Shown: in pieces, positions 1 to 64,000 of the stretch | Numbering within the stretch: position 1 is the first letter of the stretch | How the letters are laid out: each line of letters begins with the position of its first letter | Origin: Naegleria gruberi | Taxonomy: Eukaryota | Length of the DNA stretch: 64,000 nt | Assembly: GCA_000004985.1 (NCBI GenBank) | Contig: GG738929.1 | Strand: one strand, 5' to 3' | Position numbers and translations under genes: made by a program | Notes under the pieces: generated by a model | What the model saw: the letters and a program-made list of their open reading frames with translations, nothing else | Told to the model about the DNA's origin: nothing | The model's database searches: none

Positions 1-464
1 ATAATATCTTTTTGCAAATTATTATTCTTATCAGATTAAAATCAGGCTTTCTTTAGTGTAGTGTTTCCCTTAAGTGAGAATCTACAGCAATATATCCATG
101 GTGCGTTTTGGAAGAAATTCTGTTAAAAATTCTTGTACAAAGGATTCCTTAGTGAGGTTTCTTTCTTGTAGTGGTGTAAGAGTAATTGATTGGTGGAGAT
201 GTGTCATGGTGATGGAAGCAGAACATTATCAAGCCATGTTGGGGCGCATTCTCACTTCAATAATCCACTATTAATCAACTCATCAAAAAACTCAGAGTTA
301 TTTTCTGATGATTCTGGTTGCACCAATGGCAGCTTAATTTTATTCTCCAAAAGTGCAATTCGCTGCAATAAATTGTTAAGAGTTGATGGATCAAATTCCG
401 TACTATTACAAAATTTGGAAATTCATTAAAGTTTTTTCATACTAAAGTAAAAAAATAGCAAACA

Positions 465-1910
465 ATGCATCTTCTCTCCCTTCCACTAGATATTTGGCAA
501 CATTGTATTTTTGAATATTTGATTGGTCCGATTCATGAAATTAATTTTCAAACAAATGATGAAATTATGAAATTCAAGAATTTAACTTGTCCTAAAATTT
601 GGGAAGGATTGGATGTGGAAACAGTCAAATCCATTCATAAATTGTGCAAAACTATTTCCAAGAGTACTATTCAATTATTATTGGTTGAAATGGATGAGTT
701 TTGGCAGAGAGTTTCTAACATGTTGGAGATGGCTGTTTATTGGAAACGATATCAATCATTTGAGGGTTTTTCATTGGCTAGAGGTGATGTTAGTGTTGAT
801 AGTTCCATTTCCATTGTAAAAATGCAGAAATTAATAGAGGCAGTTGAGATGAATGCGAATAGAGAGTACAAGGATATTATCGATCCAAACATGTGTAGTA
901 ATAATTATTATTATGATACAGATTTAGATTTAAATGAAGTTCCAAATGATTTCTCAAATGAGGAAGTGAACAATTCATTCATAGAACGAGCTCAGAAATT
1001 AATGATTTCCAAATCAAAGTTCGAAAAAATCAAAGAATTGACTCAATTGGATCCATATGATTTATTTCTGCATAAGGCATTGATATTGTCTCTTGATATG
1101 GTTTCATATTTTGATAGCGAGAGATACAAAGGTGAAAACCATTACTATTACAGCACTTTGGAAAGATGTTGTTTAATTTCAGAAGGATTATTTACTGATA
1201 ATTTCACAGATACTAATTCTCTTGGTTTATTGATTGATTTGGAGATTGGATACTCAGCAGAGGATTTAACAGTTTTTGAAGAAATTCATCCTTGTTTTGT
1301 GGCCATTTCTATTAATTTCAATTCAAATTATCTGCACCTTACAGTACCAAAACATGCTCAATATTTATGCTTTTCTTTTGCAGATCCGTATGACAATACA
1401 GAGGAATACGAAAGCTTTTTAGAAGGTCAGGATGAGTTTCCAAACGTTCGAGATTTAACTATCAAATTTCCCAATACGCAAAATAACAAATATTTGGGTA
1501 TTGATACTGCCGATGTAGAGAATAATATCCTCTCAGCAATTACAAGAAAGAGATTTCCCAAATTATTGAGACTTTCAATTCAGGGATCTGTTTCAATGGA
1601 AAATCTTGACAATTATGGAATATTCTCTGAATTATTGTATGTGGAAATTATTAATAATAGAAGAAGAGCCGATGATTATGTCATTGTTAAATATTGGACT
1701 GAAAGGACAGTTCACTCTTTCATCAAGCAACAATTTATTGAGAAGGATTCACTGATTCATCAATTGGTTCTCTATGCCAATATTTGTAGGAATTATCCAG
1801 ATGCAGATTACAATTCCATTAAGGAATACTATGATATGAGCAAGGAAAAATTTGTACCCTGCATTGCACACTCTTCTGTCAATGAATATTATGATAGATG
1901 TTATGAGTAA
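465..1910 (+). CDS. F-box-like protein (481 aa), function unknown
   Basis: Uninterrupted ATG ORF; N-terminus 'LSLPLDIWQHCIFEYL' matches F-box consensus (LPxE(I/L)xxxI(F/L)xxL); no other recognisable domain. Confidence 0.5.
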   Translation: MHLLSLPLDIWQHCIFEYLIGPIHEINFQTNDEIMKFKNLTCPKIWEGLDVETVKSIHKLCKTISKSTIQLLLVEMDEFWQRVSNMLEMAVYWKRYQSFEGFSLARGDVSVDSSISIVKMQKLIEAVEMNANREYKDIIDPNMCSNNYYYDTDLDLNEVPNDFSNEEVNNSFIERAQKLMISKSKFEKIKELTQLDPYDLFLHKALILSLDMVSYFDSERYKGENHYYYSTLERCCLISEGLFTDNFTDTNSLGLLIDLEIGYSAEDLTVFEEIHPCFVAISINFNSNYLHLTVPKHAQYLCFSFADPYDNTEEYESFLEGQDEFPNVRDLTIKFPNTQNNKYLGIDTADVENNILSAITRKRFPKLLRLSIQGSVSMENLDNYGIFSELLYVEIINNRRRADDYVIVKYWTERTVHSFIKQQFIEKDSLIHQLVLYANICRNYPDADYNSIKEYYDMSKEKFVPCIAHSSVNEYYDRCYE

Positions 1911-2119
1911 TAGTTAATTAAATTCGAATGAATAAAAGGATTCGAGGTGATTAACAGATCATAACTCCAAAACTCAAGCTGTATTGGCAAGTTTATAATC
2001 CAAAGTTTGAGTACATGTATTGAATCCTCGTTTCCCGAGAGTAAATAGTTTGAAAATGGACACAAATTAAATGTAATTGAATGAATTCAAAAATTTAAAA
2101 GACTTTGGGTCAAAAGGGT

Positions 2120-2210
2120 AATTATCAGGGAAGGAATTGAACCTCCACCGTGTTAGACCCCTTCAACACATGCAGACCACTACAATACCTGAAATACCCC
2201 ATCAATGCTC
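2120..2210 (-). ncRNA. tRNA-like sequence, not foldable into a canonical cloverleaf by eye (possible tRNA-Sec-like gene, tRNA pseudogene or tRNA-derived element)
   Basis: Minus strand reads ...TTTCAGGTATTGTAGTGGTCTGCATGTGTTGAAGGGGTCTAACACGGTGGAGGTTCAATTCCTTCCCTGATA; perfect T-arm motif GGTTCAATTCC, Sec-like short D-arm AGTGGTCTG, 6-bp stem TGTGTT/AACACG enclosing a 10-nt loop. Confidence 0.25.
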
Positions 2211-2766
2211 CAAAAATACTGACCTAATTGACTAATGTAATTTTAGAACTGAGTTCCATTTTCTGAATTTAATAAACTTGCTATCGCCAAGCTTTTTAAG
2301 AAACTAGCAAACTCTTTTGATTCTGCTGTTCTTTCTTCGTTTATCGTTTTACTATTGACAAATTTTAAAAAGCAAATTATATTAATCAAAAATGCCAATA
2401 AACTTTGGTGAACATGTTCGAAACATTTTTCAAAATTTTAATATGAATGGTTTTATCAATTTCTTCTCACATACTATTTTAGCTTGTAGACCAGCATCTA
2501 ATTCTGTTGGAATATTTGAGCAGAAAAGTGAAACCTTGTTTTCAGTGTTATTGATAAATAATTGGATGTCAAATATTAAGGTGTGCACAATGTAAACTAT
2601 TTTTTAAAAAGTCAGTTTTGGTATAAGGACCAAAATATTCTCTGGCAGAGTAACCATAACAGTCTAATTGGTAGTCCATTTGAATAGAAATCGAAAAAAA
2701 TCAATAATTGTTTTAATAAATAATTTAATTGTTTTACAACTTTTATTTTGTTCAAATCTGATAGAT

Positions 2767-3900
2767 TTAGAAACACTTTCTGTGGACAATACCTGGGCCG
2801 GCATCCTCATATTCTTCCTTTGTGATCCACATTTGTTGGAAAGTGGACAATGAAGCCAAGATGGAACCACCAATCCAGACAGAGTACTTTCTTTCTGGTG
2901 GAGCAACAACCTTAATCTTCATGGAGGCTGGAGCCATAGCAGTCAATTCCTTGGTCATTCTTTCAGCAATACCTTCGAACATAGTAGTACCACCAGACAA
3001 GACAACGTTACCGTACAAGTCCTTTCTGATATCAATATCACATTTACCAATGGAGTTGAAAGTAGTTTCATGAACACCAGCAGCTTCCATACCAATGAAG
3101 TTTGGTTGGAACAAAACTTCTGGACATCTGAATCTTTCGTTACCGACAGTAATGACATTACCGTCTGGCAATTCGTATGACTTTTCAACAGATGATGATT
3201 CAGCAGCAACCTTCATTTCAGCTTCAAAGTCCAAAGCAATATAACAGAGCTTTTCCTTGATATCTCTGACAATTTCTCTTTCAGCAGTTGTGTTGAATGA
3301 GTAACCTCTTTCCATCAAAATCTTCATCAAGTAATCAGTCAAGTCACGACCAGCCAAATCCAATCTCAAAATGGCGTGTGGCAAAGCATAACCTTCATAG
3401 ATAGGAACAGTGTGGGAAACACCATCACCAGAGTCCAAAACAATACCAGTAGTTCTACCAGAAGCATACAAGGACAAGACAGCTTGAATGGCAACATACA
3501 TAGCTGGAACTGAGAAAGTTTCAAACATAATTTGAGTCATCTTTTCTCTGTTAGCCTTTGGATTCAAAGGAGCTTCAGTCAACAAGACTGGATGTTCTTC
3601 TGGAGCAACTCTCAATTCATTGTAGAAAGTGTGATGCCAGATCTTTTCCATATCGTCCCAATTGGTAACAATACCGTGTTCAATTGGATACTTCAAAGTC
3701 AAGATACCTCTCTTAGATTGAGCTTCATCACCAACATAGGCATCCTTGTTACCCATACCAACCATGATGGACTTTTGCTTTGGTCTACCAATAATTGAAG
3801 GGAAGACAGCTCTTGGAGCATCATCACCAGCAAAACCAGCTTTACACATACCAGAACCGTTGTCAACAACGAGGGCTTGAACGTCTTCACAGAAGGACAT
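2767..3900 (-). CDS. act: Actin (378 aa, single exon)
   Basis: Translation [36 protein letters not shown]...[40 protein letters not shown] is near-identical to conventional actins; track ORF extends upstream to 3987 but first plausible ATG is 3900-3898; strong yeast-like codon bias. Confidence 0.97.
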
Positions 3901-4468
3901 TTTGAATTTTGAGTTTTTTTTGATTTGTGTGAAAAAATGATCAGTTGCAAGATGGATTTTAAATGGTTTGTGAAAAGAATCAAACAACCAATGGATTGAT
4001 GGGATGGTTGACAGGTGAATGATGGTTAAGTCGTCAAGTGACTTACAGTAAAGATCTTGATGGCTGTAACAACACGTAAGCCATTGTAACTTGAATTACA
4101 GTTTAAATGATGCCTGTACATGAAGTGGTGACTTATCATTTCTTCACCTCAACACAACTCATCCATCAACATATGAAGTAGTACTCGCTAATGTGCACTA
4201 CCAGGAAGTGTTATTCTTTATCTGTTCCTAGAAATTATAGTAACAAGCAACATGGACCAAGATTGTTATTTTCAAATATTAAGCACCAGAAACACATCCA
4301 TGTAGTTTTACATGTAATCGATTCATCTTTAAATCGTGTTTATGGACCCGAATTTTAATATATAACTCACTGAAAAAATATAAATTGAAGATTTTGAAAC
4401 ATCAACTTGATATCTGCACCATCAATCGATTGTAGAACTTGTTGCGATATTTTACAATAAGCAAAAAA
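3901..4468. promoter_or_regulatory. Divergent intergenic region between actin (minus) and F-box gene (plus); presumed bidirectional promoter
   Basis: 568 bp separating two head-to-head start codons; no ORF support. Confidence 0.3.
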
Positions 4469-5974
4469 ATGATTTCTCTTGATCAGTTGATGGATGGCTC
4501 TCATCAGAGTAGCGAACCATTGATGAAATTGTCTTCCGATAATTGGTTGGAAATTTGTAGATATTTAAATCCATGTGATGTGTTTAGAATTTCACAGGTA
4601 AATTGTGAATTGTATGAAAAGTTTCTTCCATTTGATGAAGTTTCTCCTTTTGAGTGGACTGTACAATTGATACAGGATTGTATCACTTTACATTTTCGTA
4701 AAACTATCCAAATTAAACTATTTACTATTGAAGAGGAAGAATTATTAGAAAGGATGGCTAATGGAAAAATTGCAAATCGGAGGGAATTAATTCAATGTTT
4801 GAAATTATATTTAAAATTTAATTTTTTACTTTTGAATAGGAATAGAGGTCACGATTGGGAATTTATTATTAAATTTACTGTCAAATCAATGATTGGGAAA
4901 GATGAAACTAGTTTAGAATTGGAACTGAAATGTTATCACAAGTTGATAGATTATTTGAGGAATAATTACATCAATGAGAAATATTTATGTGATTGTGATT
5001 TATATGACGATCGTTATAGGTGTGATAAGGGAAATAATTTTACAATTTTTGAAATTTCAAAATCGAAATCTTCTATTAGTATGCCACCAATAACATGTAA
5101 TTATGAAACTTGTGCCGAAAATTATAATAGAATTCAACCATACTATGATAAGGATACTGTCTATGGTGTAATTATTCAAAATGCATTGAATAAGAGGTTT
5201 TTACATAGTGACTTTTCAACTCGACTTGTCTCCAGACAATTATTTGAATTTCAGAATAGAAAGGTTGTGTTGAGATTGAAGAAATTGAATGATTTCATTA
5301 CACCAGTTTACCCCCTAATCAATCCAACTTATGAATATTGCCACATGCCATCATCCATTCATATTACATGCGAACCATTTGATTTACAAATTTCCTTTCC
5401 AATGAAAACTCTTCTTTCGTACAGAATTCTTAAAAGTATTACCAAGGATTTGACTTTCTCATTTGCAATCCTTACCTACATTTATTGTAATTACAAAGTA
5501 TTTGGATTTTCATCATTTTATCATACCTATTCACAATATACCAATCTGTTTACAAATACAATGGCTGACTATTCACTATTCATGAAAGTATTGGGATGTA
5601 TGGGAATGACACTATTCACTCTATTTTTTTCATTTTGTGTGGCCGCGTCATTAGGAGGAGTAGTTCACTTTGTTGGAAAATATACAGATCATGGCTTTGC
5701 TTTATATTGGCTATTTATTCTTTCGAATATAGTTCTGTATTTTATGAATATTGAGGTATTTAAAGGGGTGTATCCAGCTCCTCTCACATCCATTCATGTG
5801 TACTGGCCTTCTGTAGAATTATTTCATAATTTTTTGCTGTACTTTATTGAATTTCCAAACACCCTTCTATTTATTAAGCAGGCCACTTTTTGGTCATCCC
5901 ATTTCTTTTCCGAATCAATTTCAAAAGTTTGCAAATGGTTTAATAATTTAAAAAAGAAAATTTGGTCAACTTGA
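4469..5974 (+). CDS. F-box-like protein with hydrophobic C-terminal region (501 aa from first ATG)
   Basis: Track ORF starts at TTG 4439; first ATG at 4469; 'LSSDNWLEICRYLNPCDVFRISQVNCELYE' F-box-like motif; C-terminal 150 aa contain 3-4 hydrophobic helices. Confidence 0.45.
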   Translation: MISLDQLMDGSHQSSEPLMKLSSDNWLEICRYLNPCDVFRISQVNCELYEKFLPFDEVSPFEWTVQLIQDCITLHFRKTIQIKLFTIEEEELLERMANGKIANRRELIQCLKLYLKFNFLLLNRNRGHDWEFIIKFTVKSMIGKDETSLELELKCYHKLIDYLRNNYINEKYLCDCDLYDDRYRCDKGNNFTIFEISKSKSSISMPPITCNYETCAENYNRIQPYYDKDTVYGVIIQNALNKRFLHSDFSTRLVSRQLFEFQNRKVVLRLKKLNDFITPVYPLINPTYEYCHMPSSIHITCEPFDLQISFPMKTLLSYRILKSITKDLTFSFAILTYIYCNYKVFGFSSFYHTYSQYTNLFTNTMADYSLFMKVLGCMGMTLFTLFFSFCVAASLGGVVHFVGKYTDHGFALYWLFILSNIVLYFMNIEVFKGVYPAPLTSIHVYWPSVELFHNFLLYFIEFPNTLLFIKQATFWSSHFFSESISKVCKWFNNLKKKIWST

Positions 5975-6664
5975 CATTATTTAATACAGGTTTATATGGT
6001 TATTCACAAATCTAATAACATCAAGTTTGCAAGCAATTTGATTTTATGGTGTTGATAAATTAAAAAAACATTTCTCACAAAACTTTATTCACTTCTCAAT
6101 TAACAAAGAGCAAAAATTGCCAAACTGGGGCAATTACAAAACTAATCGAGGCTCTAACTGAAACTACACATTGGTAGAAAGAATATCAGCACATACATAA
6201 ACTGAACAATCATCTACACTGTATCCAGTTGAGCATGAACAGGTATCTGTATCAGTACAAGTACCATGTCCAGAACAAGCAGATGAATTGGCAGAGTCGC
6301 TTCCCAATCATACGAATTGAGAACAAGTCTTCCTGAATAACCTGTTGAGCAAGTACAATAACATAACCATCAAAAAGCCTAAAACAACAAGGCTATAAAA
6401 TAAGTAATGACAATTATCTAGTACCAACAACTTTGAGATGTCTATTATCATCTGAATTTTCTTGTATCATTCTGGAAATAAATGAAATGTGGTATCCTAC
6501 TGTTCATCCAATACTACACAATATTTTGTAATCTCTCAACATTTACAATTTGTAAACCATTCGAACGAACTGTAAATCAATTTAAATTTGATTAATACGT
6601 AACTAGTTACCATAAACACATATTGTCCATCATCGTGTCAAATATTTTTCTAATATTAAAAAAA

Positions 6665-7363
6665 ATGCATCACCAACCAATTCTAACAAGTCCATCCATA
6701 GAGTCATCCTCTTCTTCCTCGTCGTCACACCAACAACACCACAACAGACAAAATGACCAACCAACTGCCAATATTAGAGTGATGCTAACAGGCATTGTAC
6801 CGAATTGCTTGTTGGGTAGATCGTTGACTATTAATTTATTACCGAATGGTCATAATAGTAGCAGTAACGGAATGAAGGATTTGATTGCAAAATATCTAAA
6901 TGAAACAACTGTAAAACACTTTAAATTGGAAATTCTACAAAATTTATTAGAACAAGCTGAGAAAGACTTTGGCGGTATTGAAAATGGTGCAAAATATGCT
7001 TCTGTATCAACGTTTGTCTCCCATGCAAAGCTATTGGATTTCAAATTAATCAAAATGGGTTTTCTGATGGAAAATGAAAGATCTCTCAATTACTATGTAA
7101 AATATCAAACATCCACTGTTATGAACGATGCCATGACAATTATTTCCCTTCATGCAGTTTTTCAAGATTATGCTGATTTAATGATTATGGTAGAAGAAAA
7201 GTTGCAACACGAATTGCACAATACTCAAGAAAGTCTCTATCATGACTCATTTACTATGGAGAAGAGAGGAGGTCTCCTCGATGAAGATGCAAGAGAATCC
7301 GTTGACATTGAACAGAATATTCGAGAAAATACCACCCCAAGAGGTTGCTGTACTATTTTGTAA
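6665..7363 (+). CDS. Hypothetical Ser/His-rich protein with C-terminal CaaX box (CTIL, predicted geranylgeranylation)
   Basis: ORF from first ATG; ends ...TPRGCCTIL*; no recognisable catalytic domain. Confidence 0.35.
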   Translation: MHHQPILTSPSIESSSSSSSSHQQHHNRQNDQPTANIRVMLTGIVPNCLLGRSLTINLLPNGHNSSSNGMKDLIAKYLNETTVKHFKLEILQNLLEQAEKDFGGIENGAKYASVSTFVSHAKLLDFKLIKMGFLMENERSLNYYVKYQTSTVMNDAMTIISLHAVFQDYADLMIMVEEKLQHELHNTQESLYHDSFTMEKRGGLLDEDARESVDIEQNIRENTTPRGCCTIL

Positions 7364-7740
7364 TCTAATTGATCAAGTAGAAATATATATATTTATCTAT
7401 CTCTATTGATTCGAAATTGATCAATTAGATGAAGGTAAAAAGTGCTTGCTTCTGAAAGAGGTCACAACTTGCAAGCAACGATCAAACCTATGATGGTGCT
7501 CTAAAGTAATCATTCATCGATTGATACTGCCTACCACACTAACTCACTTTTCTACACTATAGAGTAAACTATTTGTGCAATGTCATAGAATAGATACAAA
7601 GGACCCATGGGAAAATGAGATCAAGTCAAGGTTCAAATTGTATCCAGTGCCTAAAAGGATCACCCTTATTTTTCACAAAAAAATAAAACTCTAAGGTTGT
7701 ACATTTAACGGCAACTCTCAACAATACTACTAGTAACAAA

Positions 7741-8513
7741 ATGCCTATTAAATATGCTCTGATTACAGATGGTGTAAATCTTTTAGGGGATGGACCAAAG
7801 GAAGACTTGGATCTTTCTAAACTCATCATGGAAAAGATTGTGAGAAAGGTTTCAAAGGATACCTTAGAAAAGAGAACACTTACCTCCGACGAGTAAGTAC
7901 ATTGAATTGTTCAGTAATTAATAACCATTTAAAAGATTGGAAATTCACTACAAGAAGAGTGGAGAATATATTTATTTCTGTGTAGCCTCAAATGATACTA
8001 AGAAGAGAGTTTGTTGGGCATTCATCGATGAAGTGGAAGGAGCCTTCTCTCAAAGTAATAATAAGAGACAAGCATCAGGAAATAGAAAGATTATTAAAGC
8101 AAAGATTGTATGTAGTAACAACTCACTCTATGAAGAAATATTAACCAATTTCTTTGATTAAAAATCACGATTTGAAATTATAGGATAAATGGAATGACCC
8201 AAATGCTGATAAGATCACTGCCTTACAAGATAAATTAGAAACAGTTAAGGAAAGTATGGTTGAAAATATTGATAAAGTATTGGAAAGAGGAGAAAAGTTT
8301 GAAACTCTCTATGAAAAATCAGATGAAATGCTCGTTGAAGCCAATGAATTCAAGAGAGGAACTGTTAAACTCAAAAATAAGATGATTTGGAGATTGATTG
8401 TTATCATTGTCATCATTATTATCATTTTAATTGTAATTATAATTATTGCTATTTTGGCTGGTTGTGGATTCCCAACATTTGAAAGATGTGGAGGTGGTTC
8501 TTCAAAACAATAA
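7741..8513 (+). CDS. VAMP7: Longin-type R-SNARE, VAMP7-like (3 exons)
   Basis: Exons approx 7741-7892, 7936-8107, 8184-8513 (donors GTAAGT, GTATGT; phases 2/0). Protein MPIKYALITDGVNLLGDG...LEIHYKKSGEYIYFCVASNDTKKRVCWAFIDEVEGAF (longin domain) ...DKWNDPNADKITALQDKLETVKESMVENIDKVLERGEKFETLYEKSDEMLVEANEFKRGTVKLKNKMIWRLIVIIVIIIIILIV (SNARE motif with central R plus TM) aligns along human VAMP7. Confidence 0.8.
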
Positions 8514-8530
8514 AAAACCAACTTGAAAAA

Positions 8531-10432
8531 ATGTCTCACAGAAGAAACTGTGTCAAATTGTTGAATAATTTATTTCACCAACACACAAAAATCTCCAATA
8601 ACAGAGTATTTGTTAATAATTATTGCTCATCAAAACTTGGATTAATTTCCGAGCAAAGAAATAATTATCATACTACATTTTGTAACTTATTCCATGCTGC
8701 TAAACCTTCCCATGAGGAGCACAAGGCTCTCCAACAAGTTAAATCACTAGAATCTAAATTTGAAGAATTATTACAGAAAAAGATTTCCAATGAAAAGTCA
8801 ACAGTGACCAATAATTTAGATGCTCAAAATTTAGTACTCTCTACAAATAATTTATATGACCTGGTATTGGAGCATTGGGATGATGAGAGCAAGAGTTCTT
8901 CCGAAGAGGAATTAACAATTATTTACAAGCTTGCTAAATTGAAAGTTAGACTCTTACTTAGGGACTTCTACAAATTGGATGTCAGCCCAACTCAACTCTG
9001 TGAAGAAGTACTAGAGGAGTGTCATAAATTGGCTCATGAGAGACCATACCTGATTGAAATTATTAAAGAGGAATTGACTGAAAAGAAGGAAATTGAAAAA
9101 TATCAGAAGGGAGATCCTTCAATCGAGTTTCCAACTGTTGAAGGTTTTGACTTGGAATCAAAAGATATCAAATGGTTGAAATATTTTGTTTATGATAGGT
9201 TTAAAAACAATAGAATCGGAGCAATCAGAACAAAAAAGACCATCATTTATAAGGAATTGGAAGATTTGATAGATACTGGTCTCAACTCATCTTTTGAGTT
9301 AGGACCTCAAGTAGCAAAAGAAGACTATTTCATTTTTGCATTCTATCAAGTAGTACATTTCTTTAGTAGAATGGATGAGGATTCATTTGAAAAGATTGAA
9401 AAGATTGTTAGAGTGTGGGATAAATCTTGGAAGGAGGAAATGAAGGACTTTACATTCTTGGATTGGGAAACTGGTGTACCATTAAGATTGGATTCTTGTA
9501 TGACCACACTCAAATCATTTATTGTTGGATTCAAAGGAGATGATGATGCAGATCATGATAGAGCTAGAAAATTAGCCCTTTCAGCCCAAAAGATGGATCC
9601 AAACAATTTTTATGTTTTCACTCTTGATTTTGGAACTGAAGCTGACTCTTACATGAAGAATATCTTAAAAACTGAAAGAATTATTTTGGAAAAGGGACAA
9701 GTTAAATCGTTACAACAATTGAGATTCTTCCCTCTCCTTTATAATAAGGCTAATATTCTCTTTTCCACTGCTGCAATGATTCAAGATCAGAAGAGAATCA
9801 AATTTGCTAAACAAGCTCTTGATGCTCTCACTGTTTCCTTCAACAGTCTTCATGTACCAATGGATCCAAGTGAAGTGCAAACTATGGCCGATTGTAAATT
9901 CATGATGGGAGATGCAGAGGCAGCTTTTAAACTTTACATGGAGTTTTTCGAAGTTCAATTCACCTCAGGTACACCTCACATTGTGCACGCAGTTGAAGTT
10001 TGTTCAACAACTATGGCTGCATTTTCATTGAGGGATAATGCAATCACATCACTTGATAGATATTGCCGACTTTTGCCAGAAGAATATACCACCTCTCTCA
10101 AACTCCACCTAATTTCTATTCTAATTGGAGTTAATCAAGCAGTTACAAAATCTACTCAAATGCAACAAGCACCACCTCCTCAAACACCTCAAAAGCTCTA
10201 CAAGGGAAACACTCTCAAAGAGGAATTAGAGTGGTGCAAGAAGGAAATGGTCAAAATCAAGAAGAATAATCGAAACATTCTCGAATCAGACCCTGGAATT
10301 AGACGTTTCTTTGATGATACACAAAATGCATTGGAAGAAAAGGTAGCCAAGTTAGGTATTTCTGTACCCAAACTAAAGCCTACATTGAAGGCTACAACAA
10401 GCAAATTGCTTTTTGAAAAAAAGAAGAAATAA
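8531..10432 (+). CDS. Hypothetical protein (633 aa) with basic N-terminal presequence-like segment
   Basis: Long single ORF; first ATG 8531 (track start 8486 lies inside the VAMP7 last exon in another frame); no domain recognised. Confidence 0.5.
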   Translation: MSHRRNCVKLLNNLFHQHTKISNNRVFVNNYCSSKLGLISEQRNNYHTTFCNLFHAAKPSHEEHKALQQVKSLESKFEELLQKKISNEKSTVTNNLDAQNLVLSTNNLYDLVLEHWDDESKSSSEEELTIIYKLAKLKVRLLLRDFYKLDVSPTQLCEEVLEECHKLAHERPYLIEIIKEELTEKKEIEKYQKGDPSIEFPTVEGFDLESKDIKWLKYFVYDRFKNNRIGAIRTKKTIIYKELEDLIDTGLNSSFELGPQVAKEDYFIFAFYQVVHFFSRMDEDSFEKIEKIVRVWDKSWKEEMKDFTFLDWETGVPLRLDSCMTTLKSFIVGFKGDDDADHDRARKLALSAQKMDPNNFYVFTLDFGTEADSYMKNILKTERIILEKGQVKSLQQLRFFPLLYNKANILFSTAAMIQDQKRIKFAKQALDALTVSFNSLHVPMDPSEVQTMADCKFMMGDAEAAFKLYMEFFEVQFTSGTPHIVHAVEVCSTTMAAFSLRDNAITSLDRYCRLLPEEYTTSLKLHLISILIGVNQAVTKSTQMQQAPPPQTPQKLYKGNTLKEELEWCKKEMVKIKKNNRNILESDPGIRRFFDDTQNALEEKVAKLGISVPKLKPTLKATTSKLLFEKKKK

Positions 10433-11196
10433 TTATTTCCAAACAAATGCTTTAAATTCATTGTACTGTGCAGTTCAGAATATTGTATCTGCAATGCAGA
10501 AATAGCAGAAATAAATTATCAACACACATGAATTAAGGACGAAATTAAGGAGAGTTTTTTTAATGACTTAACGCTTTAAGAATCTTCTTGTTACCAACTC
10601 TCGTTTTTACAAGCCTCCTTTCAAATGATATCCGATTGAAATCATTCCCCAACATTTTACAACTCCAATATTAGAAACATTTTGTCCTATAATAAGATCT
10701 CTTATTTTTGGAGAGCTGGGTTTCTTATTATAGATATATAAAATTGCTTGATGCGATCACAAATGAATTGTTCTTCATCCTGAGTGATGATCGTTGTTAA
10801 TATTTTGAAACAGCCAATGGTCCTCTCCAACAGATTCGTAAGACACCTCACTCCAAGTTATGAGAGATAATCTTCACCACAAACCAGCAGCAACGTTATC
10901 AATTCCCCTCAAAAAAAGCCAAAAACGCAAGAACTTTACTTCGACACAATCATAAAAAATAAGAAGGAGGTCCAGCATCAAACAACAACACGTAAACATT
11001 TCTTTGGCTCCTTGCTTTCATAACAACACCAACATTATAACATCTCTAAACATCAACAACAAAGATTGGAATACGGTTTAAAGATTTTTACTTTAATACA
11101 AATAATACAATAGGGATCTTGGAAATAGTAGTAGACAAGTACAAAGAAATACATAATATATTATAAAAAAACATCATCAAACACAACATCAACAAC

Positions 11197-14100
11197 ATGA
11201 TTAACACAGGGAAGAGTGAGAGTCCTACATTTCGGAAAGATGCTCACTGCCCAGAGAGAAGACATGCAGTAGTAGGCGTTGATCCATTCAACAATAATTT
11301 ACAAACAAAATCTGAAACTTTCTCTTGGCTTCAAAAAGAAAATAACAAGACTGACGATAAATTCCTATTACCAAATAACAGCAGTTCTTCTACTGCAAAT
11401 GATACACATAGACTCTCTTCCGGAGATTTGGTAAATTCAATTACTGTTGAAGATGAAGGAGCAAAAAAAGTTTTGGTTGTAGATGATGATCGGGTAGCTC
11501 GTCAAGTTTTAACCAAGCTCTTGGAACAACTTGGTTTTCAAGGTATGTAATCTTCATTTGAATGTAATATGTTTATCTCTGATTGTATGACATTAATGCA
11601 TGACCTTACAACGCTCATTACATTTATGGTGTCTCTACAAAACGTACATGTAGTGAAAGCTGTCGAGGGAGGTAAACAAGCATTGGAAGTGTTAAGAGAA
11701 GAGGGTAATAATTATCATCTTCTCCTTGTAGATGTACTCATGCCTGATATGGATGGATTGCAACTGCTTAAAATTTTCAGACAAGCCTACTCTGAAGACA
11801 TGCCAATAATTAGTATGTATTTTAATGAATATGTTTTTGTTAACACGTTGGATAATAGTGGTTTCATCAAGTGAGGACCCCGATACAATTAATCAATGTT
11901 TCCAAAGTGGAGCTGAAGACTTTTTACAAAAGCCTGTTCAATTAGAAATTTTGAAAAGAAGAGTTAATATGTGTCTTGAGGACAGACTCAGACGCAGAAA
12001 AGAAAAAGCATATCAAGAAATGCTCCAAAATGAAAGAATCAATAGAAAGAAACTTACACTTCGTGTAAAGGAGCAAGAAAAGGAATTGGAAGAAATTAAG
12101 AATCAAATTAATAATACTGTAGAAACACCAATGCAGGTTGTTATGAAAACCATTGCTGATCTTATGGAAGGAAAGTATTCAATTGAAAATTCTAAGGGAG
12201 CTTTGATTGCTGTCCTTAGGTCACTAGGTTCTAAGGATTTATATAAACCAGCATTTTCCAATTTATTAAGAAAGGGAGAATTGGACGACAATACTAGAAG
12301 ATGGCTCCAAACAGAATTCATGAACGAAGGAGACAATAATGTAAATGGCAACAAATCTAACACACCAATATCTAATGAATCATCACCAACTACCGAAAAA
12401 AATTCACAACAAACTAAGGAGCAATCACAATCTTCATCAGCATCTAATCAACAAGTTTCATTATATCACAAGCAAGTTGATGATATTGTAACCAAAAACA
12501 CTTTACCAGGTGATTTAGGAAGTCATACATTTGATACTTTGAAATACTCACATGATCAATTAATCCAATTCATTGTCCAAATGTTTGAAAACTTGGGATT
12601 AATTGAAACATTCAAAATTCCACCAAAAGAACTTGTTGATTTATTAACAGTCGTAAGAGAATCATACAAACACAACCCATACCACAATTTTACTCATGCT
12701 GTAGATGTAACTCAATTTGCTTACCACCTTCTTCTTGTAGATAGAATTTCACAAATGTTTTCACCAATGGAAAAGTTTGCTCTGATGTTTTCTGCCATAA
12801 TGCACGATGTGGGACATCCTGGAGTTAACAATAACTATTTAATTAATATTAAGGATGAATTGGCTCTCATTTACAATGATGTTAGCGTGTTAGAAAATCA
12901 CCATGCATCACAAGCCTTTTACCTCCTTCTCAAACATAATATTTGCTCCAATCTTTCCAAGGATGAATTCAAAGAGTTCAGAAGACTGGTTATCAGTACA
13001 ATTTTATGTACAGACATGTCTCACCACTTTGAAATTCTCACCAAGTTCCAAACAAGACTTCAAACTGGTACGCTCTCTAAGGAAAGTAAGGAAGATAGAC
13101 TCCAACTGATGGGAGTAATTTTAAAGTGTTCTGACGTCAGTAATGCTCTCAGACCATTTGACGTTTCTGAAAAGTGGTCAAATGTCTTGTTGGAAGAATT
13201 TTTCTTACAGGGAGACAGTGAGAGAGACCGTGGATTACCAATCTCTCCTCTAATGGACAGAAGATCTGTTGACAAACCAAAGTCCCAGCTTAACTTTATT
13301 GATTACATTGCTGCACCACTTTTCAACAATTTAATCACTTATTGCTCATGCTTGAACACAACACTCGGAGAAACTTTGCAAAAAAATAGATCCTTGTGGG
13401 AAGAGAGGGCACAAGCTGCTTCGGGCATGGGAAGTAATCAACAAAAAGAAGATATTAGTAGTACCCATACAACAACAACAACAAAAAATACAATAACTAC
13501 AACAACAACAACAAAAACCTCCACTACAACAACTACAACAAATTCACAAGAAAAACCTGTACTCACTGGATCAATGCCAAGTCATTTCGCTAAAGCCAAA
13601 GGATTTACCATCCTGATTATTGATGATGAAAGTGCTCAATGTGCAAAGAAATTAGAACAACCTTTACTTTCACTTAGTTATACAGTTGTATCAACAACAT
13701 TAGCAAAAACCGAGAGTGAATTAGTCAAGTCAAAAGCAGACATTATTCTTTTAAATTACGATATTGTACAATCAACAGAATTGGTGCAAAAAATTAGATT
13801 GGTATCTCCGATTATACCTATAATTACAATTTCTTCCAATTCTGTACAAACCGATTGGTGCCAACAAAGTTTTGTAAGACCAGTAGACACTACAGCATTG
13901 ATTCACTCTGTTGAACATCATATTGAATTATCATTGGATAGGGTACAACCAATAGATTTGGAAATTGCTCTTGAGCAAACAGGTGGAGATGAGGAATTCT
14001 TGTGGGATATGTTGAATGAACTTATTGGTGCAGGAAGTGAGCAAATCGAGAAAATTAAACAATCAACAAAGACTTTGGATTGGGCATCTATGGAGCTTAA

Positions 14101-14281
14101 TTCTCACTCTCTGAAAGGTTCATCAGCACAGCTTGCTTGCAAACCATTATCGCAAGCTGCTTTATCAGTGGAAACGAGCTCTAAGAATCAAGACTCTGCA
14201 AATCTTGAACAAAAGATTGCTTTAATAGAAAAACGACTCAACGATTTAGCTAACTTTGTACAAAAACATCAGCAACAATGA
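11197..14281 (+). CDS. regA-like: RegA-like response-regulator cAMP phosphodiesterase fused to a C-terminal HPt domain: REC - class I PDE - pseudo-REC - HPt (975 aa, 3 exons)
   Basis: join(11197..11542,11654..11812,11859..14281); introns of 111 and 46 nt with GTATGT donors restore a continuous receiver domain (KKVLVVDDDRVARQVLTKLLEQLGFQ|VKAVEGGKQALEVL...LLLVDVLMPDMDGLQLLKIF...MPII|MVSSSEDPDTINQCFQSGAEDFLQKP). PDE metal-binding motifs YHNFTHAVDV and HDVGHPGVNN. Second receiver-like region FTILIIDDES...ADIILLNYDIV has Asn in place of the phospho-acceptor Asp. C-terminal HPt motif HSLKGSSAQLA. Confidence 0.85.
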
Positions 14282-14296
14282 TAAAATGTAAATTTA

Positions 14297-16339
14297 TTAC
14301 CTTATTTGAATAGTTACATCTTTTTCATAGCGGATAGAATGCTCCAAAAAAAGATGTTTTGTTTTTTCAATGTAGGCAAAGTCGGGCTTAATATTAACTC
14401 TGGAAACATAATTGCAAGCGTCCAACATAACTTCAATTCCATCACAAGTTACTTCTTCACACTCAACAATATTAATCTCTCTCAAATTTTTCAAAATGGA
14501 AACAGCATTCAAAGCCTCATCAGACAATAATGAGCACTGACTGAAGTCAATGACACGCAAATATTTACATCCTTCACATAATATTTCCACAGCATCATCA
14601 TTGAGATTTTCATTTCCACTAACAGAGAGTTCCTCTAACAAGGGAGTTGATTCAGAAAGTACAGTCATGGCTTGATTGATATCATCGACTGATTGAAGAG
14701 TTAAACATGTAACAGATTTTGATGTGAGTGCTTTTCTTAATCCTTGAGATGTATATCTTGCTTTAGATTTGAATCCTTGAATGAGGCCAAGCTTTTTTGG
14801 ACATTTCAAATACTTTCCAATATTTTCCAGAGAAACATCAGTCAACTTTTCCCAACGATTAAGGTTTAAATATTTGAGTGATGGGAATTTTTCCAACAAT
14901 ATTTGTAATCCTTCATCTGTAGCATTATAATTTGATTCACAAATAAAATGTGTAAACTTTTCATTACTAGAAACACTGTCTGCAATAACTTTGAGAACTT
15001 TGTTCGTAATTCTCAGACCCGTAGTATCGAGATGGTATAAATCACTCAAATTAGAAATTTCCTTAAGAGACTCTTCGCTAACTTGCCAGCAATTATCTAA
15101 AATAAGCTTCTTGACTGATTTACATTTCCTCAAAATGGTAGAAAGTGCCATATCATCCAAATTATCACATCGAGTTAAATTTAAATGGGTCAAATTCTTC
15201 AAAGAACCAAGTTTTTTAAATCCATTACTTTCTATGGAGTTCTCATTAAAAAGCTCTAAAGTTTTCAAACTTCCAAATTCTCCAAGATGACTACTCAAGC
15301 TGTCTTTAGAGGAGGAAATAAACTTAACATGTTTCAATGAAATTTTTGTTAAATCACAATCTTCAGACAAATCTTGCAATGATTTAAGGGTAAGGGAAGT
15401 TTCTGCATTTGTAAGTAATGTCCTAAAATGTCGTTCGCTGTTATTTGAAATGAATTTTAACATGGTTGGTGTGATTTTGTCTGATTCGATTTTCACCTTT
15501 CTCAATCTATTTGAAATGGTTTTCGAATCTTTAGGTTGTGCAACTGGTCCATGATAGGTTTTCAAATTTGGTAAAGAAAGTACATTGTTAAATTGCACTT
15601 CTTCTGTTGTAAAGGAATTTCCATCAATTTTCAAAATTTCAAGTTTTGGACAATTCTTAACAATTGAGCTTAAAACAGGGTGTGAAAAATCCTCTTCTTC
15701 AACAACAGCAACTGTTTCCTCCTCCTTCTTTGTTTTCCTCTTCTTTTTTGGTGGATTCTTTTTCACTTTCCTCTTTAAACAATTTCTAATTTCCAATCCA
15801 AGTAATATTGGTCCAAATTGTCGAGTTATTCTAATGATATCCTCTTCAGTGGCAATTTCATCCATGACAAGGTGAATGAAATGACTTTGATTTTCTCCAG
15901 CAGTGCTTAAATGTTGAGGATAATTAGGTTCATGATACCTCTTCCATATAATTTTGTGTACCTTTCCAATGATTTGCTTCTTCTTTTTCAAGGCTCTTTC
16001 TCTCTCTAGAATGTATCGGAGTGAGAGAAGGTAATCCATTGCAAAATCAGAGGCTTGTTTTGTTGCATCGTGTTGTGTTGCTTCCGATTCATCACTAAAG
16101 GCTGAAGCCACGCTTGGAGTGTCCATAATATCACCATTCAATAGAAAATCCTCTTCTTCATCAATGGGATCTCTTTCTTCATGCTCATCATGCTGATTCT
16201 CGGAAGGTGCCTCTAAGTGTTCTTGCTGTTCATCTTGATTTGAAGATAATGGTTCCATTGGACGATCATCCTCTTCATCAAATTCCAGACTTGTTGCCTC
16301 TTCCTGTTGCTCTTCTTCAGCTGATCGCTTCTTCGTCAT
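14297..16339 (-). CDS. Leucine-rich-repeat (RNI/cysteine-containing LRR) protein with acidic N-terminus and basic NLS-like patch (680 aa)
   Basis: ATG-initiated single ORF; about 12 LRRs of the LxxLxLxxCxxITD type; KKNPPKKKRKTKK stretch; stop only 15 nt from the convergent regA-like stop. Confidence 0.7.
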   Translation of the reverse strand: MTKKRSAEEEQQEEATSLEFDEEDDRPMEPLSSNQDEQQEHLEAPSENQHDEHEERDPIDEEEDFLLNGDIMDTPSVASAFSDESEATQHDATKQASDFAMDYLLSLRYILERERALKKKKQIIGKVHKIIWKRYHEPNYPQHLSTAGENQSHFIHLVMDEIATEEDIIRITRQFGPILLGLEIRNCLKRKVKKNPPKKKRKTKKEEETVAVVEEEDFSHPVLSSIVKNCPKLEILKIDGNSFTTEEVQFNNVLSLPNLKTYHGPVAQPKDSKTISNRLRKVKIESDKITPTMLKFISNNSERHFRTLLTNAETSLTLKSLQDLSEDCDLTKISLKHVKFISSSKDSLSSHLGEFGSLKTLELFNENSIESNGFKKLGSLKNLTHLNLTRCDNLDDMALSTILRKCKSVKKLILDNCWQVSEESLKEISNLSDLYHLDTTGLRITNKVLKVIADSVSSNEKFTHFICESNYNATDEGLQILLEKFPSLKYLNLNRWEKLTDVSLENIGKYLKCPKKLGLIQGFKSKARYTSQGLRKALTSKSVTCLTLQSVDDINQAMTVLSESTPLLEELSVSGNENLNDDAVEILCEGCKYLRVIDFSQCSLLSDEALNAVSILKNLREINIVECEEVTCDGIEVMLDACNYVSRVNIKPDFAYIEKTKHLFLEHSIRYEKDVTIQIR

Positions 16340-16496
16340 TCCCGAAATTTTTTAAAAATGCATAAAACACAGAATTTCGAGTTTTTGTATTTTTTTTATG
16401 GTGTGCAATTCTGAATATTGCTTTATGATTAACTGTTTACTTGAGAACAATTTCAAATTTCGACTAGTCAAGTGGTTAGGTTGATTTATGTGATGG

Positions 16497-17585
16497 TTAT
16501 TTACGAGGTGGTCTGTATCCGTGCTTGATTGCTGTTTTGAGAAGATGGGGATCTTGCTGTAGTTGTGGAGGAAGATCTGGAAAGATTTTACCATTTAATC
16601 TGAGACATGAAATAATGTTGGATTTGGGAAGAGTAAGGAGTTGAGTTGGAGAAATTTTCATGATGGCATTAGCATTCGATTTTAGCAGTAAGGTCAGTAA
16701 AATTTCCTCACTCGAGTATGTGTAATTATCTGGAAGGTGTGAAATGGTGTGAGCTTTGAAATTTGGGGAACGAATGACTGTTTCAATAACACAATCAAGT
16801 TTTTTAAATTCTGTTGGAATGTGCTTGAGAATATCTGGATAAATTTCAAGAAGTTCTAAAATGATGTCCAGTGTTTGATACTTTTTTGGGATGAATTCTA
16901 AAGCAAAAGGAGTTTGTTTGAGGGCACATTTCAATATTTCCACATCTTCCATATAATCATCAAAAAATCCAATTGTTGTTCCATCTGCCTTTACGCATTG
17001 TAAAATTTGATCTCTGGTCAACTTGGACTTATCCAAATATTGAACTATCCCAGCACCAATCATGGCATTAATGACATCTTCATTCGAATGCAATTCTACT
17101 GGAATATTTTCAGCAATAATCATTCCACGGCCATCAGAATAGTTCAATGCATTTACAATAAATTCCTTATCATATTTGAACCCCTTTGGTAAACAATAGT
17201 AGTGTGTAGGATTAAACTGAATAATTTTCATTTGAATATCTCTATGACTTAACAATGAAGAATGAAAATGAACATATAGAGAGGGATGCAATTCAAGTAT
17301 TCTCAGAGCCATTTCTTTATCAGATCTCACTCTCTCAGACGCATACTCGTATGATTTGGGTTCCATTTCAATTATTATCCAAATAAAATCCAAATTATCA
17401 TCAAATCTACTTTTAAGAGTATTCAAAATTGGTCTATATAAAAAACATTCCACATATTTAGAATTTAACAATGCATCCAGAGCTTGCTTATCCTCAAACC
17501 AGTCATACCAATCCTTAATTATTCCAAGAATAGACCTATCATACCTGAGAGCTGTCAAACACAGATCGTGATCATTCCTAAGCAA
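16497..17585 (-). CDS. DUF4116-like repeat protein fragment (362 aa; TTG-start in the ORF track, no in-frame ATG)
   Basis: Repeats resembling DUF4116 (e.g. DKEFIVNALNYSDGRGMIIAENIPVELHSNEDVINAMIGAGIVQYL); frame is open 15 codons upstream but lacks ATG; immediately follows ORF 17591-18136 in another frame. Confidence 0.4.
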   Translation of the reverse strand: MLRNDHDLCLTALRYDRSILGIIKDWYDWFEDKQALDALLNSKYVECFLYRPILNTLKSRFDDNLDFIWIIIEMEPKSYEYASERVRSDKEMALRILELHPSLYVHFHSSLLSHRDIQMKIIQFNPTHYYCLPKGFKYDKEFIVNALNYSDGRGMIIAENIPVELHSNEDVINAMIGAGIVQYLDKSKLTRDQILQCVKADGTTIGFFDDYMEDVEILKCALKQTPFALEFIPKKYQTLDIILELLEIYPDILKHIPTEFKKLDCVIETVIRSPNFKAHTISHLPDNYTYSSEEILLTLLLKSNANAIMKISPTQLLTLPKSNIISCLRLNGKIFPDLPPQLQQDPHLLKTAIKHGYRPPRK

Positions 17586-17590
17586 CTTGA

Positions 17591-18136
17591 TTAATTGTTC
17601 AGTAAAAACTCCTCTCCAACTAAACTCTTAACAATTTCAGTTTCATTAATAACTAATTTCAAATCAAGTCTTGCCAATATATTTCTATTCATCGTATCCA
17701 TTCTCAACAAATCATTCAATAATGTTTCTTTCATTGATTTTGGTAATATGAAATAATATTCCAAATCTACTTTTAACAATTCCAAAGCTTTATCTCTATT
17801 GTGAATATTTAATTGAGTTAAACGCAAATAATTAATTAGATTTTTGCAGTAAATTAACTCTTCCTTATTGAATGTTGTAAAATGTTTATAAACAATTAGC
17901 ACGTGACGGGAAATGGAAATTAATTCCTTGACAAAATTTAAATCATCAATTACATCATCATTCAATTTGTAATTCTCCAGAAACGAAATTCTACTGTTTT
18001 GATCGATACATTCTTCTAAATCGGAGAGAAATTCAATTTGTTCGATTCTTTTTCGTTGCGTGTATGAAAAGAAAGATCGTAAATGATTACATGATGAAAA
18101 ATCTATCAATTCCAACACCACTTCATGTTCTGCCAT
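17591..18136 (-). CDS. Hypothetical protein (181 aa), probable N-terminal part of the downstream DUF4116-like gene
   Basis: ATG ORF ends 5 nt before the 16497-17585 ORF begins in a different frame; junction contains a T5 run (GAGTTTTTACTG). Confidence 0.35.
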   Translation of the reverse strand: MAEHEVVLELIDFSSCNHLRSFFSYTQRKRIEQIEFLSDLEECIDQNSRISFLENYKLNDDVIDDLNFVKELISISRHVLIVYKHFTTFNKEELIYCKNLINYLRLTQLNIHNRDKALELLKVDLEYYFILPKSMKETLLNDLLRMDTMNRNILARLDLKLVINETEIVKSLVGEEFLLNN

Positions 18137-18263
18137 TTTTTAATTGGAGTTCCGTGTTACTATCCTTGTTGTACTCAGTACTAATAATGATCTGATAGAT
18201 ACTTTTTGTAAGATTGGAAAGATAAGAGAAACAATGTTGAAATTACCAAAGTTAACAATCAAT

Positions 18264-19703
18264 TTAATCAATTTGTCTTCTGAGATATGGCAAAGCAATT
18301 CTGAAGAGCTTTTCATAATCAATCTTATCAGCTTCTTCGTCCCAGTTGTTATTAATATAACCCTTAACACCTTCCTTCAAATATGGGAGAGCAGCACGCA
18401 AAATTTCCTTGAATTTGATTTCAGCATCAGCTTCTTCTTGGTATTCAGCAGAAGCAGAAACGAGGTTCTTAAGATATTCCTTACCAGTCTTCTTGAGTTC
18501 ATCACGAACAACCTTCCAGATCTTCTTCAAGAACTTGTCAGATTGTGGCATATCTTCCAATGGAATACCGAATTGAGAGGTCAAATAAGCCTTACCCAAA
18601 CCCTTAGCAATACCAACGGCCTTCTTGAAGATCTTACCGAGCTTGAGGTCAGACATTTCTTCATTTTGGTCCCAGTTGTTGTTAATATATTCCTTAACAC
18701 CAGACTTGATGTATGGCAAAACCTTCTTCCAGATCTTACCTAACTTGAGCTTTTGAGCATCAGCAGCAGAGTCAAAGTTTTGGTTGACATATGACTTGAC
18801 AGCACCCTTTCCGATATCCTTAACAACCTTCCAGACCTTACCCCAGAATTTGTCAGACAATTCCATTTCTTCATCCCAGTTTTGATTGACATAATCCTTG
18901 GCAGCATTCTTTCCGATATCCTTAACAACCTTCCAGATTGAACTGAAAAACTTTTTATCAGCTTCTTCGTCGAAATTGTTAGCAATGTAGTTCTTAACAC
19001 CAGCCTTGATGTATGGCAAAATGGTCTTGATGACTTCAGACCACTTCTTGTCAGCCATTTCTTCAGCATCCCAGTTGTTATTAATATATTGTTTAGCACC
19101 TTCCTTCAAGTATGGGAGAACAGCCTTGAACAATTTACCCAATTTGAGATCAGCTTCTTCTTCTGGAATTTCATCCCAGTTCTTGTTGACGTAATCCTTG
19201 ATGGCAGCTGTTGGTAAATATTTGATAGGTAAAGATTATCGATACAGAGGTGATGATATCGAGATTCGAATAAAATTGTTATTAGAATCGAATAGTGACA
19301 GAAGATCAGAATCATCGGTTAAAAATAATTTCCAGTCCACAAAACGATATCATTGATGATAATATCAAATAAACAATAACCAGTTATCCTCATCATTTTC
19401 ATATTACTACTTACCCTTTCCAATTTCACCGACAACCTTCAAAGCCTTCTTCCAGAATGACTTGTCAGCCAATTCTTCATCAGTCAAAATGTAGTTAGCA
19501 GGAGTACGAATCAATCTCTTGATGAGAGCAGGGGAAAGAACCAAATCAGCTTGTTCTTCAACAACAGCTGGTTGTTGTTTCAAGAAATTCTTGAAGAAAA
19601 TTGACAATTCTTGATCAGCTTGTTCAGTAACTTGAGCAGAGACTGCAATAGTTGCGAACAAGGCGACGAGCAAGAGAGCAAGTAATTGCTTGGAAACGTT
19701 CAT
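18264..19703 (-). CDS. Secreted Lys/Trp-rich tandem-repeat protein (410 aa, 2 exons)
   Basis: join(complement(19415..19703),complement(18264..19207)); signal peptide MNVSKQLLALLLVALFATIAVSA; 207-nt intron (GTAAGT...AACAG) in phase 1; second exon has about 8 degenerate repeats of roughly 36 aa (consensus ~ KIWKKVLPYIKSGVKEYINNNWDxxEE) with acidic spacers. Confidence 0.6.
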
Positions 19704-20280
19704 GTTCGTTGATTGTTTTTTTTTTAGATGATGAAAATTTGAAAGGAGCGTGATTGGCACTTTTTGAATGAAAGATTGTAATCAGCATAAATAAACATTG
19801 GAATCAAGAAGTCGTACATGGATAGTTATAATAACTACAAAAGATTTTAACAACCTACAATGTTGGGACTATGTTGGATTGGTATGACCTGTTTTGTTGG
19901 ATTCGTGTTAGGTCAAAGAGATTCGTGCTGTGGCTCTGAAGTTAATGGTTGCATTTCCCTGTTTTAGAGCAAATACACAACATTTCATCATTATAATCTG
20001 AAGGAGTTATTGTTTACAAAATATTGACCTCATAATATCAACATTGGTTTGTACATTATCAATTATCTGATGAAAATATTGAGATTGGTTCCTAATCATC
20101 ATATTATAATGATACTAAATACTAATGGTGCATCCAACTAACTTTTAACTTACTGAGTTTCATAAATTAATAGGTATGAATCTTTGGGATTATTTCTAAG
20201 AATCACAGGTAATAGATATCTTTTAAATTTCCTTGTTTGCAATTACTGATTGAATTGCAAATATTCTTGTTAACAACAGG

Positions 20281-20945
20281 GAGAAACAAAAACATCTTCC
20301 TTGTCTGAAAGAATTAGCTCAATGGCACTTCTGACATCTTCCTTGTTTGTTGTATTAATAATGTGATAGGTACAAATACTCTCCCTTGATGCAGTATCTA
20401 ACGCTTCATCCACTCTTGAAGTTTCATCAAGCAACATTGATTAAATTCAGAAAGAGAGGCCATTAGAATGACAATATTTAAATTACCATATGAACGATTC
20501 CAGTTGCCTCTTTCATGCATGTTTACTCCAAAAATATCTATAAATTGAATCTTGTTCAAATCTTTCTGGATGGAATGAAAGAACATTGGGTTTTGAATAG
20601 AACTTGGATCAAAGATTGTTTCAGAGCTAATTTTCATAATAATCTCTTCTTAATTTTCAAATAATTGATTTTCATCTTTATTCCATTTCGATTCAATTTC
20701 TTTTTGCATTTTCCATCTCTCCCACATAATTGAGCATGAAAAATATAAACTTGATTCAAAACTTTCTCTTGTGAGACAATTAGTTTTTTCATTGGAAATA
20801 ATCCTTGTAAGCCATGGAAAAATGTTGTTTTTCCAACAGAATACGTTCCTATAATAATGGCCTTAGCGAGTTTCTTGTCATTACCTCTGCAAATATTTTG
20901 ATAGATGGAATGAAGAGTGAGAGGTTCCCATTTTTTAATAAACAA
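20281..20945 (-). pseudogene. Arf/Arl-family-like small GTPase in three frame-disrupted pieces (pseudogene, unresolved introns or assembly indels)
   Basis: Piece 1 (20945-20634) has P-loop KAIIIGTYSVGKTTFFHGLQ. Piece 2 (20637-20398) has switch/G3 region IQFIDIFGVNMHERGNW...NIVILMASLSEF (Arf-like DVGGQ...RPLW spacing). A third frame (about 20405-20295) continues DEALDTASRESICTYHIINTTNKEDV (G4 NKxD) and ends ...VSPCC. No canonical GT-AG intron joins the pieces. Confidence 0.35.
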
Positions 20946-20987
20946 ATTGATTTTTACATGTAAGGAAATTGTTTAAAAAGATTATTA

Positions 20988-21062
20988 ACCCGCTACCAGG
21001 ACTTGAACCTGGATCATGCGGAATGAATAAGTCGCATATTCTAACCATTGAACTACAGCGGG
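20988..21062 (-). tRNA. tRNA gene with enlarged anticodon region (identity unresolved)
   Basis: Minus strand CCCGCTGTAGTTCAATGGTTAGAATATGCGACTTATTCATTCCGCATGATCCAGGTTCAAGTCCTGGTAGCGGG: perfect 7-bp acceptor stem, D-arm GTTC/GAAT, T-arm CCAGG-TTCAAGT-CCTGG; anticodon stem ATGCG/CGCAT encloses 12 nt (ACTTATTCATTC). Confidence 0.55.
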
Positions 21063-21144
21063 TTGTGTAAATTATCTAAAAATATAATCATGATCAGCAT
21101 ACGCTTACAAATAAAAACATACCGAATGCAATGTTTATTGAAAA

Positions 21145-23040
21145 TTATTGAAAAAACTCTGGAAAATAAAAGTACAATATCATTCCTATAGTAGAAATGA
21201 TCAGGAATGAACTCATCCATGAAATGGAAGATGACTCTGGTTCACTTGTTGTTACCTCTTCATTTTCTTGAGTTTCTTCAACTTGTTCTTCCTCCTTATT
21301 GAGTTCCTCTATCTGATTCTTCAATTGTTTGTTTTCTTTTGTTAAAAGAACATTTTCTGCTTGAAGCTGTTTGATGATCTTTTCTTTTTGAAGAGTCATA
21401 TAAGTATCCTTCTTCAACTGAGATATCTGTTGATCCTTTTCTTGTATTTTTTGTAATAATTCTTGTTCGACTTCTGAGTTGGAAGTAGTATCTTGTTGTT
21501 TCTTATTGGATTTTACATCTTTTTGGGAGGAAACTGGTTGTTGAGAATGGGTTGTAGTCTTTTTGAAAATTGCTTCATAATTTTCAATTAAAAACTGACA
21601 AAAATCACAAACAATAGCGATTGTTTGTTGTTGATTTTTGAGTTGAGTTTTAAGAGAAAATCTTTGATATTCATCCATGTTCAATTTCTTTGAATCGCTC
21701 TCTGATGGAAGGTAGAGTAAATTAGGACCAATCACGATACCCATATTCTTACTTGTCATTTTAGTAAGTGTCACATTTTCTTCATTACAACAAATTTCAT
21801 GTAATAAATTCATGAGCTCTGACAATATCGATTTGTTACATTCTGGAAGGTCAATCATGAGAAGTTTGACCTTATCAATAAGAGTTTTGGTTTTTTCAGG
21901 AGTTCTTCCAGTAAACATTTCAATTACCTCCTCATACTTGTCAAATGTGAGTAAACATTCAGGTAAGTTTCTAATATAATGTTTGATTAAATCTGCAACT
22001 ACCATCACACCAAAACTTTGTGGAATTTCAATAGCCAAATCATTGTACATTTCTGGGAATGCCATAAAACTGTTAAACAATTTACACAACTCTAACACTC
22101 TTCTCTTTGAACCAGCCTCTCTGAATATTCCCAAAGTTTTCACACCCTTATTATCTCTCAAATATTTCAAACAAACTCTGAGAATGTATGGAACTTTGAT
22201 GGGATTTAACAATTCCTTACCTAATAAATCTCCACAAATTGGTTTTCGTGTACTGTCTTCCTTCTTTTCCAATTGTTTGTGATATTGTTGCATATTGAAG
22301 AGAGTTTCATTGAGGCAGACCATTGTTGGAGAGAGATTCATAACACAAACTCTTGACAAATCAATGGCAGGATTCAGTTCAATAAAGAGAAAATCATCAC
22401 TAATATGATCTACGTTGGAAAGGAATTCATTGGAAGATAATACATGACATAATTGATCCATGTTAGTACTATTTGAATTGAACATTTGAATTTCAATAAT
22501 TTGAAACAAGTATATAACTTACCATTCTCCAGCATAACTGAAAACAGTATCTGACATTTTCACCATCTTCTTTTTGATTTTCCCCTTTTGTTGCTCAGGA
22601 GGATTGAATAAATTATCGGCAGACAATTGACTATTCGAAGGAAGATTAGAATCCAAAACAGTACTCGATGGAGCAGTAGTGGTAGTTGTGGATGACGAAT
22701 TATTCATAATTTTCTTTTTGAGATTGAGTGAGGATCTTCCAATGTTAGTCAGAAAATTCTTCTTTTGTTTGGTTTTAACACACCACAATAGGAATGAAAC
22801 TTGTTGCTCCTTTTCGAGTGGTGATTGAGAGAATGTGGAGGCATACTCTGAAAAGATTTTAGAAATTGAGCTGTCAGGAGATTTGGCTGGCAGAAGGATT
22901 TGTAACTTTTCCTGAAGAGAGTCAAGAATATTGAGAAAGGTTATTTGTTTGTAGTTAGTATTGTTTGATGAAACGTTATCTAGGTAGATTGTTTCTGAAG
23001 ATAATTTGACAATAATCTTCGGGAGTGTGATTAGAGACAT
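21145..23040 (-). CDS. RhoGAP-domain protein with coiled-coil and C-terminal transmembrane anchor (613 aa, 2 exons)
   Basis: join(complement(22523..23040),complement(21145..22468)); 54-nt intron GTAAGTTATATACTTGTTTCAAATTATTGAAATTCAAATGTTCAATTCAAATAG joins ORF 22519-23109 to ORF 21145-22509 in phase 2; RhoGAP core LGIFREAGSKRRVLELCKLFN plus downstream helices; C-terminal hydrophobic tail SISWMSSFLIISTIGMILYFYF. Confidence 0.7.
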
Positions 23041-23200
23041 TTTTTTAGTTGAAACTTGAAGATTGTGACAAATTTGACAGCTGTGATTGCGCTTGTATAA
23101 GAATGGCAATAAGTTGTCAACACAAAAACACCAAAACAGTTAATTTATTTTGACGATTGTTTTCAATATTTGATTTCAATAATTTAAAATATCACAAAAT

Positions 23201-25210
23201 TTACAATAAAGTAAGCAGTAAAACAATGAACATCAGTCCATAAATACTAACACTCAAAGTATTAGATAAATTTCCTTGAGTACTACAATCAATACCAGCC
23301 CAACCATAGAAACATTGACATTCATCCTTAGAGCAAATACCACTCTTACAATTATGAAGTCCACATTTGAGAGTGATGGAAGAAGCTGATGATGGAATGT
23401 CACATGATGAAGTTGAGGAAAGATAACATCTACATTCTCCGTTAAAGCATACACCCCTATTGGCTTTCCAACCACATTCACTATTATAAACAGGTCCTAA
23501 ATTTGTAGTAGCTGGGCAAGAAGTTGGTGAATCATTGAATGTTGATTCAAATGAAGAATTAGATTGAATATATCGCATAGCATCAAGAGTATTGACAATA
23601 CCCCAACCTAAATCATTACCTGGTTCAGTATTTTTGGATGCTGTCATCATGACTGCTTTTCTCATTTGATATGGAGTCCAGGTTGGATTTTTCTGAAGAA
23701 TTAATGCAACACAACCAGCAACAATTGGAGTGGCAAAACTTGTTCCAGAACTTGTTAAATAGTCACTATCTGTATTTGGAGAAACCAAGTATGTTGAGCT
23801 ACCTCTTGCACTAACTTCAGGTTTTGTTCTTCCATCATCGGAAGGTCCTCTACTTGAAAAGTATGAAATTTTTCCATTAACATCCACTGATCCAACTGAG
23901 ATAACATCAAATCCATCCGAAGGAGTTCCGATAGTATTACTTCCACCTGCACCTTCATTTCCAGCAGCTAGCACCATAATTAATCCCTTGTAACGAGAAG
24001 CAATATTGACAACTCTAGTGAGTGGTGAAGTGACACCATTAAATTCCTTCTTTGAATGTGAATACCAATCAGTATATCCAAGTGAGGCACTAACAATATC
24101 TGCTCCCAATCTTTCTCCCCATTCAATAGCTTCAATAAAATTATCCTCTTCTACTTGTGTTTCAGTTCTGACATCTTCAGTTTTAGCTAATAATACTGAA
24201 GCGCCTGGAGCAGGTCCCATAAAATTACCAAGATCATAACCAGCAATAGCAGATAAACATTGTGTACCATGATTAGAAGTTGTAGCTGCTTCTCCACTTT
24301 CGTTATCAGTATTAGTGTCCTTATTTACAAAGTCATATTGTCCAGTAATATGAATTGATTTGAGTGCTTTGTGTTGAAGGTGGAATCCACTGTCACAAAC
24401 AAGAATTGTGATACCAGTTCCATTTAGTTCAGGATACATATTTCTTGTAGCCACAACATTCACTTGATTTAATTGGTTGAAAGCCACTCCATAACTAGAA
24501 TCATCAGCTACATGTCTTGTATTAACAACCTTTTGATTTCTTTCCTCTAAGTTTGATCTTTTGAAAGTGGCAACTCTTTCAATTCTATCTACAAATGCTA
24601 ATTTTTGAATCTTTTCAATTTGTTCTTGTGTTACATCAGAAACTGTAATGGCATTCAACCAATTACTACGTGCTCCAATTTTTTGATCTTGTCTTAACAT
24701 ATTTACAATCTTTTGTACGTATTCTTCTACAATAGGAACATCATGAATTGAATAGAGTGATAATTCCTCACCACTAACATCTCTCTTCAAGGAAATTGAT
24801 TCTTGAACAACTTTACGTCTTCTTGCAAGTGCCTTCTCGCTGATTGGAACACTTGTAGGAAAGTGTTTTTCCAAGCTTTCCGAAGCTAAACTTTTAAGTT
24901 TTGTTATTCTTCCATCAATGATCGAAGGAAGATGCAAAGACGATCGTGAATTCTTCTCATCAATTCCCTTATTATTAAAATATATCCAAATCTTCATCGA
25001 TGAAGGTAATGTTGATGAAGGTGTATTACTTGAATTTACTCCTCCAACCAATAATACAAAAGTTGTTGCAACAATCATCATGCTGACCACAACCATCATC
25101 ATTGAACTTTTATATTGTTTCTGCTGTTGTTGACAGGAAGACTTTGTATTCATCATCATCTTCCAAGTATTCTTGTTCGATCTTGGCAAGGCAAATGATG
25201 TGGAGAACAT
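23201..25210 (-). CDS. Subtilisin-like serine protease (peptidase S8) with C-terminal Cys-rich EGF-like modules and hydrophobic anchor (669 aa)
   Basis: Catalytic-triad motifs VCDSGF (Asp), HGTQC (His), GTSFATPIVAG (Ser); N-terminal signal/anchor; C-terminus CxxxxC-rich then SIYGLMFIVLLLTLL. Confidence 0.85.
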   Translation of the reverse strand: MFSTSFALPRSNKNTWKMMMNTKSSCQQQQKQYKSSMMMVVVSMMIVATTFVLLVGGVNSSNTPSSTLPSSMKIWIYFNNKGIDEKNSRSSLHLPSIIDGRITKLKSLASESLEKHFPTSVPISEKALARRRKVVQESISLKRDVSGEELSLYSIHDVPIVEEYVQKIVNMLRQDQKIGARSNWLNAITVSDVTQEQIEKIQKLAFVDRIERVATFKRSNLEERNQKVVNTRHVADDSSYGVAFNQLNQVNVVATRNMYPELNGTGITILVCDSGFHLQHKALKSIHITGQYDFVNKDTNTDNESGEAATTSNHGTQCLSAIAGYDLGNFMGPAPGASVLLAKTEDVRTETQVEEDNFIEAIEWGERLGADIVSASLGYTDWYSHSKKEFNGVTSPLTRVVNIASRYKGLIMVLAAGNEGAGGSNTIGTPSDGFDVISVGSVDVNGKISYFSSRGPSDDGRTKPEVSARGSSTYLVSPNTDSDYLTSSGTSFATPIVAGCVALILQKNPTWTPYQMRKAVMMTASKNTEPGNDLGWGIVNTLDAMRYIQSNSSFESTFNDSPTSCPATTNLGPVYNSECGWKANRGVCFNGECRCYLSSTSSCDIPSSASSITLKCGLHNCKSGICSKDECQCFYGWAGIDCSTQGNLSNTLSVSIYGLMFIVLLLTLL

Positions 25211-25601
25211 TTTTTGTATCTTGTTGTGGTGTAGGGTTTTCTATTGTTTTACAGCACAGCCGTAGGATTCTGGATAACAAGAGACAAGACTGAACGGCAG
25301 TTATGATAGTTGGTTGGCAAGTGAATGGATTGTTTGAGGAGGAGGATTCAGTGTGAGTTAGGAAGGTTGCTTTTGATGGATTTAAAAGAACTGATGGTTG
25401 AAAATATAAAGCAAGTCTAGTAGATGAAGAGGGAATGAATCCATTTGAAGAGTGTTACCCAATATTAAGTAGATCATCAACCATAACTTTTTAAAATTCA
25501 ATATATTACCATTCCGATTGTTCTAATGTTTTGTTCAATTTCTCCTTTGCACTTCTAATTATTAAATTGAAATTATTGAAGAAATTAAAAAACAATTAAA
25601 A

Positions 25602-27200
25602 ATGTGTTCACTTCCTGAGGATGAAATTCTTCATGTTATTAACAAGGCCAGTGAAGTAGGATGTTGTATCCGATGTGGTTTATGTTATTTGGATTTATTC
25701 AAGATGAATATTGCCATGTATTCAAAGAATGAAAAGGAACTTGTTGAAACTCTTCTTCCTAATCATCATCAACAAGTTTGTTTACTTTCATCATCGAGAT
25801 GTAAGATTTGTTTTGGTGCTTTTCAAGATGAATATCTTCACGGAAGACTTCCTAATGAAATGGAAAAAGTTTATCATGAATATGATATTGAATATTTGAG
25901 CGAATTCCATGTTTCATTAACATTTTCAAATCATTTTCATATTAGAGAACATTGTTTTAAATATTTACTTGCAAAACATGTGGAATCGGAGCAAGTTAAA
26001 AAGATTTTACAATCTTCACAACCACCTCTTGACAGAAAGAGGCTTTTGAAAACTACACTTTCCGATATATTTGAAAAGTCAATGAAGGCTAAAGGTCATG
26101 AATTAAAAGCTAATCCACAAACTGCACCACTTATGATTGAAGTTAAATTTAATGATGATGTTATTATGAATGCAAATTCTAAGGAGGAAGTTGTGGAAGA
26201 GAATTTATCTCCATTAAAGAAAAAGAGAAAAAAGAACAAGATTGATAGAAGAGAAAATTCAAATCTTCAAAGTGTTTTGAGATTAAAATCTTTGGAAGAA
26301 CTTGATACAATTATACAGTCAGAAATACCAGCTGAATGGAATAATGATTTGAGTGATTTTTCATCTGAAACATCTGTGAAACTTGATGAAAAATTTATCA
26401 AAGTGTCTGGTACTCATTCAGTCATCTATATTTCAGGATATTATAGAAAATTAGAAAGAGGACTTCCACAATCTCCGTGGGTAATGAGAGGTTCAAAGGA
26501 GGATGAACAAAATACTAGAAGTGTTGATACATATATTGGAGGACCTTTTATGGAATATACCAAGGCAGACTCTTACAAATTTGACTCTTCTGGAAGAGAA
26601 GATAAGAACGTGAGAATGTTGGGTAATGGTAGACCTTTTGTTTTTGCAATTCATAATCCAAGAAGAAGTCACTTTACACTTGAACAAGTCAAGGAAATTG
26701 AGAACACAATCAACCAAAGAGCTAATGGATCTATTGAAGTACATACTATCCAAGTTCACTTTAATAATCTTGTATGCCAAAAGATGAAGGAAGGGGCAGA
26801 AGAAAAGAGAAAAAATTACAGATGTGTTGTTTGGTGCGAAGCTGCGTTGACGAGTGATACTGATCCATCACTCAAGGAGAAAGTTACCAATTATCTTGAA
26901 TCTATTAAGGACCTGGATATTGGACAAAAGACACCACTCAGAGTACTCCACAGAAGAGCTCTCCACACTAGAAAAAAGATTATTCACTCAATTAAGTGTA
27001 CAGAATTTATCAATTCTCATGCTATGGTTTTGGATCTTTGTACAAGTGCAGGTACTTATGTAAAGGAATTTATTCATGGCGATTTTGGTAGAACTGAACC
27101 ATCATTTGGTACCTTGCTTGCCAAGCTATTTGAAAGATCCTTACCTTTTGATTCTCAAATTTTGCAACTTGATGTTATGGAGATTGAAATTTCATTATAA
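25602..27200 (+). CDS. PUS10: tRNA pseudouridine synthase Pus10 (532 aa)
   Basis: N-terminal CxxC...CxxC zinc-ribbon (GCCIRCGLCYL...CKICFG); catalytic-domain block REDKNVRMLGNGRPFVFAIHNPRR and C-terminal HTRKKIIHSIKC...FIHGDFGRTEPS typical of Pus10. Confidence 0.75.
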   Translation: MCSLPEDEILHVINKASEVGCCIRCGLCYLDLFKMNIAMYSKNEKELVETLLPNHHQQVCLLSSSRCKICFGAFQDEYLHGRLPNEMEKVYHEYDIEYLSEFHVSLTFSNHFHIREHCFKYLLAKHVESEQVKKILQSSQPPLDRKRLLKTTLSDIFEKSMKAKGHELKANPQTAPLMIEVKFNDDVIMNANSKEEVVEENLSPLKKKRKKNKIDRRENSNLQSVLRLKSLEELDTIIQSEIPAEWNNDLSDFSSETSVKLDEKFIKVSGTHSVIYISGYYRKLERGLPQSPWVMRGSKEDEQNTRSVDTYIGGPFMEYTKADSYKFDSSGREDKNVRMLGNGRPFVFAIHNPRRSHFTLEQVKEIENTINQRANGSIEVHTIQVHFNNLVCQKMKEGAEEKRKNYRCVVWCEAALTSDTDPSLKEKVTNYLESIKDLDIGQKTPLRVLHRRALHTRKKIIHSIKCTEFINSHAMVLDLCTSAGTYVKEFIHGDFGRTEPSFGTLLAKLFERSLPFDSQILQLDVMEIEISL

Positions 27201-27901
27201 AAATCTATATTTGATTGTTATTAAGCTTATTTAACGATTGAGAAGCAGAGGCAACTCTTGGACGATTTTTAATTGTTAAGGTATTGGAATTGCAACTTCA
27301 TAAGCGCTATTGGCAGTAAATACCTGGTTACAACTGGTCGAACAGTTGAATCAAGAGAGGAAGCCAAAATATTGTAACATTTTGGAGTTCAGCAATTAGC
27401 TCCACCATAGTTACAAGGTATTAACATCTCCACATGCACGTCCATTACAAACACTAGCATTATTAGCAAGAATACCTAAGCAAAATAGATATTTGCAATA
27501 ACCAGCAGGACCAAACACAAAAACAAAGATGAATTGAATCTCACTTATTCAATCACTCAATGACCTCATTAACTGGTCATCCTGTATATGTTGATATCAG
27601 AAAGGCATCCAATAATCAATTTGACTATTTGGACTTTATTAGAAACCGAGTTAAGCTAGTGTTTGTTCCAAAATACTCTCCTAAATTGAATTTCATCAAA
27701 CAATTTTTTTTTAAAACATTAAAATTTTGTCAAACTTGAAGTAAACGCTGCAGTATACTTCCTCAATTTCATATTATTAATTATTAAATAACAATTCCGC
27801 ATTTTCACGTTTGTCTGTTGAAAGTGTTATTGATAACCATTTGGATTTTCTTTGGATTGGCTAAGTGGTTAAGGCATTTAAGAGTATATCAGCACAAATA
27901 T

Positions 27902-28093
27902 ATGACAAGCCACTCACAACAACAATTCAGTCGTTATGATCAATATTCAAAACAAGTAGACAAGCCAACTTTTACTGAACTTGCAAACACAGCCAAAACC
28001 TATCCAAAATACGATTACGGAGAAGTGCTTGATAAATTTGTAGAATTGCTCAATGAGATAGTAGGAAAAGCAAGTGTATTCTACAGAGTTTAA
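27902..28093 (+). CDS. Small hypothetical ORF (63 aa from first ATG)
   Basis: ORF only; track start 27818 is a TTG; no similarity recognised. Confidence 0.2.
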   Translation: MTSHSQQQFSRYDQYSKQVDKPTFTELANTAKTYPKYDYGEVLDKFVELLNEIVGKASVFYRV

Positions 28094-28177
28094 ACAAAAA
28101 CTCAAAACCAAGGTGAAATAAAATCCTCATCCATTCTGAAACCAGATTGGAATGCCTTGACTCATTTCTTGCGAAGG

Positions 28178-30349
28178 CTATTGATGAGAGGCAAAGTAAT
28201 TGACAATGCATTGATATGATTGTTCTCTTAGCATTCTTCGTAGTTGGTATTGGAGAGATTCTTCTTCAGAAGATTGTTCAAGATTTTCATCTGAATCGTC
28301 CTCTCCATTAAATATTGGAAACTCATCGAAATTGTCATCATAGAGCGTGTAACCAAAATATTCCAAATCTTCTTTACAAACACTTTCAAGGGTTTCCTTT
28401 TCATTTGTTTGAAACTCTTCTTCAACTGAAACTTCGTCATCATAAATAACTTGATATCTTTGTGGATATTGAAAAGTGGATTCAACATCGTTTGGCGTTT
28501 CTTCAACATTTGCTTCTCCTTCAATTATTGCTTCATCAGTCTTTTGTTGAGGTATAAACTGCATAGAAGGAGGATTATCCAAATCCTTCGAACAATTCTG
28601 GAAGAATAAATCACCACAGCCATACCAATGTTTGAGATAGAGCTTTTCCGAATGAGCTCTTTCTTTTCCATACACTTGTTCATGAACTCGAATAGAAACT
28701 TTCATTAATTCATCTTGTAGAGAATCCCCAAGATTGTCCAAATCAAAAGTGTAAATCTCACTATCATCAATAAAGTTTTGCTCAGTGATTGTTTTCTGAC
28801 TCGGCTCGTCCTCTTCTTCTGTTTCAGAATCTTCACCATCTGATATCTCAAGATCTTCTTCCGATTCTTCATCCTCACTTGGTGTGTCCCCAGCAGTTGT
28901 TGGTCCTTCTAATTCATTCCCGTCGCCTTTTAATGGTGAATCTTTAGAATTTACCTCTAGTTCATGGACTGATTGAGTACCGTGTTCTTTTGCGTAATAC
29001 TCCTTCATACCTGAATCGTTCAATTCATAAGGATCTTCTACAGTAGCATACGTTACTTTCAAGCCAGTAACCTTTTCGAATGATTCTAAAATTTCCTCAT
29101 GATTTAATTTGAGGTCAGTATCAATATTATCATCAAATGTTGGACAATATGCATCGTATGGATCGATGCGATATGTATCATATTGATACCTGGATTCTTC
29201 GAATTTCAATTCTTCAGTCTTGTTTGGAAACTTTTTCTCGTAGGCGTCTTTGAGGGTTAAATGAATTACCTTCTTCAATTCATATAACATATCCTCAATT
29301 ACTGATGGTTCAAAGTACTTAATACCACCTCTTCTGGCCAATCTTTTAATGCCTGATCTCAGAGCATAAAATGTAAAATCAGAAGAATCCTGTGCACTGG
29401 TATAAGAAGTGTCATCAGTGTAGATTACATTTCCATCAAGAGCTATTGGACCATCTGTGTCTGTATCAAGTGACTCTTGGATTTCATGAAGATATACATT
29501 CACCATATCCTTCTCTTGTTCCATCTTATCACTCAACTCAAACGGGTTGAAGCAAATAGTTCCTTGCTCTGAGTGAGGAATTCCCATAAATTGTTCAATC
29601 ATTTTTCTATATGTTTTAGTGTCAATTTCACTCGAAACCAATTCATACTGATCTGAAATAGTTCCCTTACAAAGTGGAACTCCAAACGGAAGAACCTTTT
29701 GTCTATAGTTCAACCCTTCAATCTCAATCTCTACCTGATTGTCATTAATTCTATCCCAACTCAACCCAGAATACTCCTTCTCATCCAAATCATCATAACA
29801 CAAATATGCCTTCCAAGTTGCCAATTCAGTAAACAAACCATCAGCGATCGTGCCACTATCCCCATTATTTTCAACATGTTGTTTCAATTCTTCCAAATGC
29901 ACATTTTCATCGTACATAACACGACACGTCTCTATAAATGATTTTAATTGTGGAAGGAATAGGTGAAACCAATTCTTACAAACCAAGATCATACTCTTCA
30001 TCTCTGGAGCTTGACAGAATTCAAAGATGACCCTCCAACAATCTTCAACAATTAAATTATTATTCTGATGAAGGTTATCATGATCGGAGGAGTGAATTCT
30101 CTCAGGAATAATCTTGATGGCCGAACGATGATCTTTGAATTCCTCTTCTTCTTGAACGTCATCAACCTGTTGTTTATCATCATTCGATGGTTGAGTTGTT
30201 TCTTCTGTCTTGTTTTCTTCTTCGGAAATTAGTAAATATTTACTTGGTTGAATGTATTCGGATGAGTAGAGTTGTAAAAATCCTCGTTTTCTAGATTCTG
30301 ATGCCCCTTTGGCCTTGAAACTATTCAGATAATCATTCAAGTTAAACAT
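28178..30349 (-). CDS. Highly acidic F-box-like protein (723 aa)
   Basis: Single long ORF; F-box-like LIVEDCWRVIFEFCQAPEMKSMILVCKNWFHLF near N-terminus; extended Asp/Glu/Ser-rich C-terminal half. Confidence 0.55.
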   Translation of the reverse strand: MFNLNDYLNSFKAKGASESRKRGFLQLYSSEYIQPSKYLLISEEENKTEETTQPSNDDKQQVDDVQEEEEFKDHRSAIKIIPERIHSSDHDNLHQNNNLIVEDCWRVIFEFCQAPEMKSMILVCKNWFHLFLPQLKSFIETCRVMYDENVHLEELKQHVENNGDSGTIADGLFTELATWKAYLCYDDLDEKEYSGLSWDRINDNQVEIEIEGLNYRQKVLPFGVPLCKGTISDQYELVSSEIDTKTYRKMIEQFMGIPHSEQGTICFNPFELSDKMEQEKDMVNVYLHEIQESLDTDTDGPIALDGNVIYTDDTSYTSAQDSSDFTFYALRSGIKRLARRGGIKYFEPSVIEDMLYELKKVIHLTLKDAYEKKFPNKTEELKFEESRYQYDTYRIDPYDAYCPTFDDNIDTDLKLNHEEILESFEKVTGLKVTYATVEDPYELNDSGMKEYYAKEHGTQSVHELEVNSKDSPLKGDGNELEGPTTAGDTPSEDEESEEDLEISDGEDSETEEEDEPSQKTITEQNFIDDSEIYTFDLDNLGDSLQDELMKVSIRVHEQVYGKERAHSEKLYLKHWYGCGDLFFQNCSKDLDNPPSMQFIPQQKTDEAIIEGEANVEETPNDVESTFQYPQRYQVIYDDEVSVEEEFQTNEKETLESVCKEDLEYFGYTLYDDNFDEFPIFNGEDDSDENLEQSSEEESLQYQLRRMLREQSYQCIVNYFASHQ

Positions 30350-30574
30350 TTTTTTCCTTCGAGAAATGGAAATTTTACATGACCATTCAGAAATTACAAT
30401 GAAACTCTACAACCCTATATTTTGGTTGTTTGCTTCACACTCCATAGCATGTAAACACACAATAGACCTTCCATTTGATACAATAGTTAACAGGTTCTTC
30501 ACTCAAAACATGAAAATCATTTGATATCAATCAATTTGGTTGATGGAATTATTAAAAACAACAAGTCTGAAAAA

Positions 30575-32784
30575 ATGCTCCGATTTGTGGGAAGGAAAAT
30601 CCCATCATCGAAAGGCTTCCAATCATTATTGATCAATAGTAATAATAATAATAATACACTATCATCGGTGTGTTGTACTCCGTCATCACTCTCTCATAAT
30701 AGTGGAGTGTATTCAAAATCAATTTTTAATAAGCCTGTTTTATTGGAAAATAATAGTAGTAGGAATTTTACAAGTACAACTGTAAAGAGAGCAGAAAGTG
30801 TGGAGAAGGAAATTAAAAAGGATGAAGAAAATGTAAAATTAACAAAACCATCATTATCAGTTATTAAAAAATTAATAGAAATTGCTAAACCAGAAACTAA
30901 ATTACTTGCCACTGGTATGGCTTGCTTAGCAGTGAGTGCTGCTGTTTCTTTAATTTTGCCGATTGGAGTTGGTAGACTTGTAGATACTTTGGCTCTTCCT
31001 CCAGAACAAGCCACTGAACAATTAAAATTAATCGGATATGGATTATCTGGTCTATTTGCTGTCTCTGCAGCTGCTGTGATTGGAAGATATACAGCTGTTC
31101 AAACAGCAGGTCAAAAAATTCAAAAAAGATTAAGAAAGAGATTATTTGATTCATATATGAGACAAGATGTTCAATTTTTTGACAATACAAAAACAGGAGA
31201 ATTGGTCAATAGATTGAGTACAGATGTTGAAGTAGTTAGTGAAACAATTACACATACCATTATTTCTGGTATGAGATCATTAGTGGAAGCATCAGGCGGT
31301 ATAATTTTATTGTGTTTCCTCAGTTTCAAACGTAAGTTGAAGCACTACATTTAACTAATCCATTTTTAGTTACCGGAGTTGCAGTTTCAATATTCCCACT
31401 TTTGGGTATTGGTGCTGTAGTATATGGTAGATATGTAAAAAAACTCTCTAAAAGCTATTTGGATGAACTTGCAAAGAGTACTGCCTTTGCACAGGAAAGA
31501 ATTTCAAATATCAGAACTGTAAGATTATTCTCTGCAGAAAAGAAGGAAGTCAAAAACTATGAAGATAAAATTGAACATGTTTTCAATTCAGGAAGACAAC
31601 TTGGTATTGCAAGAGGTGTATTTTATAGTGCTGTCAATTTTGGTGCTAACATGTCAATGATTGCTGTTTTAGCATTAGGTCAGTATTTTAAAACAATGTA
31701 GTATTTTTAATATTTTTTATAGGTGGTTTTGATGTTATTTCTGGAGCTTTAACTGTTGGTAAATTAACAAGTTTCCTTCTCTATTCCATTTATGTTGGTA
31801 TTTCATTTACAAATTTGAGTCAAGTATATGGTGATGTTATGAAAGCAATGGGTTCTAGTGAAAGAATTTTCGAATTAATGCACCAAAAACCATTAATAGA
31901 AGTTAGTAGAGATCACGGAAAACAATTAGACAAAATTATTGGAAATATTGTATTTAATGATGTCACATTTTCTTATCCTCAAAGAAAGGAAGTTCAAGTA
32001 TTGAAAAACTTTAATCTTAATATCAAACCAGGTGATGTAGTAGCTATTGTTGGTATGAGTGGTAGCGGAAAGAGTACTATTTTATCATTGCTCAGCAGAT
32101 TCTACGACGTTGACAATGGTTTAATTACAATCGATGGGGAAGATATTAGAGGATTGGATGCTACATGGCTCAGAACACATATTGGTGTTGTTTCGCAAGA
32201 ACCAGTATTGTTCGATATGACTATTGAGGAAAATATTAGATATGGTATTCCAGAAGGAGTTGAAGTAACAATGGAACAAATTATTGAGGCAGCCAAGAAA
32301 GCTAACTGGTAAGTTGAACAAACACAACAATATGTTATAACTTTTAATCAGTCACGAATTCATCATGTCATTCCCAGATGGTTACAATACAAGAATTGGT
32401 GAGAAGGGAATGGGTTTGTCTGGTGGCCAACGTCAAAGAATAAGTCTCTGCAGATCTATTCTCCTTAATCCAAAGATTTTGGCATTGGATGAAGCAACTT
32501 CTGGTAAGTTTTAATATTTGCATTTTGAAAACTAATATCCTGTAGCTCTTGACAGTGAAAGCGAGCATTTAGTTTCTAAGGCATTAGAAGAAGTTATGGC
32601 AGATAGAACTGTCATTATTATTGCACACAGATTGAGTACAATCAAGACAGCAGATTATGTAGTTGTTTTGGATGAAGGTTCCATCAAAGAAGTTGGTACT
32701 CACGAAGAATTATTGAAGAATGATGTTGATGGAATTTATCATAGATTAGTAACTAGACAAATGGTTGGAGCAACAAAAAATTAA
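30575..32784 (+). CDS. ABCB-type half transporter, mitochondrial-type (N-terminal presequence, TMD then NBD; 680 aa, 5 exons)
   Basis: join(30575..31331,31370..31678,31723..32308,32352..32503,32546..32784); donors GTAAGT x3 and GTCAGT x1, introns 38-44 nt. Walker [13 protein letters not shown] signature [11 protein letters not shown], Walker [14 protein letters not shown]-loop IIIAHRL. N-terminus [19 protein letters not shown] is presequence-like. Confidence 0.85.
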
Positions 32785-32804
32785 ATTATTATTTTAATGT
32801 AAAG

Positions 32805-34413
32805 TTAGTGATCTTTTTTAGCTCCTTCTATTACTGATTCACATTTCCATTTCTTTTCCTCGAAATTATATTTCCACAAACGAACTGAGCCATCATCTCC
32901 ACTACTAGCAAGAACAGTTCCACTCAAATTCCATTCAACTTTCCAAACTTCAGAATTGTGTTTGTGTGTTTCATCAATGTCCATTAACTCGATAGATTTC
33001 GTTTCAGAGTTGAGTTTCCAAATTCTTACAGAGCCATCCTTAGATGCTGATGCAATTAAATCGTAAGATCTTCCTAAATTTGGAGCCCATGATACGTCAT
33101 GAATTGGTTGTGAATGACCAATTAAAGGAATGACTTGAGTAATATTTCCTTCATTCACAACAATGGATTTCAAGGCTACAGAACCTGGTGTGTATCCAAC
33201 TAGTTGTGAGATATTTTGTGCATTAGGAATAACCTGTGACGGAATCCATGCTTGCCATTTTCTATTTTGTGTATAGTGCCAAATTCTTAATTTACCATCT
33301 TCACATCCAATAACCATCATTGGTTCTTTAAACCTATATGGACACCAACTCATACAGTGAATTTTTCCTCCATTATTAGCATCAAAATCAAATCCGATAC
33401 TCCAGTGAGCAAGATTCATCACATCAAAAGCTTCATAGACACGAACTTTCCCTGATAGAGAGCATGTAGCAAGCTTTAACCCCAAGTGCTTCGGTGCAAA
33501 TTTAATATCTACAACATCATCAGTGGAATCGACAAGAGTTGCCTTCAAAAGCCAGGATCTTCTCGATGCATGAGGATTATTCACAGGATTAGGTGATGTA
33601 TTTTGAACAGTAGAATTATTGACCATATTTACATTACCACCAACCATTACACTATTCAAGTTGGTAGAACTGGAAGAACTTGGCAAATTACCACTACTTG
33701 ATGAATGATCCATTCCTCCACCAACAATTACTCCATTTGAAACTGGTGATGTATTTCCATCAACTCCATCATTGGTAGTTGTGTTTGAAGTTGATGATGA
33801 ATTTTGAATAATATTTGATGTTGAAGAAACAACTCTTTGAACAGTACTAGATTGATTTGATGAAGGTTGTCCAATAATTCCTTGTGATATAACCAATGGT
33901 GCTAAACCACTAGCAGGTCCTGTATTTGCAGGCGGTTCTTCCCAAATACTAACAGTATGATCATAGGAACATGAAGCTAAAACTTGTCCGAATTCTGGAT
34001 GAGCCCATTCAACTTTCCAAATACTTCCATTATGTGCTTTCCAATCATAAACACATTTCCAGGTTTTTGATTTACTTGGATCCGAATATTGATGATTAAT
34101 AAGATTATTATTTGTATTAGGACTCTGTGATGAATTATTCACGGTAGCAACATCTACTTTATCCCAAACTTTAATATGATGATCACTGGAACAAGAGGCA
34201 ATACGCTCTCCATAGAAATCATACTTTAGATCGTGTAGATAATAATTGTGTGTGCTGGGAAATGTTTCAACAATCCTCTAAAAAGCAATACATAATAAAT
34301 ATATCATACAACAACATCCAACAAATTACATAAAAACATCATTATCACCATATAAAATCCGATCAAGATGATTAATTTTCCATCAACACATCAACCAATA
34401 AAAAACTCACCAT
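32805..34413 (-). CDS. SEH1: Seh1 (Sec13/Seh1-family WD40; nucleoporin/GATOR2 subunit), 2 exons
   Basis: join(complement(34411..34413),complement(32805..34277)); exon 1 codes only ATG, then a 133-nt GTGAGT...TTTTAG intron. Exon 2 begins RIVETFPSTHNYYLHDLKYDFYGERIASCSSDHHIKVWDK, continues ...WKVEWAHPEFGQVLASCSYDHTVSIWEE...FAPKHLGLKLATCS...VSWAPNLGRSYDLIASASKDGSVRIWK...VWKVEWNLSGTVLASSGDDGSVRLWKYNFEEKKWKC, and matches human SEH1L block by block; contains a Ser/Asn/Thr-rich insertion of about 90 aa. Confidence 0.8.
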
Positions 34414-34617
34414 GATTATTTTGCGATTTTATTTTGAGCGTGTTTTTAAACTCCGAATTTTTCGTCGTTTCATAATCGCAATCTTCAAGTAAAACAAAGC
34501 ATATTATTACATCATGTTGAAAATAAGATATTAATAGTATCCAATTAATATTAATTATTATCAATGTGTTTAATAGAATCAAAGATTATAATATTGGATT
34601 TATCATCTTGAAAAAAA

Positions 34618-36254
34618 ATGAAATATTCGAAACAACAGTCAACTCGCACAGTTGTAGGCTTGATTGTCCTTGTACTGATGTTGTGTTCTTGCTGCTGGTT
34701 GGTTGTTGCCAATTCTACTACACAACAACAACAACAACTAGAAAATTCCATAACCAAACACGATTTGAAACTCTTGAAAATCTTGGCCAAGTTGTCAAGA
34801 GGAAAATTAATGAAGGAATTGGGTGAAAAGTTTACTCACGACAATACTATTCTTGCTGGTAAGTGTTTTTATTAGAGTTGTGGATGTTTAATTTATATAT
34901 AATATTTTGTAAAGATTATAATTTTGTCAATGGAATGAAAGATATTCTTCCACATATGAAAGTAATCATCAAGACTGTTGTTGTTGGAAGTAACATGACA
35001 GAACCAATGGTTGTTAAGGAACAAAGAAAGGAATTTAATGGTGAAATGAAAAAGTATTTGCCAGAGATTTTTGGTAAATTCAAGAATGTTTTTGGAAACT
35101 TTGTAAAGGATTTGAGTTCTGACATTAATTTTACAATGCCAGAAAAATCATTGTGGAAACAATTTTTGAAAATTTCCAGAAGAGCTCACAAGCAATTTGT
35201 TAAAGGAAAGTGGAATCATTCTGTAAAAGAAGTCAATAATAAGGATGCTCTCTACTGGAGACAAGTTAAGGATATGATGAAGCAATTCAAAACATCAAAC
35301 GAAACTAATGTTCCAAAGAAATCATCTTCTCAACAAGAATTTAAAACAGTCGATGAAAAACAATACTGGAAAGATGTTTTGAAAATGATCAAGGAATTAA
35401 AGAAAGATTCCAAGCAACCTGTTGATGCCAAGAAGGAAGAAGACAGAAAGTATTGGAGACAAGTTAAGGGCATGATGAAGGAATTCAGAAAACCACAAGA
35501 TAACAAAAAGGAAGAAGACAAAAAGTACTGGAGACAAGTATCTTCTCTTATCAAATCATTTGGTAAAGATCGTATGAAGAAACCTTATGGTTTAGTTGAT
35601 GAAAAGAAAGAATCTGATCGTACATATTGGATCAACGTAAAGAGGATGATTAAAGAAAACTTTGAATCTCCAAAGAAAGAAACCTCTCCAAAAGATGTTG
35701 CTTACTGGCGTGATGTTCACAAGATGATCAAGGACGTCTCCATCAAGAAGAAATTGGATCAAGATCGTGAGTTTATTTCCAAGCCATTGGAAAGAAAATT
35801 GAGAAAGTGGTCACCATCTCACAGAGTTCTCAACAAAAAGCTCAGAAAAGAAATGAAACCAGCTCTCAAGATGATCACTTTAATCTCCTTCCAATCATCT
35901 GGTAATTCCACAAAGGAAATTTCAAAGAATTTGAAGCAAGTATTGTACAATGTAGTTCCATACCTCAAGGAACATGCCAAGAAGGGTGGAAAATTGAACA
36001 TTTTACAAGTAACACCCCTCATCAAGGAAGGTGTTAAGGATATGATAATCAGAGATACCAAATTAATGGGAAGCACCTTTAGAAAGAATATGTGGAATTT
36101 AATAACAAAGCTCAACAAACACATCTTTGAGAATCCAACCTCTTTCAAAATGGAGGGATTAAAGTTGCCATTCAGCATGTTGAAGAAGATGAATAAGACA
36201 ATCAAATCTATTAGAAAGATTGACGATTTTGATATGCTTGCTGATTCTCTTTAG
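34618..36254 (+). CDS. Secreted Lys-rich tandem-repeat protein (526 aa, 2 exons), paralog of the 18264-19703 gene
   Basis: join(34618..34858,34915..36254); signal peptide MKYSKQQSTRTVVGLIVLVLMLCSCCWLVVA; 56-nt GTAAGT intron; six repeats of about 30 aa (consensus K.YWRQVK.MIKEFxK....KKEED); C-terminal segment VVPYLKEHAKKGGKLNILQVTPLIKEGVKDMI shares the LPY(L/I)K(E/S)G(V/A)K motif of the other gene. Confidence 0.6.
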
Positions 36255-36345
36255 ATAATAATACATTAATTATTTCTCTCAGTCAAATCCACAATCTTTC
36301 TTATAGTTATGATCTTCATCTTCTGTTGGATAAAAGTAAAAGCAA

Positions 36346-36418
36346 CTCCCCCTGGTGGGCTCGAACCACCGACCTGCAGATTAACAGTCTGACGCTCTAC
36401 CGACTGAGCTAAGGGGGA
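36346..36418 (-). tRNA. tRNA-Asn (anticodon GUU)
   Basis: Minus strand TCCCCCTTAGCTCAGTCGGTAGAGCGTCAGACTGTTAATCTGCAGGTCGGTGGTTCGAGCCCACCAGGGGGAG: 7-bp acceptor, D-arm GCTC/GAGC, anticodon loop CTGTTAA, T-arm GGTGG-TTCGAGC-CCACC; one T-C mismatch at 27:43. Confidence 0.8.
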
Positions 36419-36532
36419 TTACATGTACTAAGAATGGTTTCCACTAATATACAGACAAACGTCACTTTAATCAAATTTGTTAAATTTATTGTGGGAACAT
36501 TTACTGAACTCTGATTACAAAATTGAAAAAAA

Positions 36533-36994
36533 ATGTCAATATTCAATTTGCACCCTCTTAGTTTGCTCCCTGTTTTATATCATCTATTGCCGTTCATGAA
36601 TGATAGGAGCATACACAGACTTGCACAATGTTCCTCCGATTGTCATGAATCTATTCGCAATATTAAAAGACGAGAATTGTATTATTTAATTGATGAAGGA
36701 AATAAATTGGTAGGTGATCCGATGATAATAAGAAGTATCGATCAAGTGGAGTGTATCAATGATCCTGAAAGTATTCGAATTTCTGCAATGATTGATAGGA
36801 GAGAGGCAGAATTGTCAATTATATTTCCATCGTATGTGAAGGATTTTTTGCAAATTTGTGGAGATTTGGATTGTAGATCGAGATGGGATGATTTTTATCT
36901 TCATCCATCTAATATGATGCTTCCTTTTGAGGATTGGGAGTTTGTTTCAAATTCTCCATTAAAAACCAAGAAAGTGGATCAATCAACATTTTGA
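36533..36994 (+). CDS. F-box-like ORF (153 aa), probably the N-terminal part of one gene with the following DUF4116-like ORF
   Basis: LSLLPVLYHLLPFMNDRSIHRLAQCS F-box-like motif; stop at 36992-36994, but the +1 frame is open from 36963 and runs into the 37014 ORF; A5 run (TTAAAAACC) at the overlap. Confidence 0.4.
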   Translation: MSIFNLHPLSLLPVLYHLLPFMNDRSIHRLAQCSSDCHESIRNIKRRELYYLIDEGNKLVGDPMIIRSIDQVECINDPESIRISAMIDRREAELSIIFPSYVKDFLQICGDLDCRSRWDDFYLHPSNMMLPFEDWEFVSNSPLKTKKVDQSTF

Positions 36995-37013
36995 AAGGTG
37001 GCAACGAGAAAAA

Positions 37014-38360
37014 TTGCTAGTGATTGGGTATTTAAAAACAATGAGGGCATGTTTGGTGTTGGAAACTGTGACAGGTGTTTTGTACTGTTTTAAATTTAAT
37101 AACTTTACCAAATTACTGAACTTTACCAATTGGTATAAATCATTCCCAACACAAATAGGGAGTAAATTAAGGAAGAGAATTGATAAATTCAAAGAGGAAC
37201 AAATTTTAGAGACAAAATATACAAACAACACACCAATTGTATCAACAGGAAAATATAGATACCTGTCAATGGAAAGGAAAAAGGACCACAATATAATTCA
37301 TAATGTAATGCAATCAGGTTATATTGAAAATAGCCTTCCTTTTGAATATAGAGATAATCCAGATTTCATGTTAGAGTATATAAGGAGAAATGTTGCTGCT
37401 TTTCTTATATGTTCAAAAAGACTTAAATTTGATCCTAGTTTTGTAGAGAGAGCTAATGAAATTGATTTCTGCATGGCATATATTAATGATTCTAGAAATT
37501 GGAATAATACTATGAGATTTAAATATGGCAAGGTTGTAAATATAGTGGATGATTTTCTTGTAAAATATGTAGAAGGAAGACAGATAGTTCAAGTTAATAA
37601 TAATTACAACAAGAAGGAAAATGAATCACCACCTCCAATTAATGGAAATCCACTAATTGCCAATCATAAACCAGCCATGGTAAGAGTGAAAGAAAATGGA
37701 CTCTACTTAAAGTATTGCACCGAGGAATTAACATCCAATAGAGACATTGTATTTACAGCAGTTCAAAATAATGGAATGGCTCTCTCTTTTGCTCATGTAA
37801 AATTCAGAGAGGATGTTGAGATAGTTAGAGAAGCCCTTTTCAATAATCCATATTCTATTCGATTAATTTCTACATCATTTCTTGACAATAATGAAGAAAT
37901 TATTCTAAATTTTATGGCTAGAAACTTGTGCAACTTTGAATACTTAATTCCTTCCAAGTATACTTCAAATTTCGACCTGATGAGAAAGGCCATTATTCTC
38001 AATCCTCACAATTATTCAAGAACATATCCACCCTCAATAACTCTTTCACTTAATAATGAAAAAATTAAGACACTAAGACACGATAAGGAATTAATAATTC
38101 CCTATATTTGGTTTAATCCAAACAAAATACCGGCATTAATGAGAAAACTCCCAATCGAATGCATCGACAGGGATGTAGTCTTGGCTGTCATACTTGCACC
38201 AAACAATTTCAACTGTTTAGACAAATCATCTGATTTTATATTGAGGAGAAAGATGAAGTATAAAGAGATTTTAGATATTAAATACAAGTTCTCCACCAAT
38301 ATACTCATCAACTCAATCTCAATATCAACAATGAAATCAACCTCAATTAATCAAGTTTAA
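37014..38360 (+). CDS. DUF4116-like repeat protein (448 aa; TTG start in track, no ATG)
   Basis: Repeats such as SNRDIVFTAVQNNGMALSFAHVKFREDVEIVREALFNNPYSIRLIS resemble DUF4116; frame open upstream to 36963, overlapping the F-box ORF. Confidence 0.4.
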   Translation: MLVIGYLKTMRACLVLETVTGVLYCFKFNNFTKLLNFTNWYKSFPTQIGSKLRKRIDKFKEEQILETKYTNNTPIVSTGKYRYLSMERKKDHNIIHNVMQSGYIENSLPFEYRDNPDFMLEYIRRNVAAFLICSKRLKFDPSFVERANEIDFCMAYINDSRNWNNTMRFKYGKVVNIVDDFLVKYVEGRQIVQVNNNYNKKENESPPPINGNPLIANHKPAMVRVKENGLYLKYCTEELTSNRDIVFTAVQNNGMALSFAHVKFREDVEIVREALFNNPYSIRLISTSFLDNNEEIILNFMARNLCNFEYLIPSKYTSNFDLMRKAIILNPHNYSRTYPPSITLSLNNEKIKTLRHDKELIIPYIWFNPNKIPALMRKLPIECIDRDVVLAVILAPNNFNCLDKSSDFILRRKMKYKEILDIKYKFSTNILINSISISTMKSTSINQV

Positions 38361-38505
38361 CCTTAAAAAAGAATGGCACTTTTAGGAGTATTGTTAAATT
38401 GGCTTTTCACTACCATGATAAATATTACTACACAATGTAAATTTCACAATTTACCAATTTATTTGATATTATTATTAAATTTACCCTCATTACAATCTCT
38501 CAAAA

Positions 38506-39972
38506 ATGTCGTCACTCGATTTAGCAGAGGATTTTACTCTCCAACCATCAACGATGCTGCTAGTAGTCGACAAGTACATGTTTTGTCATATCATTTCCTT
38601 CATGCCCTATTTCTATCAATCAAAATTTAAGCGATTAAACAAGTATACCTTAAAGTGGATCGAGTACAATCAAAAGTATTTACTCATTCAGAGGATATTA
38701 AAGTTCACTTCATCAGAGGAGATGAAGAAGAAACATCCCGATTATTATGAACATATTGTAAAGGATTCAAATAGAGTTCTTTTGGAATTGGATGATTTGA
38801 AACATGTGGAGAGGGAGGATTTTGTTAAATGTGATTTATTTTCAATTATGGAAGATCCAGAGAAATTATTGGAATTTATCAAACAATTTTATTATCTAAA
38901 TGATAAGAGATGGCTATTGTATTGGAATAATGTTGGAGATGCATATTTCTCTCAGAAAACAATCTATGATACTGACATGTTGTTTGATAGAAAGTATGAG
39001 GAAGCATTTCAGTTGGAAGGAAATGTAACAATGTTGGATGAGCAAATTGCCAGACATTTCTTTATTAACTTGACAGTAATTGGTGTAAAAACTCTATCAG
39101 TTCCTCTTCCACAATATTTGGACACGCTGTACATGGTAGGGATAGCTGGCGTGGAGTTCTTATTTAGTAGTTTGGAACCCTCTTCAGGAGAGCCATCAAC
39201 GTATTATCATCTGTTTCACAGGGCAATTCCATTCTTTACCAATTGTTTCACAAGTGTCAGGAAGAAGAAAGGCATTAAGAAAATTAGAAACTGTGTACCT
39301 TTAAAGACCAATATTCAATCAAGGAAACGAGCTGAAAAGTATTTGTTACAATGTGCACAGGCCCACAATGTTCATCCTTCCCTTATACCACTTGGAGAGC
39401 TTTTCGTTTATTCCATGTTTGACAAGGAAAAGAAATCTCAACTCAATTGGGAAAATGCTGTATATTTCTATGAAAAATCTATAATATCAGTTTGTGAAAA
39501 GTTGAGAAATGCAGCTGTTGGCAAGGAAATGGACATTACTCAATTTTTATTCACACCAATATTGGAAATTGCAAGAAAAACCTATCTTTCTGAAAAAAGT
39601 GAATCAAAATTTTTAACCTCACTCAATCTATTTCACCAAGACGGAACTGTAAAAGAAAATAAGGAACGATTGGAATATCTTTTAAAGTTTGTGGATCAAG
39701 AATGTTTTACTAATCTTTCTCTTCCAATTCTGGTTAGAATTCTCGATTCTGAAACCAAGTCAAAATTCCAGAAATTCTACTTACACACAACACTCCAAAT
39801 CAAGAAATTCAAATTGGAAGATTATAAACTATACAGTTGGGAGAATGATGTTATGAATACTGCTTTAACATTCATGCCCAAGAAAGAAGAGCTACCCAGA
39901 CCAGCAGAAACCAATTCACAACAAAAACCAACAAAGCAAAAGAACAAGTTCACTAAAATAAATGTAGACTAA
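38506..39972 (+). CDS. Hypothetical protein (488 aa), possibly F-box-related
   Basis: ATG-initiated single ORF; weak F-box-like N-terminus (TMLLVVDKYMFCHIISFMPY); no other domain. Confidence 0.45.
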   Translation: MSSLDLAEDFTLQPSTMLLVVDKYMFCHIISFMPYFYQSKFKRLNKYTLKWIEYNQKYLLIQRILKFTSSEEMKKKHPDYYEHIVKDSNRVLLELDDLKHVEREDFVKCDLFSIMEDPEKLLEFIKQFYYLNDKRWLLYWNNVGDAYFSQKTIYDTDMLFDRKYEEAFQLEGNVTMLDEQIARHFFINLTVIGVKTLSVPLPQYLDTLYMVGIAGVEFLFSSLEPSSGEPSTYYHLFHRAIPFFTNCFTSVRKKKGIKKIRNCVPLKTNIQSRKRAEKYLLQCAQAHNVHPSLIPLGELFVYSMFDKEKKSQLNWENAVYFYEKSIISVCEKLRNAAVGKEMDITQFLFTPILEIARKTYLSEKSESKFLTSLNLFHQDGTVKENKERLEYLLKFVDQECFTNLSLPILVRILDSETKSKFQKFYLHTTLQIKKFKLEDYKLYSWENDVMNTALTFMPKKEELPRPAETNSQQKPTKQKNKFTKINVD

Positions 39973-40006
39973 AAGAGGTTTGAATTAAAATATTTTACAA
40001 AATAAT

Positions 40007-43000
40007 TTAGAGCAATTTTCTCAGCTTTTCCTTAAGAGATTCACCAACAGCATCACTGTTATTTTCCAAGAAGGAAAGCAAACCATCACAAACTGAACCT
40101 AAATTACCTGAAGAACATAATGAAAGAATATCTTGCTTGACCTTTTCACCTCTCAATGTAGCAATGGCTTGTGTAACAGTTTCCTTATTATCTTCAATCC
40201 AAGACAAGAATTCTCTATCGTTAGTCCAAACTTGTTCATTATTGATGACCTTTTGTCTGAGGATTTCTCTCTTGATAGATAACTTGTTTGATTGAGCATC
40301 TACACATTCACTTAATTCCTTCAACAAATTGAATTCGAGAATCTTTCTCTTCAATCTCCAGTAGAAGTAAGTTCTAGCAGTCTTCCAAGAAATGATTTCG
40401 GTAATAACACCCTTAGCCTTCATTCTACCTGGAGTATCATGGAGATCAGCAAAACATTCAGCTACTTGAGTATAAATTGGAATCAACTTTTCAACTCTCT
40501 TACCCATCTTGACCTTGATTTCATCCTTTTCCTTCAAAGAAATGTCTGATCTTCCCAATTCCTTGGCAAGGTTAATATATTCAGCATCCAAACGTTGAAT
40601 AGTAGCAACAATTTCTTGCTTTCTGTACTTAATTTCAACAATACCAGAAGCTTCCAAAATACCACCCTTGGACTTATCATCAGCAAACATTTCCATAACA
40701 TCATTATTGATCATTGGATCAACAACAACCCAAGCACCACCTCTCAATTCACCATTTGGTGGAATGTAAACAAAAACTGGTTGCTTGTAATTGGTCAAAG
40801 CATCAACAATGTAAGAACCAAACTTGAGGATTTCATCAAACATATCTCTTTGACCACCAGAGAAACCTCTCCAGTTAGCAAAGATCATGAGTGGCAATTG
40901 TTCTCCCTTGTTGAAATCATTGATTGCTTGAGCAGTCTTGAATGCAGAATCTGGATACCAGACTTGGCCAGATTTTTGAACTACTCTTTCTCTAGAGTTA
41001 CTATCAGCAGGATCAGCAGGAATAATTTGTTCATAGGTCTTTGTGTCAACAGCAATAACACCCATTGGAATACCACCAAGTCTAGCACGAGCAACAATAA
41101 TATTCTTTGCCCAACCAGTCAAAGTTTCAAAGAATGAGTTCTTATCAAAGAAACCACTCAACCATGTTGATTCTCCATTTTCACCTTCAACAGTCTTACC
41201 AACCAACATTTCTCTAAAGTCATAGTGGCTACCTTCAACTGGGAGGTATTGAATTTGACGTTCAGGATCATCAAGAGTCTTCAAGATTGGAAGTGCAGAA
41301 CCAACTGACTTTGGAACATATGACAACCACTTGAGAGCATCCTTGATAGCAAGATAGTCATCCTTAGCAATCAAGTGAGTGACACCATTAGGATTCATGA
41401 TTTGAATACCACCCAATTGCAAATTACTGGTATAAACTTCTCTAGACAAAACCTTATTCAAAGCACCAGCACCAGTGAGCAAGATAGGAGCTTTTCTATT
41501 TTGAATAATTCTTTGACCAAGACGATTAACATAGGCACCAATACCAACACTTCTTGCAGCAATATAATTCATAGTGAAAACTTCTTCATAGGCACGAGAA
41601 GTTTCACCAGCAATCATACCAGATCCTCTCAAATTTTCGACACCAATACCATTTTCCTTACCAATAATGTCAATAATCTTCCATCTCTTTTCTCCGTTAA
41701 CTTCAATTTCAACAGCATTGACAGAGTTGGTCTTTTGAAGTTTTTCGTAATCATTTGGAGTGAGGTAAAGATATTTGAAGCCCTTAGTGCTATCATTTGG
41801 TTCGTTCCATTCAATCTTGAATAATTCTCTGACTTCATCAGCCAAACCAATTCTAGCACCAGAGTTGGCAGCAATGTAGAATCTTGGAATCTTCAACTTT
41901 CTAGCCATTTCACTAGCCAATTGGAATACTTCATCTTCAATAACACCAAAAGAACCAGATTGATATGTGATATCGTTGGCAATTAAAATCATATCTCTGC
42001 CATCCTTAGCTTCTGGAGTGAACAAAGTAACCTTCCAAACAACCATACCACATGTATTCTTACCTATAGCATTCTTGACTGGATTTTCAATCAAGAATTT
42101 GCCAGTTGTATCGAGAATATATTCAGTAAGACTGATGAAAGTGCTTGGAATGTCTTCCTTAGTCAAATCGTTATGTTCTTTCCACATGGAACGAACAACT
42201 CTTTCGAACAAGTATGGGAAATCATAGACATAGGATGTATCATTGTTGTGAGCAAGAACTCTCTTTTGATCAACAGCTTGGAGAATAGGGTGAGGAATAT
42301 TAACATCCAAACCTTCCAATGGCTTCTTTTCACCAACAACAGTCTTGTAAACGGTTCTACCAGTAGTTTGATCCTTTTCTTCTCTGTAAACGTCCAATGT
42401 AAGATTGTAACCAGTGTCATCAAGAGCAATGAATCTAAAGGTTTGTGGTTGAGAGGTTCGGGAGAATTTAGCAGTGAATCTAACTTCAACTTCACTAACT
42501 CTCAACTTCCACAATCTCTTACCATAAACCTTTTGGAATCTTTCAATAATTTCACCTACCATATCTGCCTTGACAACAACTTCAGGTAAGAAATTGACGA
42601 AAATGTGATTAGCATAACTAGTTGGGTAATTCTTATCAGCCATAGCAATTTCCAAAGCATTGATTGAGGCAACAACATATCTTTCAAGTTCTGAAATTTG
42701 CAATTCTTCAGGATTTTCTTCAGTGAAGATATCACCTTGCAATACCAAAGTACGAACGAAGAATCTCTTATTCAAGAAATCATATCTATTCAAACCAAGC
42801 TCCTTCTTCTTTTGACCATAGAAAACGTGAACAGATGGATCCTTACATGGGTATGGAGTAATGTTATAATTAGATAATTTCTTAAGGAAAAGTTGGAAGG
42901 CAAGTGTAGGTTCAATATGTCTGTACATTGGATCTTCGTCATAGTTGAATCTTTGTCTGAAAGTAAAGTAGAATGGCAATTTATCTTGAACTTCAACGAC

Positions 43001-46000
43001 AACAGTAACTCTCTTAATTTCGTTATATTGGAGAGATTCGCTGTGCTTCTTCAAAAGGTTAGTAAGGGATGGGAGAAGTTCAACATCATTTGGTGTTGGT
43101 CCGTGAGCTCTCAACAAAATCTTCAAAACATTAGTATTGTCAGCATCGTCGTTATTTTCAAAGATCTTCATAACATCTGGAAGGTGAGCATCAATATCAC
43201 TGACAGAATCAAAGATAGCCAAAACACCAAAACCAATGTTATCTTCAGTCTCTGAGAGACTGCTCAAACAGTCCATAGAAATAGAACCAACAATACCATC
43301 AGACTTTAATGAACCTGAAGTGGACTTTTCAGTATTCATAAAACTAAATTCAACAGTCTTGAACTTTGGTTGGGAGGTAACTCTTGAAATATCAATATCA
43401 AAAGTACAGTATGCCTTTCTGATGTAGACTTCAGCAGCCAAGTTAGCAATTCTTTCATCTGGATCAGAGAAGAATTCAAGAAGAATGTCGAAACTATAGT
43501 TAGACTTGACAATTAATTCCTTCAAACAAGCAAGCTTTTGTTGATTATCAACAGCTTCAAGTCCATCCTTAAAGTATCCTTCCATTTCATCCTTCATTCT
43601 TTGCTTAGAAGGCAATCTACTTGAGGTGAGGATGTGTTTAGCAGCAACAGCAACATCACTGAATTCTGGAGCAACAAATGAAGCCAATTCATCCAAAAGT
43701 GGAGTTGATTCCTTAACCATGTCGAGTTCTTCAATAATTTCTAAAAGAGAACGAATAACCTTATTCTTACTGCTAAGTCTAAAGTGGGAGAGACCAATTT
43801 GGTAAGTCTTGTTGAGGTTTTCAGAGTGTTTTTGTCTCAATTCAAACCAAACAGCTTCTCTTCTCTTACCACCAGTGGTATCAAAGATCTTTTCAGTTTG
43901 AATATATTCTTCAAGTAATTTGGCGAGAGTGGAGAAAGCATGTTGCTTGTATCCATTATTGAAGAGTTCCAAAAGTTCAAAAACTGGTTTGGCAGCGATG
44001 AGGAATTCTTCCTTCTTAGCTCCTTCAAGACCACTTTCAAAGTTCTTGAAAATAGAAGTAATTTCCTTAACTAAATCCTCATTGTAAACATCTTGGGTGT
44101 GATCATTATCATCCTTGCAACAATATTCGTCGTATTCAATCTTTCTCTTTTGCAAAAGGTTATTGACTTCTCTAACCAATGATACTGGTAAGAATTTTCT
44201 CAAAACTGAAAGCTTTTCAATCATTTCATGGATAATAACATTTCTATCACCGAGTTTTCTGAGTGACAACATGGTTTCTGAGAGTTTGTCATTGAAAATG
44301 AAAGCAGGATAATCATAACCAGCCAACAAGTTTTGAACAGTTTCCAAAGCAGAAGAAACAACTCTATTTGGAGGAAGTCTTGCATTAACCTTAGCAGCAG
44401 GAGGGAATTGGCCTTCGAATGGAAGTGATCTCTTAACTTGGGATTTATCATCAAGATCGATTATAGCAATGATATCTCCTTGGTTAACACCAGTACCATC
44501 AACAAGACAGTGATTAACTCTACCTGGAAGTGGAGCATAAACAGTGACAATCATCTTCATGACTTCCAATTCAGCAACTGGAGTATTTGGTTTAACATGA
44601 GCACCATTTTCAACCAAATACTTCATGAATTTACCACTCAATGTTGATCTCAATTGAGATGGATCGAATTCCTTAGTAAACATACAAACCTTACCGTCAA
44701 GTGTAAGTTTGAGGCCCGAAGGTTCTTCACTGGCATAAGAGACGTGTGATCCATTGTCAACAACAATGAGTAATCCAGAATCTCTCAATTCAGACAATTC
44801 AGCTTCTATTGTAGATCCATTCAAAGCCAAAGTATATTTGTTTGGTCCACTTCTAACTCCGTCAACTTGATATTTAATATTTTCATAAATAAGTTCAATA
44901 GAGTAGTGTACATCAACATTGTCAAATGAAGGAACCTGTCCTCTTTCAACAGCCAAAATCCAATTCTTGGCTCTCTCGGAAACCATTCTGTGGAGAGTAT
45001 GGACTGCACCACAAGTAACTACTAAAAGTGTATCAGGCTTTTCCAATTTAATTTTCTTTGAAATAAGATTATCCAACCATGATGTTGTATAATTGTTATT
45101 AACATAATCATCAAACTTCAAAAGTGATTGTAAATATTCAGCTGTTGTTCTGATTTCGCCTCTGATGGCTAATTCAGAAAGTGTTGAAAGCATAGTCTTT
45201 CTTGCTTCTTCTCTTGTTTCACCCTTTGTGAAAATGTGACCGAATTGAGAATCAGAGAAAGCGTGGATGGCACCTTGGGAACGAATTGAGAAATATCCCC
45301 AAACGTTTGGATTTGTTCTAAAGTTAAGTTCAACAACAGAACCACAAGTTGGTTGGAACCCACTTTCTGGATTTTCAGCTGTAACACGGCAAGCAATAAC
45401 GTGACCAACTGGAGGTTGTCTCCTAGCAGCATCGTTAACATCAATTTGTGGTTCAACAGTGTAGAGATCCTTCAATTGAACACCAAAGAATCTTCTAATA
45501 TCTGGAATACGATTTAATGATATTCCCATAGCAATTTGAAGTTGGATAGATGGAATATTGGTGAGTGTAATCCATTCTGTGACTGGATGTTCAACTTGCA
45601 ATCTAGGATTCAATTCCAAAAAGTAAACATGTTCAGTAGCAGGTTCATAAAGATATTCAACTGTACCAGCACCACTATAATTAACACTACGAGCAAGTGT
45701 GACAGCTGCAGCTTCCATTTTATCAATAACGTGCTTTGGAGCAACTGTAACTGGACCTTCTTCAATAATCTTTTGATGTCTTCTTTGAACGGAACAATCT
45801 CTTGAATATAATGCGAGAGCATTACCATGTTTATCAGCAACAACTTGAACTTCCAAGTGTCTACTTTCACTAGAGAGTTTCATCAAGAAAATAGGAGATC
45901 CCGGCACTTCATTTTTAACTTGTGAAAATCCCAATTTCAATTCAATATCATTTGCTACTTTACGAATACCTTTACCACCACCACCTTCAGAAGCTTTAAT

Positions 46001-46663
46001 CATTATTGGATATCCAATCTTATTTGCACATTTCAAAGCTTCTGATTCAGAAGTGATACAACACTTTAAATAAATGTCTTCAGGAATTGGTAAACCACTC
46101 TTTGTAATATCGTAGTGAACCTCGGAACCAGACCATGGAATACAAGGAACACCAGCTGCTTGAGCCAAAATTGTGGAAGAAATCTTGTCTCCCAAAGCTT
46201 CCATTGGTACACTGTCTGGACCAATAAAAGCAATTTGTCGTTTAGTTTGTGAAAGTGAAAATGGAAGTTCTGGATTTTCACTAGCGTGTCCCCAACCTGG
46301 CCAAACTGCATCACAACAAAATTGTTCAGCAATATCTACTATTAATTTAACATTGCTGTAATTGTTATAATTCGATTCACCTGGTACTTTGACTAATTCA
46401 TCAGCCAATCTAACATATTCGGCATTGGCTTGGATATCTTCAGGTGTAGCCATTACTACGAATTTAATTTCATCTGATTTACCAAAAACTTCATTACACC
46501 ATTTTCTCATTGAACGAATTCCTTTAACTGCGGCAATACCATTGTTTGCTATCAGTATCTTTTTGATTATCTTGTTGCCACCCATAAAACTAACATATTC
46601 TTCTACACTTGCGAAAATGCCATGATTAGATTGTGTAGGAATAACTGGACTATCTGTTTCCAT
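40007..46663 (-). CDS. ACC: Acetyl-CoA carboxylase, multidomain eukaryotic type (2218 aa, single exon)
   Basis: Biotin carboxylase (ATP-grasp, ...GYPIMIKASEGGGGKGIRKV...), biotin-carboxyl-carrier motif EVMKM, central domain and carboxyltransferase domain, all collinear with eukaryotic ACC1. Confidence 0.97.
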   Translation of the reverse strand: METDSPVIPTQSNHGIFASVEEYVSFMGGNKIIKKILIANNGIAAVKGIRSMRKWCNEVFGKSDEIKFVVMATPEDIQANAEYVRLADELVKVPGESNYNNYSNVKLIVDIAEQFCCDAVWPGWGHASENPELPFSLSQTKRQIAFIGPDSVPMEALGDKISSTILAQAAGVPCIPWSGSEVHYDITKSGLPIPEDIYLKCCITSESEALKCANKIGYPIMIKASEGGGGKGIRKVANDIELKLGFSQVKNEVPGSPIFLMKLSSESRHLEVQVVADKHGNALALYSRDCSVQRRHQKIIEEGPVTVAPKHVIDKMEAAAVTLARSVNYSGAGTVEYLYEPATEHVYFLELNPRLQVEHPVTEWITLTNIPSIQLQIAMGISLNRIPDIRRFFGVQLKDLYTVEPQIDVNDAARRQPPVGHVIACRVTAENPESGFQPTCGSVVELNFRTNPNVWGYFSIRSQGAIHAFSDSQFGHIFTKGETREEARKTMLSTLSELAIRGEIRTTAEYLQSLLKFDDYVNNNYTTSWLDNLISKKIKLEKPDTLLVVTCGAVHTLHRMVSERAKNWILAVERGQVPSFDNVDVHYSIELIYENIKYQVDGVRSGPNKYTLALNGSTIEAELSELRDSGLLIVVDNGSHVSYASEEPSGLKLTLDGKVCMFTKEFDPSQLRSTLSGKFMKYLVENGAHVKPNTPVAELEVMKMIVTVYAPLPGRVNHCLVDGTGVNQGDIIAIIDLDDKSQVKRSLPFEGQFPPAAKVNARLPPNRVVSSALETVQNLLAGYDYPAFIFNDKLSETMLSLRKLGDRNVIIHEMIEKLSVLRKFLPVSLVREVNNLLQKRKIEYDEYCCKDDNDHTQDVYNEDLVKEITSIFKNFESGLEGAKKEEFLIAAKPVFELLELFNNGYKQHAFSTLAKLLEEYIQTEKIFDTTGGKRREAVWFELRQKHSENLNKTYQIGLSHFRLSSKNKVIRSLLEIIEELDMVKESTPLLDELASFVAPEFSDVAVAAKHILTSSRLPSKQRMKDEMEGYFKDGLEAVDNQQKLACLKELIVKSNYSFDILLEFFSDPDERIANLAAEVYIRKAYCTFDIDISRVTSQPKFKTVEFSFMNTEKSTSGSLKSDGIVGSISMDCLSSLSETEDNIGFGVLAIFDSVSDIDAHLPDVMKIFENNDDADNTNVLKILLRAHGPTPNDVELLPSLTNLLKKHSESLQYNEIKRVTVVVEVQDKLPFYFTFRQRFNYDEDPMYRHIEPTLAFQLFLKKLSNYNITPYPCKDPSVHVFYGQKKKELGLNRYDFLNKRFFVRTLVLQGDIFTEENPEELQISELERYVVASINALEIAMADKNYPTSYANHIFVNFLPEVVVKADMVGEIIERFQKVYGKRLWKLRVSEVEVRFTAKFSRTSQPQTFRFIALDDTGYNLTLDVYREEKDQTTGRTVYKTVVGEKKPLEGLDVNIPHPILQAVDQKRVLAHNNDTSYVYDFPYLFERVVRSMWKEHNDLTKEDIPSTFISLTEYILDTTGKFLIENPVKNAIGKNTCGMVVWKVTLFTPEAKDGRDMILIANDITYQSGSFGVIEDEVFQLASEMARKLKIPRFYIAANSGARIGLADEVRELFKIEWNEPNDSTKGFKYLYLTPNDYEKLQKTNSVNAVEIEVNGEKRWKIIDIIGKENGIGVENLRGSGMIAGETSRAYEEVFTMNYIAARSVGIGAYVNRLGQRIIQNRKAPILLTGAGALNKVLSREVYTSNLQLGGIQIMNPNGVTHLIAKDDYLAIKDALKWLSYVPKSVGSALPILKTLDDPERQIQYLPVEGSHYDFREMLVGKTVEGENGESTWLSGFFDKNSFFETLTGWAKNIIVARARLGGIPMGVIAVDTKTYEQIIPADPADSNSRERVVQKSGQVWYPDSAFKTAQAINDFNKGEQLPLMIFANWRGFSGGQRDMFDEILKFGSYIVDALTNYKQPVFVYIPPNGELRGGAWVVVDPMINNDVMEMFADDKSKGGILEASGIVEIKYRKQEIVATIQRLDAEYINLAKELGRSDISLKEKDEIKVKMGKRVEKLIPIYTQVAECFADLHDTPGRMKAKGVITEIISWKTARTYFYWRLKRKILEFNLLKELSECVDAQSNKLSIKREILRQKVINNEQVWTNDREFLSWIEDNKETVTQAIATLRGEKVKQDILSLCSSGNLGSVCDGLLSFLENNSDAVGESLKEKLRKLL

Positions 46664-47514
46664 CCTTTATGTTGTTGTTGTTGTTATATTGATGAATTTT
46701 TAGATGATGACAATCAATACTAAAAGGTTATTTGATGATTGTGTGGGTGGAAAATTTGGGTGATTCAAAAATGCCGCAAAAAAGCAAGGCTTTGTTTTTT
46801 ACACCTCGTGTTATTTTTTTTGATTCTTCCTGAACGTTGCAGGCTTGTTTTTGGAAGGGAGCACAAGTGAGGGCTGTGTGTGAAAAGAGGTTAGCAGTTT
46901 AACAATGTTGCTACGGCTTCTTTTTGATACTTCGTTTTGCTCAACTTGTTTGGAATACAGGTGGTGAAATTCTCAGCCAACACACAAATAGAGGTGAATA
47001 GAAATTTTAACTTCATCTCTATATAATGGTAAGGAAATAGAAAGTGAATAGTACAATGAATAGAGTGAGGTGAGAGATTCAAAGCAATGCTCAATGGACT
47101 CCTTCTTAAAGTTCGCACCATGCACAATTTATTCGGACATGAAATCAGTGTCATCAATTCCATTAGCCTGTTGGACAACGGTTATTAACAAATTGGATTG
47201 TAACTCTTTAAGAATATGGGACGTTGGCTACTGAGGTTTACAATAACATTCTAAAAAACAAATTATTGGTGAGGAATCATTAAAGCGTATGATCATTTGT
47301 TATTAAATCTACTGAGGTGTTTTCTAGGTTCAATAATCAGAAGTTTCAAGAATCAAAAAAGAACGATCAAACTATCATTATTACATTAATTACTAGAGAT
47401 TACACACAAACTGCCCGGTGTAAATGATCCGAAATGGATCTTTTCCTTAACAAAGAAGAGTTATTTTACTCACAAGAACTTGTTCCTTTACAATTAATAA
47501 TTGAAATTCAATTT

Positions 47515-49248
47515 TTATCCATTGTAATCATCATCTTCATAGCTGTTTGATTTGTGTTTTGGAATAAAAACAAAATCGTCACCAGGCTTTGGAAGACCTG
47601 CAAGCTCTGTTAATGTGATCCAATCTTTGCCATTTGATGAGGCCATTAATGTTTCCAATTCATTTCTTCCTCTGTAGAGTGGTGGTCTTTCATTTAGTTT
47701 GATTGGCAAACGTTCCAAAAGTCCAACTGGTACATATCTACACAAGAATGAAAGCCATTCCAATAAAAATCTACGAGTCTTTGAAATACCAATCTCATCT
47801 GCACCATAATGGTCAAGTCCATATTTAACAAAGTTCTTTAACATCTCCAATCTTTCACTTGCTGAAATGTCAATAGTATGTTGTTGCTCGATTTCTCTAA
47901 ATAACCATGGTTTGATAAGGGCACCACGACCAATCATTAAGGAATCAACCTTATCAATATGTTCATACCAATCTTGATAATTATAAATATCACCATTACC
48001 AACCATATAAACTTTTCTATTTGCCTTTTCTGAGTAGGTTTGAACAACCTTGGAGCAATCATAAATGTATTGATAATCTGCTTCCTTTGTATATCTCATT
48101 TCTCTTGATCTTCCATGAAGAGTCAACCCATCAACACCACATTCACAAAGGTCTGCCATAAGTTTGTGAGCAAAGTTCTTTCCAGTCTTGCTACCAGTTC
48201 TCATTTTAACAGTAATAGGAATTGAAAGAATTTCCTTCATTCCTCTAACAATACCAACAAGTTTTGTTCTCTTTTCCATCATACCAGCACCCATACCAGA
48301 AGAGCAAAGAGTATTAACTGGACATCCACAATTAACATCTACAAAATCAATATGAGGGAATTGTTCATCAATAAGTTGTGCAACTCTTGTCATGGTAGCA
48401 GCATCCTTGCCAGCCAATTGAACTCCAAAGATTTTTTCAGATTCATGTCTTCTCAATAATGAAATATCTCCTCTTTCTCCTTTCAAAATAGAATGACTGA
48501 GGGCCATTTCACCAATTGTAATATCACATCCATAATCTTTACAAATACGTCTGAATGGTAAATTACCAACAGTTGTCAAAGGAGCAAGATATGTTTTTCT
48601 TGTAAAATCCACTTTCTTGATCTCACTTGGGTGATATTTAGTTTCCTTATAAGTTAAAATGTCATATTTTTCTTCCTCTGGAACGAGTTCTCCTCTTTCA
48701 ATCATTTTTTGTCTAACTATTTGTTGTTGTCTTTGTCTGAATAAAGCTTCCTCACTCTTTGATCGTTCTTGAGCTTCCTTTTTACCATATTCTTCGACAT
48801 GTTTTGTTACTTCCTCAGCCTTTTCAAAATTGTAAGTCTTCTTTCTCAATTGTTTAATTACATCAAATTCAACAAAATTGAATTCTCCTTGAGGTCTAGC
48901 AATATGTGTATTTTCATCCGCATTATTTGAATCTGCATTCTTTTCCTTCTTCTCCTTTTTCATTGCATCCCTGGTTCTATTGTGGAAACTCTTGGCTTTT
49001 TTAGAATTCTTATTGTCACCTTCATGTTTTCTTTTCTTTTCCGAATCATTATTTTCAGTTGATGATGGAATATCATCAGATTTTGGCTTTTCCATAATAA
49101 TATATTCAAGTTTTACTGGTGCTTCTCCCTTTCTTCTAACATATTCTTGTTGTATACTATTATTATCCGATGATGATTCAACGGTTGTTGATGAAGGTTG
49201 TTGTTCAGTTGTATTTTCAACTGGTGTTGCTTCTTGTTGTTCAGACAT
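47515..49248 (-). CDS. DUS3: tRNA-dihydrouridine synthase, Dus3-like (577 aa)
   Basis: TIM-barrel Dus motifs LAPLTTVGNLPFRRICKDYGCDITIGEMA...VDVNCGCP and Dus3-type C-terminus NERPPLYRGRNELETLMASSNGKDWITLTELAGLPKP...FIPKHKSNSYE; N-terminal region is Lys/Glu-rich without obvious CCCH fingers. Confidence 0.85.
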   Translation of the reverse strand: MSEQQEATPVENTTEQQPSSTTVESSSDNNSIQQEYVRRKGEAPVKLEYIIMEKPKSDDIPSSTENNDSEKKRKHEGDNKNSKKAKSFHNRTRDAMKKEKKEKNADSNNADENTHIARPQGEFNFVEFDVIKQLRKKTYNFEKAEEVTKHVEEYGKKEAQERSKSEEALFRQRQQQIVRQKMIERGELVPEEEKYDILTYKETKYHPSEIKKVDFTRKTYLAPLTTVGNLPFRRICKDYGCDITIGEMALSHSILKGERGDISLLRRHESEKIFGVQLAGKDAATMTRVAQLIDEQFPHIDFVDVNCGCPVNTLCSSGMGAGMMEKRTKLVGIVRGMKEILSIPITVKMRTGSKTGKNFAHKLMADLCECGVDGLTLHGRSREMRYTKEADYQYIYDCSKVVQTYSEKANRKVYMVGNGDIYNYQDWYEHIDKVDSLMIGRGALIKPWLFREIEQQHTIDISASERLEMLKNFVKYGLDHYGADEIGISKTRRFLLEWLSFLCRYVPVGLLERLPIKLNERPPLYRGRNELETLMASSNGKDWITLTELAGLPKPGDDFVFIPKHKSNSYEDDDYNG

Positions 49249-49642
49249 TTTTTAAATCAATTAAAAATTGCAACAAGAATTTCCAACATGCATACACGAT
49301 GAGCTGGCAGTGGCAAATAGGAAACATCAAGTAATAATGATATCATTTAATATTTCAGTATAACAATTAGTGGACAATAATTGCACTACAAGAAATTGAA
49401 TGTAATTATTAAATCCAAAAATCCGAAATTAAAAAATCTTCTGCGAGCATATTTTGGCAGCACCATAATTAATTAACAATCCATACATCCAACGAGAATC
49501 TAAAATTCTTTCATATTAATTGAATCCGAAAACTAGATTAATTTTCCCATCACAAAGCCTCTCCTGAGTTGCAATAATAAATCAACACTGGCAGGAGGCA
49601 AACAACGTTGTAAACGCAATTAAAAATGACAAATTATAAAAA

Positions 49643-50560
49643 ATGTTGAGAAGAGCTGCCACCATCGCTTCCAAGTCATTCCAAACAACTTCCTTCACCA
49701 AGCAAAATATTGCTGCTGGTTTCTTTACACAACAAAATCAAATCAGAAACTATGCTCCTGCTCAAGTTCAAGTTGAAAAGGGTACCGTTGCTGTTATTTT
49801 GAGTGGTTGTGGTTATCTTGATGGTAGCGAAATTACCGAAGCTGTTAGTGTTATGGTTCACTTGTCAAAGAAGGGATACAAGCTTGCTTTCTTCGCTCCA
49901 GATATTAACCAAGAAGAAACTTATGATCACTTGACAAAGAATGTTGAAAAGAATGAAGTTAGAAACATTCGTACTGAAGCTTCTAGAATCACCAGACAAA
50001 ACGTCCTCAGATTGGACCAATTCAGACCACAAGCTTTCGAAGCTCTCATCATTCCAGGAGGTTTTGGTGTTGCTAAGAATTTGAGCAATTATGCCGAAAA
50101 TCCAACCAACTTCAAGATTCATCCAGAAGTTGAAAAGGCTATCGTCTCAACTCATGAAGCCAAGATCCCAATCGGTATGTGTTGCATTGCTCCAGTTTTG
50201 GCTGCTAAGGCTATTCCACAATGTTCTATTACTTTGGGTGATTCTGATCCATCTGTCACTGAACATGCTAAGTCATATGGTGCTAACTGTGTTCCAAAGT
50301 CAACTTCTCAAGTTGTTGTTGACAAGGATAACAAGTTGGTCACTACTCCAGCTTATATGGGTAAGAACCCAACTGCTTTTGAAGTCTTTGATGGTATTGG
50401 TTCTATGGTTGATTCCGTTATTGAATTGACCGGATCAAAGAGTGATGAAGATGGTGAAATCGATTTTGGTGTTTTGGAAGAAATTGCTGCCAAGAAGATT
50501 GGTATGGATAAATTCACTAAAATGAAGGAACAATTTTACGGAAAGCCACTCTCAAAGTAA
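49643..50560 (+). CDS. ES1/GATD3-like protein (DJ-1/PfpI class I glutamine-amidotransferase-like fold) with N-terminal mitochondrial-type presequence (305 aa)
   Basis: MLRRAATIASKSFQTT presequence; core GTVAVILSGCGYLDGSEITEAVSVMVHLSKKGYKLAFFAPDI...ALIIPGGFGVAKNL...PIGMCCIAP matches ES1/ElbB family. Confidence 0.8.
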   Translation: MLRRAATIASKSFQTTSFTKQNIAAGFFTQQNQIRNYAPAQVQVEKGTVAVILSGCGYLDGSEITEAVSVMVHLSKKGYKLAFFAPDINQEETYDHLTKNVEKNEVRNIRTEASRITRQNVLRLDQFRPQAFEALIIPGGFGVAKNLSNYAENPTNFKIHPEVEKAIVSTHEAKIPIGMCCIAPVLAAKAIPQCSITLGDSDPSVTEHAKSYGANCVPKSTSQVVVDKDNKLVTTPAYMGKNPTAFEVFDGIGSMVDSVIELTGSKSDEDGEIDFGVLEEIAAKKIGMDKFTKMKEQFYGKPLSK

Positions 50561-50697
50561 ATTATTTCGGAATATAATTTATAAACAGGGCAATTACAAT
50601 TTTAAAATTCATAATTAATATTTAATTTTATTGTTTTTTGTATTATTATTTGCCGCCTTTTTGTTGTATTTTTAAAACAGAAAAAACTACAAAAAAA

Positions 50698-51810
50698 ATG
50701 GCAGAAGATCTTGAAAAGTTACCAAATGGTAGAATTACAAATGATTACCTCAGAAAGTTGTGTAAAAGCAAGGGTGGATACATGACCGAACACTTAAATG
50801 ATAAACTCTACCTACAACATAAGGGTGTGTCAAAAATTGAAAATTTGGAAAAGTTTACCGGAGTGAAGGTTCTTTGGTTGGAATCCAATGCTATTCATGA
50901 AATTCAAGGATTGGAGGAAAATAAGGAAATCTCTTGTTTATATCTTCATGAAAATTGTATTGAGGAAATTAAAGGAATTTTCCATTGCACAAAGCTTCAT
51001 ACACTGAATTTGTCTTCAAACTTTATTACACATATTCCGGAAGAGTTGGGACTGAACTGTACAAATATTCAAACATTGGATTTGAGCACAAATGCATTGA
51101 AAACAATTGATTCTGTGAGAGGTCTTCGTTATTTAACATCATTGAACATTTTAGATCTGAGTAAAAACAAATTGTTTGAGGAGTTGACCAATGGAATGGA
51201 CTATGAGCAAACAATTGAGGAATTTTTAACTATTCTCAAATCAATCAAGGATTTAAGATTATTGAGACTGGAGGGAAATGAAATGCTTAAGAAGATTCCT
51301 AATTATAGAAAGAAGATCATTGGAAGTTTACCAAGTTTGACCTATCTGGATAGTATGCCAATTTTTGATGATGAAAGAAGAACAGTGACTGCTTGGATGA
51401 AAGGAGGCCTTGATGCTGAAAGAGAGGAACGAAAGATAATGGCTCAAGAAAAGAAAGATAAAGAGAGAAGAAATTTTGAAGCATTTGAACAATTAATCCA
51501 ACAATCAAAGAAGGAAGAAAAGGAGAAGGAATCAAAAATTGAGAGGGAACAAGTCGAAAAGAAGGTTGAAGAACAAAAAGAAGAGGAGGAATTAGAAATA
51601 ATTGAAGATGTTCCTATCCGACACATGTCATGCCAGATTGAAGAGTTAGTTCTTGAGGATATCACAAACGAGGAAGACACACAAGAAACAAAACAAGATT
51701 TAATTTCGAGCCCTCAAAATTTGGCAACCCAAGAGGTCTCTAAGGCTCAAGAAATAGTGGTGAACATGTCTGAAGAGACTGTTGGTGACAGCTTATTTGA
51801 TATTGAGTAA
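50698..51810 (+). CDS. DNAAF1-like: Leucine-rich-repeat protein resembling axonemal dynein assembly factor DNAAF1/LRRC50 (370 aa from first ATG)
   Basis: MAEDLEKLPNGRITNDYLRKLCKSKGGYMTEHLNDKLYLQHKGVSKIENLEKFTGVKVLWLESNAIHEIQGLEE... parallels DNAAF1 N-terminus (YLRELCK...[37 protein letters not shown]); six SDS22-like LRRs then acidic coiled-coil tail; track start 50638 is TTG. Confidence 0.65.
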   Translation: MAEDLEKLPNGRITNDYLRKLCKSKGGYMTEHLNDKLYLQHKGVSKIENLEKFTGVKVLWLESNAIHEIQGLEENKEISCLYLHENCIEEIKGIFHCTKLHTLNLSSNFITHIPEELGLNCTNIQTLDLSTNALKTIDSVRGLRYLTSLNILDLSKNKLFEELTNGMDYEQTIEEFLTILKSIKDLRLLRLEGNEMLKKIPNYRKKIIGSLPSLTYLDSMPIFDDERRTVTAWMKGGLDAEREERKIMAQEKKDKERRNFEAFEQLIQQSKKEEKEKESKIEREQVEKKVEEQKEEEELEIIEDVPIRHMSCQIEELVLEDITNEEDTQETKQDLISSPQNLATQEVSKAQEIVVNMSEETVGDSLFDIE

Positions 51811-51905
51811 ACATTGTAAATAAATTATTTATTCGCTCATTGTTTTTAAAATTCTTTCCATCTTTAAGAGTTCTGCTTTTTCCAATTTCTTTTAAAGGTT
51901 TAAAT

Positions 51906-53621
51906 CTAAATACAATTCAAAGTACTTACAAATTGTTTTTGTAATGCAAATTTTTGCATATCTGAGAGACTCTTTTTCATCAAATTTTCTGAAAGGTCAT
52001 CAACTTTTCTCCTTTGATCTTCCACTCTTTGAGCTAATTCTTTCACATTAGCATTCTGTGATACTTTGCTAGAGTTTGTACTGTTTGAGCTGCTTCCAAC
52101 TTTTGGTGTAACATCTCTAATCTCCTTTACCTCTTTGAATTCTTTGATATTCAAATCTGGACTACTATCAGAAATGCTTGGAAGATTGGATTTTCTCATC
52201 AATGGAATTTCCTTTCTCATAGGGTTAATTACAGTGGAGCCTCTCATAGAGGAAGATCTCAGACTACTAACAGACGAATTCACAGAAGAAGAGGTAGGCC
52301 TCTTTTTAACTGATTGTTTCTTGGCCATTGAAGAGCTATTGTCATAAGGAGTATAGCTGATAAATGGCTCAATGTGTTCATATTTTTCAACTTCTGGATT
52401 GAGGTTGTACATTTTCTCAATAAACTCATTCTTTCTAATTAAAAACTCAGTTTGAATTTCCTCTACGTGTGCTTTAAACCTTTCATAATAGCTTTTTGCA
52501 GTGACATTAGGTCTATTCTTCTTCTTGGTCGGTTCTGATTTATCCTCTTGCAGTGAGTATATATTGTCCTTGAATGTCATTAAAAAGTGTCTCAGGTTTT
52601 CCTCATTACTTTCTCTATCAAAATCTTCGAATGATTGTACAATATCTTCAATAATTTCTTGATTAACAGACTTTGAGCTCACAGAACTAGGTGTAACTTG
52701 ACCTGTAAAATCATTATACTTTTGTTCGATTTCTTTTAGCATTTCTGAAAAATAGGAGTTATAAAATGTACTTGTTTTTGACATTATGTTCAACTCTTCC
52801 TGTTTCATTTGCAAATCCAATTCAAATAAAGTCTTTTGAGCATGGAAAGCTTTTACAAACTGTTTGATAGCATCCTCAACTTCTTTTGAGGTTTTAGAAT
52901 TACCTATTCTTGGTAATTTTGACATCATTTCAGAGGAACTCATATTCATTGGGTTGTAATATTGACCATATGAAGAGCTAACCTCCTCGGAAGAACCTTT
53001 CACTTTCTTTGGCAATACTAAAGAGAGCTCTACCATCTCATTCAGTACTTTTGTTATGTTGTTAATTGTAATATCGGTCAATAGTAAAAAATTAGTATCT
53101 TTGACTTGACTTTTGTTAGCATTAAGCTGAGTTCTTAATCTATACAAGTTTCTGTACACGTGAGTCAAATCATTTTCCAACTCCAAAACTGTTGACACTT
53201 CGAGATAAGGTATATCATCATTCTTAGAGTAATTGCAAACATTTTGAACTGAATCAGTACCTCCTGAGTATTTACATTCCATAAAATATTTTTGATTTTC
53301 TGCTTGTTTTGTCAGAATATTATAGTTTCGAATCTTTTCTTGCAACATTTTACCCCATTTTCGTAAATGAGATCTTTCTATAGGAGAAGAATCCTCTTCC
53401 TCTCCAACTATTTCAAGAACAAAGTTATCAATATCCGTGACTGCCTCTGCCTTGATATTTGTACATTTCGTTAATAATTGAACCTGTCTTTCCAATTGAA
53501 CAATTTTGGCACGATAGGATTTAATAATTCTGGCATCATTATCTTCATTTTCCATCATCAATTCCTTATTCAAGTGTTTTAAATCCTCAATTTCCCTCCT
53601 TAACAATTCATTTTCTTCCAA
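51906..53621 (-). CDS. Coiled-coil protein, function unknown (571 aa; start uncertain)
   Basis: Long ORF rich in heptad-like Lys/Glu segments; track start is TTG, first in-frame ATG is codon 22; an upstream ATG-bearing exon is possible. Confidence 0.45.
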   Translation of the reverse strand: MEENELLRREIEDLKHLNKELMMENEDNDARIIKSYRAKIVQLERQVQLLTKCTNIKAEAVTDIDNFVLEIVGEEEDSSPIERSHLRKWGKMLQEKIRNYNILTKQAENQKYFMECKYSGGTDSVQNVCNYSKNDDIPYLEVSTVLELENDLTHVYRNLYRLRTQLNANKSQVKDTNFLLLTDITINNITKVLNEMVELSLVLPKKVKGSSEEVSSSYGQYYNPMNMSSSEMMSKLPRIGNSKTSKEVEDAIKQFVKAFHAQKTLFELDLQMKQEELNIMSKTSTFYNSYFSEMLKEIEQKYNDFTGQVTPSSVSSKSVNQEIIEDIVQSFEDFDRESNEENLRHFLMTFKDNIYSLQEDKSEPTKKKNRPNVTAKSYYERFKAHVEEIQTEFLIRKNEFIEKMYNLNPEVEKYEHIEPFISYTPYDNSSSMAKKQSVKKRPTSSSVNSSVSSLRSSSMRGSTVINPMRKEIPLMRKSNLPSISDSSPDLNIKEFKEVKEIRDVTPKVGSSSNSTNSSKVSQNANVKELAQRVEDQRRKVDDLSENLMKKSLSDMQKFALQKQFVSTLNCI

Positions 53622-54074
53622 TAATTTCTACATATTTTAATAATTTAATATATTCCATCCATCACATGATCATCATTAGAAAATCCAATGCACAATAACA
53701 ACTCTCATACAAACCCTTCGTTCGACTTCATCAAAAGTATTCCCGCTAAAATTCATTTTTTTAAAGTTTGAATTTTAAAAACTGTAAATCGGTTATGAGG
53801 TTAAATTAGATAATGAATTGAATAGAATGATTTGATAATTGCTCTATAGGTTAGTTGACATCTGTAACAAGTGATGTAAAACCTGAAGCATTAATTCTTT
53901 AATCCAGATAAAGATTTAAAAAATAGCTCAAAGTGTTGTATGCTGCTGGAGCAGATCGGAAGAGAAGTGTATTAATTCTTCATCATACAAAATTTGAATC
54001 ATCATCAGTTGTGGAGAAAAGAAATATATCAATTAGTAATATATTAAATTAGGATCATTGATTTGTTATAAAAT

Positions 54075-55837
54075 ATGTTGTCATCAAAGGTAACTAAAAA
54101 GTACGAACCTATTGTTCCAAAACCTCTCTTTTATGGTTCATTGGTTGTAACAATTGGTATTGTGATTGTATTGCTAAATCATGCCTATAACTTGTCTCGG
54201 GATTTTATTACATCAGGACAGGCGATCTATCCAATGAGAGTTGACAAAGGATGGTTTATGGATTTTGAACAGGTTTGTTTCAGTTTGATTATTCGGATAA
54301 TAATAATGGATTTAGGATTTAACAGATCCACAATGGAGAAGTTTCAGACAGTTTATTCCTTTATTATTAATTGGAGCAACTGTATATGTAATACTTTCTA
54401 GAATTATCAGACATTTATTATTCCCAAATGTTTGTATTTTAATTATATTATTTAATAATTTTATTAATTTGAATTAATTAGAATTATAAGGCTACTCTGA
54501 TTTATTACTTGCTATTTTCTGCAGGATTTATTTATTTCCTTTATGGAAATTGTGTAATATTTCTTATTGGAATTACTCTTGTAAATTATTTAATTGGAAA
54601 GATTTTCAAATCAAGTAAGCTAAATACTATTGTATCTTGGCTTTTCAATTTGACAATTTTATTTACTAGTAAGCGATATAATGGATACTATTTCCAGGAC
54701 TTCTTTTTACCTGGTTCTCTAGAACAAAATAGAGGAGTTCTCGATTGGGAAACCTATTTTAATATCTTATTTTGTAGATTAATTAGTTATAATATGGATT
54801 ATTCAGAACAATTATCAAGGGTCCCATCTGATTCAATCAATGCTACTAAAAAGGAAGATGAACAATGGTCAGAATATAGACAACGTCAGGAAACATCTTT
54901 GAATATCGAGGCTGATTTCAATTTACTCCATTATTTGGCCTACATTTTCTATACACCACTCTTTATTGGTGGTCCTGTTTGCAGTTATACTGCTTTCATT
55001 TCTTATGTAAAATATTCCACCCAAAAAGAACTCTCATATGGTCAATTAATATGGCACACTATTAGACTTGTCGCTTATATTATTTTATTAGAGATTTACC
55101 TTCACTTGTTCTACACTGTTGGTTTCAATGATGTAGGATTCTGGAAAGAGGGACTCTGGAGAGGAAAATTCACTCGAGTTCTCCCTCCTTTTTCAGTTGG
55201 TGTCATTGGTATTACTACTCTAACATTTATGTATATGAAATTCTTGATTATTTGGAGAATGTTCAGATTGTGGGCTCTTTGGGACGGAATCAATCCTCCT
55301 GAGAATATGAATAGATGTGTGAATAATAATTACCTTGTTTCAGATTTTTGGAGATCTTGGCATAGATCTCTCTATATGTGGATTTTACGTTATCTTTACA
55401 TACCACTTGGAGGAAGCAAATCAAAGGTTTGGAGTGTTTGGATTATTTTCACTTTTATTGCATTGTGGCATGATCTTTGGTGGAGATGGCTTGCTTGGGC
55501 ATGGATTAATTGTTGTTTATTGATTTTGGAAGCTGTCTTTTTCTATGCTATTCTTCCAAGAATGTCATGGATTGAAAAATTGAGACAAAGAAGCAAGTAT
55601 ACATTTGCTTTCTTGTGTGGATTTTCTGGAGCTATCAGTATTATTACCCTTATTATTGCAAATCTTGCCATTATGCATGGTTTTGCTGATACTCCACTTT
55701 TCATTCATCAACTCTTCTTACAACCAGGTGGTTTTGTTTACTTTTTGACAATCTTATTTGCACTTCCTTTTGTTGTAATGGTCATGATTCATAAGAGAGA
55801 TATGGAAAGAATGGCTGGTGATGAAAAGAAGTTTTAA
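54075..55837 (+). CDS. GUP1-like: MBOAT-family acyltransferase of the GUP1/HHAT type (552 aa, 3 exons)
   Basis: join(54075..54272,54316..54429,54491..55837); both donors are GTTTGT, introns 43 and 61 nt. Yeast Gup1 blocks recalled from memory (not an alignment) are paralleled: DLTDPQWRSFRQFIPLL (cf. DNSDRQWRFFRDHLPLL), VNYLIGK (cf. INYLIAK), SWLFNLTILFTSKRYNGYYF, WETYFNILFCRLISYNMDY. MBOAT signature FWRSWHRSLYMWILRYLYIPLGG. Confidence 0.8.
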
Positions 55838-55968
55838 TCTCACAAACTCATCAATTTGAGGAAGTAAGCTTTGATTCTGTTAAAAATGTCTGTGGAACGT
55901 CACTTTTCATCAATAAATTACAACCAATCACAATTAAATTTAATCATAAAAAATACGATCATCACACA

Positions 55969-56409
55969 ATGAGCAGAAGTGGAAAAGTTGGAGGCCTTTT
56001 ATCCATGTGGGAAAAGAAGGGAGAAGATACTCAAACAACCTCAACCCCAAAGAAACCAATCACATTACCAACAGCAAACACTACTTCATCAACCACATCA
56101 ACCACAACCACAGCAACAACCACCACTCCAGTCGTAAAGAAGGAGGAACCAGTAAGCAAACCAGCAACAAGCAATACCACCACCACTTCAACTCCAAAGA
56201 AGGAAGAACCTGTTGTTACTCAACCATCAGTGAAATCAACTCCACCACCAACTACTTCTTCACCACCTCCATCTGGTAAGACCACAGTTACCCCAACTCC
56301 TACCACAACAATTCCAGATGTTTTGCAACCAGAATTTTTGAAGAAATTAGAAGAATTGGTTGTTGCTGTCGAAAAGGAAACTGCTAGATTGGAATCATTG
56401 GCCAAATAA
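55969..56409 (+). CDS. Thr/Pro/Ser-rich low-complexity protein (146 aa)
   Basis: ATG ORF with strong codon bias; mucin-like TTTSTTTTATTTTP tracts and C-terminal amphipathic helix. Confidence 0.35.
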   Translation: MSRSGKVGGLLSMWEKKGEDTQTTSTPKKPITLPTANTTSSTTSTTTTATTTTPVVKKEEPVSKPATSNTTTTSTPKKEEPVVTQPSVKSTPPPTTSSPPPSGKTTVTPTPTTTIPDVLQPEFLKKLEELVVAVEKETARLESLAK

Positions 56410-56946
56410 TTCAAAAACAAATTGTAAAAATATGTAATTGATATAACTAAAGTAGTATTTATTTAACAATAACATTTTTCAAATTTGAAAGCAATAATTC
56501 TCAAACATTTTGAAAACTACTTGGAACAATCTTTATACACTCAATGAATTATATCACTTTTTGGAATTATCTTTATACACTCTTCTTATTTACCTCAATT
56601 ACATTCCTGGAATCGAACATTCATCTCTTGATCTTTGTACTTGGAAATCAGAACATTAGCAATACACAGTAACACAGCATTAAAGAGAGAACAATCTAGT
56701 AATAACAAGCACCTTGTATTGCATTGGTATTGTAAATCCGACAATTTCCCTCCATAACCCAATGATTTGAATCTATCGAGATGAAATTATTTACAATGAT
56801 TACTTATGAAGTTGTATGAGGCGCCAAACAGGTTGCTGATGAAGAGACCAATCTTTACGATGATGACCGATGAGTTGTTGTTCCAGAGTAATACTTTCCC
56901 GCCAAAAACAAACACCTCATTGGACGAAGGTTTGTAAAAATTGTAA

Positions 56947-58413
<1,467 letters not shown>

Positions 58414-58535
58414 ATAAATCTAAAAAAGCTTTTAAGCAATTTTTGAAATCTCTATTCTAAGAGGAGCTAAGGCTGGAAGCATTACACTTGCAAGCTTACA
58501 AGAATGAGAAGCATTATTAAAATAAAGTTTTTAAT

Positions 58536-60948
58536 CTAGTTTACAATCGACACTGCACTCTTTTCCTTATATAATGATACTGCAAAGTACCATTCAACTT
58601 TGAGATCTATTGAATCATCAAAACATGTACCCAAATCTGTACTAATGTCATCCATTATAACCTTAACAGATAAACATCTCTTATCAAAATTAAAATTAAC
58701 AATAACAGTGGCCTTTTCTTTGAGTAATTTGTTTTTCGTAAACTTTTTCCATGAATCCATGTAACCAGCTTGCCCAGAAACAAAGTTAATACCATAGGAA
58801 TTTTGAAGTTTCTTTGATCCTAATATTCCTCCTTTTTTACAAATTCTCCAATCATTATCTTTTGACACTAAACCAATGACAATTTCATTTTCTGCACTGA
58901 GTTTCTCAATCTTGAATGCAACTTCATTATTGAGTGGTGTTACCTTTTGTTCACATCTGGCAGTATAGTAATCTGATCCAAAAACCTTATTCTGTAAAAG
59001 AGTTAAGGTCTTTTGATGATTAGAAAGGTTGAAATAGTTGTGTTTACAACCAGTCTCAAATATAAAGCTTTGCTTTTGTTGCTTAAATACCATCTGATAA
59101 TATTCATCAACGTTGACATTTTCTTTTGGATCATGTGAAGGTTTAGCTTGCCCTTTAACCTCAGTAACCATCTTGTTTTTGAACATGCCAACCATTAAAT
59201 TACTTTTTGAAGGTACCTTTTTCAATGACTTATCATCAACTAATTGAATTCCATTGTTATATTTCACGCTCTTTCTTCTTGCTTTAACAGTTTGAGATCT
59301 TGCTTGCTGAGTTGAGGCACTACTCTTTCTTGGACTCGAATCATTCAAATTTGGTGAAACAACAATTCCCTGTTCATGATGTTTCAGAATGAGAGGACCA
59401 AGTAAATCATTAATATTTTGCTTAACCTTTTCGCTAAATTCAACTTGTTGATTCAATTGATCAATTTGAGATTGCTTAACTTTCATCTCTGCAAAATATT
59501 TAAATTTTCTAAATCTCATCAACCATGGAGAGTATTTAATCTCTGAAATACTTTTAGGTCTTTTAGTTTTATCATTCGTCAGAACACTCATTATTAAATC
59601 AACAATGTGTCTATCACTACAATTTTCTTCAAGAATTGACCAAGTTTTTTCTTCATCAATTGCATCAATTTTCAAAAATGTGCTGTCTTTAACAATTAAT
59701 TTAAATAATAAATGACCTAAATTCCAAATATTTTCTTGTTTTTCCTTTTCCAAATCTGCATTTAAATCTGTTTGTAAAAATGTTTCCAAATTAAGATAAA
59801 TGCCAATTTGCTTCTTTACATCACCTGATAAATTGTCTCTAATGAAAATATCATTCTCAAGTAATTGTTTAACTAAATTATTATTGTTAAATGTCCTATT
59901 TCTACTATGAAACATCATAATCACATCAAGAACTTGTGTGAAAATATGAATTGCACTATCAGTACTCATATTTCCAAAAGTTGATTTCAATAAATCACTT
60001 AATTTAATTTCAGATGGAATATATTCCATAGTATAGAACAATCCAGTAAATTTAGGTTCAAATTCTTCACTATTTTGATCAATGACAAGATATAAATCAT
60101 AAACTTGAGCAACATTGACATGATATGAAAGTGATAATAATTCAATGAACTGTTTTTTTGAAATAATCAGAAAATTGAATGAATCCAAATTGATTAAACT
60201 CTAAATTAACAAAATGAAAACAATGAAAACAAACCTTTCTTTTCAATTCCAATTCATTTCCCAATATTGATGATTTAAAATTATCATCAATAAAGTGAAT
60301 ATATCTTCCAACACAATATTCAATATTATCTTCATCTTCTGTACTTTCATCTTCTTGATATTCATCTTCTAAAACTTCAATATCTGATAAAATTGAATCA
60401 TTTCCAGGTGGAGTATTAGCAGATCCAGCCAAATTACCTTTCATTCTATGTTGTAGTTGAACTAATTCTTCAAAATCAGAGAAGGAAGTACTTGTACTCA
60501 TATTTTGAGTAGATTCTGAACTTGGTGATTGACATGAATGATGATTGAGTGGTGTTGTATTATTTGAAGCAGTTAAATGTTGTGGAGTTTGTGGAGATGA
60601 TGATAAATTTGTGTGTAATTGTTTTACAATTGGTAAATTTAATGTTAAATAATCTTCACTTGTTTGTAGAGTATATTCGTAAAGTGAAAATTGTGAATTT
60701 GATGATTGATTTTTTCTATAGTGAATAGTAAATGATTTGTATGGAGAAAATCTGTGCTGATGAGAATTTAAATTTCCATGAATTGATGATGACAATGATT
60801 GATGACTGGCAGCAATCATCAATGTATTGAAATGATAAGATTCATGATGAGAAGTTTTTGATGATGATGCTTGTTGTTCAACAACAGCTTCTTGATTGGA
60901 TGAAGTAAAATAGGCGTAATTTAACTTGTAGTGAGAGGGGTCTGTCAT
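58536..60948 (-). CDS. Pseudokinase-like plus C-terminal SPRY/B30.2-domain protein, split into two ORFs by a frame change at an A7 run
   Basis: ORF 60142-60948 (Ser-rich N-term ...GRYIHFIDDNFKSSILGNELELKRK) and ORF 58536-60188 overlap by 47 nt in the +1 frame across TTCAAAAAAACAG; the downstream part has a kinase-like C-lobe (MEYIPSEIKLSDLLKS...IFIRDNLSGDVKK...KRPKSISEIKYSPWL) lacking HRD/DFG, then an SPRY-like beta-sandwich (WRICKKGGILGSKKLQNSYGINFVSGQAGYMDSW...LKVEWYFAVSLY). Confidence 0.5.
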
Positions 60949-61079
60949 TTTTTTTGTTTGTCATCTGACGTTGATGTTTTTATTGTTGATAAATTGGTAG
61001 TGAATTTTGCCTATTGATCAGGTATCATCTCTTTGAGTGACTGTTGGTAACCAACAATACTTGTTGAACAAAAATTCAA

Positions 61080-62026
61080 TTATTGGACTAACTTTTCGAA
61101 TAAATTCTTTAAATCTTTCATTTCTTCATTAGAAACTTCATGTGAATGATATCTGTAAATCTTTCTACTTGTAATACTCTTTCCCTTTTCAAGCCAATCA
61201 AAACTTTCAGATGCAAATGATTGATAATGAACAACATCATCTTCATCTCCATGGAAAATATAAAGTGGTGTTTCCTTATTTTCCTGTGAAATAAATTCAC
61301 TTGGATTAGTAAATTTAGATCTCAATAACATGTATCCTGATGCACTAATGATGGCACCCAATGGATGCTTAGATTGAAGTCCTGTTAATAATGACATGGC
61401 TGCTCCTTGACTGAAACCTTTTATAAATTATTATCAAAAATTATTAAAATTATTATATTTCAAAAATAATTTTCAATTAAAATAATTAATAAATTAATAA
61501 TAAACGAACCTCCAAGAATAATTCTCTTTGAATCAAATTGTTTTAATTGAGATTCAATTAATTCATCAATTAATTTCTTTGATGCTTCGTAGCCTTCCAA
61601 ATCTTCATGTACTTTTAATTCCTGTCTTTCCAATGAATATATATCGTACCATCCATTCATTACCATTCCTCCATTAATTGTAATTGGTCGTTGAGGTGAA
61701 TTTGGTAGAATGGCCATTGTATTCTCTGGAAGAATTACTTGCAACATTTGTGAGAAGCCTTCATAATTATCACCCAAACCATGAAGCCAAATAACAAGTG
61801 AATCAACAAGTGGTTTGGAATCTTGTTGTTGTTGAGGCTTCGGAGATGGGGTTAAAACAGCACAATCCAATCCACACAGTCTAGTTCTCTGAATTTTGTG
61901 ATAGCCCATTATTGAATTTTTATGTGGAGTTTGGAATAGACGTTTAATAATGATGTTGTGATTATTCTTGTTTGTGCCAATGAAATGTTGTTGTCTTGAT
62001 GAGAGGGAAATTAAAGATTTCATCAA
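61080..62026 (-). CDS. APT1-like: Acyl-protein thioesterase / lysophospholipase (LYPLA1/APT1-like alpha/beta hydrolase) with N-terminal extension (284 aa, 2 exons)
   Basis: join(complement(61510..62026),complement(61080..61417)); 92-nt intron with GTTCGT donor in phase 1 restores the nucleophile elbow RIILGG|FSQGAAMSL (GFSQG); upstream LVIWLHGLGDNYEGF; downstream IFHGDEDDVVHY (Asp/His of triad). Confidence 0.8.
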
Positions 62027-62152
62027 TTTTTTTAATTTTTAAATAAAATTTTAAATTAGCCATTTCTTGGTATTCTCTTCATAAGTAAGTACTCCAGTAG
62101 GCATGGTGCTCTATCCATTGTGCTGTTTTAACCCCATCTCTGAATTCGAATT

Positions 62153-64000
62153 TTATTTTTCCAAGATGGTTTTCACAACATTTCTAATTTGTGTTTGAGA
62201 TATTGGTTTTAGACACACAAGATCCATTCCTGCACGTTTGCACAAGCTTTCTCCATCACTATCTCCAGTCGCACCAATTAAAATACAAGAAGTAGCAGGT
62301 TTCTTTTCTGCTTCAAATAGTCTTATTTTTTCGGCACATTCCAATCCTGACATTACATCCATGTGTACATCAAGAACAATGGCATCAAATTTGTTAGGGG
62401 TATCAAAATTCTCAATATAAGCATCAAGAGCCTCTTTACCATTTGAAACACCCTTAGTTTCAATCATGAGCTTGTGTGGTTCATTCTTGACCTGCGAGAG
62501 ATGATTTTCTAGCTCACTATTTCCAGTAAGACCACCAAATATCTTGAGCATAATATTCTTATTAATAACATTATCATCAGCTACAAGTATTCTTAATTTA
62601 AGTTGTTTCTCTGATGGTCCACTATCAGATGATCCTGAGGGAGACGATTGGGGTGATGTTTCAGATGTTTGCGGATCTTTGGAAATTGCTGGCAAGTTTG
62701 GCTCTGAAATTAATGCCTTCTTAGGGAATTGGAATTTTTCAAAATCATTCTTCTCCGTGCTTGAAAAGGAAACAGTGGAATTCTTCATTGTTAATATTTG
62801 TTGAATCATATATTGGAAAGAAAAAAGTGTTACAGGTTTTCTAATTGATAAATCAAACATAGACTTGTTGGATTTAGGAAGATTTGTATCCTTTTTGATA
62901 AAACTTAGGAATCTTTTAGGTTCAAATCTATCAAACCATACAATTAATTTAGGTTGGATGACTTGATTATTTGTAGCAAATTTAGCATTATGTGACTCTA
63001 TTAATACTTTCAGTTTAGAAATGGTTGAATGAATTCTTTCAATCTCTACTGGAGAATAAATAAGAGTACTATTTCTTCTACCAGCATTGTTTGATTGATT
63101 TGCAGCCTTAGATTCAGCATTATGGGAGGAAACATGAGCTGCAGTGAAAAGAGCATTCTCGCTCTTTGGTAGATTGTCAGGAAGGAAACAAGCGTCATCC
63201 AAAATAATGAAAGAAATAGGTTTCTTAACTAACCAATCATTAGGATTAGATGATGATCTGTGCAAGAACTCCTCAGTGAATTGCTCTATCTTGTCAGCAT
63301 TTACAAATACGTTTTCAATATTTTCCATTGTTGCAACCTTTTCATCAAACACTTCTCTTAAATAATTGGAGAGGATGTTTCTCACTTTTGATTCTTTGTA
63401 AAGTACGAGACAAATATTGTTGCCATAATTTTTGGAAAGCTTTTCCTTTACCTCCATAATCTTACTTTCATCTGTAAGAGGTAATCTCTTATCAGCTCTG
63501 TCAATAATCTTGTCATAGTCCTCTCCTCTTGCAGCCTTTTGAAAAACAACTGTAAACCAGAAATTACTTCCACTGGAACCATTACTCTTACAACCAATGT
63601 CACCATTCATGAGGGTTGTAAGGTTTTTACAAATACTGAGACCAAGACCACTTCCTTCATACTCCTTATCCTTTTTCAATCTTGAAAATACTTTGAAAAG
63701 ATCTTTTTGTTTTTCTTGAGGAATACCGATACCAGTATCACAAACTACTACAAATACTTTCACTGTGGTTTCAGTTTCTTCTGGAACATCAACCAAGACA
63801 GAAACCGATCCTGTATGAGTAAACTTGATAGCATTACCCATCAAGTTTGTTAGAATTTGTTGGAATTTGTGAACGTCACCTCTAACAACCAATGGTACTC
63901 TATGTTTAGATCCACGTTTTACATCAATTTCAAGTGCTACATCAATTCCCTTCTTAAAGGCAGTAACACTGTTAATAGAAATAATTTCTTCAACAGAATA
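62153..64000 (-). CDS. Hybrid histidine kinase, C-terminal part (HATPase_c + receiver); N-terminal H-box region lies beyond the window end
   Basis: Frame open to the window edge; N/G1/G2 ATP-lid boxes QQILTNLMGNAIKFT, VCDTGIGIPQE, GSGLGLSICKNL; a linker of about 250 aa; C-terminal receiver LRILVADDNVINKNIML...FDAIVLDVHMDVMSGLE...ILIGATGD...CLKP. Confidence 0.8.
   Translation of the reverse strand, partial: YSVEEIISINSVTAFKKGIDVALEIDVKRGSKHRVPLVVRGDVHKFQQILTNLMGNAIKFTHTGSVSVLVDVPEETETTVKVFVVVCDTGIGIPQEKQKDLFKVFSRLKKDKEYEGSGLGLSICKNLTTLMNGDIGCKSNGSSGSNFWFTVVFQKAARGEDYDKIIDRADKRLPLTDESKIMEVKEKLSKNYGNNICLVLYKESKVRNILSNYLREVFDEKVATMENIENVFVNADKIEQFTEEFLHRSSSNPNDWLVKKPISFIILDDACFLPDNLPKSENALFTAAHVSSHNAESKAANQSNNAGRRNSTLIYSPVEIERIHSTISKLKVLIESHNAKFATNNQVIQPKLIVWFDRFEPKRFLSFIKKDTNLPKSNKSMFDLSIRKPVTLFSFQYMIQQILTMKNSTVSFSSTEKNDFEKFQFPKKALISEPNLPAISKDPQTSETSPQSSPSGSSDSGPSEKQLKLRILVADDNVINKNIMLKIFGGLTGNSELENHLSQVKNEPHKLMIETKGVSNGKEALDAYIENFDTPNKFDAIVLDVHMDVMSGLECAEKIRLFEAEKKPATSCILIGATGDSDGESLCKRAGMDLVCLKPISQTQIRNVVKTILEK

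What the first reader, a model, noticed from the sequence alone, without database searches (positions are those of the whole stretch)
11197..14281. One gene encodes receiver + cAMP phosphodiesterase + pseudo-receiver + HPt: RegA and RdeA functions fused
Seen in sequence: after removing two short GTATGT introns the N-terminal exon set forms a complete receiver domain (DDD...D...T/S...K), followed by class-I PDE metal-binding motifs (YHNFTHAVDV, HDVGHPGVNN). A Thr-rich linker follows, then a second receiver-like fold whose phospho-acceptor position is Asn (IILLNYD). The C-terminus carries a histidine phosphotransfer (HPt) motif, HSLKGSSAQLA. Established knowledge: in Dictyostelium the RegA protein (REC+PDE) is activated by phosphate relayed from hybrid histidine kinases through a separate small HPt protein, RdeA. 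Inference: here the HPt and the PDE response regulator are in cis. This is a Rosetta-stone fusion implying an intramolecular or self-contained relay. The pseudo-receiver may act as a docking or insulating module. A hybrid HK lies 48 kb away in the same window (62153-64000).
Basis: partly seen in the sequence, partly recalled or inferred. Interest (0 to 1): 0.8.

Follow-up and report, generated by a model that had tools for sequence, protein, structure and literature searches.

The report
RegA cAMP phosphodiesterase with built-in HPt
This Naegleria gruberi gene encodes a RegA-type, phosphorylation-controlled cAMP phosphodiesterase whose C-terminus carries a dead receiver domain and a histidine-phosphotransfer domain, so two proteins that are separate in Dictyostelium (RdeA and RegA) are joined here; the public gene model cuts this tail off.

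Summary
Removing two GTATGT...TAG introns gives a 975-aa protein. Pfam finds a receiver (110 bits), a class I phosphodiesterase (290 bits) and an HPt domain (30-32 bits, cut-off 24.6). Between PDE and HPt lies a receiver-like fold that fails the Pfam cut-off, has Asn at the phospho-acceptor position and lacks helix alpha4.

The window is Naegleria gruberi. The gene is the annotated "regA" (XP_002669246.1). That model removes a 32-nt GT..AG segment, shifts frame and loses the HPt. Probably for this reason the literature describes Naegleria RegA as receiver plus PDE only.

The full architecture recurs in N. fowleri, N. lovaniensis, Willaertia, Acrasis, a related form (no pseudo-receiver) in the jakobid Andalucia, and in many environmental contigs. 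The HPt His, Lys (H+3) and Gly (H+4) never vary.

The pseudo-receiver plus HPt tail is collinear with the REC-HPt tail of unorthodox hybrid histidine kinases. Some uncultured relatives carry it as a separate gene.

Most likely mechanism (inferred): hybrid kinase receiver to His918, then to Asp142, which activates the PDE. Cis versus trans transfer, its direction, and whether Naegleria has another HPt remain untested.

Verdict: a new variant of a known kind, of moderate interest.

The parts
11197..11542 (+). Exon 1 (aa 1-115 plus the first base of codon 116): poorly conserved N-terminus and the start of receiver REC1
   Evidence: The first 804 aa of the spliced product are identical to XP_002669246.1.
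11543..11653 (+). Intron 1, 111 nt, GTATGT...TAG
   Evidence: Removing it restores a contiguous receiver domain.
11654..11812 (+). Exon 2, the middle of REC1; the phospho-acceptor Asp142 codon is at 11731-11733
11813..11858 (+). Intron 2, 46 nt, GTATGT...TAG
   Evidence: A second N. gruberi-like strain has a 3-nt indel here, consistent with non-coding sequence.
11859..14281 (+). Exon 3: end of REC1, helical linker, PDE, Thr-rich linker, pseudo-receiver, HPt and the stop codon at 14279-14281
   Evidence: It lies within one uninterrupted ORF, 11825-14281.
11470..11965 (+). REC1 receiver domain, aa 92-204 (the span includes both introns). Signature residues: D96, D97, D142, S171, F190, K193
   Evidence: Pfam PF00072, 110.3 bits, profile positions 1-110 of 111; residue positions.
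11966..12679 (+). Linker aa 205-442: a long helix after REC1, the conserved ETPMQVVMKT...YKGALIA.L.SLGS.DLYKPAFS segment, and a low-complexity stretch
   Evidence: Conserved columns. The model of the N. fowleri orthologue has a helix at 195-253 and low confidence at 249-373.
12680..13363 (+). Class I cyclic-nucleotide phosphodiesterase catalytic domain, aa 443-670 (H444, H448, H484, D485, H488)
   Evidence: Pfam PF00233, 290.4 bits. The metal-binding His and Asp are invariant in 24 sequences.
13421..13588 (+). Thr-rich, poorly conserved linker (about aa 690-745); a likely flexible tether
   Evidence: 32% identity to N. fowleri, against 83% for the PDE. The equivalent region is disordered in the model of the orthologue.
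13604..13939 (+). Pseudo-receiver, aa 751-862: D757, D758, Asn801 (codon 13754-13756) at the acceptor position, S827, Arg842 in place of Lys, no helix alpha4
13766..13797 (+). 32-nt GT..AG segment that the public gene model removes as an intron. Its removal shifts the frame, gives a stop at 13912-13914, and deletes half the pseudo-receiver and the whole HPt
   Evidence: The unspliced reading is conserved as protein in N. fowleri, N. lovaniensis, Willaertia and one environmental sequence (P0005).
13967..14278 (+). HPt domain, aa 872-975: His918 (codon 14105-14107), Lys921 (H+3), Gly922 (H+4)

Best explanation
What it is. This is the Naegleria gruberi RegA gene in its complete form. It encodes a cytosolic, two-component-regulated cAMP phosphodiesterase with the domain order REC1, helical linker, class I PDE, flexible Thr-rich tether, pseudo-receiver, HPt.

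Proposed mechanism. Only the domain identities, the conserved catalytic residues and the predicted folds are shown. Every step below is inferred from them and from the Dictyostelium RdeA-RegA relay.
1. [quoted passage not shown]
2. That receiver donates the phosphoryl group to His918 of the HPt domain at the C-terminus of RegA.
3. The HPt, swinging on the disordered tether, passes it to Asp142 of REC1. This could happen in the same chain or in a partner chain.
4. Phospho-REC1 activates the PDE, so cAMP falls.
5. Kinases acting as phosphatases could drain the phosphate back along the same route.

The pseudo-receiver cannot be phosphorylated (Asn801, Arg842, no alpha4). The model predicts that it packs rigidly against the HPt. 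It most likely serves as a structural or docking adaptor. It descends from the receiver of a REC-HPt tail of the kind found in unorthodox hybrid histidine kinases.
For: Architecture. Pfam calls the domains. The ORF is continuous from PDE to HPt.

Conservation. The protein is 66-68% identical to the N. fowleri and N. lovaniensis orthologues and 60% to Willaertia. By domain, identity to N. fowleri is REC1 96%, PDE 83%, HPt 77%, pseudo-receiver 60%, Thr linker 32%. The tail is therefore under selection as protein.

REC1 competence. REC1 keeps D96, D97, D142, S171, F190 and K193.

Pseudo-receiver. Only 1 of 17 orthologues keeps the full catalytic set. The Naegleria/Willaertia clade, Acrasis and one environmental sequence (P0009) have Asn at the acceptor position. 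The fold is a receiver fold without alpha4.

Origin of the tail. It aligns collinearly over 204 columns with the REC-HPt tail of a HisKA-HATPase-REC-HPt kinase (hhalign probability 99%, E 4.9e-18). An exhaustive profile search finds 5607 representatives at E<=1e-30. The four top hits outside the family that I checked are kinases with HisKA, HATPase, REC and HPt domains (three also PAS), the two named ones bacterial.

Precedent. In Dictyostelium the relay runs from the kinase to RdeA His65 to RegA Asp212, which activates the PDE, and it is reversible (PMC11988041).

Need for an HPt. N. gruberi has 24 histidine kinases, and none is reported with a fused HPt (PMC6324907).
Against: There is no experimental or transcript evidence for N. 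gruberi itself. The public gene model predicts a truncated protein.

The direction of transfer and cis versus trans cannot be read from sequence. A full-length model of the N. fowleri orthologue has pTM 0.43 with disordered linkers, so no REC1-HPt docking is predicted.

Stand-alone pseudo-receiver-HPt genes in uncultured relatives show that the module can work as a separate protein, so fusion is not obligatory.

A separate RdeA/Ypd1-like HPt in Naegleria was not excluded. The searches available could not detect one reliably.

Willaertia and Acrasis also have an HPt-less REC-PDE paralogue.
Confidence: 0.6

Rival explanations
1. Reverse or branching relay. REC1 (Asp142) is phosphorylated directly by a kinase and passes the phosphate on to His918. 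The HPt then feeds other response regulators or acts as a phosphate sink. On this view RegA is a relay hub, not only a terminal output.
For: REC-HPt is the normal order of transfer in unorthodox kinases, and the tail is homologous to such a unit. One relative (P0016) keeps a fully canonical second receiver, so a REC to HPt step inside the protein is plausible there. In Dictyostelium the relay is reversible and RdeA probably has further targets. Stand-alone copies of the module exist.
Against: In Naegleria the receiver next to the HPt is dead (Asn801). REC1 has the Ser/Phe switch pair typical of terminal, allosteric receivers (criteria from PMC9981736). N. gruberi has few receiver proteins that are not kinases (4 reported), so downstream clients are scarce.
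Confidence: 0.2
2. Non-catalytic tail. The pseudo-receiver and HPt no longer transfer phosphate. They act only as a docking, dimerisation or autoinhibitory module for the PDE.
For: The neighbouring receiver has degenerated. The two domains are predicted to form one rigid unit (pTM 0.88). Accessory Rec-like domains that cannot be phosphorylated are known in RcsC and ShkA (PMC9981736).
Against: His, Lys (H+3) and Gly (H+4) are invariant across Heterolobosea, a jakobid and many environmental sequences, while the surrounding sequence diverges to about 30% identity. That pattern fits retained phosphotransfer chemistry.
Confidence: 0.08
3. The public model is right, or both forms are made. The 32-nt segment 13766-13797 is spliced, always or as a regulated alternative, giving an 842-aa RegA without an HPt.
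For: The segment has GT..AG ends, and the reference annotation XP_002669246.1 uses it.
Against: It is 32 nt long, against 46 and 111 nt for the two confirmed introns. It starts GTACAA, not GTATGT. Its removal shifts the frame into 38 unconserved residues and a stop. The unspliced reading is conserved residue by residue in four orthologues and leads into a domain that is 77% identical to N. fowleri.
Confidence: 0.05
4. Two genes or an assembly artefact. The PDE and the HPt are on separate transcripts, or were joined by misassembly.
For: No transcript data for N. gruberi were available here.
Against: There is no in-frame stop between the PDE and the HPt. A second N. gruberi-like strain has the same contiguous sequence on an independent contig, with 11 substitutions (9 synonymous) and no indel within the coding exons. 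The same order is found in independent assemblies of at least six named species and on single-ORF 3-kb environmental contigs.
Confidence: 0.02

Closest known systems
Dictyostelium discoideum RegA (receiver plus class I cAMP phosphodiesterase)
   Same: N-terminal receiver followed by a class I PDE catalytic domain. The N. gruberi gene is already annotated as regA and has been treated as a RegA homologue (PMC3906536). The expected logic is the same: Asp phosphorylation activates cAMP breakdown.
   Different: The Naegleria protein continues for about 300 more residues: a Thr-rich tether, a pseudo-receiver and an HPt. RegA as described in the literature ends after the PDE.
Stand-alone HPt proteins: Dictyostelium RdeA, yeast Ypd1, plant AHPs, Chaetomium HPt
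   Same: Four-helix-bundle HPt with His, Lys at H+3 and Gly at H+4. There are profile and structural matches to Ypd1, AHP1/2 and Chaetomium HPt. The role as intermediate between kinase receivers and RegA is assumed to be the same.
   Different: It is not a separate small protein. It is fused to its presumed target and preceded by a pseudo-receiver. In sequence it is no closer to eukaryotic than to bacterial HPt domains.
REC-HPt tail of unorthodox hybrid histidine kinases (ArcB/BarA/TorS/RpfC type)
   Same: The tail is collinear with these tails in homology over both domains (hhalign E 4.9e-18). The top hits outside the family are HisKA-HATPase-REC-HPt kinases, mostly with PAS domains. The best solved matches for the receiver part are kinase-attached receivers such as 8phn and RpfC.
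   Different: There is no HisKA or HATPase domain. In Naegleria the receiver has lost the acceptor Asp. The module is attached to a response regulator with an enzymatic output.
Accessory, non-phosphorylatable Rec-like domains (RcsC/RcsD ABL domain, ShkA Rec1)
   Same: Receiver fold with missing helices and no phosphorylation site. In RcsD such a domain lies immediately N-terminal to an HPt and helps bind the partner regulator (RcsD detail from my own knowledge; the general point is from PMC9981736).
   Different: No sequence relationship was tested, and the partner-binding function is only an analogy.

Membership tests
RegA-type phosphodiesterase (receiver plus class I PDE) | N-terminal receiver with the acidic pair, acceptor Asp, Ser/Thr and Lys | tested here: met
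   PF00072, 110.3 bits. Residues D96, D97, D142, S171, K193.
RegA-type phosphodiesterase (receiver plus class I PDE) | Class I (HD-type) PDE catalytic domain with metal-binding His and Asp | tested here: met
   PF00233, 290.4 bits. H444, H448, H484, D485 and H488 are invariant in 24 sequences.
RegA-type phosphodiesterase (receiver plus class I PDE) | cAMP-specific hydrolysis activated by Asp phosphorylation | not testable with these tools
   This needs an enzyme assay. It is known only for Dictyostelium.
RegA-type phosphodiesterase (receiver plus class I PDE) | Orthology with amoebozoan RegA | tested here: inconclusive
   The only amoebozoan sequence retrieved (Vexillifera, REC plus PDE) groups as the next outgroup in a neighbour-joining tree. 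Dictyostelium RegA itself was not in the sets I could fetch. Homology is asserted in PMC3906536.
HPt domain (PF01627) | Profile score above the curated cut-off | tested here: met
   30.2 bits for the full protein and 32.3 bits for the tail, against 24.6. 17 of 17 orthologue tails match.
HPt domain (PF01627) | Four-helix bundle with the His on a helix, Lys at H+3 and Gly at H+4 | tested here: met
HPt domain (PF01627) | Reversible phosphotransfer between receiver Asp residues | not testable with these tools
   Biochemical assay required.
Receiver domain (PF00072), second copy | Profile score above the cut-off and a phospho-acceptor Asp at the end of beta3 | tested here: not met
   16.1 bits against 30.2. 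Asn801 is at the acceptor position, Arg842 replaces Lys, and alpha4 is absent. The fold is still a receiver fold, so this is a pseudo-receiver.
Unorthodox hybrid histidine kinase | HisKA plus HATPase_c catalytic core upstream of REC-HPt | tested here: not met
   No HisKA or HATPase match in the 975-aa protein. Only the REC-HPt tail is homologous.
Stand-alone HPt protein (RdeA/Ypd1/AHP) | Small single-domain protein encoded by its own gene | tested here: not met
   The HPt lies in the same ORF as the PDE. Separate pseudo-receiver-HPt genes exist only in uncultured relatives.

The most novel reading that the evidence does not exclude
The HPt domain of RegA is the only HPt in Naegleria. If so, all of its roughly 24 histidine kinases converge on one polypeptide that both collects the phosphoryl signal and converts it into cAMP breakdown. 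The ancestral form, still seen in environmental relative P0016 with a canonical second receiver, would run a complete Asp-His-Asp relay inside a single protein. That would be the most compact eukaryotic phosphorelay known, and a single point of control for encystation and differentiation in the genus that includes N. fowleri.
Probability: 0.2. Interest if true: 0.7.

Novelty: new variant of a known kind. Interest (0 to 1): 0.55.

Why it matters
RegA is a central brake on cAMP/PKA-driven encystation and sporulation in amoebae. It has been proposed as a route to interfere with cyst formation in pathogenic amoebae (PMC3906536).

Its heterolobosean and jakobid versions carry their own conserved HPt. 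This extends the RdeA-to-RegA relay logic from Amoebozoa to Discoba, and it does so by an independent line of evidence, a gene fusion.

The finding also corrects the N. gruberi reference gene model that comparative work, such as the 2014 RegA survey, has relied on.

It provides a natural single-chain system for studying HPt-to-receiver transfer and the role of pseudo-receivers.

If the HPt proves to be the only one in Naegleria, it would be a single bottleneck for all histidine-kinase signalling in these organisms, including N. fowleri.

Tried and rejected
- Literature. I ran searches on RegA/Naegleria/RdeA, Naegleria plus HPt, Acrasis plus RegA, PDE plus HPt fusion, and Naegleria plus Ypd1. 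I also searched the supplements of two genome papers. None mentions an HPt on RegA or any Naegleria HPt protein. The N. gruberi genome paper is not held.
- Search for a stand-alone Naegleria HPt. Word-indexed searches with the HPt profile and with the tail profile returned only short, unnamed environmental or bacterial proteins. Typical eukaryotic HPt proteins score about 27-34 bits against this profile and would fall below the database-wide threshold. The negative result is therefore not informative.
- The N. gruberi HPt as a single sequence against solved structures gave only weak hits (E 0.03). A family profile was needed.
- The afdb50 fold library was not available.
- Poly(A) evidence. One 3-kb environmental contig ends in A10, 37 nt after the stop. 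The same sample also yields multi-gene genomic contigs, so I do not count this as proof of an mRNA.
- The comparison with a second N. gruberi-like strain had too few differences to test selection on the tail: 11 in total and none in the tail.
- The full-length structure prediction gave no usable inter-domain information (pTM 0.43, and no contact output).
- I rejected genomic proximity of the hybrid kinase (48 kb away) as evidence of a functional link.
Full report
**Observation**

The region 11197-14281 (+) lies in AT-rich eukaryotic DNA (33.7% G+C). Two short introns are removed: 11543-11653 (111 nt) and 11813-11858 (46 nt). Both start GTATGT and end TAG. The result is a 2928-nt CDS encoding 975 aa. 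From 11825 to the stop at 14279-14281 the frame is one uninterrupted ORF. The PDE, the second receiver-like region and the HPt are therefore joined without any splicing assumption.

Pfam gives four results:
- Response_reg at aa 92-204, 110.3 bits, covering the full profile.
- PDEase_I at aa 443-670, 290.4 bits.
- Hpt at aa 885-967, 30.2 bits (32.3 for the tail alone), against a cut-off of 24.6.
- A sub-threshold second Response_reg match, 16.1 bits against 30.2.

**Identity of the locus and an annotation error**

The window is Naegleria gruberi. [quoted passage not shown] It is identical to my model for the first 804 residues. It then diverges into 38 unrelated residues and a stop.

The cause is that the public model removes 13766-13797 as an intron. 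That segment is 32 nt long and starts GTACAA rather than GTATGT. Its removal shifts the frame. The truncation deletes half of the second receiver-like domain and the whole HPt.

The unspliced reading is conserved residue by residue in N. fowleri, N. lovaniensis, Willaertia magna and one environmental sequence (P0005). A second N. gruberi-like strain, on an independent contig, has the same continuous sequence. It differs at 11 positions (9 synonymous, 2 not), with no indel within the coding exons; the only indel, 3 nt, lies in intron 2.

The 2014 survey of RegA stated that Naegleria RegA has the receiver followed by the PDE domain, like the others (PMC3906536). This is presumably because of the truncated model. 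I found no paper that mentions an HPt on RegA or any HPt in Naegleria.

**Conservation**

The REC-PDE-HPt architecture is recorded in the following:
- N. fowleri (1005 aa), N. lovaniensis (1022 aa), Willaertia (909 aa) and Acrasis kona.
- The jakobid Andalucia godoyi. There a coiled-coil stands in place of the second receiver.
- One unnamed EukProt sequence.
- At least ten environmental clusters.

Identity between N. gruberi and N. fowleri, by domain, is REC1 96%, PDE 83%, HPt 77%, pseudo-receiver 60% and Thr-rich linker 32%. The tail is thus conserved as protein, and the linker behaves as a spacer.

In every sequence the HPt His, the Lys at H+3 and the Gly at H+4 are invariant. All 17 tails pass Pfam Hpt at E<=1e-3.

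In a neighbour-joining tree of the linker plus PDE region, the HPt-bearing proteins form one group (bootstrap 61). It sits next to an HPt-less REC-PDE paralogue clade present in Willaertia and Acrasis (bootstrap 100). No such paralogue appeared for Naegleria.

**Structure**

An AlphaFold model of aa 730-975, built with the 17-sequence alignment, is confident: pLDDT 93.3 and pTM 0.88.

The first half has the order b1-a1-b2-a2-b3-a3-b4-b5-a5, a receiver fold without helix alpha4. The second half is a helical bundle with the His on the helix at model residues 181-197.

The high pTM for a two-domain construct suggests that the pseudo-receiver and the HPt form one rigid unit. I could not inspect the interface because coordinates are not returned.

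A full-length model of the N. fowleri orthologue has confident domains but disordered linkers and pTM 0.43. No fixed placement of the tail relative to REC1 is predicted. This fits a tethered, mobile HPt.

**The second receiver is a pseudo-receiver**

In N. gruberi the acidic pair is kept (D757, D758). The acceptor position is Asn801, the conserved Lys is Arg842, and alpha4 is missing.

Across 17 orthologues only one, environmental P0016, keeps the complete catalytic set and a strong Pfam match. The others have lost either the acceptor Asp or the metal-binding pair.

Receiver-like domains that lack helices and cannot be phosphorylated are known as accessory domains in RcsC and ShkA (PMC9981736).

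**Origin of the tail**

The pseudo-receiver plus HPt profile aligns collinearly over 204 columns with the REC-HPt tail of a HisKA-HATPase-REC-HPt kinase (hhalign probability 99%, E 4.9e-18).

An exhaustive profile search of 1.84 billion representatives found 5607 proteins at E<=1e-30. In most of the 150 best hits listed, both domains match as one stretch, typically near the C-terminus of an 800-1700-aa protein. The four top hits outside the family that I checked carry HisKA, HATPase, REC and HPt domains (three also PAS). The two with a source name come from Phycisphaeraceae and SAR324 bacteria.

The best solved matches for the receiver part are kinase-attached receivers. The tail is therefore best read as a REC-HPt cassette of the unorthodox-kinase type, joined to a RegA-like regulator, with the receiver later degenerating.

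**Separate versions exist**

The same search revealed proteins of 260 and 277 aa (P0234, P0240) that consist only of the pseudo-receiver plus HPt. I checked the genomic context of both:
- P0234 lies downstream of a peptidase S49 gene, with no PDE within 4.6 kb.
- P0240 lies on a 29-kb contig among unrelated genes.

In a tree of the tail module they nest inside the RegA-fused group (bootstrap 100 for the enclosing clade). They look like secondary fissions or duplications.

This gives the fusion a true unfused counterpart. It also shows that the module can function as a free-standing protein, which argues against an obligatorily intramolecular mechanism.

**Mechanism**

Shown:
- The domain identities.
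- The conserved catalytic residues of REC1, the PDE and the HPt.
- The dead second receiver.
- The flexible tether.

Established elsewhere: in Dictyostelium, hybrid kinases pass phosphate to RdeA His65 and then to RegA Asp212. This activates cAMP hydrolysis, and the flow is reversible (PMC11988041). N. gruberi has 24 histidine kinases, and none is reported with its own HPt (PMC6324907).

Inferred: kinase receiver to His918, then to Asp142, then PDE activation. The pseudo-receiver would act as a structural or docking adaptor. I put about 0.6 on this.

The main rival (about 0.2) is that REC1 is phosphorylated first and the HPt passes phosphate onward or back. Smaller possibilities are a non-catalytic tail, a real 32-nt splice, and two separate transcripts.

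**What could not be settled**

I could not determine whether Naegleria has another HPt protein. The available searches cannot detect a divergent stand-alone HPt in a single genome. No paper or supplement I could read lists one.

I also have no transcript evidence for N. gruberi itself. The A10 run at the end of one environmental contig is ambiguous.

**Verdict**

This is a real, conserved gene fusion. It is a RegA-type phosphodiesterase with a built-in HPt, hidden in the reference annotation of N. gruberi by a mispredicted intron, and apparently not discussed in the literature I could search.

It is a new variant of a known kind, not a new kind. All four domain types and the relay logic are known, and orthologues with this architecture already sit, automatically annotated, in public databases.

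Interest is moderate (0.55). It would rise if the HPt proved to be the only one in Naegleria.

Noticed in passing
window 13766-13797 (and 13798-13914): The public N. gruberi gene model XP_002669246.1 / D2W310 removes a 32-nt GT..AG segment as an intron. This shifts the frame and ends the protein at 842 aa, without half of the pseudo-receiver and without the HPt. The model should be corrected to 975 aa.
   Followed up: yes
L005 4625-5407 (P0234); L008 6001-6834 (P0240): Uncultured relatives encode the pseudo-receiver plus HPt module as a separate gene of 260-277 aa, not adjacent to any PDE. In a tree of the module these genes nest inside the RegA-fused group, which suggests secondary fission or duplication.
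   Followed up: partly
L003 144-3263 (P0016): One environmental relative has a fully canonical second receiver (ED, Asp, Thr, Lys; strong Pfam match). It could therefore run an Asp-His-Asp relay within one polypeptide. This is possibly the ancestral state.
   Followed up: partly
window 11966-12300 (aa about 205-320): Between REC1 and the PDE lies a long helix and a strongly conserved segment, ETPMQVVMKT...YKGALIA.L.SLGS.DLYKPAFS...W. It is shared by HPt-bearing and HPt-less REC-PDE proteins, including an amoebozoan (Vexillifera), has no Pfam model and is modelled at low confidence. It may couple the receiver to the catalytic domain.
   Followed up: no
window 62153-63892 (-): This is the C-terminal part of a hybrid histidine kinase (HATPase_c plus receiver). 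The N-terminal part runs off the window end. It is one of about 24 such genes in the genome, and nothing links it specifically to regA.
   Followed up: partly
window 14297-16339 (-): A 680-aa leucine-rich-repeat (F-box/LRR-like) gene converges on regA. Only 15 nt separate the two stop codons, so the 3' untranslated regions must overlap.
   Followed up: no
window 40007-46663 (-), 23201-25210 (-), 25602-27200 (+), 47515-49248 (-): Ordinary housekeeping genes flank the locus: acetyl-CoA carboxylase (a single 2218-aa ORF), a subtilase, a Pus10 pseudouridine synthase and a dihydrouridine synthase.
   Followed up: no
P0020 (Acrasis), P0021 (Willaertia), P0019: Other heteroloboseans also have a second REC-PDE paralogue without an HPt. 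No such paralogue was retrieved for the three Naegleria species, so Naegleria may rely on the HPt-bearing form alone.
   Followed up: partly

Follow-up and report, generated by a model that had tools for sequence, protein, structure and literature searches.

A two-exon gene on the minus strand

The window, i.e., the whole 64-kb stretch of DNA analysed here, contains a gene of two exons on its minus strand, whose coding sequence spans exactly positions 18264-19703. Exon 1 (289 nt; 19415..19703) starts with the ATG codon at 19703-19701 and encodes a signal peptide, the three segments U0 to U2 and the initial 16 residues of the unit U3. Exon 2 (944 nt; 18264..19207) provides the remainder of U3 and the units U4-U12 and includes the TAA stop codon at 18264-18266. 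The exons are separated by a phase 1 intron of 207 nt (19208..19414; GTAAGT...ACAG, with GT..AG borders), which falls within U3. Splicing regenerates the repeat motif FWKKALKVVGEIGK|AAIKDYVNKNWD, and over the same junction the annotated ortholog of Naegleria lovaniensis reads ...KALKVVGEIGKAAIRDYINKNWD...; L002 also harbours an intron at the corresponding site. Synteny with N. lovaniensis comprises a RhoGAP gene, the window gene and an LRR/F-box gene. The agreement with N. lovaniensis and other orthologs confirms the gene model and its splice. The two-exon gene is real and derives from a Naegleria-type (heterolobosean) amoeba.

The protein collection for the genome of the window holds the exon-1 ORF alone, and the full gene model was not found there. 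A corresponding entry on an ENA metagenome contig, P0028, is an ORF-only call of exon 1 that reads through into the intron and comprises 98 amino acids, which illustrates for annotation purposes that ORF-based gene calling breaks the gene at its intron. A search for paralogs within the 64-kb window retrieved weak similarity alone, at 34.6-36.3 kb. A subtilase gene is located 3.5 kb from the window gene; adjacency in a eukaryotic genome is no evidence for a role in processing.

The strong codon bias claimed in the preliminary description of this DNA is evident from a comparison with other long ORFs. In the window gene the codon shares amount to 0.88 for AAG, 0.84 for GGT and 0.55 for TTG, with a GC3 of 0.44, whereas the other long ORFs show 0.51, 0.53, 0.33 and 0.28, respectively. 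The same pattern is otherwise limited in the window to ORFs for actin, tubulin and a DJ-1/PfpI protein. With codon bias as a proxy of expression, the window gene is probably highly expressed.

Repeat units and their boundaries

The gene product comprises 410 amino acids, including 14.6 % Lys, 2.9 % Trp and 15.4 % Asp plus Glu, and contains all the peptide strings quoted in the preliminary description. It is devoid of His and, as stated earlier, of Cys; features of cell-wall proteins (Cys, Ser/Thr-rich portions, N-glycosylation) were not found in the 410 residues. The predicted signal peptide MNVSKQLLALLLVALFATIAVSA (23 residues; 19635..19703, minus strand) is recognized by inspection as a cleavable type, composed of the n-region MNVSK, a hydrophobic core of 16 residues and small residues at -3/-1, followed by the predicted cut VSA|Q, and a signal peptide is kept in all full-length homologs. 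Exon 1 encodes not just the signal peptide formerly assigned to it, but also two segments of atypical type and the opening half of the initial canonical unit.

Downstream of the signal peptide the chain is divided into 12 segments, each of which closes with the motif E-x-[A/S]-D. Ten are versions of one unit of 31-37 amino acids, the last being shortened to 20, and the other two are atypical and N-terminal. The preliminary description was right about tandem repetition, but its estimate of about eight repeats of about 36 amino acids needs to be revised in number and length. Each unit is built from a Lys/Trp-rich amphipathic core of 26-32 amino acids with a net charge of +2 to +6, followed by an acidic tail. 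The label “cationic” applies to the cores and not to the whole mature protein, which is nearly neutral (67 Lys plus Arg vs 63 Asp plus Glu, pI 8.45).

All units lie on the minus strand. The N-terminal portion (19464..19634) consists of three short atypical segments, each ending with E-x-A-D, namely QVTEQAD, U1 (QELSIFFKNFLKQQPAVVEEQAD) and U2 (LVLSPALIKRLIRTPANYILTDEELAD), and their boundaries are conserved in orthologs. Type B units are U3 (KSFWKKALKVVGEIGKAAIKDYVNKNWDEIPEEEAD; 19149..19463), which spans the intron, U6 (KKFFSSIWKVVKDIGKNAAKDYVNQNWDEEMELSD; 18852..18956), U7 (KFWGKVWKVVKDIGKGAVKSYVNQNFDSAAD; 18759..18851) with the core KFWGKVWKVVKDIGKGAVKSYVNQNF, and the divergent U10 (KFLKKIWKVVRDELKKTGKEYLKNLVSASAEYQEEAD; 18426..18536); their hydrophobic moments (muH) are 0.63, 0.71, 0.63 and 0.69, respectively. 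Type A is represented by U4 (LKLGKLFKAVLPYLKEGAKQYINNNWDAEEMAD; 19050..19148; muH 0.58), U5 (KKWSEVIKTILPYIKAGVKNYIANNFDEEAD; 18957..19049; muH 0.55), U8 (AQKLKLGKIWKKVLPYIKSGVKEYINNNWDQNEEMSD; 18648..18758; muH 0.65, window net charge +6), the core of which is LKLGKIWKKVLPYIKSGVKEYINNNW, and U11 (AEIKFKEILRAALPYLKEGVKGYINNNWDEEAD; 18327..18425; muH 0.63), as well as by the truncated, C-terminal U12 (KIDYEKLFRIALPYLRRQID; 18267..18326), which is conserved in Naegleria orthologs. The single type C unit, U9 (LKLGKIFKKAVGIAKGLGKAYLTSQFGIPLED, then the short piece MPQSD; 18537..18647), contains the peptide LKLGKIFKKAVGIAKGLGKAYLTSQFGIPL and belongs to the most widespread module of the family, also found in P0011, P0016, P0018, P0021, P0022, P0024 and P0029. 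At the DNA level tandem repeats were not detected by TRF, a single 60-nt stretch (88 % identical) is common to U6 and U7, and the repeats are old.

Amphipathicity was assessed as the hydrophobic moment of the best 18-residue window per unit, with z scores against shuffles of that unit. The units with a full-length Lys/Trp core (U3-U8, U10 and U11) and the type C unit U9, i.e., nine of the ten canonical units, reach moments of 0.55-0.71 (z = 2.3-3.8), in keeping with the amphipathic character ascribed to them at the outset; the truncated U12 (z = 1.65) and the atypical segments U1 and U2 at the N-terminus (z = 1.1-1.5) do not stand out from the shuffles. The polar residues of the best windows are mostly Lys, their net charge is +2 to +6, and just 0-2 residues are acidic. 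Eight of the ten cores carry a charge of +4 to +6, hydrophobic residues account for 44-50 %, and some cores would form Pro-kinked helices (e.g., KVLPYIK). Core length, charge, hydrophobic share and moment lie inside the range that the same calculation gave for the established helical antimicrobial peptides magainin, cecropin, melittin and pleurocidin. The Y-[IV]-N-x-N-[WF]-D portion of the supposed spacer is conserved as strongly as the core.

The boundary motif is non-random in the window protein, where [A/S]-D occurs 12 times vs 3.85 times expected, a count reached in none of 2000 shuffles. Every [A/S]-D sits at the end of a unit, with a spacing of 23-37 residues, and its position is held in orthologs, albeit with exchange of Ala and Ser. 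Among the [A/S]-D columns of the ortholog alignment, 9 of 18 show no variation, vs 120 of 275 other columns, a comparison that does not discriminate, since P2 toggles between Ala and Ser and it is the position and the Asp that are conserved. Across 207 sites in 26 proteins of the family the consensus is Glu/Asp at P5, Glu at P4, Glu/Leu/Gln at P3, Ala/Ser at P2 and Asp at P1, and the net charge shifts from -2.3 over the 8 residues before the boundary to +3.1 over the 20 residues after it.

Pairs of KR or RR flanking the units of the window protein are absent, and the boundary matches no known convertase site. An endopeptidase with Asp at P1 would be unusual in the secretory route. Both N-x-N and [A/S]-D would be compatible with a legumain-type cut after Asn/Asp. 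Dipeptidyl-peptidase (X-Ala) processing of the promelittin/alpha-factor type was considered and rejected, as the register E-E-A-D|K does not fit. A cut solely after [A/S]-D would leave most type A and B peptides nearly neutral (net -2 to +3), and a second trimming step would then need to be postulated.

Relatives, module shuffling and known systems

A search of Pfam with the full protein at E <= 10 yielded sub-threshold noise alone and no apolipoprotein, LEA, perilipin or saposin/SapB domain; neither phmmer nor a profile search revealed a significant match in the PDB. Matches to an E-1 enzyme and to gasdermin-B were discarded, being brief resemblances to LPY.K..VK.Y...NWD that are due to chance. 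In Pfam (E <= 10) and the PDB the repeats are assigned to no known structural family, and the initial remark that no annotated family carries the motif holds as far as Pfam, the PDB and the searched literature go. The literature on Naegleria antimicrobial or amphipathic peptides, multipeptide precursors and NlpC contains nothing on the window-gene family, and queries with the literal peptide strings or the N. fowleri and N. lovaniensis accessions did not retrieve a mention. In a 2026 bioRxiv paper that mentions Naegleria, the amoebae were merely treated with animal peptides.

AlphaFold models the exon-2 translation (313 amino acids) as one helix per unit with no tertiary fold (pLDDT 34.8, pTM 0.21). 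In the control P0009 (pLDDT 41) the NlpC/P60 part reaches 55-79 and the modules stay near 30; with so few aligned sequences (9 and 5, respectively), the missing fold is weak evidence.

A profile search with the same exon-2 translation identified 25 members among 1.84 billion representatives. These relatives (about 25) are confined to Heterolobosea (Naegleria fowleri, N. lovaniensis and Willaertia) and uncultured eukaryotes. The window protein matches N. lovaniensis with E = 6.6e-164 and Willaertia paralogs with E values from 3.3e-87 to 8.7e-19; syntenic orthologs in other Naegleria species share 66-69 % identity, and the ortholog of N. fowleri is FDP41_005569. By its signal peptide, its A, B and C modules closed by E-x-[A/S]-D and its significant similarity to members, the window protein belongs to this group. 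The proteins appear to constitute a previously undescribed, amoeba-only family of modular polyproteins in Heterolobosea, as judged from comparison of their sequences.

The paralogs reshuffle unrelated modules in varying order and number, including types A, B and C, ocellatin-like, Arg-rich and Cys-rich modules and NlpC/P60, and the [A/S]-D motif separates all of these. Even acidic pieces of 2-7 residues (VEEAEAD, EELAD, SD) finish with the boundary motif. Five paralogs (P0009, P0010, P0011, P0016 and P0020) terminate in an NlpC/P60 domain (Pfam, E about 1e-13), which in P0009, P0010, P0011 and P0020 begins right after a boundary. In P0011 as well as in P0016 the modules and NlpC/P60 lie within one continuous ORF, and in the latter the final junction before NlpC/P60 reads ...PLSE, not [A/S]-D. 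These fusions tie the module family to the attack on bacteria; an NlpC/P60 domain (PF00877) was not found by Pfam in the window protein itself. The C-terminal domain of P0026 was considered as a LAS/M15-type peptidoglycan peptidase, an assignment that was dropped as there is no match in Pfam or the PDB.

Several known systems invite comparison. The original work on naegleriapores, whose domains adopt the saposin fold and carry six conserved cysteines, is reportedly that of Herbst et al. In Naegleria, multi-peptide precursors are known to give rise to saposin-like peptides with antimicrobial activity (PMC11542183). Naegleriapores A and B of N. fowleri, a species of the same genus, resemble the window protein as secretory precursors processed into several antimicrobial or pore-forming polypeptides, the processing being putative in the present case. 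Unlike them, the window protein has neither Cys nor SapB and is made up of linear helices of about 30 amino acids with E-x-[A/S]-D, and no sequence relationship was found.

In animals, multi-copy precursors of linear cationic antimicrobial peptides, e.g., those of Xenopus magainin and PGLa and of honeybee apidaecin, are processed at dibasic (KR/RR) sites or with the aid of dipeptidyl peptidases. The window protein shares with them a signal peptide, cationic tandem units and charge-balancing acidic spacers, and its cores match magainin, cecropin and pleurocidin in length, charge and hydrophobic moment; pleurocidin is also a PDB profile match to the type C module, at a non-significant E = 1. However, the window protein features an Asp P1 boundary and no dibasic flanks, is not homologous, stems from a protist lineage and has paralogs with a hydrolase. 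The Willaertia paralog P0006 contains a module, DILKGAAKDYVNKNWD, which scores 32.9 bits against PF08110 (ocellatin of frog skin; gathering cutoff 22.7), and a related degenerate segment is present at the N-terminus of Naegleria proteins; Pfam found no PF08110 match in the window protein. Since the ocellatin match is limited to about 10 residues in a model of 19 positions, convergence is a far likelier explanation than shared ancestry.

In Trichomonas vaginalis, the N-terminal parts of NlpC/P60 enzymes are bacterial SH3-type domains. The family paralogs share the catalytic domain with such hydrolases of bacterivorous protists but carry cationic helical modules instead of SH3, and the window gene lacks the catalytic domain. 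Non-dibasic boundaries have a precedent in the multi-copy preprohormones of cnidarian neuropeptides, where acidic (Asp/Glu) instead of basic residues flank the N-terminal side of each copy (PMC7523074). Yet, these precursors give rise to short amidated neuropeptides of animals, use basic C-terminal sites, and are unrelated in function and not homologous.

Proposed function and alternative readings

With moderate confidence, we interpret the window protein as a polyprotein that would serve as the precursor of antimicrobial peptides of the linear cationic type, in which an Asp-type boundary replaces dibasic sites. This interpretation is favoured by the family-wide boundary motif, the shuffling of modules, the acidic pieces, the NlpC/P60 fusions, the lack of a confident fold and the resemblance of the cores to antimicrobial peptides, as well as by the ocellatin-like module of P0006, the actin/tubulin-like codon usage and the naegleriapore precedent. 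The multi-peptide precursor proposed in the preliminary description is upheld in part, by its anatomy and by comparative evidence; its boundary is devoid of the dibasic sites found in known precursors, and the release of peptides and their antimicrobial or pore-forming activity are inferred.

Mechanistically, the signal peptide of 23 residues would direct the chain into the ER, and the remainder would represent about 10 independent helix-forming modules, each consisting of a Lys/Trp core and an acidic tail that ends with E-x-[A/S]-D. In the uncut precursor the tails would offset the cores (units of about net 0, protein pI 8.5) and thereby protect the producer. An endopeptidase would then cleave the [A/S]-D boundaries, and the acidic tail may be trimmed as well; cleavage would take place in granules, lysosomes or phagosomes, or else once the chain has been secreted. 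The freed linear cationic peptides would attach to the anionic membranes of bacteria in the form of amphipathic helices and render these membranes permeable, and the paralogs would deliver the same modules alongside an NlpC/P60 peptidoglycan hydrolase. A peptide/hydrolase system of this kind may serve the killing or digestion of bacterial prey, or the competition with bacteria.

The main alternative, considered less probable, is a multivalent protein that stays uncut and attaches to the anionic membranes or the cell walls of bacteria, the acidic run and Asp serving as helix N-cap or linker. The intact chain would act as an agglutinin or opsonin-like factor, and in paralogs as the targeting region of NlpC/P60. 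SH3b, LysM and choline-binding repeats target other lysins and peptidoglycan hydrolases to the cell wall, and the modules of several paralogs lie N-terminal to NlpC/P60, where cell-wall-targeting repeats sit in other hydrolases. Moreover, N-x-N-[WF]-D is conserved more strongly than a disposable spacer needs, whole units are close to neutral, and the low-confidence AlphaFold model places the acidic residues and Asp in the first turn of the next helix. An N-cap, however, would not require the constraint seen over the 207 sites, with Ala or Ser only at P2 and Glu or Asp at P4 and P5, and the motif also closes unrelated modules and acidic pieces of 2-7 residues that are incapable of binding or of forming a helix. 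Furthermore, a catalytic domain that the units could target is absent from the window protein, and no tertiary structure is predicted.

We regard it as improbable that the chain is a peptide precursor with another target, be it peptides that lyse the cells of eukaryotic prey, of competitors or of a host, or secreted signalling peptides. The polyprotein anatomy would be equal to that of an antimicrobial precursor, the cores share melittin-like properties including Pro-kinked helices, and the pathogenic N. fowleri has an ortholog. Orthologs are present equally in non-pathogenic N. lovaniensis and Willaertia, though, and the fusion partner is a hydrolase of peptidoglycan, a substrate exclusive to bacteria. 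Lys-rich amphipathic peptides of 26-32 residues are also unlike typical signalling peptides.

Even less credence is given to lipid-binding, protective or structural helical repeats of the apolipoprotein, LEA or cyst-wall/matrix type, despite amphipathic helices in tandem with short breaks and a codon bias as high as expected for an abundant protein. The searches of Pfam and the PDB revealed no such relative, the units measure 31-37 amino acids rather than 11 or 22, the best windows are strongly skewed towards Lys with few acidic residues, wall-protein features are missing, and the link to a peptidoglycan hydrolase would be left unexplained. Finally, nothing was found in favour of the locus being no real gene (chance ORF, pseudogene or low-complexity artefact), and this reading can be dismissed in view of the intact two-exon ORF with canonical splice sites, the syntenic orthologs and the codon usage of a highly expressed gene.

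Returning to the polyprotein precursor, a broader proposal is put forward tentatively. Heterolobosean amoebae, including N. fowleri with FDP41_005569, might possess a modular arsenal, in which an Asp-specific convertase cuts secreted polyproteins at E-x-[A/S]-D and frees linear helical, Arg-rich and Cys-rich antimicrobial peptides along with a peptidoglycan hydrolase. The dibasic processing code is that of animals and fungi, and E-x-[A/S]-D would constitute a non-dibasic one. The products would be the first linear alpha-helical peptides of the host-defence type from free-living amoebae. Bacterivorous amoebae are often seen as an evolutionary model of phagocyte killing, and to our knowledge their known peptide effectors are almost all saposin-like. 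If the family is what its sequences suggest, dozens of linear cationic peptides, each with defined boundaries, would become available for direct synthesis, a single precursor would join membrane-active peptides and a cell-wall hydrolase, and an Asp-directed processing step would be indicated in a eukaryotic secretory or phagosomal route. In N. fowleri, a probably abundant secreted protein would then become a candidate for cytolysis or for the interaction with the microbiota.

Gene structure and repeat units

The target gene lies on the minus strand at window positions 18264-19703 and consists of two exons (19703-19415 and 19207-18264, the latter ending in TAA), separated by a 207-nt GT..AG intron in phase 1 (19414-19208), which interrupts one of the repeat units. 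Its removal restores FWKKALKVVGEIGK/AAIKDYVNKNWD, and the annotated Naegleria lovaniensis ortholog reads ...KALKVVGEIGKAAIRDYINKNWD... over the same exon junction. The protein comprises 410 aa (K 14.6 %, W 2.9 %, D+E 15.4 %) and contains no His and, as the preliminary description had noted, no Cys; its mature chain has a pI of 8.45 and a mass of 44.7 kDa. By inspection, the N-terminus (MNVSK, a 16-residue hydrophobic stretch and VSA/Q) resembles a cleavable signal peptide, and a signal-peptide-like N-terminus is conserved in all full-length homologs, in agreement with the secretion signal originally proposed.

All 12 [A/S]-D dipeptides of the protein sit at segment ends (in order EQAD, EQAD, ELAD, EEAD, EMAD, EEAD, ELSD, AAD, EMSD, QSD, EEAD, EEAD), at a spacing of 23-37 residues. 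Composition alone predicts 3.85 such dipeptides, and 12 were reached in none of 2000 shuffles. Directly after the signal peptide there are three short atypical segments, followed by ten segments, all of which fit the template K-x-x-K-[IL]-[WF]-K-x-V-x-x-x-x-K-x-G-x-K-x-Y-[IV]-N-x-N-[WF]-D-acidic-[A/S]-D. Units, the coordinates of which were all checked by translation, are of type A (LPY[IL]K.G.K.Y), type B (WKVVK.IGKG, with one divergent B unit in the target protein) or type C (KIFKK..GIAKGLGKAY....GIPLED). At the DNA level the repeats are ancient: TRF found no tandem repeats in the target DNA, and only the successive units U6 and U7 have a common stretch (60 nt, 88 %).

The amphipathic character ascribed to the repeats is borne out by their hydrophobic moments. 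The best 18-residue window of the canonical units yields an Eisenberg moment of 0.55-0.71 (100 degrees) at a net charge of +1 to +6, with z = 2.3-3.8 against same-unit shuffles in nine of the ten units and only 1.65 in the truncated last one. Over the entire chain, the moment is highest at 90-100 degrees, as expected for an alpha-helix. Freed of their acidic tails, the Lys/Trp-rich cores measure 26-32 aa (20 aa in the truncated last unit) and are 44-50 % hydrophobic with a net charge of +2 to +6, the same range as computed for reference sequences of magainin 2, cecropin A, melittin and pleurocidin. Units with their tail are nearly neutral (-2 to +3), and therefore the term “cationic”, initially applied to the protein, is true of the cores only.

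The repeats matched no known family, as had been suspected: Pfam searches at E <= 10 returned sub-threshold noise only, including no saposin or antimicrobial family, and sequence and profile searches of the PDB gave no significant match. AlphaFold2, run on the protein encoded by exon 2 together with eight homologs, produced a low-confidence model (pLDDT 34.8, pTM 0.21) of ten helices, one per unit, broken at N-x-N-W-D and the acidic region and devoid of tertiary packing from this shallow alignment. In a control fold of the Willaertia homolog P0009 (5-row alignment), the peptidoglycan hydrolase domain NlpC/P60 reached a pLDDT of 55-79, and the peptide modules remained near 30.

Codon usage and other features of the window

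Compared to the other long ORFs of the window, the target gene prefers AAG among Lys codons (0.88 vs 0.51), GGT among Gly codons (0.84 vs 0.53), TTG among Leu codons (0.55 vs 0.33) and GAA among Glu codons (1.00 vs 0.80), with a GC3 of 0.44 vs 0.28. An extreme AAG/GGT/TTG preference is otherwise confined to the ORFs for actin (2770-3900, minus strand), tubulin (57058-58410, plus strand) and a DJ-1/PfpI-like protein (49643-50557, plus strand; Pfam 26.3 bits, slightly below the gathering cutoff of 26.6), and this common signature renders the earlier remark on strong codon bias sound. Codon bias nevertheless remains a proxy for expression. The presence of DJ-1/PfpI in one class with actin and tubulin was unexpected.

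About 15 kb from the target lies another gene that may encode a secreted Lys/Trp-rich repeat protein (34618-36254, plus strand). Its exon 1 (34618 to about 34858) has a signal-like start (MKYSKQQSTRTVVGLIVLVLMLCSCCWLVVANS) and a GTAAGT donor at its end, and a 463-aa ORF (34863-36254) contains about six YW(R/K)xV(K)xMIKE(F) units with K/E/D-rich spacers between them, as well as, near its end, VVPYLKEHAKK and VTPLIKEGVKDMI, similar to LPYLKEGVKGYI of the target. The similarity of the two is weak, with E = 0.004 in tblastn and 30 % probability (E = 5.5e-4) in hhalign against the target-family profile; the candidate has average codon usage and no Pfam match. A tRNA gene (20988-21062, minus strand; Rfam 50.5 bits) carries 12 nt (ACTTATTCATTC) between the anticodon-stem arms ATGCG and CGCAT, which may be a tiny intron or an enlarged loop; ARAGORN assigns it the 4-base anticodon “attc” and no amino acid. 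The genome is gene-dense and intron-poor, and an uninterrupted 2218-aa ORF (40010-46663, minus strand) encodes a complete, ordinary eukaryotic-type acetyl-CoA carboxylase.

Architecture and range of the family

Word-indexed searches with the target retrieved 11 proteins, and when 1.84 billion representatives were searched exhaustively with a profile, no more than 25 family members emerged: C9374_005675 of N. lovaniensis (66 % identity in a local alignment), FDP41_005569 of N. fowleri, about 15 “hypothetical proteins” of Willaertia magna and unnamed metagenome proteins. One of the latter, P0016, is encoded on a 43-kb eukaryotic contig, whose SPX-EXS protein has its best named relatives in the heteroloboseans Acrasis kona and Willaertia. 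Given this distribution, the family looks Heterolobosea-wide and absent elsewhere. A RhoGAP gene upstream and an LRR/F-box gene downstream mark the target as the positional ortholog of its N. lovaniensis counterpart. Local synteny is only partly conserved, since in the window a 362-aa DUF4116 repeat ORF and a 181-aa ORF without Pfam match (both within 16497-18136, minus strand) separate the target from the LRR/F-box gene, while in N. lovaniensis the ortholog and the LRR/F-box gene adjoin and a BRCT gene lies upstream of the ortholog instead.

Split at [A/S]-D, family members reveal bead-like architectures, in which unrelated module kinds (types A, B and C, ocellatin-like modules, Arg-rich stretches, Cys-rich domains including one of antistasin type, and NlpC/P60) vary in order and number. 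Even tiny acidic pieces (VEEAEAD, EELAD, AEEEAD, SD) finish in [A/S]-D. NlpC/P60 (E about 1e-13) starts straight after the motif in P0009, P0010, P0011 and P0020, and P0011 and P0016 join modules and hydrolase in one uninterrupted ORF, the last junction ahead of the hydrolase in P0016 being ...PLSE rather than [A/S]-D. Across 207 sites in 26 proteins the boundary reads E/D at P5, E at P4, E/L/Q at P3, A/S at P2 and D at P1, and the mean net charge changes from -2.3 over the preceding 8 residues to +3.1 over the following 20. Between Naegleria and Willaertia orthologs, boundary position and Asp are kept, and P2 toggles between A and S. That modules of unrelated kinds meet at one conserved short linear motif is a classic signature of polyprotein processing sites.

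One module of Willaertia P0006 scores above the Pfam threshold for frog ocellatins (32.9 vs 22.7 bits), a match we read as convergence, not homology. The W. magna paralogs P0004-P0010 and P0012 harbour extra Arg-rich stretches of 25-50 aa (e.g., VRRRRFGPRRQRVPRFPRVRRERRIRRRS) between ...GIPLED and the next ...VESD boundary, which are absent from Naegleria orthologs and may be either peptides of another class or regions for multibasic processing. Modules are joined with Cys-rich domains in P0018 (antistasin-type motif, E = 1.4e-5), P0020, P0025, P0027 and P0014 from Willaertia and metagenomes, the last three bearing a Cys-rich tail at the C-terminus. The 130-aa C-terminal domain of P0026 matched nothing in Pfam or PDB.

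Proposed processing and alternative readings

We favour, with moderate confidence, the view that the target product is a secretory pre-pro-polyprotein releasing linear cationic, bacteria-permeabilising peptides. From the observed anatomy, statistics, family pattern and hydrolase fusions we infer the cleavage, compartment and activity of these peptides as follows. The signal peptide would take the chain to the ER, and before cleavage the acidic tails would offset the positive charge of the cores. An endopeptidase would then cut at E-x-[A/S]-D, whereupon tails may be trimmed, and the freed peptides would form amphipathic helices on anionic bacterial membranes, leading to permeabilisation; in paralogs, a peptidoglycan hydrolase would be co-delivered.

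Precedents for a polyprotein are the Naegleria precursors that yield several saposin-like antimicrobial peptides (PMC11542183) and cnidarian preprohormones, where peptide copies have non-basic, acidic flanks (PMC7523074). The target would work like naegleriapore precursors of the same genus and like animal precursors that carry linear cationic antimicrobial peptides in multiple copies, but it is a member of neither group, as it lacks Cys, a saposin domain and homology to the former, and dibasic sites and homology to the latter. Literature searches with peptide strings and ortholog accessions found no paper on the family.

The polyprotein reading has several weak points. A secretory convertase with Asp at P1 is unusual, most peptides of types A and B would carry hardly any net charge if cutting took place at [A/S]-D alone, the “spacer” part Y-I-N-x-N-W-D is conserved as strongly as the core, the acidic run with its Asp could be a helix N-cap, and both AlphaFold models were built from shallow alignments. 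A secreted subtilase (23204-25210, minus strand; Peptidase_S8, 1.6e-50), is encoded 3.5 kb upstream of the target, beyond the RhoGAP gene. It starts with a hydrophobic signal or anchor, is Cys-rich and EGF-like in its C-terminal part and closes with a hydrophobic tail. It is a conceivable processing enzyme, although gene proximity is no evidence in a eukaryotic genome.

The main rival, which we consider unlikely, is a repeat protein that stays uncut and binds or targets the envelope. Such a protein accounts for modules placed ahead of NlpC/P60, but it leaves unexplained why pieces of 2-7 residues end in the motif and why P2 and P4-P5 are constrained. Released peptides that act on eukaryotic cells or in signalling are less probable still. 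An apolipoprotein-like, LEA-like or wall protein is quite improbable; apolipoprotein and LEA assignments of the repeats were looked for in Pfam (E <= 10) and not found. That the target is an artefact, its exon junction being matched in N. lovaniensis, is a negligible prospect.

The N. gruberi target is present in the protein collection as its exon-1 ORF (P0028) only. The metagenome contig L001 (ENA ERZ929261, PRJEB11402, k127_14720) corresponds to window positions 18531-20239 with 98.6 % identity over 1723 bp, and it follows that the metagenome sampled this Naegleria strain or one very close to it. On this contig, gene calling in prokaryote style has broken the target up into ORFs of single exons, namely P0028 and a fragment of 201 aa, and ORF calling of this kind hides the family from annotation. 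The target defines a family that is unannotated, is restricted to one lineage and stands out by its boundary code and hydrolase fusions. This family shows a coherent pattern, counts a gene of N. fowleri among its members and would have the putative function outlined here.

What the first reader, a model, noticed from the sequence alone, without database searches (positions are those of the whole stretch)
36533..38360. F-box-like ORF and DUF4116-like repeat ORF overlap in adjacent frames at an A5 run; probably one gene
Seen in sequence: the F-box-like ORF stops at 36992-36994, but the +1 frame is already open from 36963 and continues for 448 codons of DUF4116-like repeats with no ATG of its own. 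The frames cross at TTAAAAACC. The same pairing (ORF then DUF4116-like ORF, no ATG on the second, frame change at a T5 run) recurs at 16497-18136 on the minus strand. Two independent instances of the same two-part architecture argue that the ancestral gene is a fusion protein (F-box-like N-terminus plus DUF4116 repeats). The breaks are then either single-base homopolymer indel errors or young pseudogenes. The shift directions differ (+1 versus -1), which argues against programmed frameshifting.
Basis: partly seen in the sequence, partly recalled or inferred. Interest (0 to 1): 0.5.

Follow-up and report, generated by a model that had tools for sequence, protein, structure and literature searches.

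The report
Frameshift-split DUF4116 gene in Naegleria
In the amoeba Naegleria gruberi, one lineage-specific gene (an F-box-like head plus DUF4116 repeats) is cut into two reading frames because five bases are missing compared with relatives; this is an ordinary young frameshift or annotation problem, not a new mechanism.

Summary
The window is Naegleria gruberi NEG-M nuclear DNA from the Sanger reference. The two ORFs and the frame change at the A5 run (36961-36965) are real. Three relatives encode both halves as one continuous protein: a N. gruberi paralogue, a single-exon 579-aa N. lovaniensis gene and an environmental contig.

The lesion is not a one-base homopolymer slip. A 98%-identical environmental strain reads TTAAAA-GTTCC-ACC, which keeps the frame (LKVPPR; the paralogue has LKIPSR). 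The window lacks those 5 bases, and the A5 run is a by-product of that loss. The other strain has instead lost about 380 bp, covering the start codon and the F-box-like head.

The DUF4116 body still shows purifying selection (pN/pS 0.30). The break is therefore young, or the body works alone from ATG 37041, where RefSeq starts its model.

No intron and no programmed frameshift fits the data. The second pair (16497-18136, minus strand) is probably also one broken gene. Its head is unrelated to ORF1, and no comparator was found for it.

The F-box call is only weakly supported. The break falls inside a SUKH-like domain that is also only weakly supported. Interest is low.

The parts
36533..36964 (+). 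5' part of the gene in its original frame: an F-box-like N-terminus and the first two thirds of a SUKH-like (SMI1/KNR4-like) region. It is not annotated in RefSeq.
   Evidence: The ORF is listed. An exhaustive HMMER search with ORF1 found 4 relatives (E 9.5e-40 to 7.5e-6). They align from the first residues onward. N. lovaniensis aa 6-125 hit 36551-36940 by tblastn. Codon usage is coding-like. The exact 153-aa product is not in the protein collection.
36961..36965 (+). The A5 run that marks the lesion. Five bases (GTTCC), present in the related strain, are missing between 36964 and 36965. The run is AAAA plus the A that followed the lost segment.
   Evidence: The alignment of the window with L001 reads CCATTAAAA[GTTCC]ACCAAG. 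With the 5 bases the frame reads PLKVPPRKW. This aligns without gaps to paralogue P0004 (LKIPSR), with the same 34-residue spacing from WEF to GY.
36965..36994 (+). Out-of-frame tail of ORF1 (TKKVDQSTF, then TGA), created by the frame break.
   Evidence: No relative has this tail.
36966..38360 (+). 3' part of the gene in the shifted frame: the end of the SUKH-like region, a linker and the DUF4116 repeats. RefSeq model XP_002669250.1 (NAEGRDRAFT_75791) begins at ATG 37041.
   Evidence: Pfam DUF4116 E=9e-28, 4 stretches. The RefSeq protein is 100% identical. N. lovaniensis aa 137-475 hit 36969-38012. pN/pS against L001 is 0.30, with 9 synonymous and 11 non-synonymous changes; permutation P=0.026.
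36531..36910 (+). Segment (about 380 bp, including ATG 36533 and the F-box-like head) that is deleted in the related environmental strain. This is a second, independent lesion of the same gene in another lineage.
   Evidence: L001 and L002 are two different assemblies of run ERR1078381. Both join about 36535 to about 36911, and the flanks are collinear at 97.4-98.0% identity.
38333..38334 (+). Second 5-base difference (AATTC, present in L001) that changes the last ~9 codons of the protein between the two strains.
   Evidence: The protein ends ...STMKSTSINQV* in the window and ...STMNSNQPQLIKFNLKKEWHF* in P0007.
17591..18136 (-). Second pair, upstream ORF-A (181 aa, ATG start). It is unannotated, unrelated to ORF1, not F-box-like and not detectably DUF4116.
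   Evidence: Codon usage is coding-like. The exact product is not in the collection.
16497..17627 (-). Second pair, DUF4116 reading frame ORF-B. It is open from 17627, and the T5 run at 17604-17608 lies in the overlap. The first ATG is at 17366, where RefSeq XP_002669275.1 (NAEGRDRAFT_54321, 289 aa) starts. The 87 codons upstream of it have no ATG but look coding and contain a DUF4116 unit.
   Evidence: A home-made DUF4116 unit HMM scores the stretch upstream of the ATG (residues 16-39, LLRNDHDLCLTALRYDRSILGIIK) above 200 shuffles and 5 control proteins. Pfam gives a weak hit at the same place (E=0.11). Codon usage agrees.

Best explanation
Positions 36533-38360 are one Naegleria-specific gene. 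Its intact form is a single exon of about 580-610 codons: an F-box-like N-terminus, a SUKH-like region and DUF4116 alpha-helical repeats. By analogy with FBXO3-type proteins it is presumably a substrate adaptor of an SCF ubiquitin ligase; that function is inferred, not shown.

In strain NEG-M a 5-base deletion (GTTCC, between 36964 and 36965) shifts the frame inside the SUKH-like region. The head therefore terminates after 153 codons. The DUF4116 body can be made only from the internal ATG 37041, which is where RefSeq starts its model. This is a real, recent frameshift allele. It is either a young pseudogene or a 'decapitated' gene whose DUF4116 body still works on its own.

The minus-strand pair at 16497-18136 is most likely a second DUF4116 gene broken in the same general way. 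It has an unrelated N-terminal part and an unidentified lesion.

What is shown and what is inferred:
- Shown: the continuity of the relatives, the 5-base difference, the lack of an intron, and selection on the body.
- Inferred: that the deletion is biological rather than an assembly error, the F-box/SCF function, and everything about expression.
For: Source of the window:
- It is N. gruberi NEG-M. Seven ORFs are exact RefSeq proteins from one 189,881-nt scaffold, and that genome was Sanger-sequenced.

One ancestral gene:
- HMMER with ORF1 finds P0004 (N. gruberi paralogue, 338 aa), P0005 (ENA) and P0006 (N. lovaniensis, 579 aa). All run through the junction and each hits both window ORFs.
- The N. 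lovaniensis gene is one uninterrupted 1740-nt ORF. It hits the window in two frames, with the change between 36940 and 36969.

Nature of the lesion:
- The orthologous locus of a ~98% identical strain has GTTCC at the junction and an intact frame.
- The restored LKVPPR aligns without gaps to LKIPSR of the paralogue, so the NEG-M state is derived.
- The junction lies inside the weak SMI1_KNR4 match (P0004 residues 78-172, E=1.3e-4; repaired window protein 86-168). It is therefore not a clean domain boundary.

Not an intron:
- Introns elsewhere in the window are 46-111 nt with GTATGT or GTAAGT donors.
- Conserved coding sequence abuts the junction on both sides, which leaves no room for an intron.

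Selection and integrity:
- In ORF2 pN/pS is 0.30; in the neighbouring genes it is 0.22 and 0.29.
- Three frame-affecting indels separate the two strains within this gene. There are none in the flanking coding regions.

Pair 2:
- 87 open codons without an ATG, with a DUF4116 unit and coding-like codon usage, lie upstream of the RefSeq start.
Against: - No NEG-M reads, transcripts or peptides could be examined, so a 5-base error in the reference, or a heterozygous intact allele, cannot be excluded.
- pN/pS of 0.30 does not fit an old pseudogene. It fits only a very recent lesion or a still-functional body.
- The F-box and SUKH assignments are below Pfam thresholds, and the AlphaFold model of the paralogue's N-terminal 220 residues is unreliable (pLDDT below 50).
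- The only close comparator is a metagenome contig from one sequencing run.
- For pair 2 there is no comparator at all. In addition, one search missed the exact RefSeq protein, so its negative result is not reliable.
Confidence: 0.75

Rival explanations
1. Assembly or sequencing error in the NEG-M reference. The genome really has GTTCC (or another frame-restoring sequence) at the junction, and the gene is intact.
For: The reading frame is restored exactly by the 5 bases seen in a 98%-identical strain. ORF2 shows purifying selection. A second 5-base shortfall in the window, relative to the same strain, lies at 38333 in the same gene.
Against: The reference is Sanger-based, where losing 5 non-repetitive bases is unusual. 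The sister strain independently carries a far larger lesion in the same gene, so disruption of this gene in nature is demonstrably tolerated. The other indels between the strains lie outside coding regions, as expected for real variation.
Confidence: 0.12
2. Functional gene fission. After the break, the DUF4116 body (from ATG 37041, as RefSeq models it) and perhaps the 153-aa head are expressed as separate working proteins.
For: pN/pS is 0.30 in the body, with permutation P=0.026. Both strains keep a long open DUF4116 frame with a usable ATG (37041 in NEG-M; ATG ATG at the equivalent of 36914 in L001), although each lost the link to the head in a different way.
Against: The break cuts through the SUKH-like region rather than between domains. 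No promoter or transcript evidence exists for an internal start. With only 20 substitutions, the selection signal may simply reflect time before the lesions. This reading overlaps with the best explanation rather than excluding it.
Confidence: 0.2
3. Programmed +1 ribosomal frameshift at UUA-AAA-A, and a -1 shift at the U5 run of the second pair, producing the full-length proteins.
For: tRNA-Lys could re-pair perfectly one base forward on the A5 run (read from the sequence). Both DUF4116 loci in the window show a homopolymer in the overlap.
Against: All relatives, including a 98%-identical strain, have a plain continuous frame. The A5 run is created by the deletion itself. There is no stop or rare codon in the A site and no conserved stimulator. 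The shifted product would lack two conserved residues (VP). The two pairs need opposite shift directions.
Confidence: 0.02
4. A spliceosomal intron joins the two ORFs.
For: The organism has short introns, and several adjacent same-strand ORFs in the window are exons of one gene. Many GT...AG combinations keep an open frame.
Against: Homologous coding sequence runs up to the junction on both sides with zero spare bases. The one GTATGT in ORF1 (36832) lies inside conserved codons (SYVKDF). Pair 2 contains no GTATGT, and no donor of the GTAAGT/GTATGT type seen in the window's verified introns gives an intron under 329 nt. The N. lovaniensis gene is a single exon.
Confidence: 0.01

Closest known systems
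FBXO3 / SKIP16-type F-box proteins (F-box + SUKH-1/SMI1-KNR4 domain)
   Same: The order is the same: an N-terminal F-box-like motif followed by a SUKH-like region. In FBXO3 that region is thought to recruit substrates to an SCF ubiquitin ligase (Zhang, Iyer and Aravind 2011, PMC3113570). Weak SMI1_KNR4 and F-box-like Pfam hits fall at the corresponding positions.
   Different: The C-terminus here is DUF4116 repeats, not the ApaG/DUF525 immunoglobulin-like domain. Both N-terminal assignments are below the Pfam cut-offs. The family was found only in Naegleria and in Naegleria-like metagenome contigs (4 hits among 1.84 billion representatives).
DUF4116 (PF13475) repeat proteins
   Same: Both DUF4116 ORFs in the window score far above the gathering threshold with four repeat stretches each. 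The family is predicted to form an alpha-solenoid (PMC8078820), and the confident part of the AlphaFold model (paralogue residues ~230-320) is helical.
   Different: No function is known for the family. The combination with an F-box-like/SUKH-like head was seen only in these few Naegleria sequences.
Strain-specific frameshift alleles / young unitary pseudogenes that annotation pipelines model from the first downstream ATG
   Same: There is a small frame-breaking deletion relative to intact relatives. The upstream part is left unannotated, and the RefSeq model starts at the first in-frame ATG after the break.
   Different: The downstream body still shows purifying selection. A sister strain has lost the same N-terminal module through a different lesion.

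Membership tests
DUF4116 (PF13475) repeat protein | Match to PF13475 above the curated gathering score, in several tandem ~49-aa units | tested here: met
   ORF2 scores 96 bits and ORF-B 115 bits against a cut-off of 24.9, with 4 stretches each.
F-box protein (PF00646 / PF12937) | Significant match to an F-box profile at the N-terminus | tested here: inconclusive
   ORF1 has no Pfam hit at E<=0.1. PF12937 reaches E=0.013 in one of six family members. A profile of the first 60 residues places the F-box of TIR1 (residues 5-47) third among PDB chains, at a non-significant E=2. The whole-family profile finds no F-box chain.
F-box protein (PF00646 / PF12937) | Binding to Skp1 and assembly into an SCF ligase | not testable with these tools
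   This needs pull-down or two-hybrid experiments.
SUKH-1 / SMI1_KNR4 (PF09346) | Match above the gathering score (25.4 bits), or a confident alpha/beta SUKH fold | tested here: inconclusive
   Paralogue P0004 scores 23.0 bits (E=1.3e-4, residues 78-172). The repaired window protein scores 14.2 bits (E=0.071, residues 86-168). The AlphaFold model shows helices followed by three strands there, but pLDDT is below 50, so no fold search was run.
FBXO3 orthologue | C-terminal ApaG/DUF525 domain after the F-box and SUKH domains | tested here: not met
   The C-terminus is DUF4116 repeats, and no ApaG/DUF525 hit was found.
Programmed ribosomal frameshift site | The frame change and slippery site are conserved in orthologues | tested here: not met
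   The 98%-identical strain, the N. gruberi paralogue and the N. lovaniensis gene are all continuous ORFs.
Spliceosomal intron | GT...AG element with the local donor consensus (GTATGT/GTAAGT, 46-111 nt in this window) lying between conserved exon sequences | tested here: not met
   Homologous codons abut at the junction. No consensus donor gives a plausible intron at either pair.
Pseudogene | A disabling lesion relative to intact relatives | tested here: met
   A 5-base deletion causes a premature stop after 153 codons.
Pseudogene | Neutral evolution (pN/pS near 1) after inactivation | tested here: not met
   pN/pS is 0.30 in ORF2 between the two strains, similar to the neighbouring genes. Nine or more synonymous changes out of 20 occur in only 2.6% of random placements. 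The test cannot separate time before the lesion from time after it.
Pseudogene | No functional product | not testable with these tools
   No transcript or peptide data were available. No paper mentions these gene identifiers.

The most novel reading that the evidence does not exclude
Two N. gruberi lineages have independently uncoupled the F-box-like head from the DUF4116 body of the same gene: a 5-base frameshift in NEG-M and a ~380-bp deletion in an environmental strain. The body stays under purifying selection. This could be recurrent, possibly favoured, 'decapitation' or fission of an SCF-adaptor-like gene, freeing a DUF4116 repeat protein from ubiquitin-ligase coupling. The second DUF4116 locus in the window may be another case.
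Probability: 0.12. Interest if true: 0.4.

Novelty: new member of a known kind. Interest (0 to 1): 0.17.

Why it matters
The main value is practical. Two RefSeq models of N. gruberi, XP_002669250.1 and XP_002669275.1, are N-terminally truncated readings of broken or mis-modelled genes, and the upstream parts are unannotated. The work also defines a small Naegleria-specific architecture: an F-box-like head, a SUKH-like region and DUF4116 repeats. That gives the uncharacterised DUF4116 repeats a possible link to ubiquitin-ligase substrate recognition. Finally, it shows that a frame break at a homopolymer need not be a homopolymer error, because here the A5 run was created by a 5-base deletion. 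None of this touches an open question in the field.

Tried and rejected
- **Intron:** I enumerated all in-frame GT...AG joins for both pairs and compared them with real introns in the window. Rejected, because conserved codons abut at the junction.
- **One-base homopolymer error:** rejected for pair 1 by the 5-base difference and the Sanger origin of the reference.
- **Common origin of the two upstream ORFs:** BLASTP and phmmer found only the DUF4116 parts to be related.
- **ORF-A as cryptic DUF4116:** a unit HMM built from 26 repeats does not score it above shuffled versions.
- **F-box by PDB sequence profiles:** nothing significant.
- **Structure:** the AlphaFold2 model of the paralogue, from a 5-sequence alignment, has mean pLDDT 50 and is below 50 over most of the N-terminal 220 residues. 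No fold search was made.
- **Word-index protein searches:** these were nearly empty. even missed the exact RefSeq protein that later found, so its negative result is unreliable.
- **Exact-product look-ups:** ORF1, ORF-A, ORF-B from its TTG start, and the reference contigs for the acetyl-CoA carboxylase ORF, P0001 and P0004 all returned nothing.
- **JGI metagenome scans:** a scan for pair 2 relatives and a scan for more N. gruberi-like junction sequences found nothing.
- **Synteny with N. lovaniensis:** none of the neighbouring genes match, so orthology versus paralogy of that gene is open.
- **Literature:** a search on the gene identifiers found nothing.

Full report
**What the window is.** The window is gene-dense, 32-37% G+C, and eukaryotic. 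It holds a 2218-aa multidomain acetyl-CoA carboxylase, a RegA-like response-regulator/phosphodiesterase, Pus10 and Dus. ORF2 of the finding is 100% identical to a Naegleria gruberi predicted protein. Seven ORFs of the window are exact RefSeq proteins of N. gruberi NEG-M, all on one 189,881-nt scaffold. That genome was Sanger-sequenced (PMC9928731, Table 1).

**Checking the observation.**
- ORF1 (36533-36994, 153 aa, ATG to TGA) is as described.
- The adjacent frame, open from 36963 to the stop at 38358-38360, is as described. The frames overlap across TTAAAAACC, with the A5 run at 36961-36965.
- ORF2 is a clear DUF4116 protein (PF13475, 96 bits).
- The minus-strand pair (17591-18136 and 16497-17585, open from 17627, T5 run at 17604-17608) is also real. 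It needs the opposite shift, and its second ORF is DUF4116 (115 bits).
- These are the only two DUF4116 loci in the window.
- Two details are wrong. First, both downstream ORFs do have in-frame ATGs (37041 and 17366), and RefSeq starts its models there: XP_002669250.1 with 439 aa and XP_002669275.1 with 289 aa. Second, ORF1 has no significant F-box match.
- Neither upstream ORF is in the protein collection.

**Pair 1 is one gene.** An exhaustive HMMER search with ORF1 against 1.84 billion representatives found four proteins:
- a 111-aa fragment from an ENA contig (72% identity);
- N. gruberi paralogue NAEGRDRAFT_63818 (338 aa);
- a 208-aa ENA fragment;
- N. lovaniensis C9374_011812 (579 aa).

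The last three continue without interruption from the ORF1-like part into sequence homologous to the ORF2 frame, and the two longer ones carry DUF4116. Each hits both window ORFs. The N. lovaniensis gene is a single 1740-nt ORF. By tblastn it matches the window in two frames: aa 6-125 at 36551-36940 and aa 137-475 at 36969-38012.

**What the lesion is.**
- The cluster of the RefSeq protein contains a 508-aa variant from metagenome run ERR1078381.
- Its contig L001 (5523 nt) and an independent Logan assembly, L002, are collinear with window 33749-39424 at 97.4-98.0% identity. This is the orthologous locus of a closely related strain.
- At the junction that strain reads CCATTAAAA-GTTCC-ACCAAG, whereas the window reads CCATTAAAA-ACCAAG.
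- With the five bases the frame is continuous (…SNSPLKVPPRKWINQHF…). It aligns without gaps to the N. gruberi paralogue (…THFLKIPSRTEIEKKF…), with identical spacing between the conserved WEF and GY.
- The window state is therefore a derived 5-base deletion. The A5 run is its by-product, not the site of a one-base slip.

**Other differences between the two strains.**
- The same comparison shows that the other strain lacks about 380 bp (window ~36531-36910). That removes the start codon and the whole F-box-like head.
- A further 5-base difference at 38333 changes the last codons.
- So three frame-affecting indels separate the two strains within this one gene. The two flanking coding regions have none.

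**Is the gene dead?** Between the two strains, ORF2 has 9 synonymous and 11 non-synonymous changes (pN/pS 0.30). The neighbouring genes give 0.22 and 0.29. Placing the same substitution types at random gives 9 or more synonymous changes in 2.6% of trials. The DUF4116 body has therefore been under constraint for most of the divergence. Either the breaks are recent or the body functions without the head. Both strains retain an ATG that could serve the body: 37041 in NEG-M, and ATG ATG at the equivalent of 36914 in the other strain. Expression could not be tested, and no paper mentions these genes.

**Alternatives.**
- *Intron.* Introns verified by homology in the RegA-like gene are 111 and 46 nt with GTATGT donors. 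An apparent 54-nt GTAAGT intron lies at 22469-22522 on the minus strand. Neither junction offers such an element, and homologous codons meet with no spare bases.
- *Programmed frameshifting.* This is excluded because every relative is continuous.
- *Reference error.* This cannot be excluded without reads, but losing five non-repetitive bases in Sanger data is uncommon.

**What the protein is.**
- The N-terminal ~45 residues have an F-box-like pattern, but the support is weak. PF12937 reaches E=0.013 in one member, and the F-box of TIR1 appears at E=2 with a 60-residue profile.
- Residues ~80-170 give sub-threshold SMI1_KNR4 (SUKH-1) hits: 23.0 bits against a cut-off of 25.4 in the paralogue.
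- The frame break falls inside this region, not at a domain boundary.
- F-box plus SUKH is the known FBXO3/SKIP16 arrangement, in which SUKH is proposed to recruit substrates (PMC3113570). Here the C-terminus is DUF4116, a predicted alpha-solenoid (PMC8078820), rather than ApaG.
- AlphaFold on the paralogue was unreliable for the N-terminal 220 residues. A role as an SCF adaptor is therefore an inference.

**Pair 2.**
- ORF-A is unrelated to ORF1 and is not detectably DUF4116.
- The 87 codons without an ATG that lie upstream of the RefSeq start of ORF-B are coding-like. They contain a DUF4116 unit that outscores 200 shuffles and 5 controls (a weak Pfam hit).
- The RefSeq model is therefore truncated. 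The abutting 181-codon ORF-A, which also looks coding, is the obvious missing N-terminus.
- No relative could be found to show the intact state. One search is unreliable because it missed the exact RefSeq protein. The lesion need not be the T5 run.

**Verdict.** This is a correct spot and a largely correct inference of one ancestral gene, but the proposed cause is wrong. The feature is an ordinary strain-specific frameshift in a fast-evolving, lineage-specific gene, together with truncated reference annotations. The only mildly unusual aspect is that two strains lost the same head through different lesions while the body stays constrained.

Noticed in passing
window 36346-36418 (-), versus L001: The tRNA-Asn(GTT) gene just upstream of ORF1 has an 11-base deletion in the related strain's contig (window 36391-36401, GACGCTCTACC). 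Either that strain's copy is disrupted or the metagenome assembly is faulty there.
   Followed up: no
window 20987-21063 (-): ARAGORN reports a tRNA of undetermined type with a four-base anticodon 'attc'. It could be an intron-containing tRNA, a pseudo-tRNA or a false call.
   Followed up: no
window ~11400-14281 (+): This is a RegA-like gene: response-regulator receiver, class I cyclic-nucleotide phosphodiesterase and Hpt domain. Its receiver domain is split by two short introns, at 11543-11653 (111 nt) and 11813-11858 (46 nt), both with GTATGT donors. I used them as the local intron standard.
   Followed up: partly
L003 (ENA ERZ27245887 k141_54549, 539 nt), positions 121-539: In this contig an ORF1-like N-terminus (72% identical) stops after ...SYVKDFLQI. 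It is followed directly by the reverse complement of sequence homologous to window ~37350-37430 (FEYRDNPDFMLEYIRRNVAAFLICSKRLK). This is either an inversion in another Naegleria or a chimeric assembly.
   Followed up: partly
L005 (ENA ERZ27254845 k141_1800358), positions 1080-1098: The contig ends in the Illumina adapter AGATCGGAAGAGC. The stop codon of protein P0005 is made by that adapter, so the protein's 208-aa length is an artefact.
   Followed up: yes
window 38333/38334 and 38358-38383: A 5-base difference (AATTC in L001) changes the C-terminal tail of the DUF4116 protein between the two strains. Which state is ancestral is unknown. In both 5-base differences, the window is the shorter sequence.
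   Followed up: partly
tool behaviour, versus 24, 66: The word-indexed protein search missed the exact RefSeq product of ORF-B (XP_002669275.1) and the paralogues later found by exhaustive HMMER.
   Followed up: yes
window 14297-16339 (-) and 18264-19142 (-): The neighbours of the second DUF4116 pair are a 680-aa leucine-rich-repeat protein of the F-box/LRR type and a 292-aa protein made of NNWDEE-type repeats. Neither was examined further.
   Followed up: no
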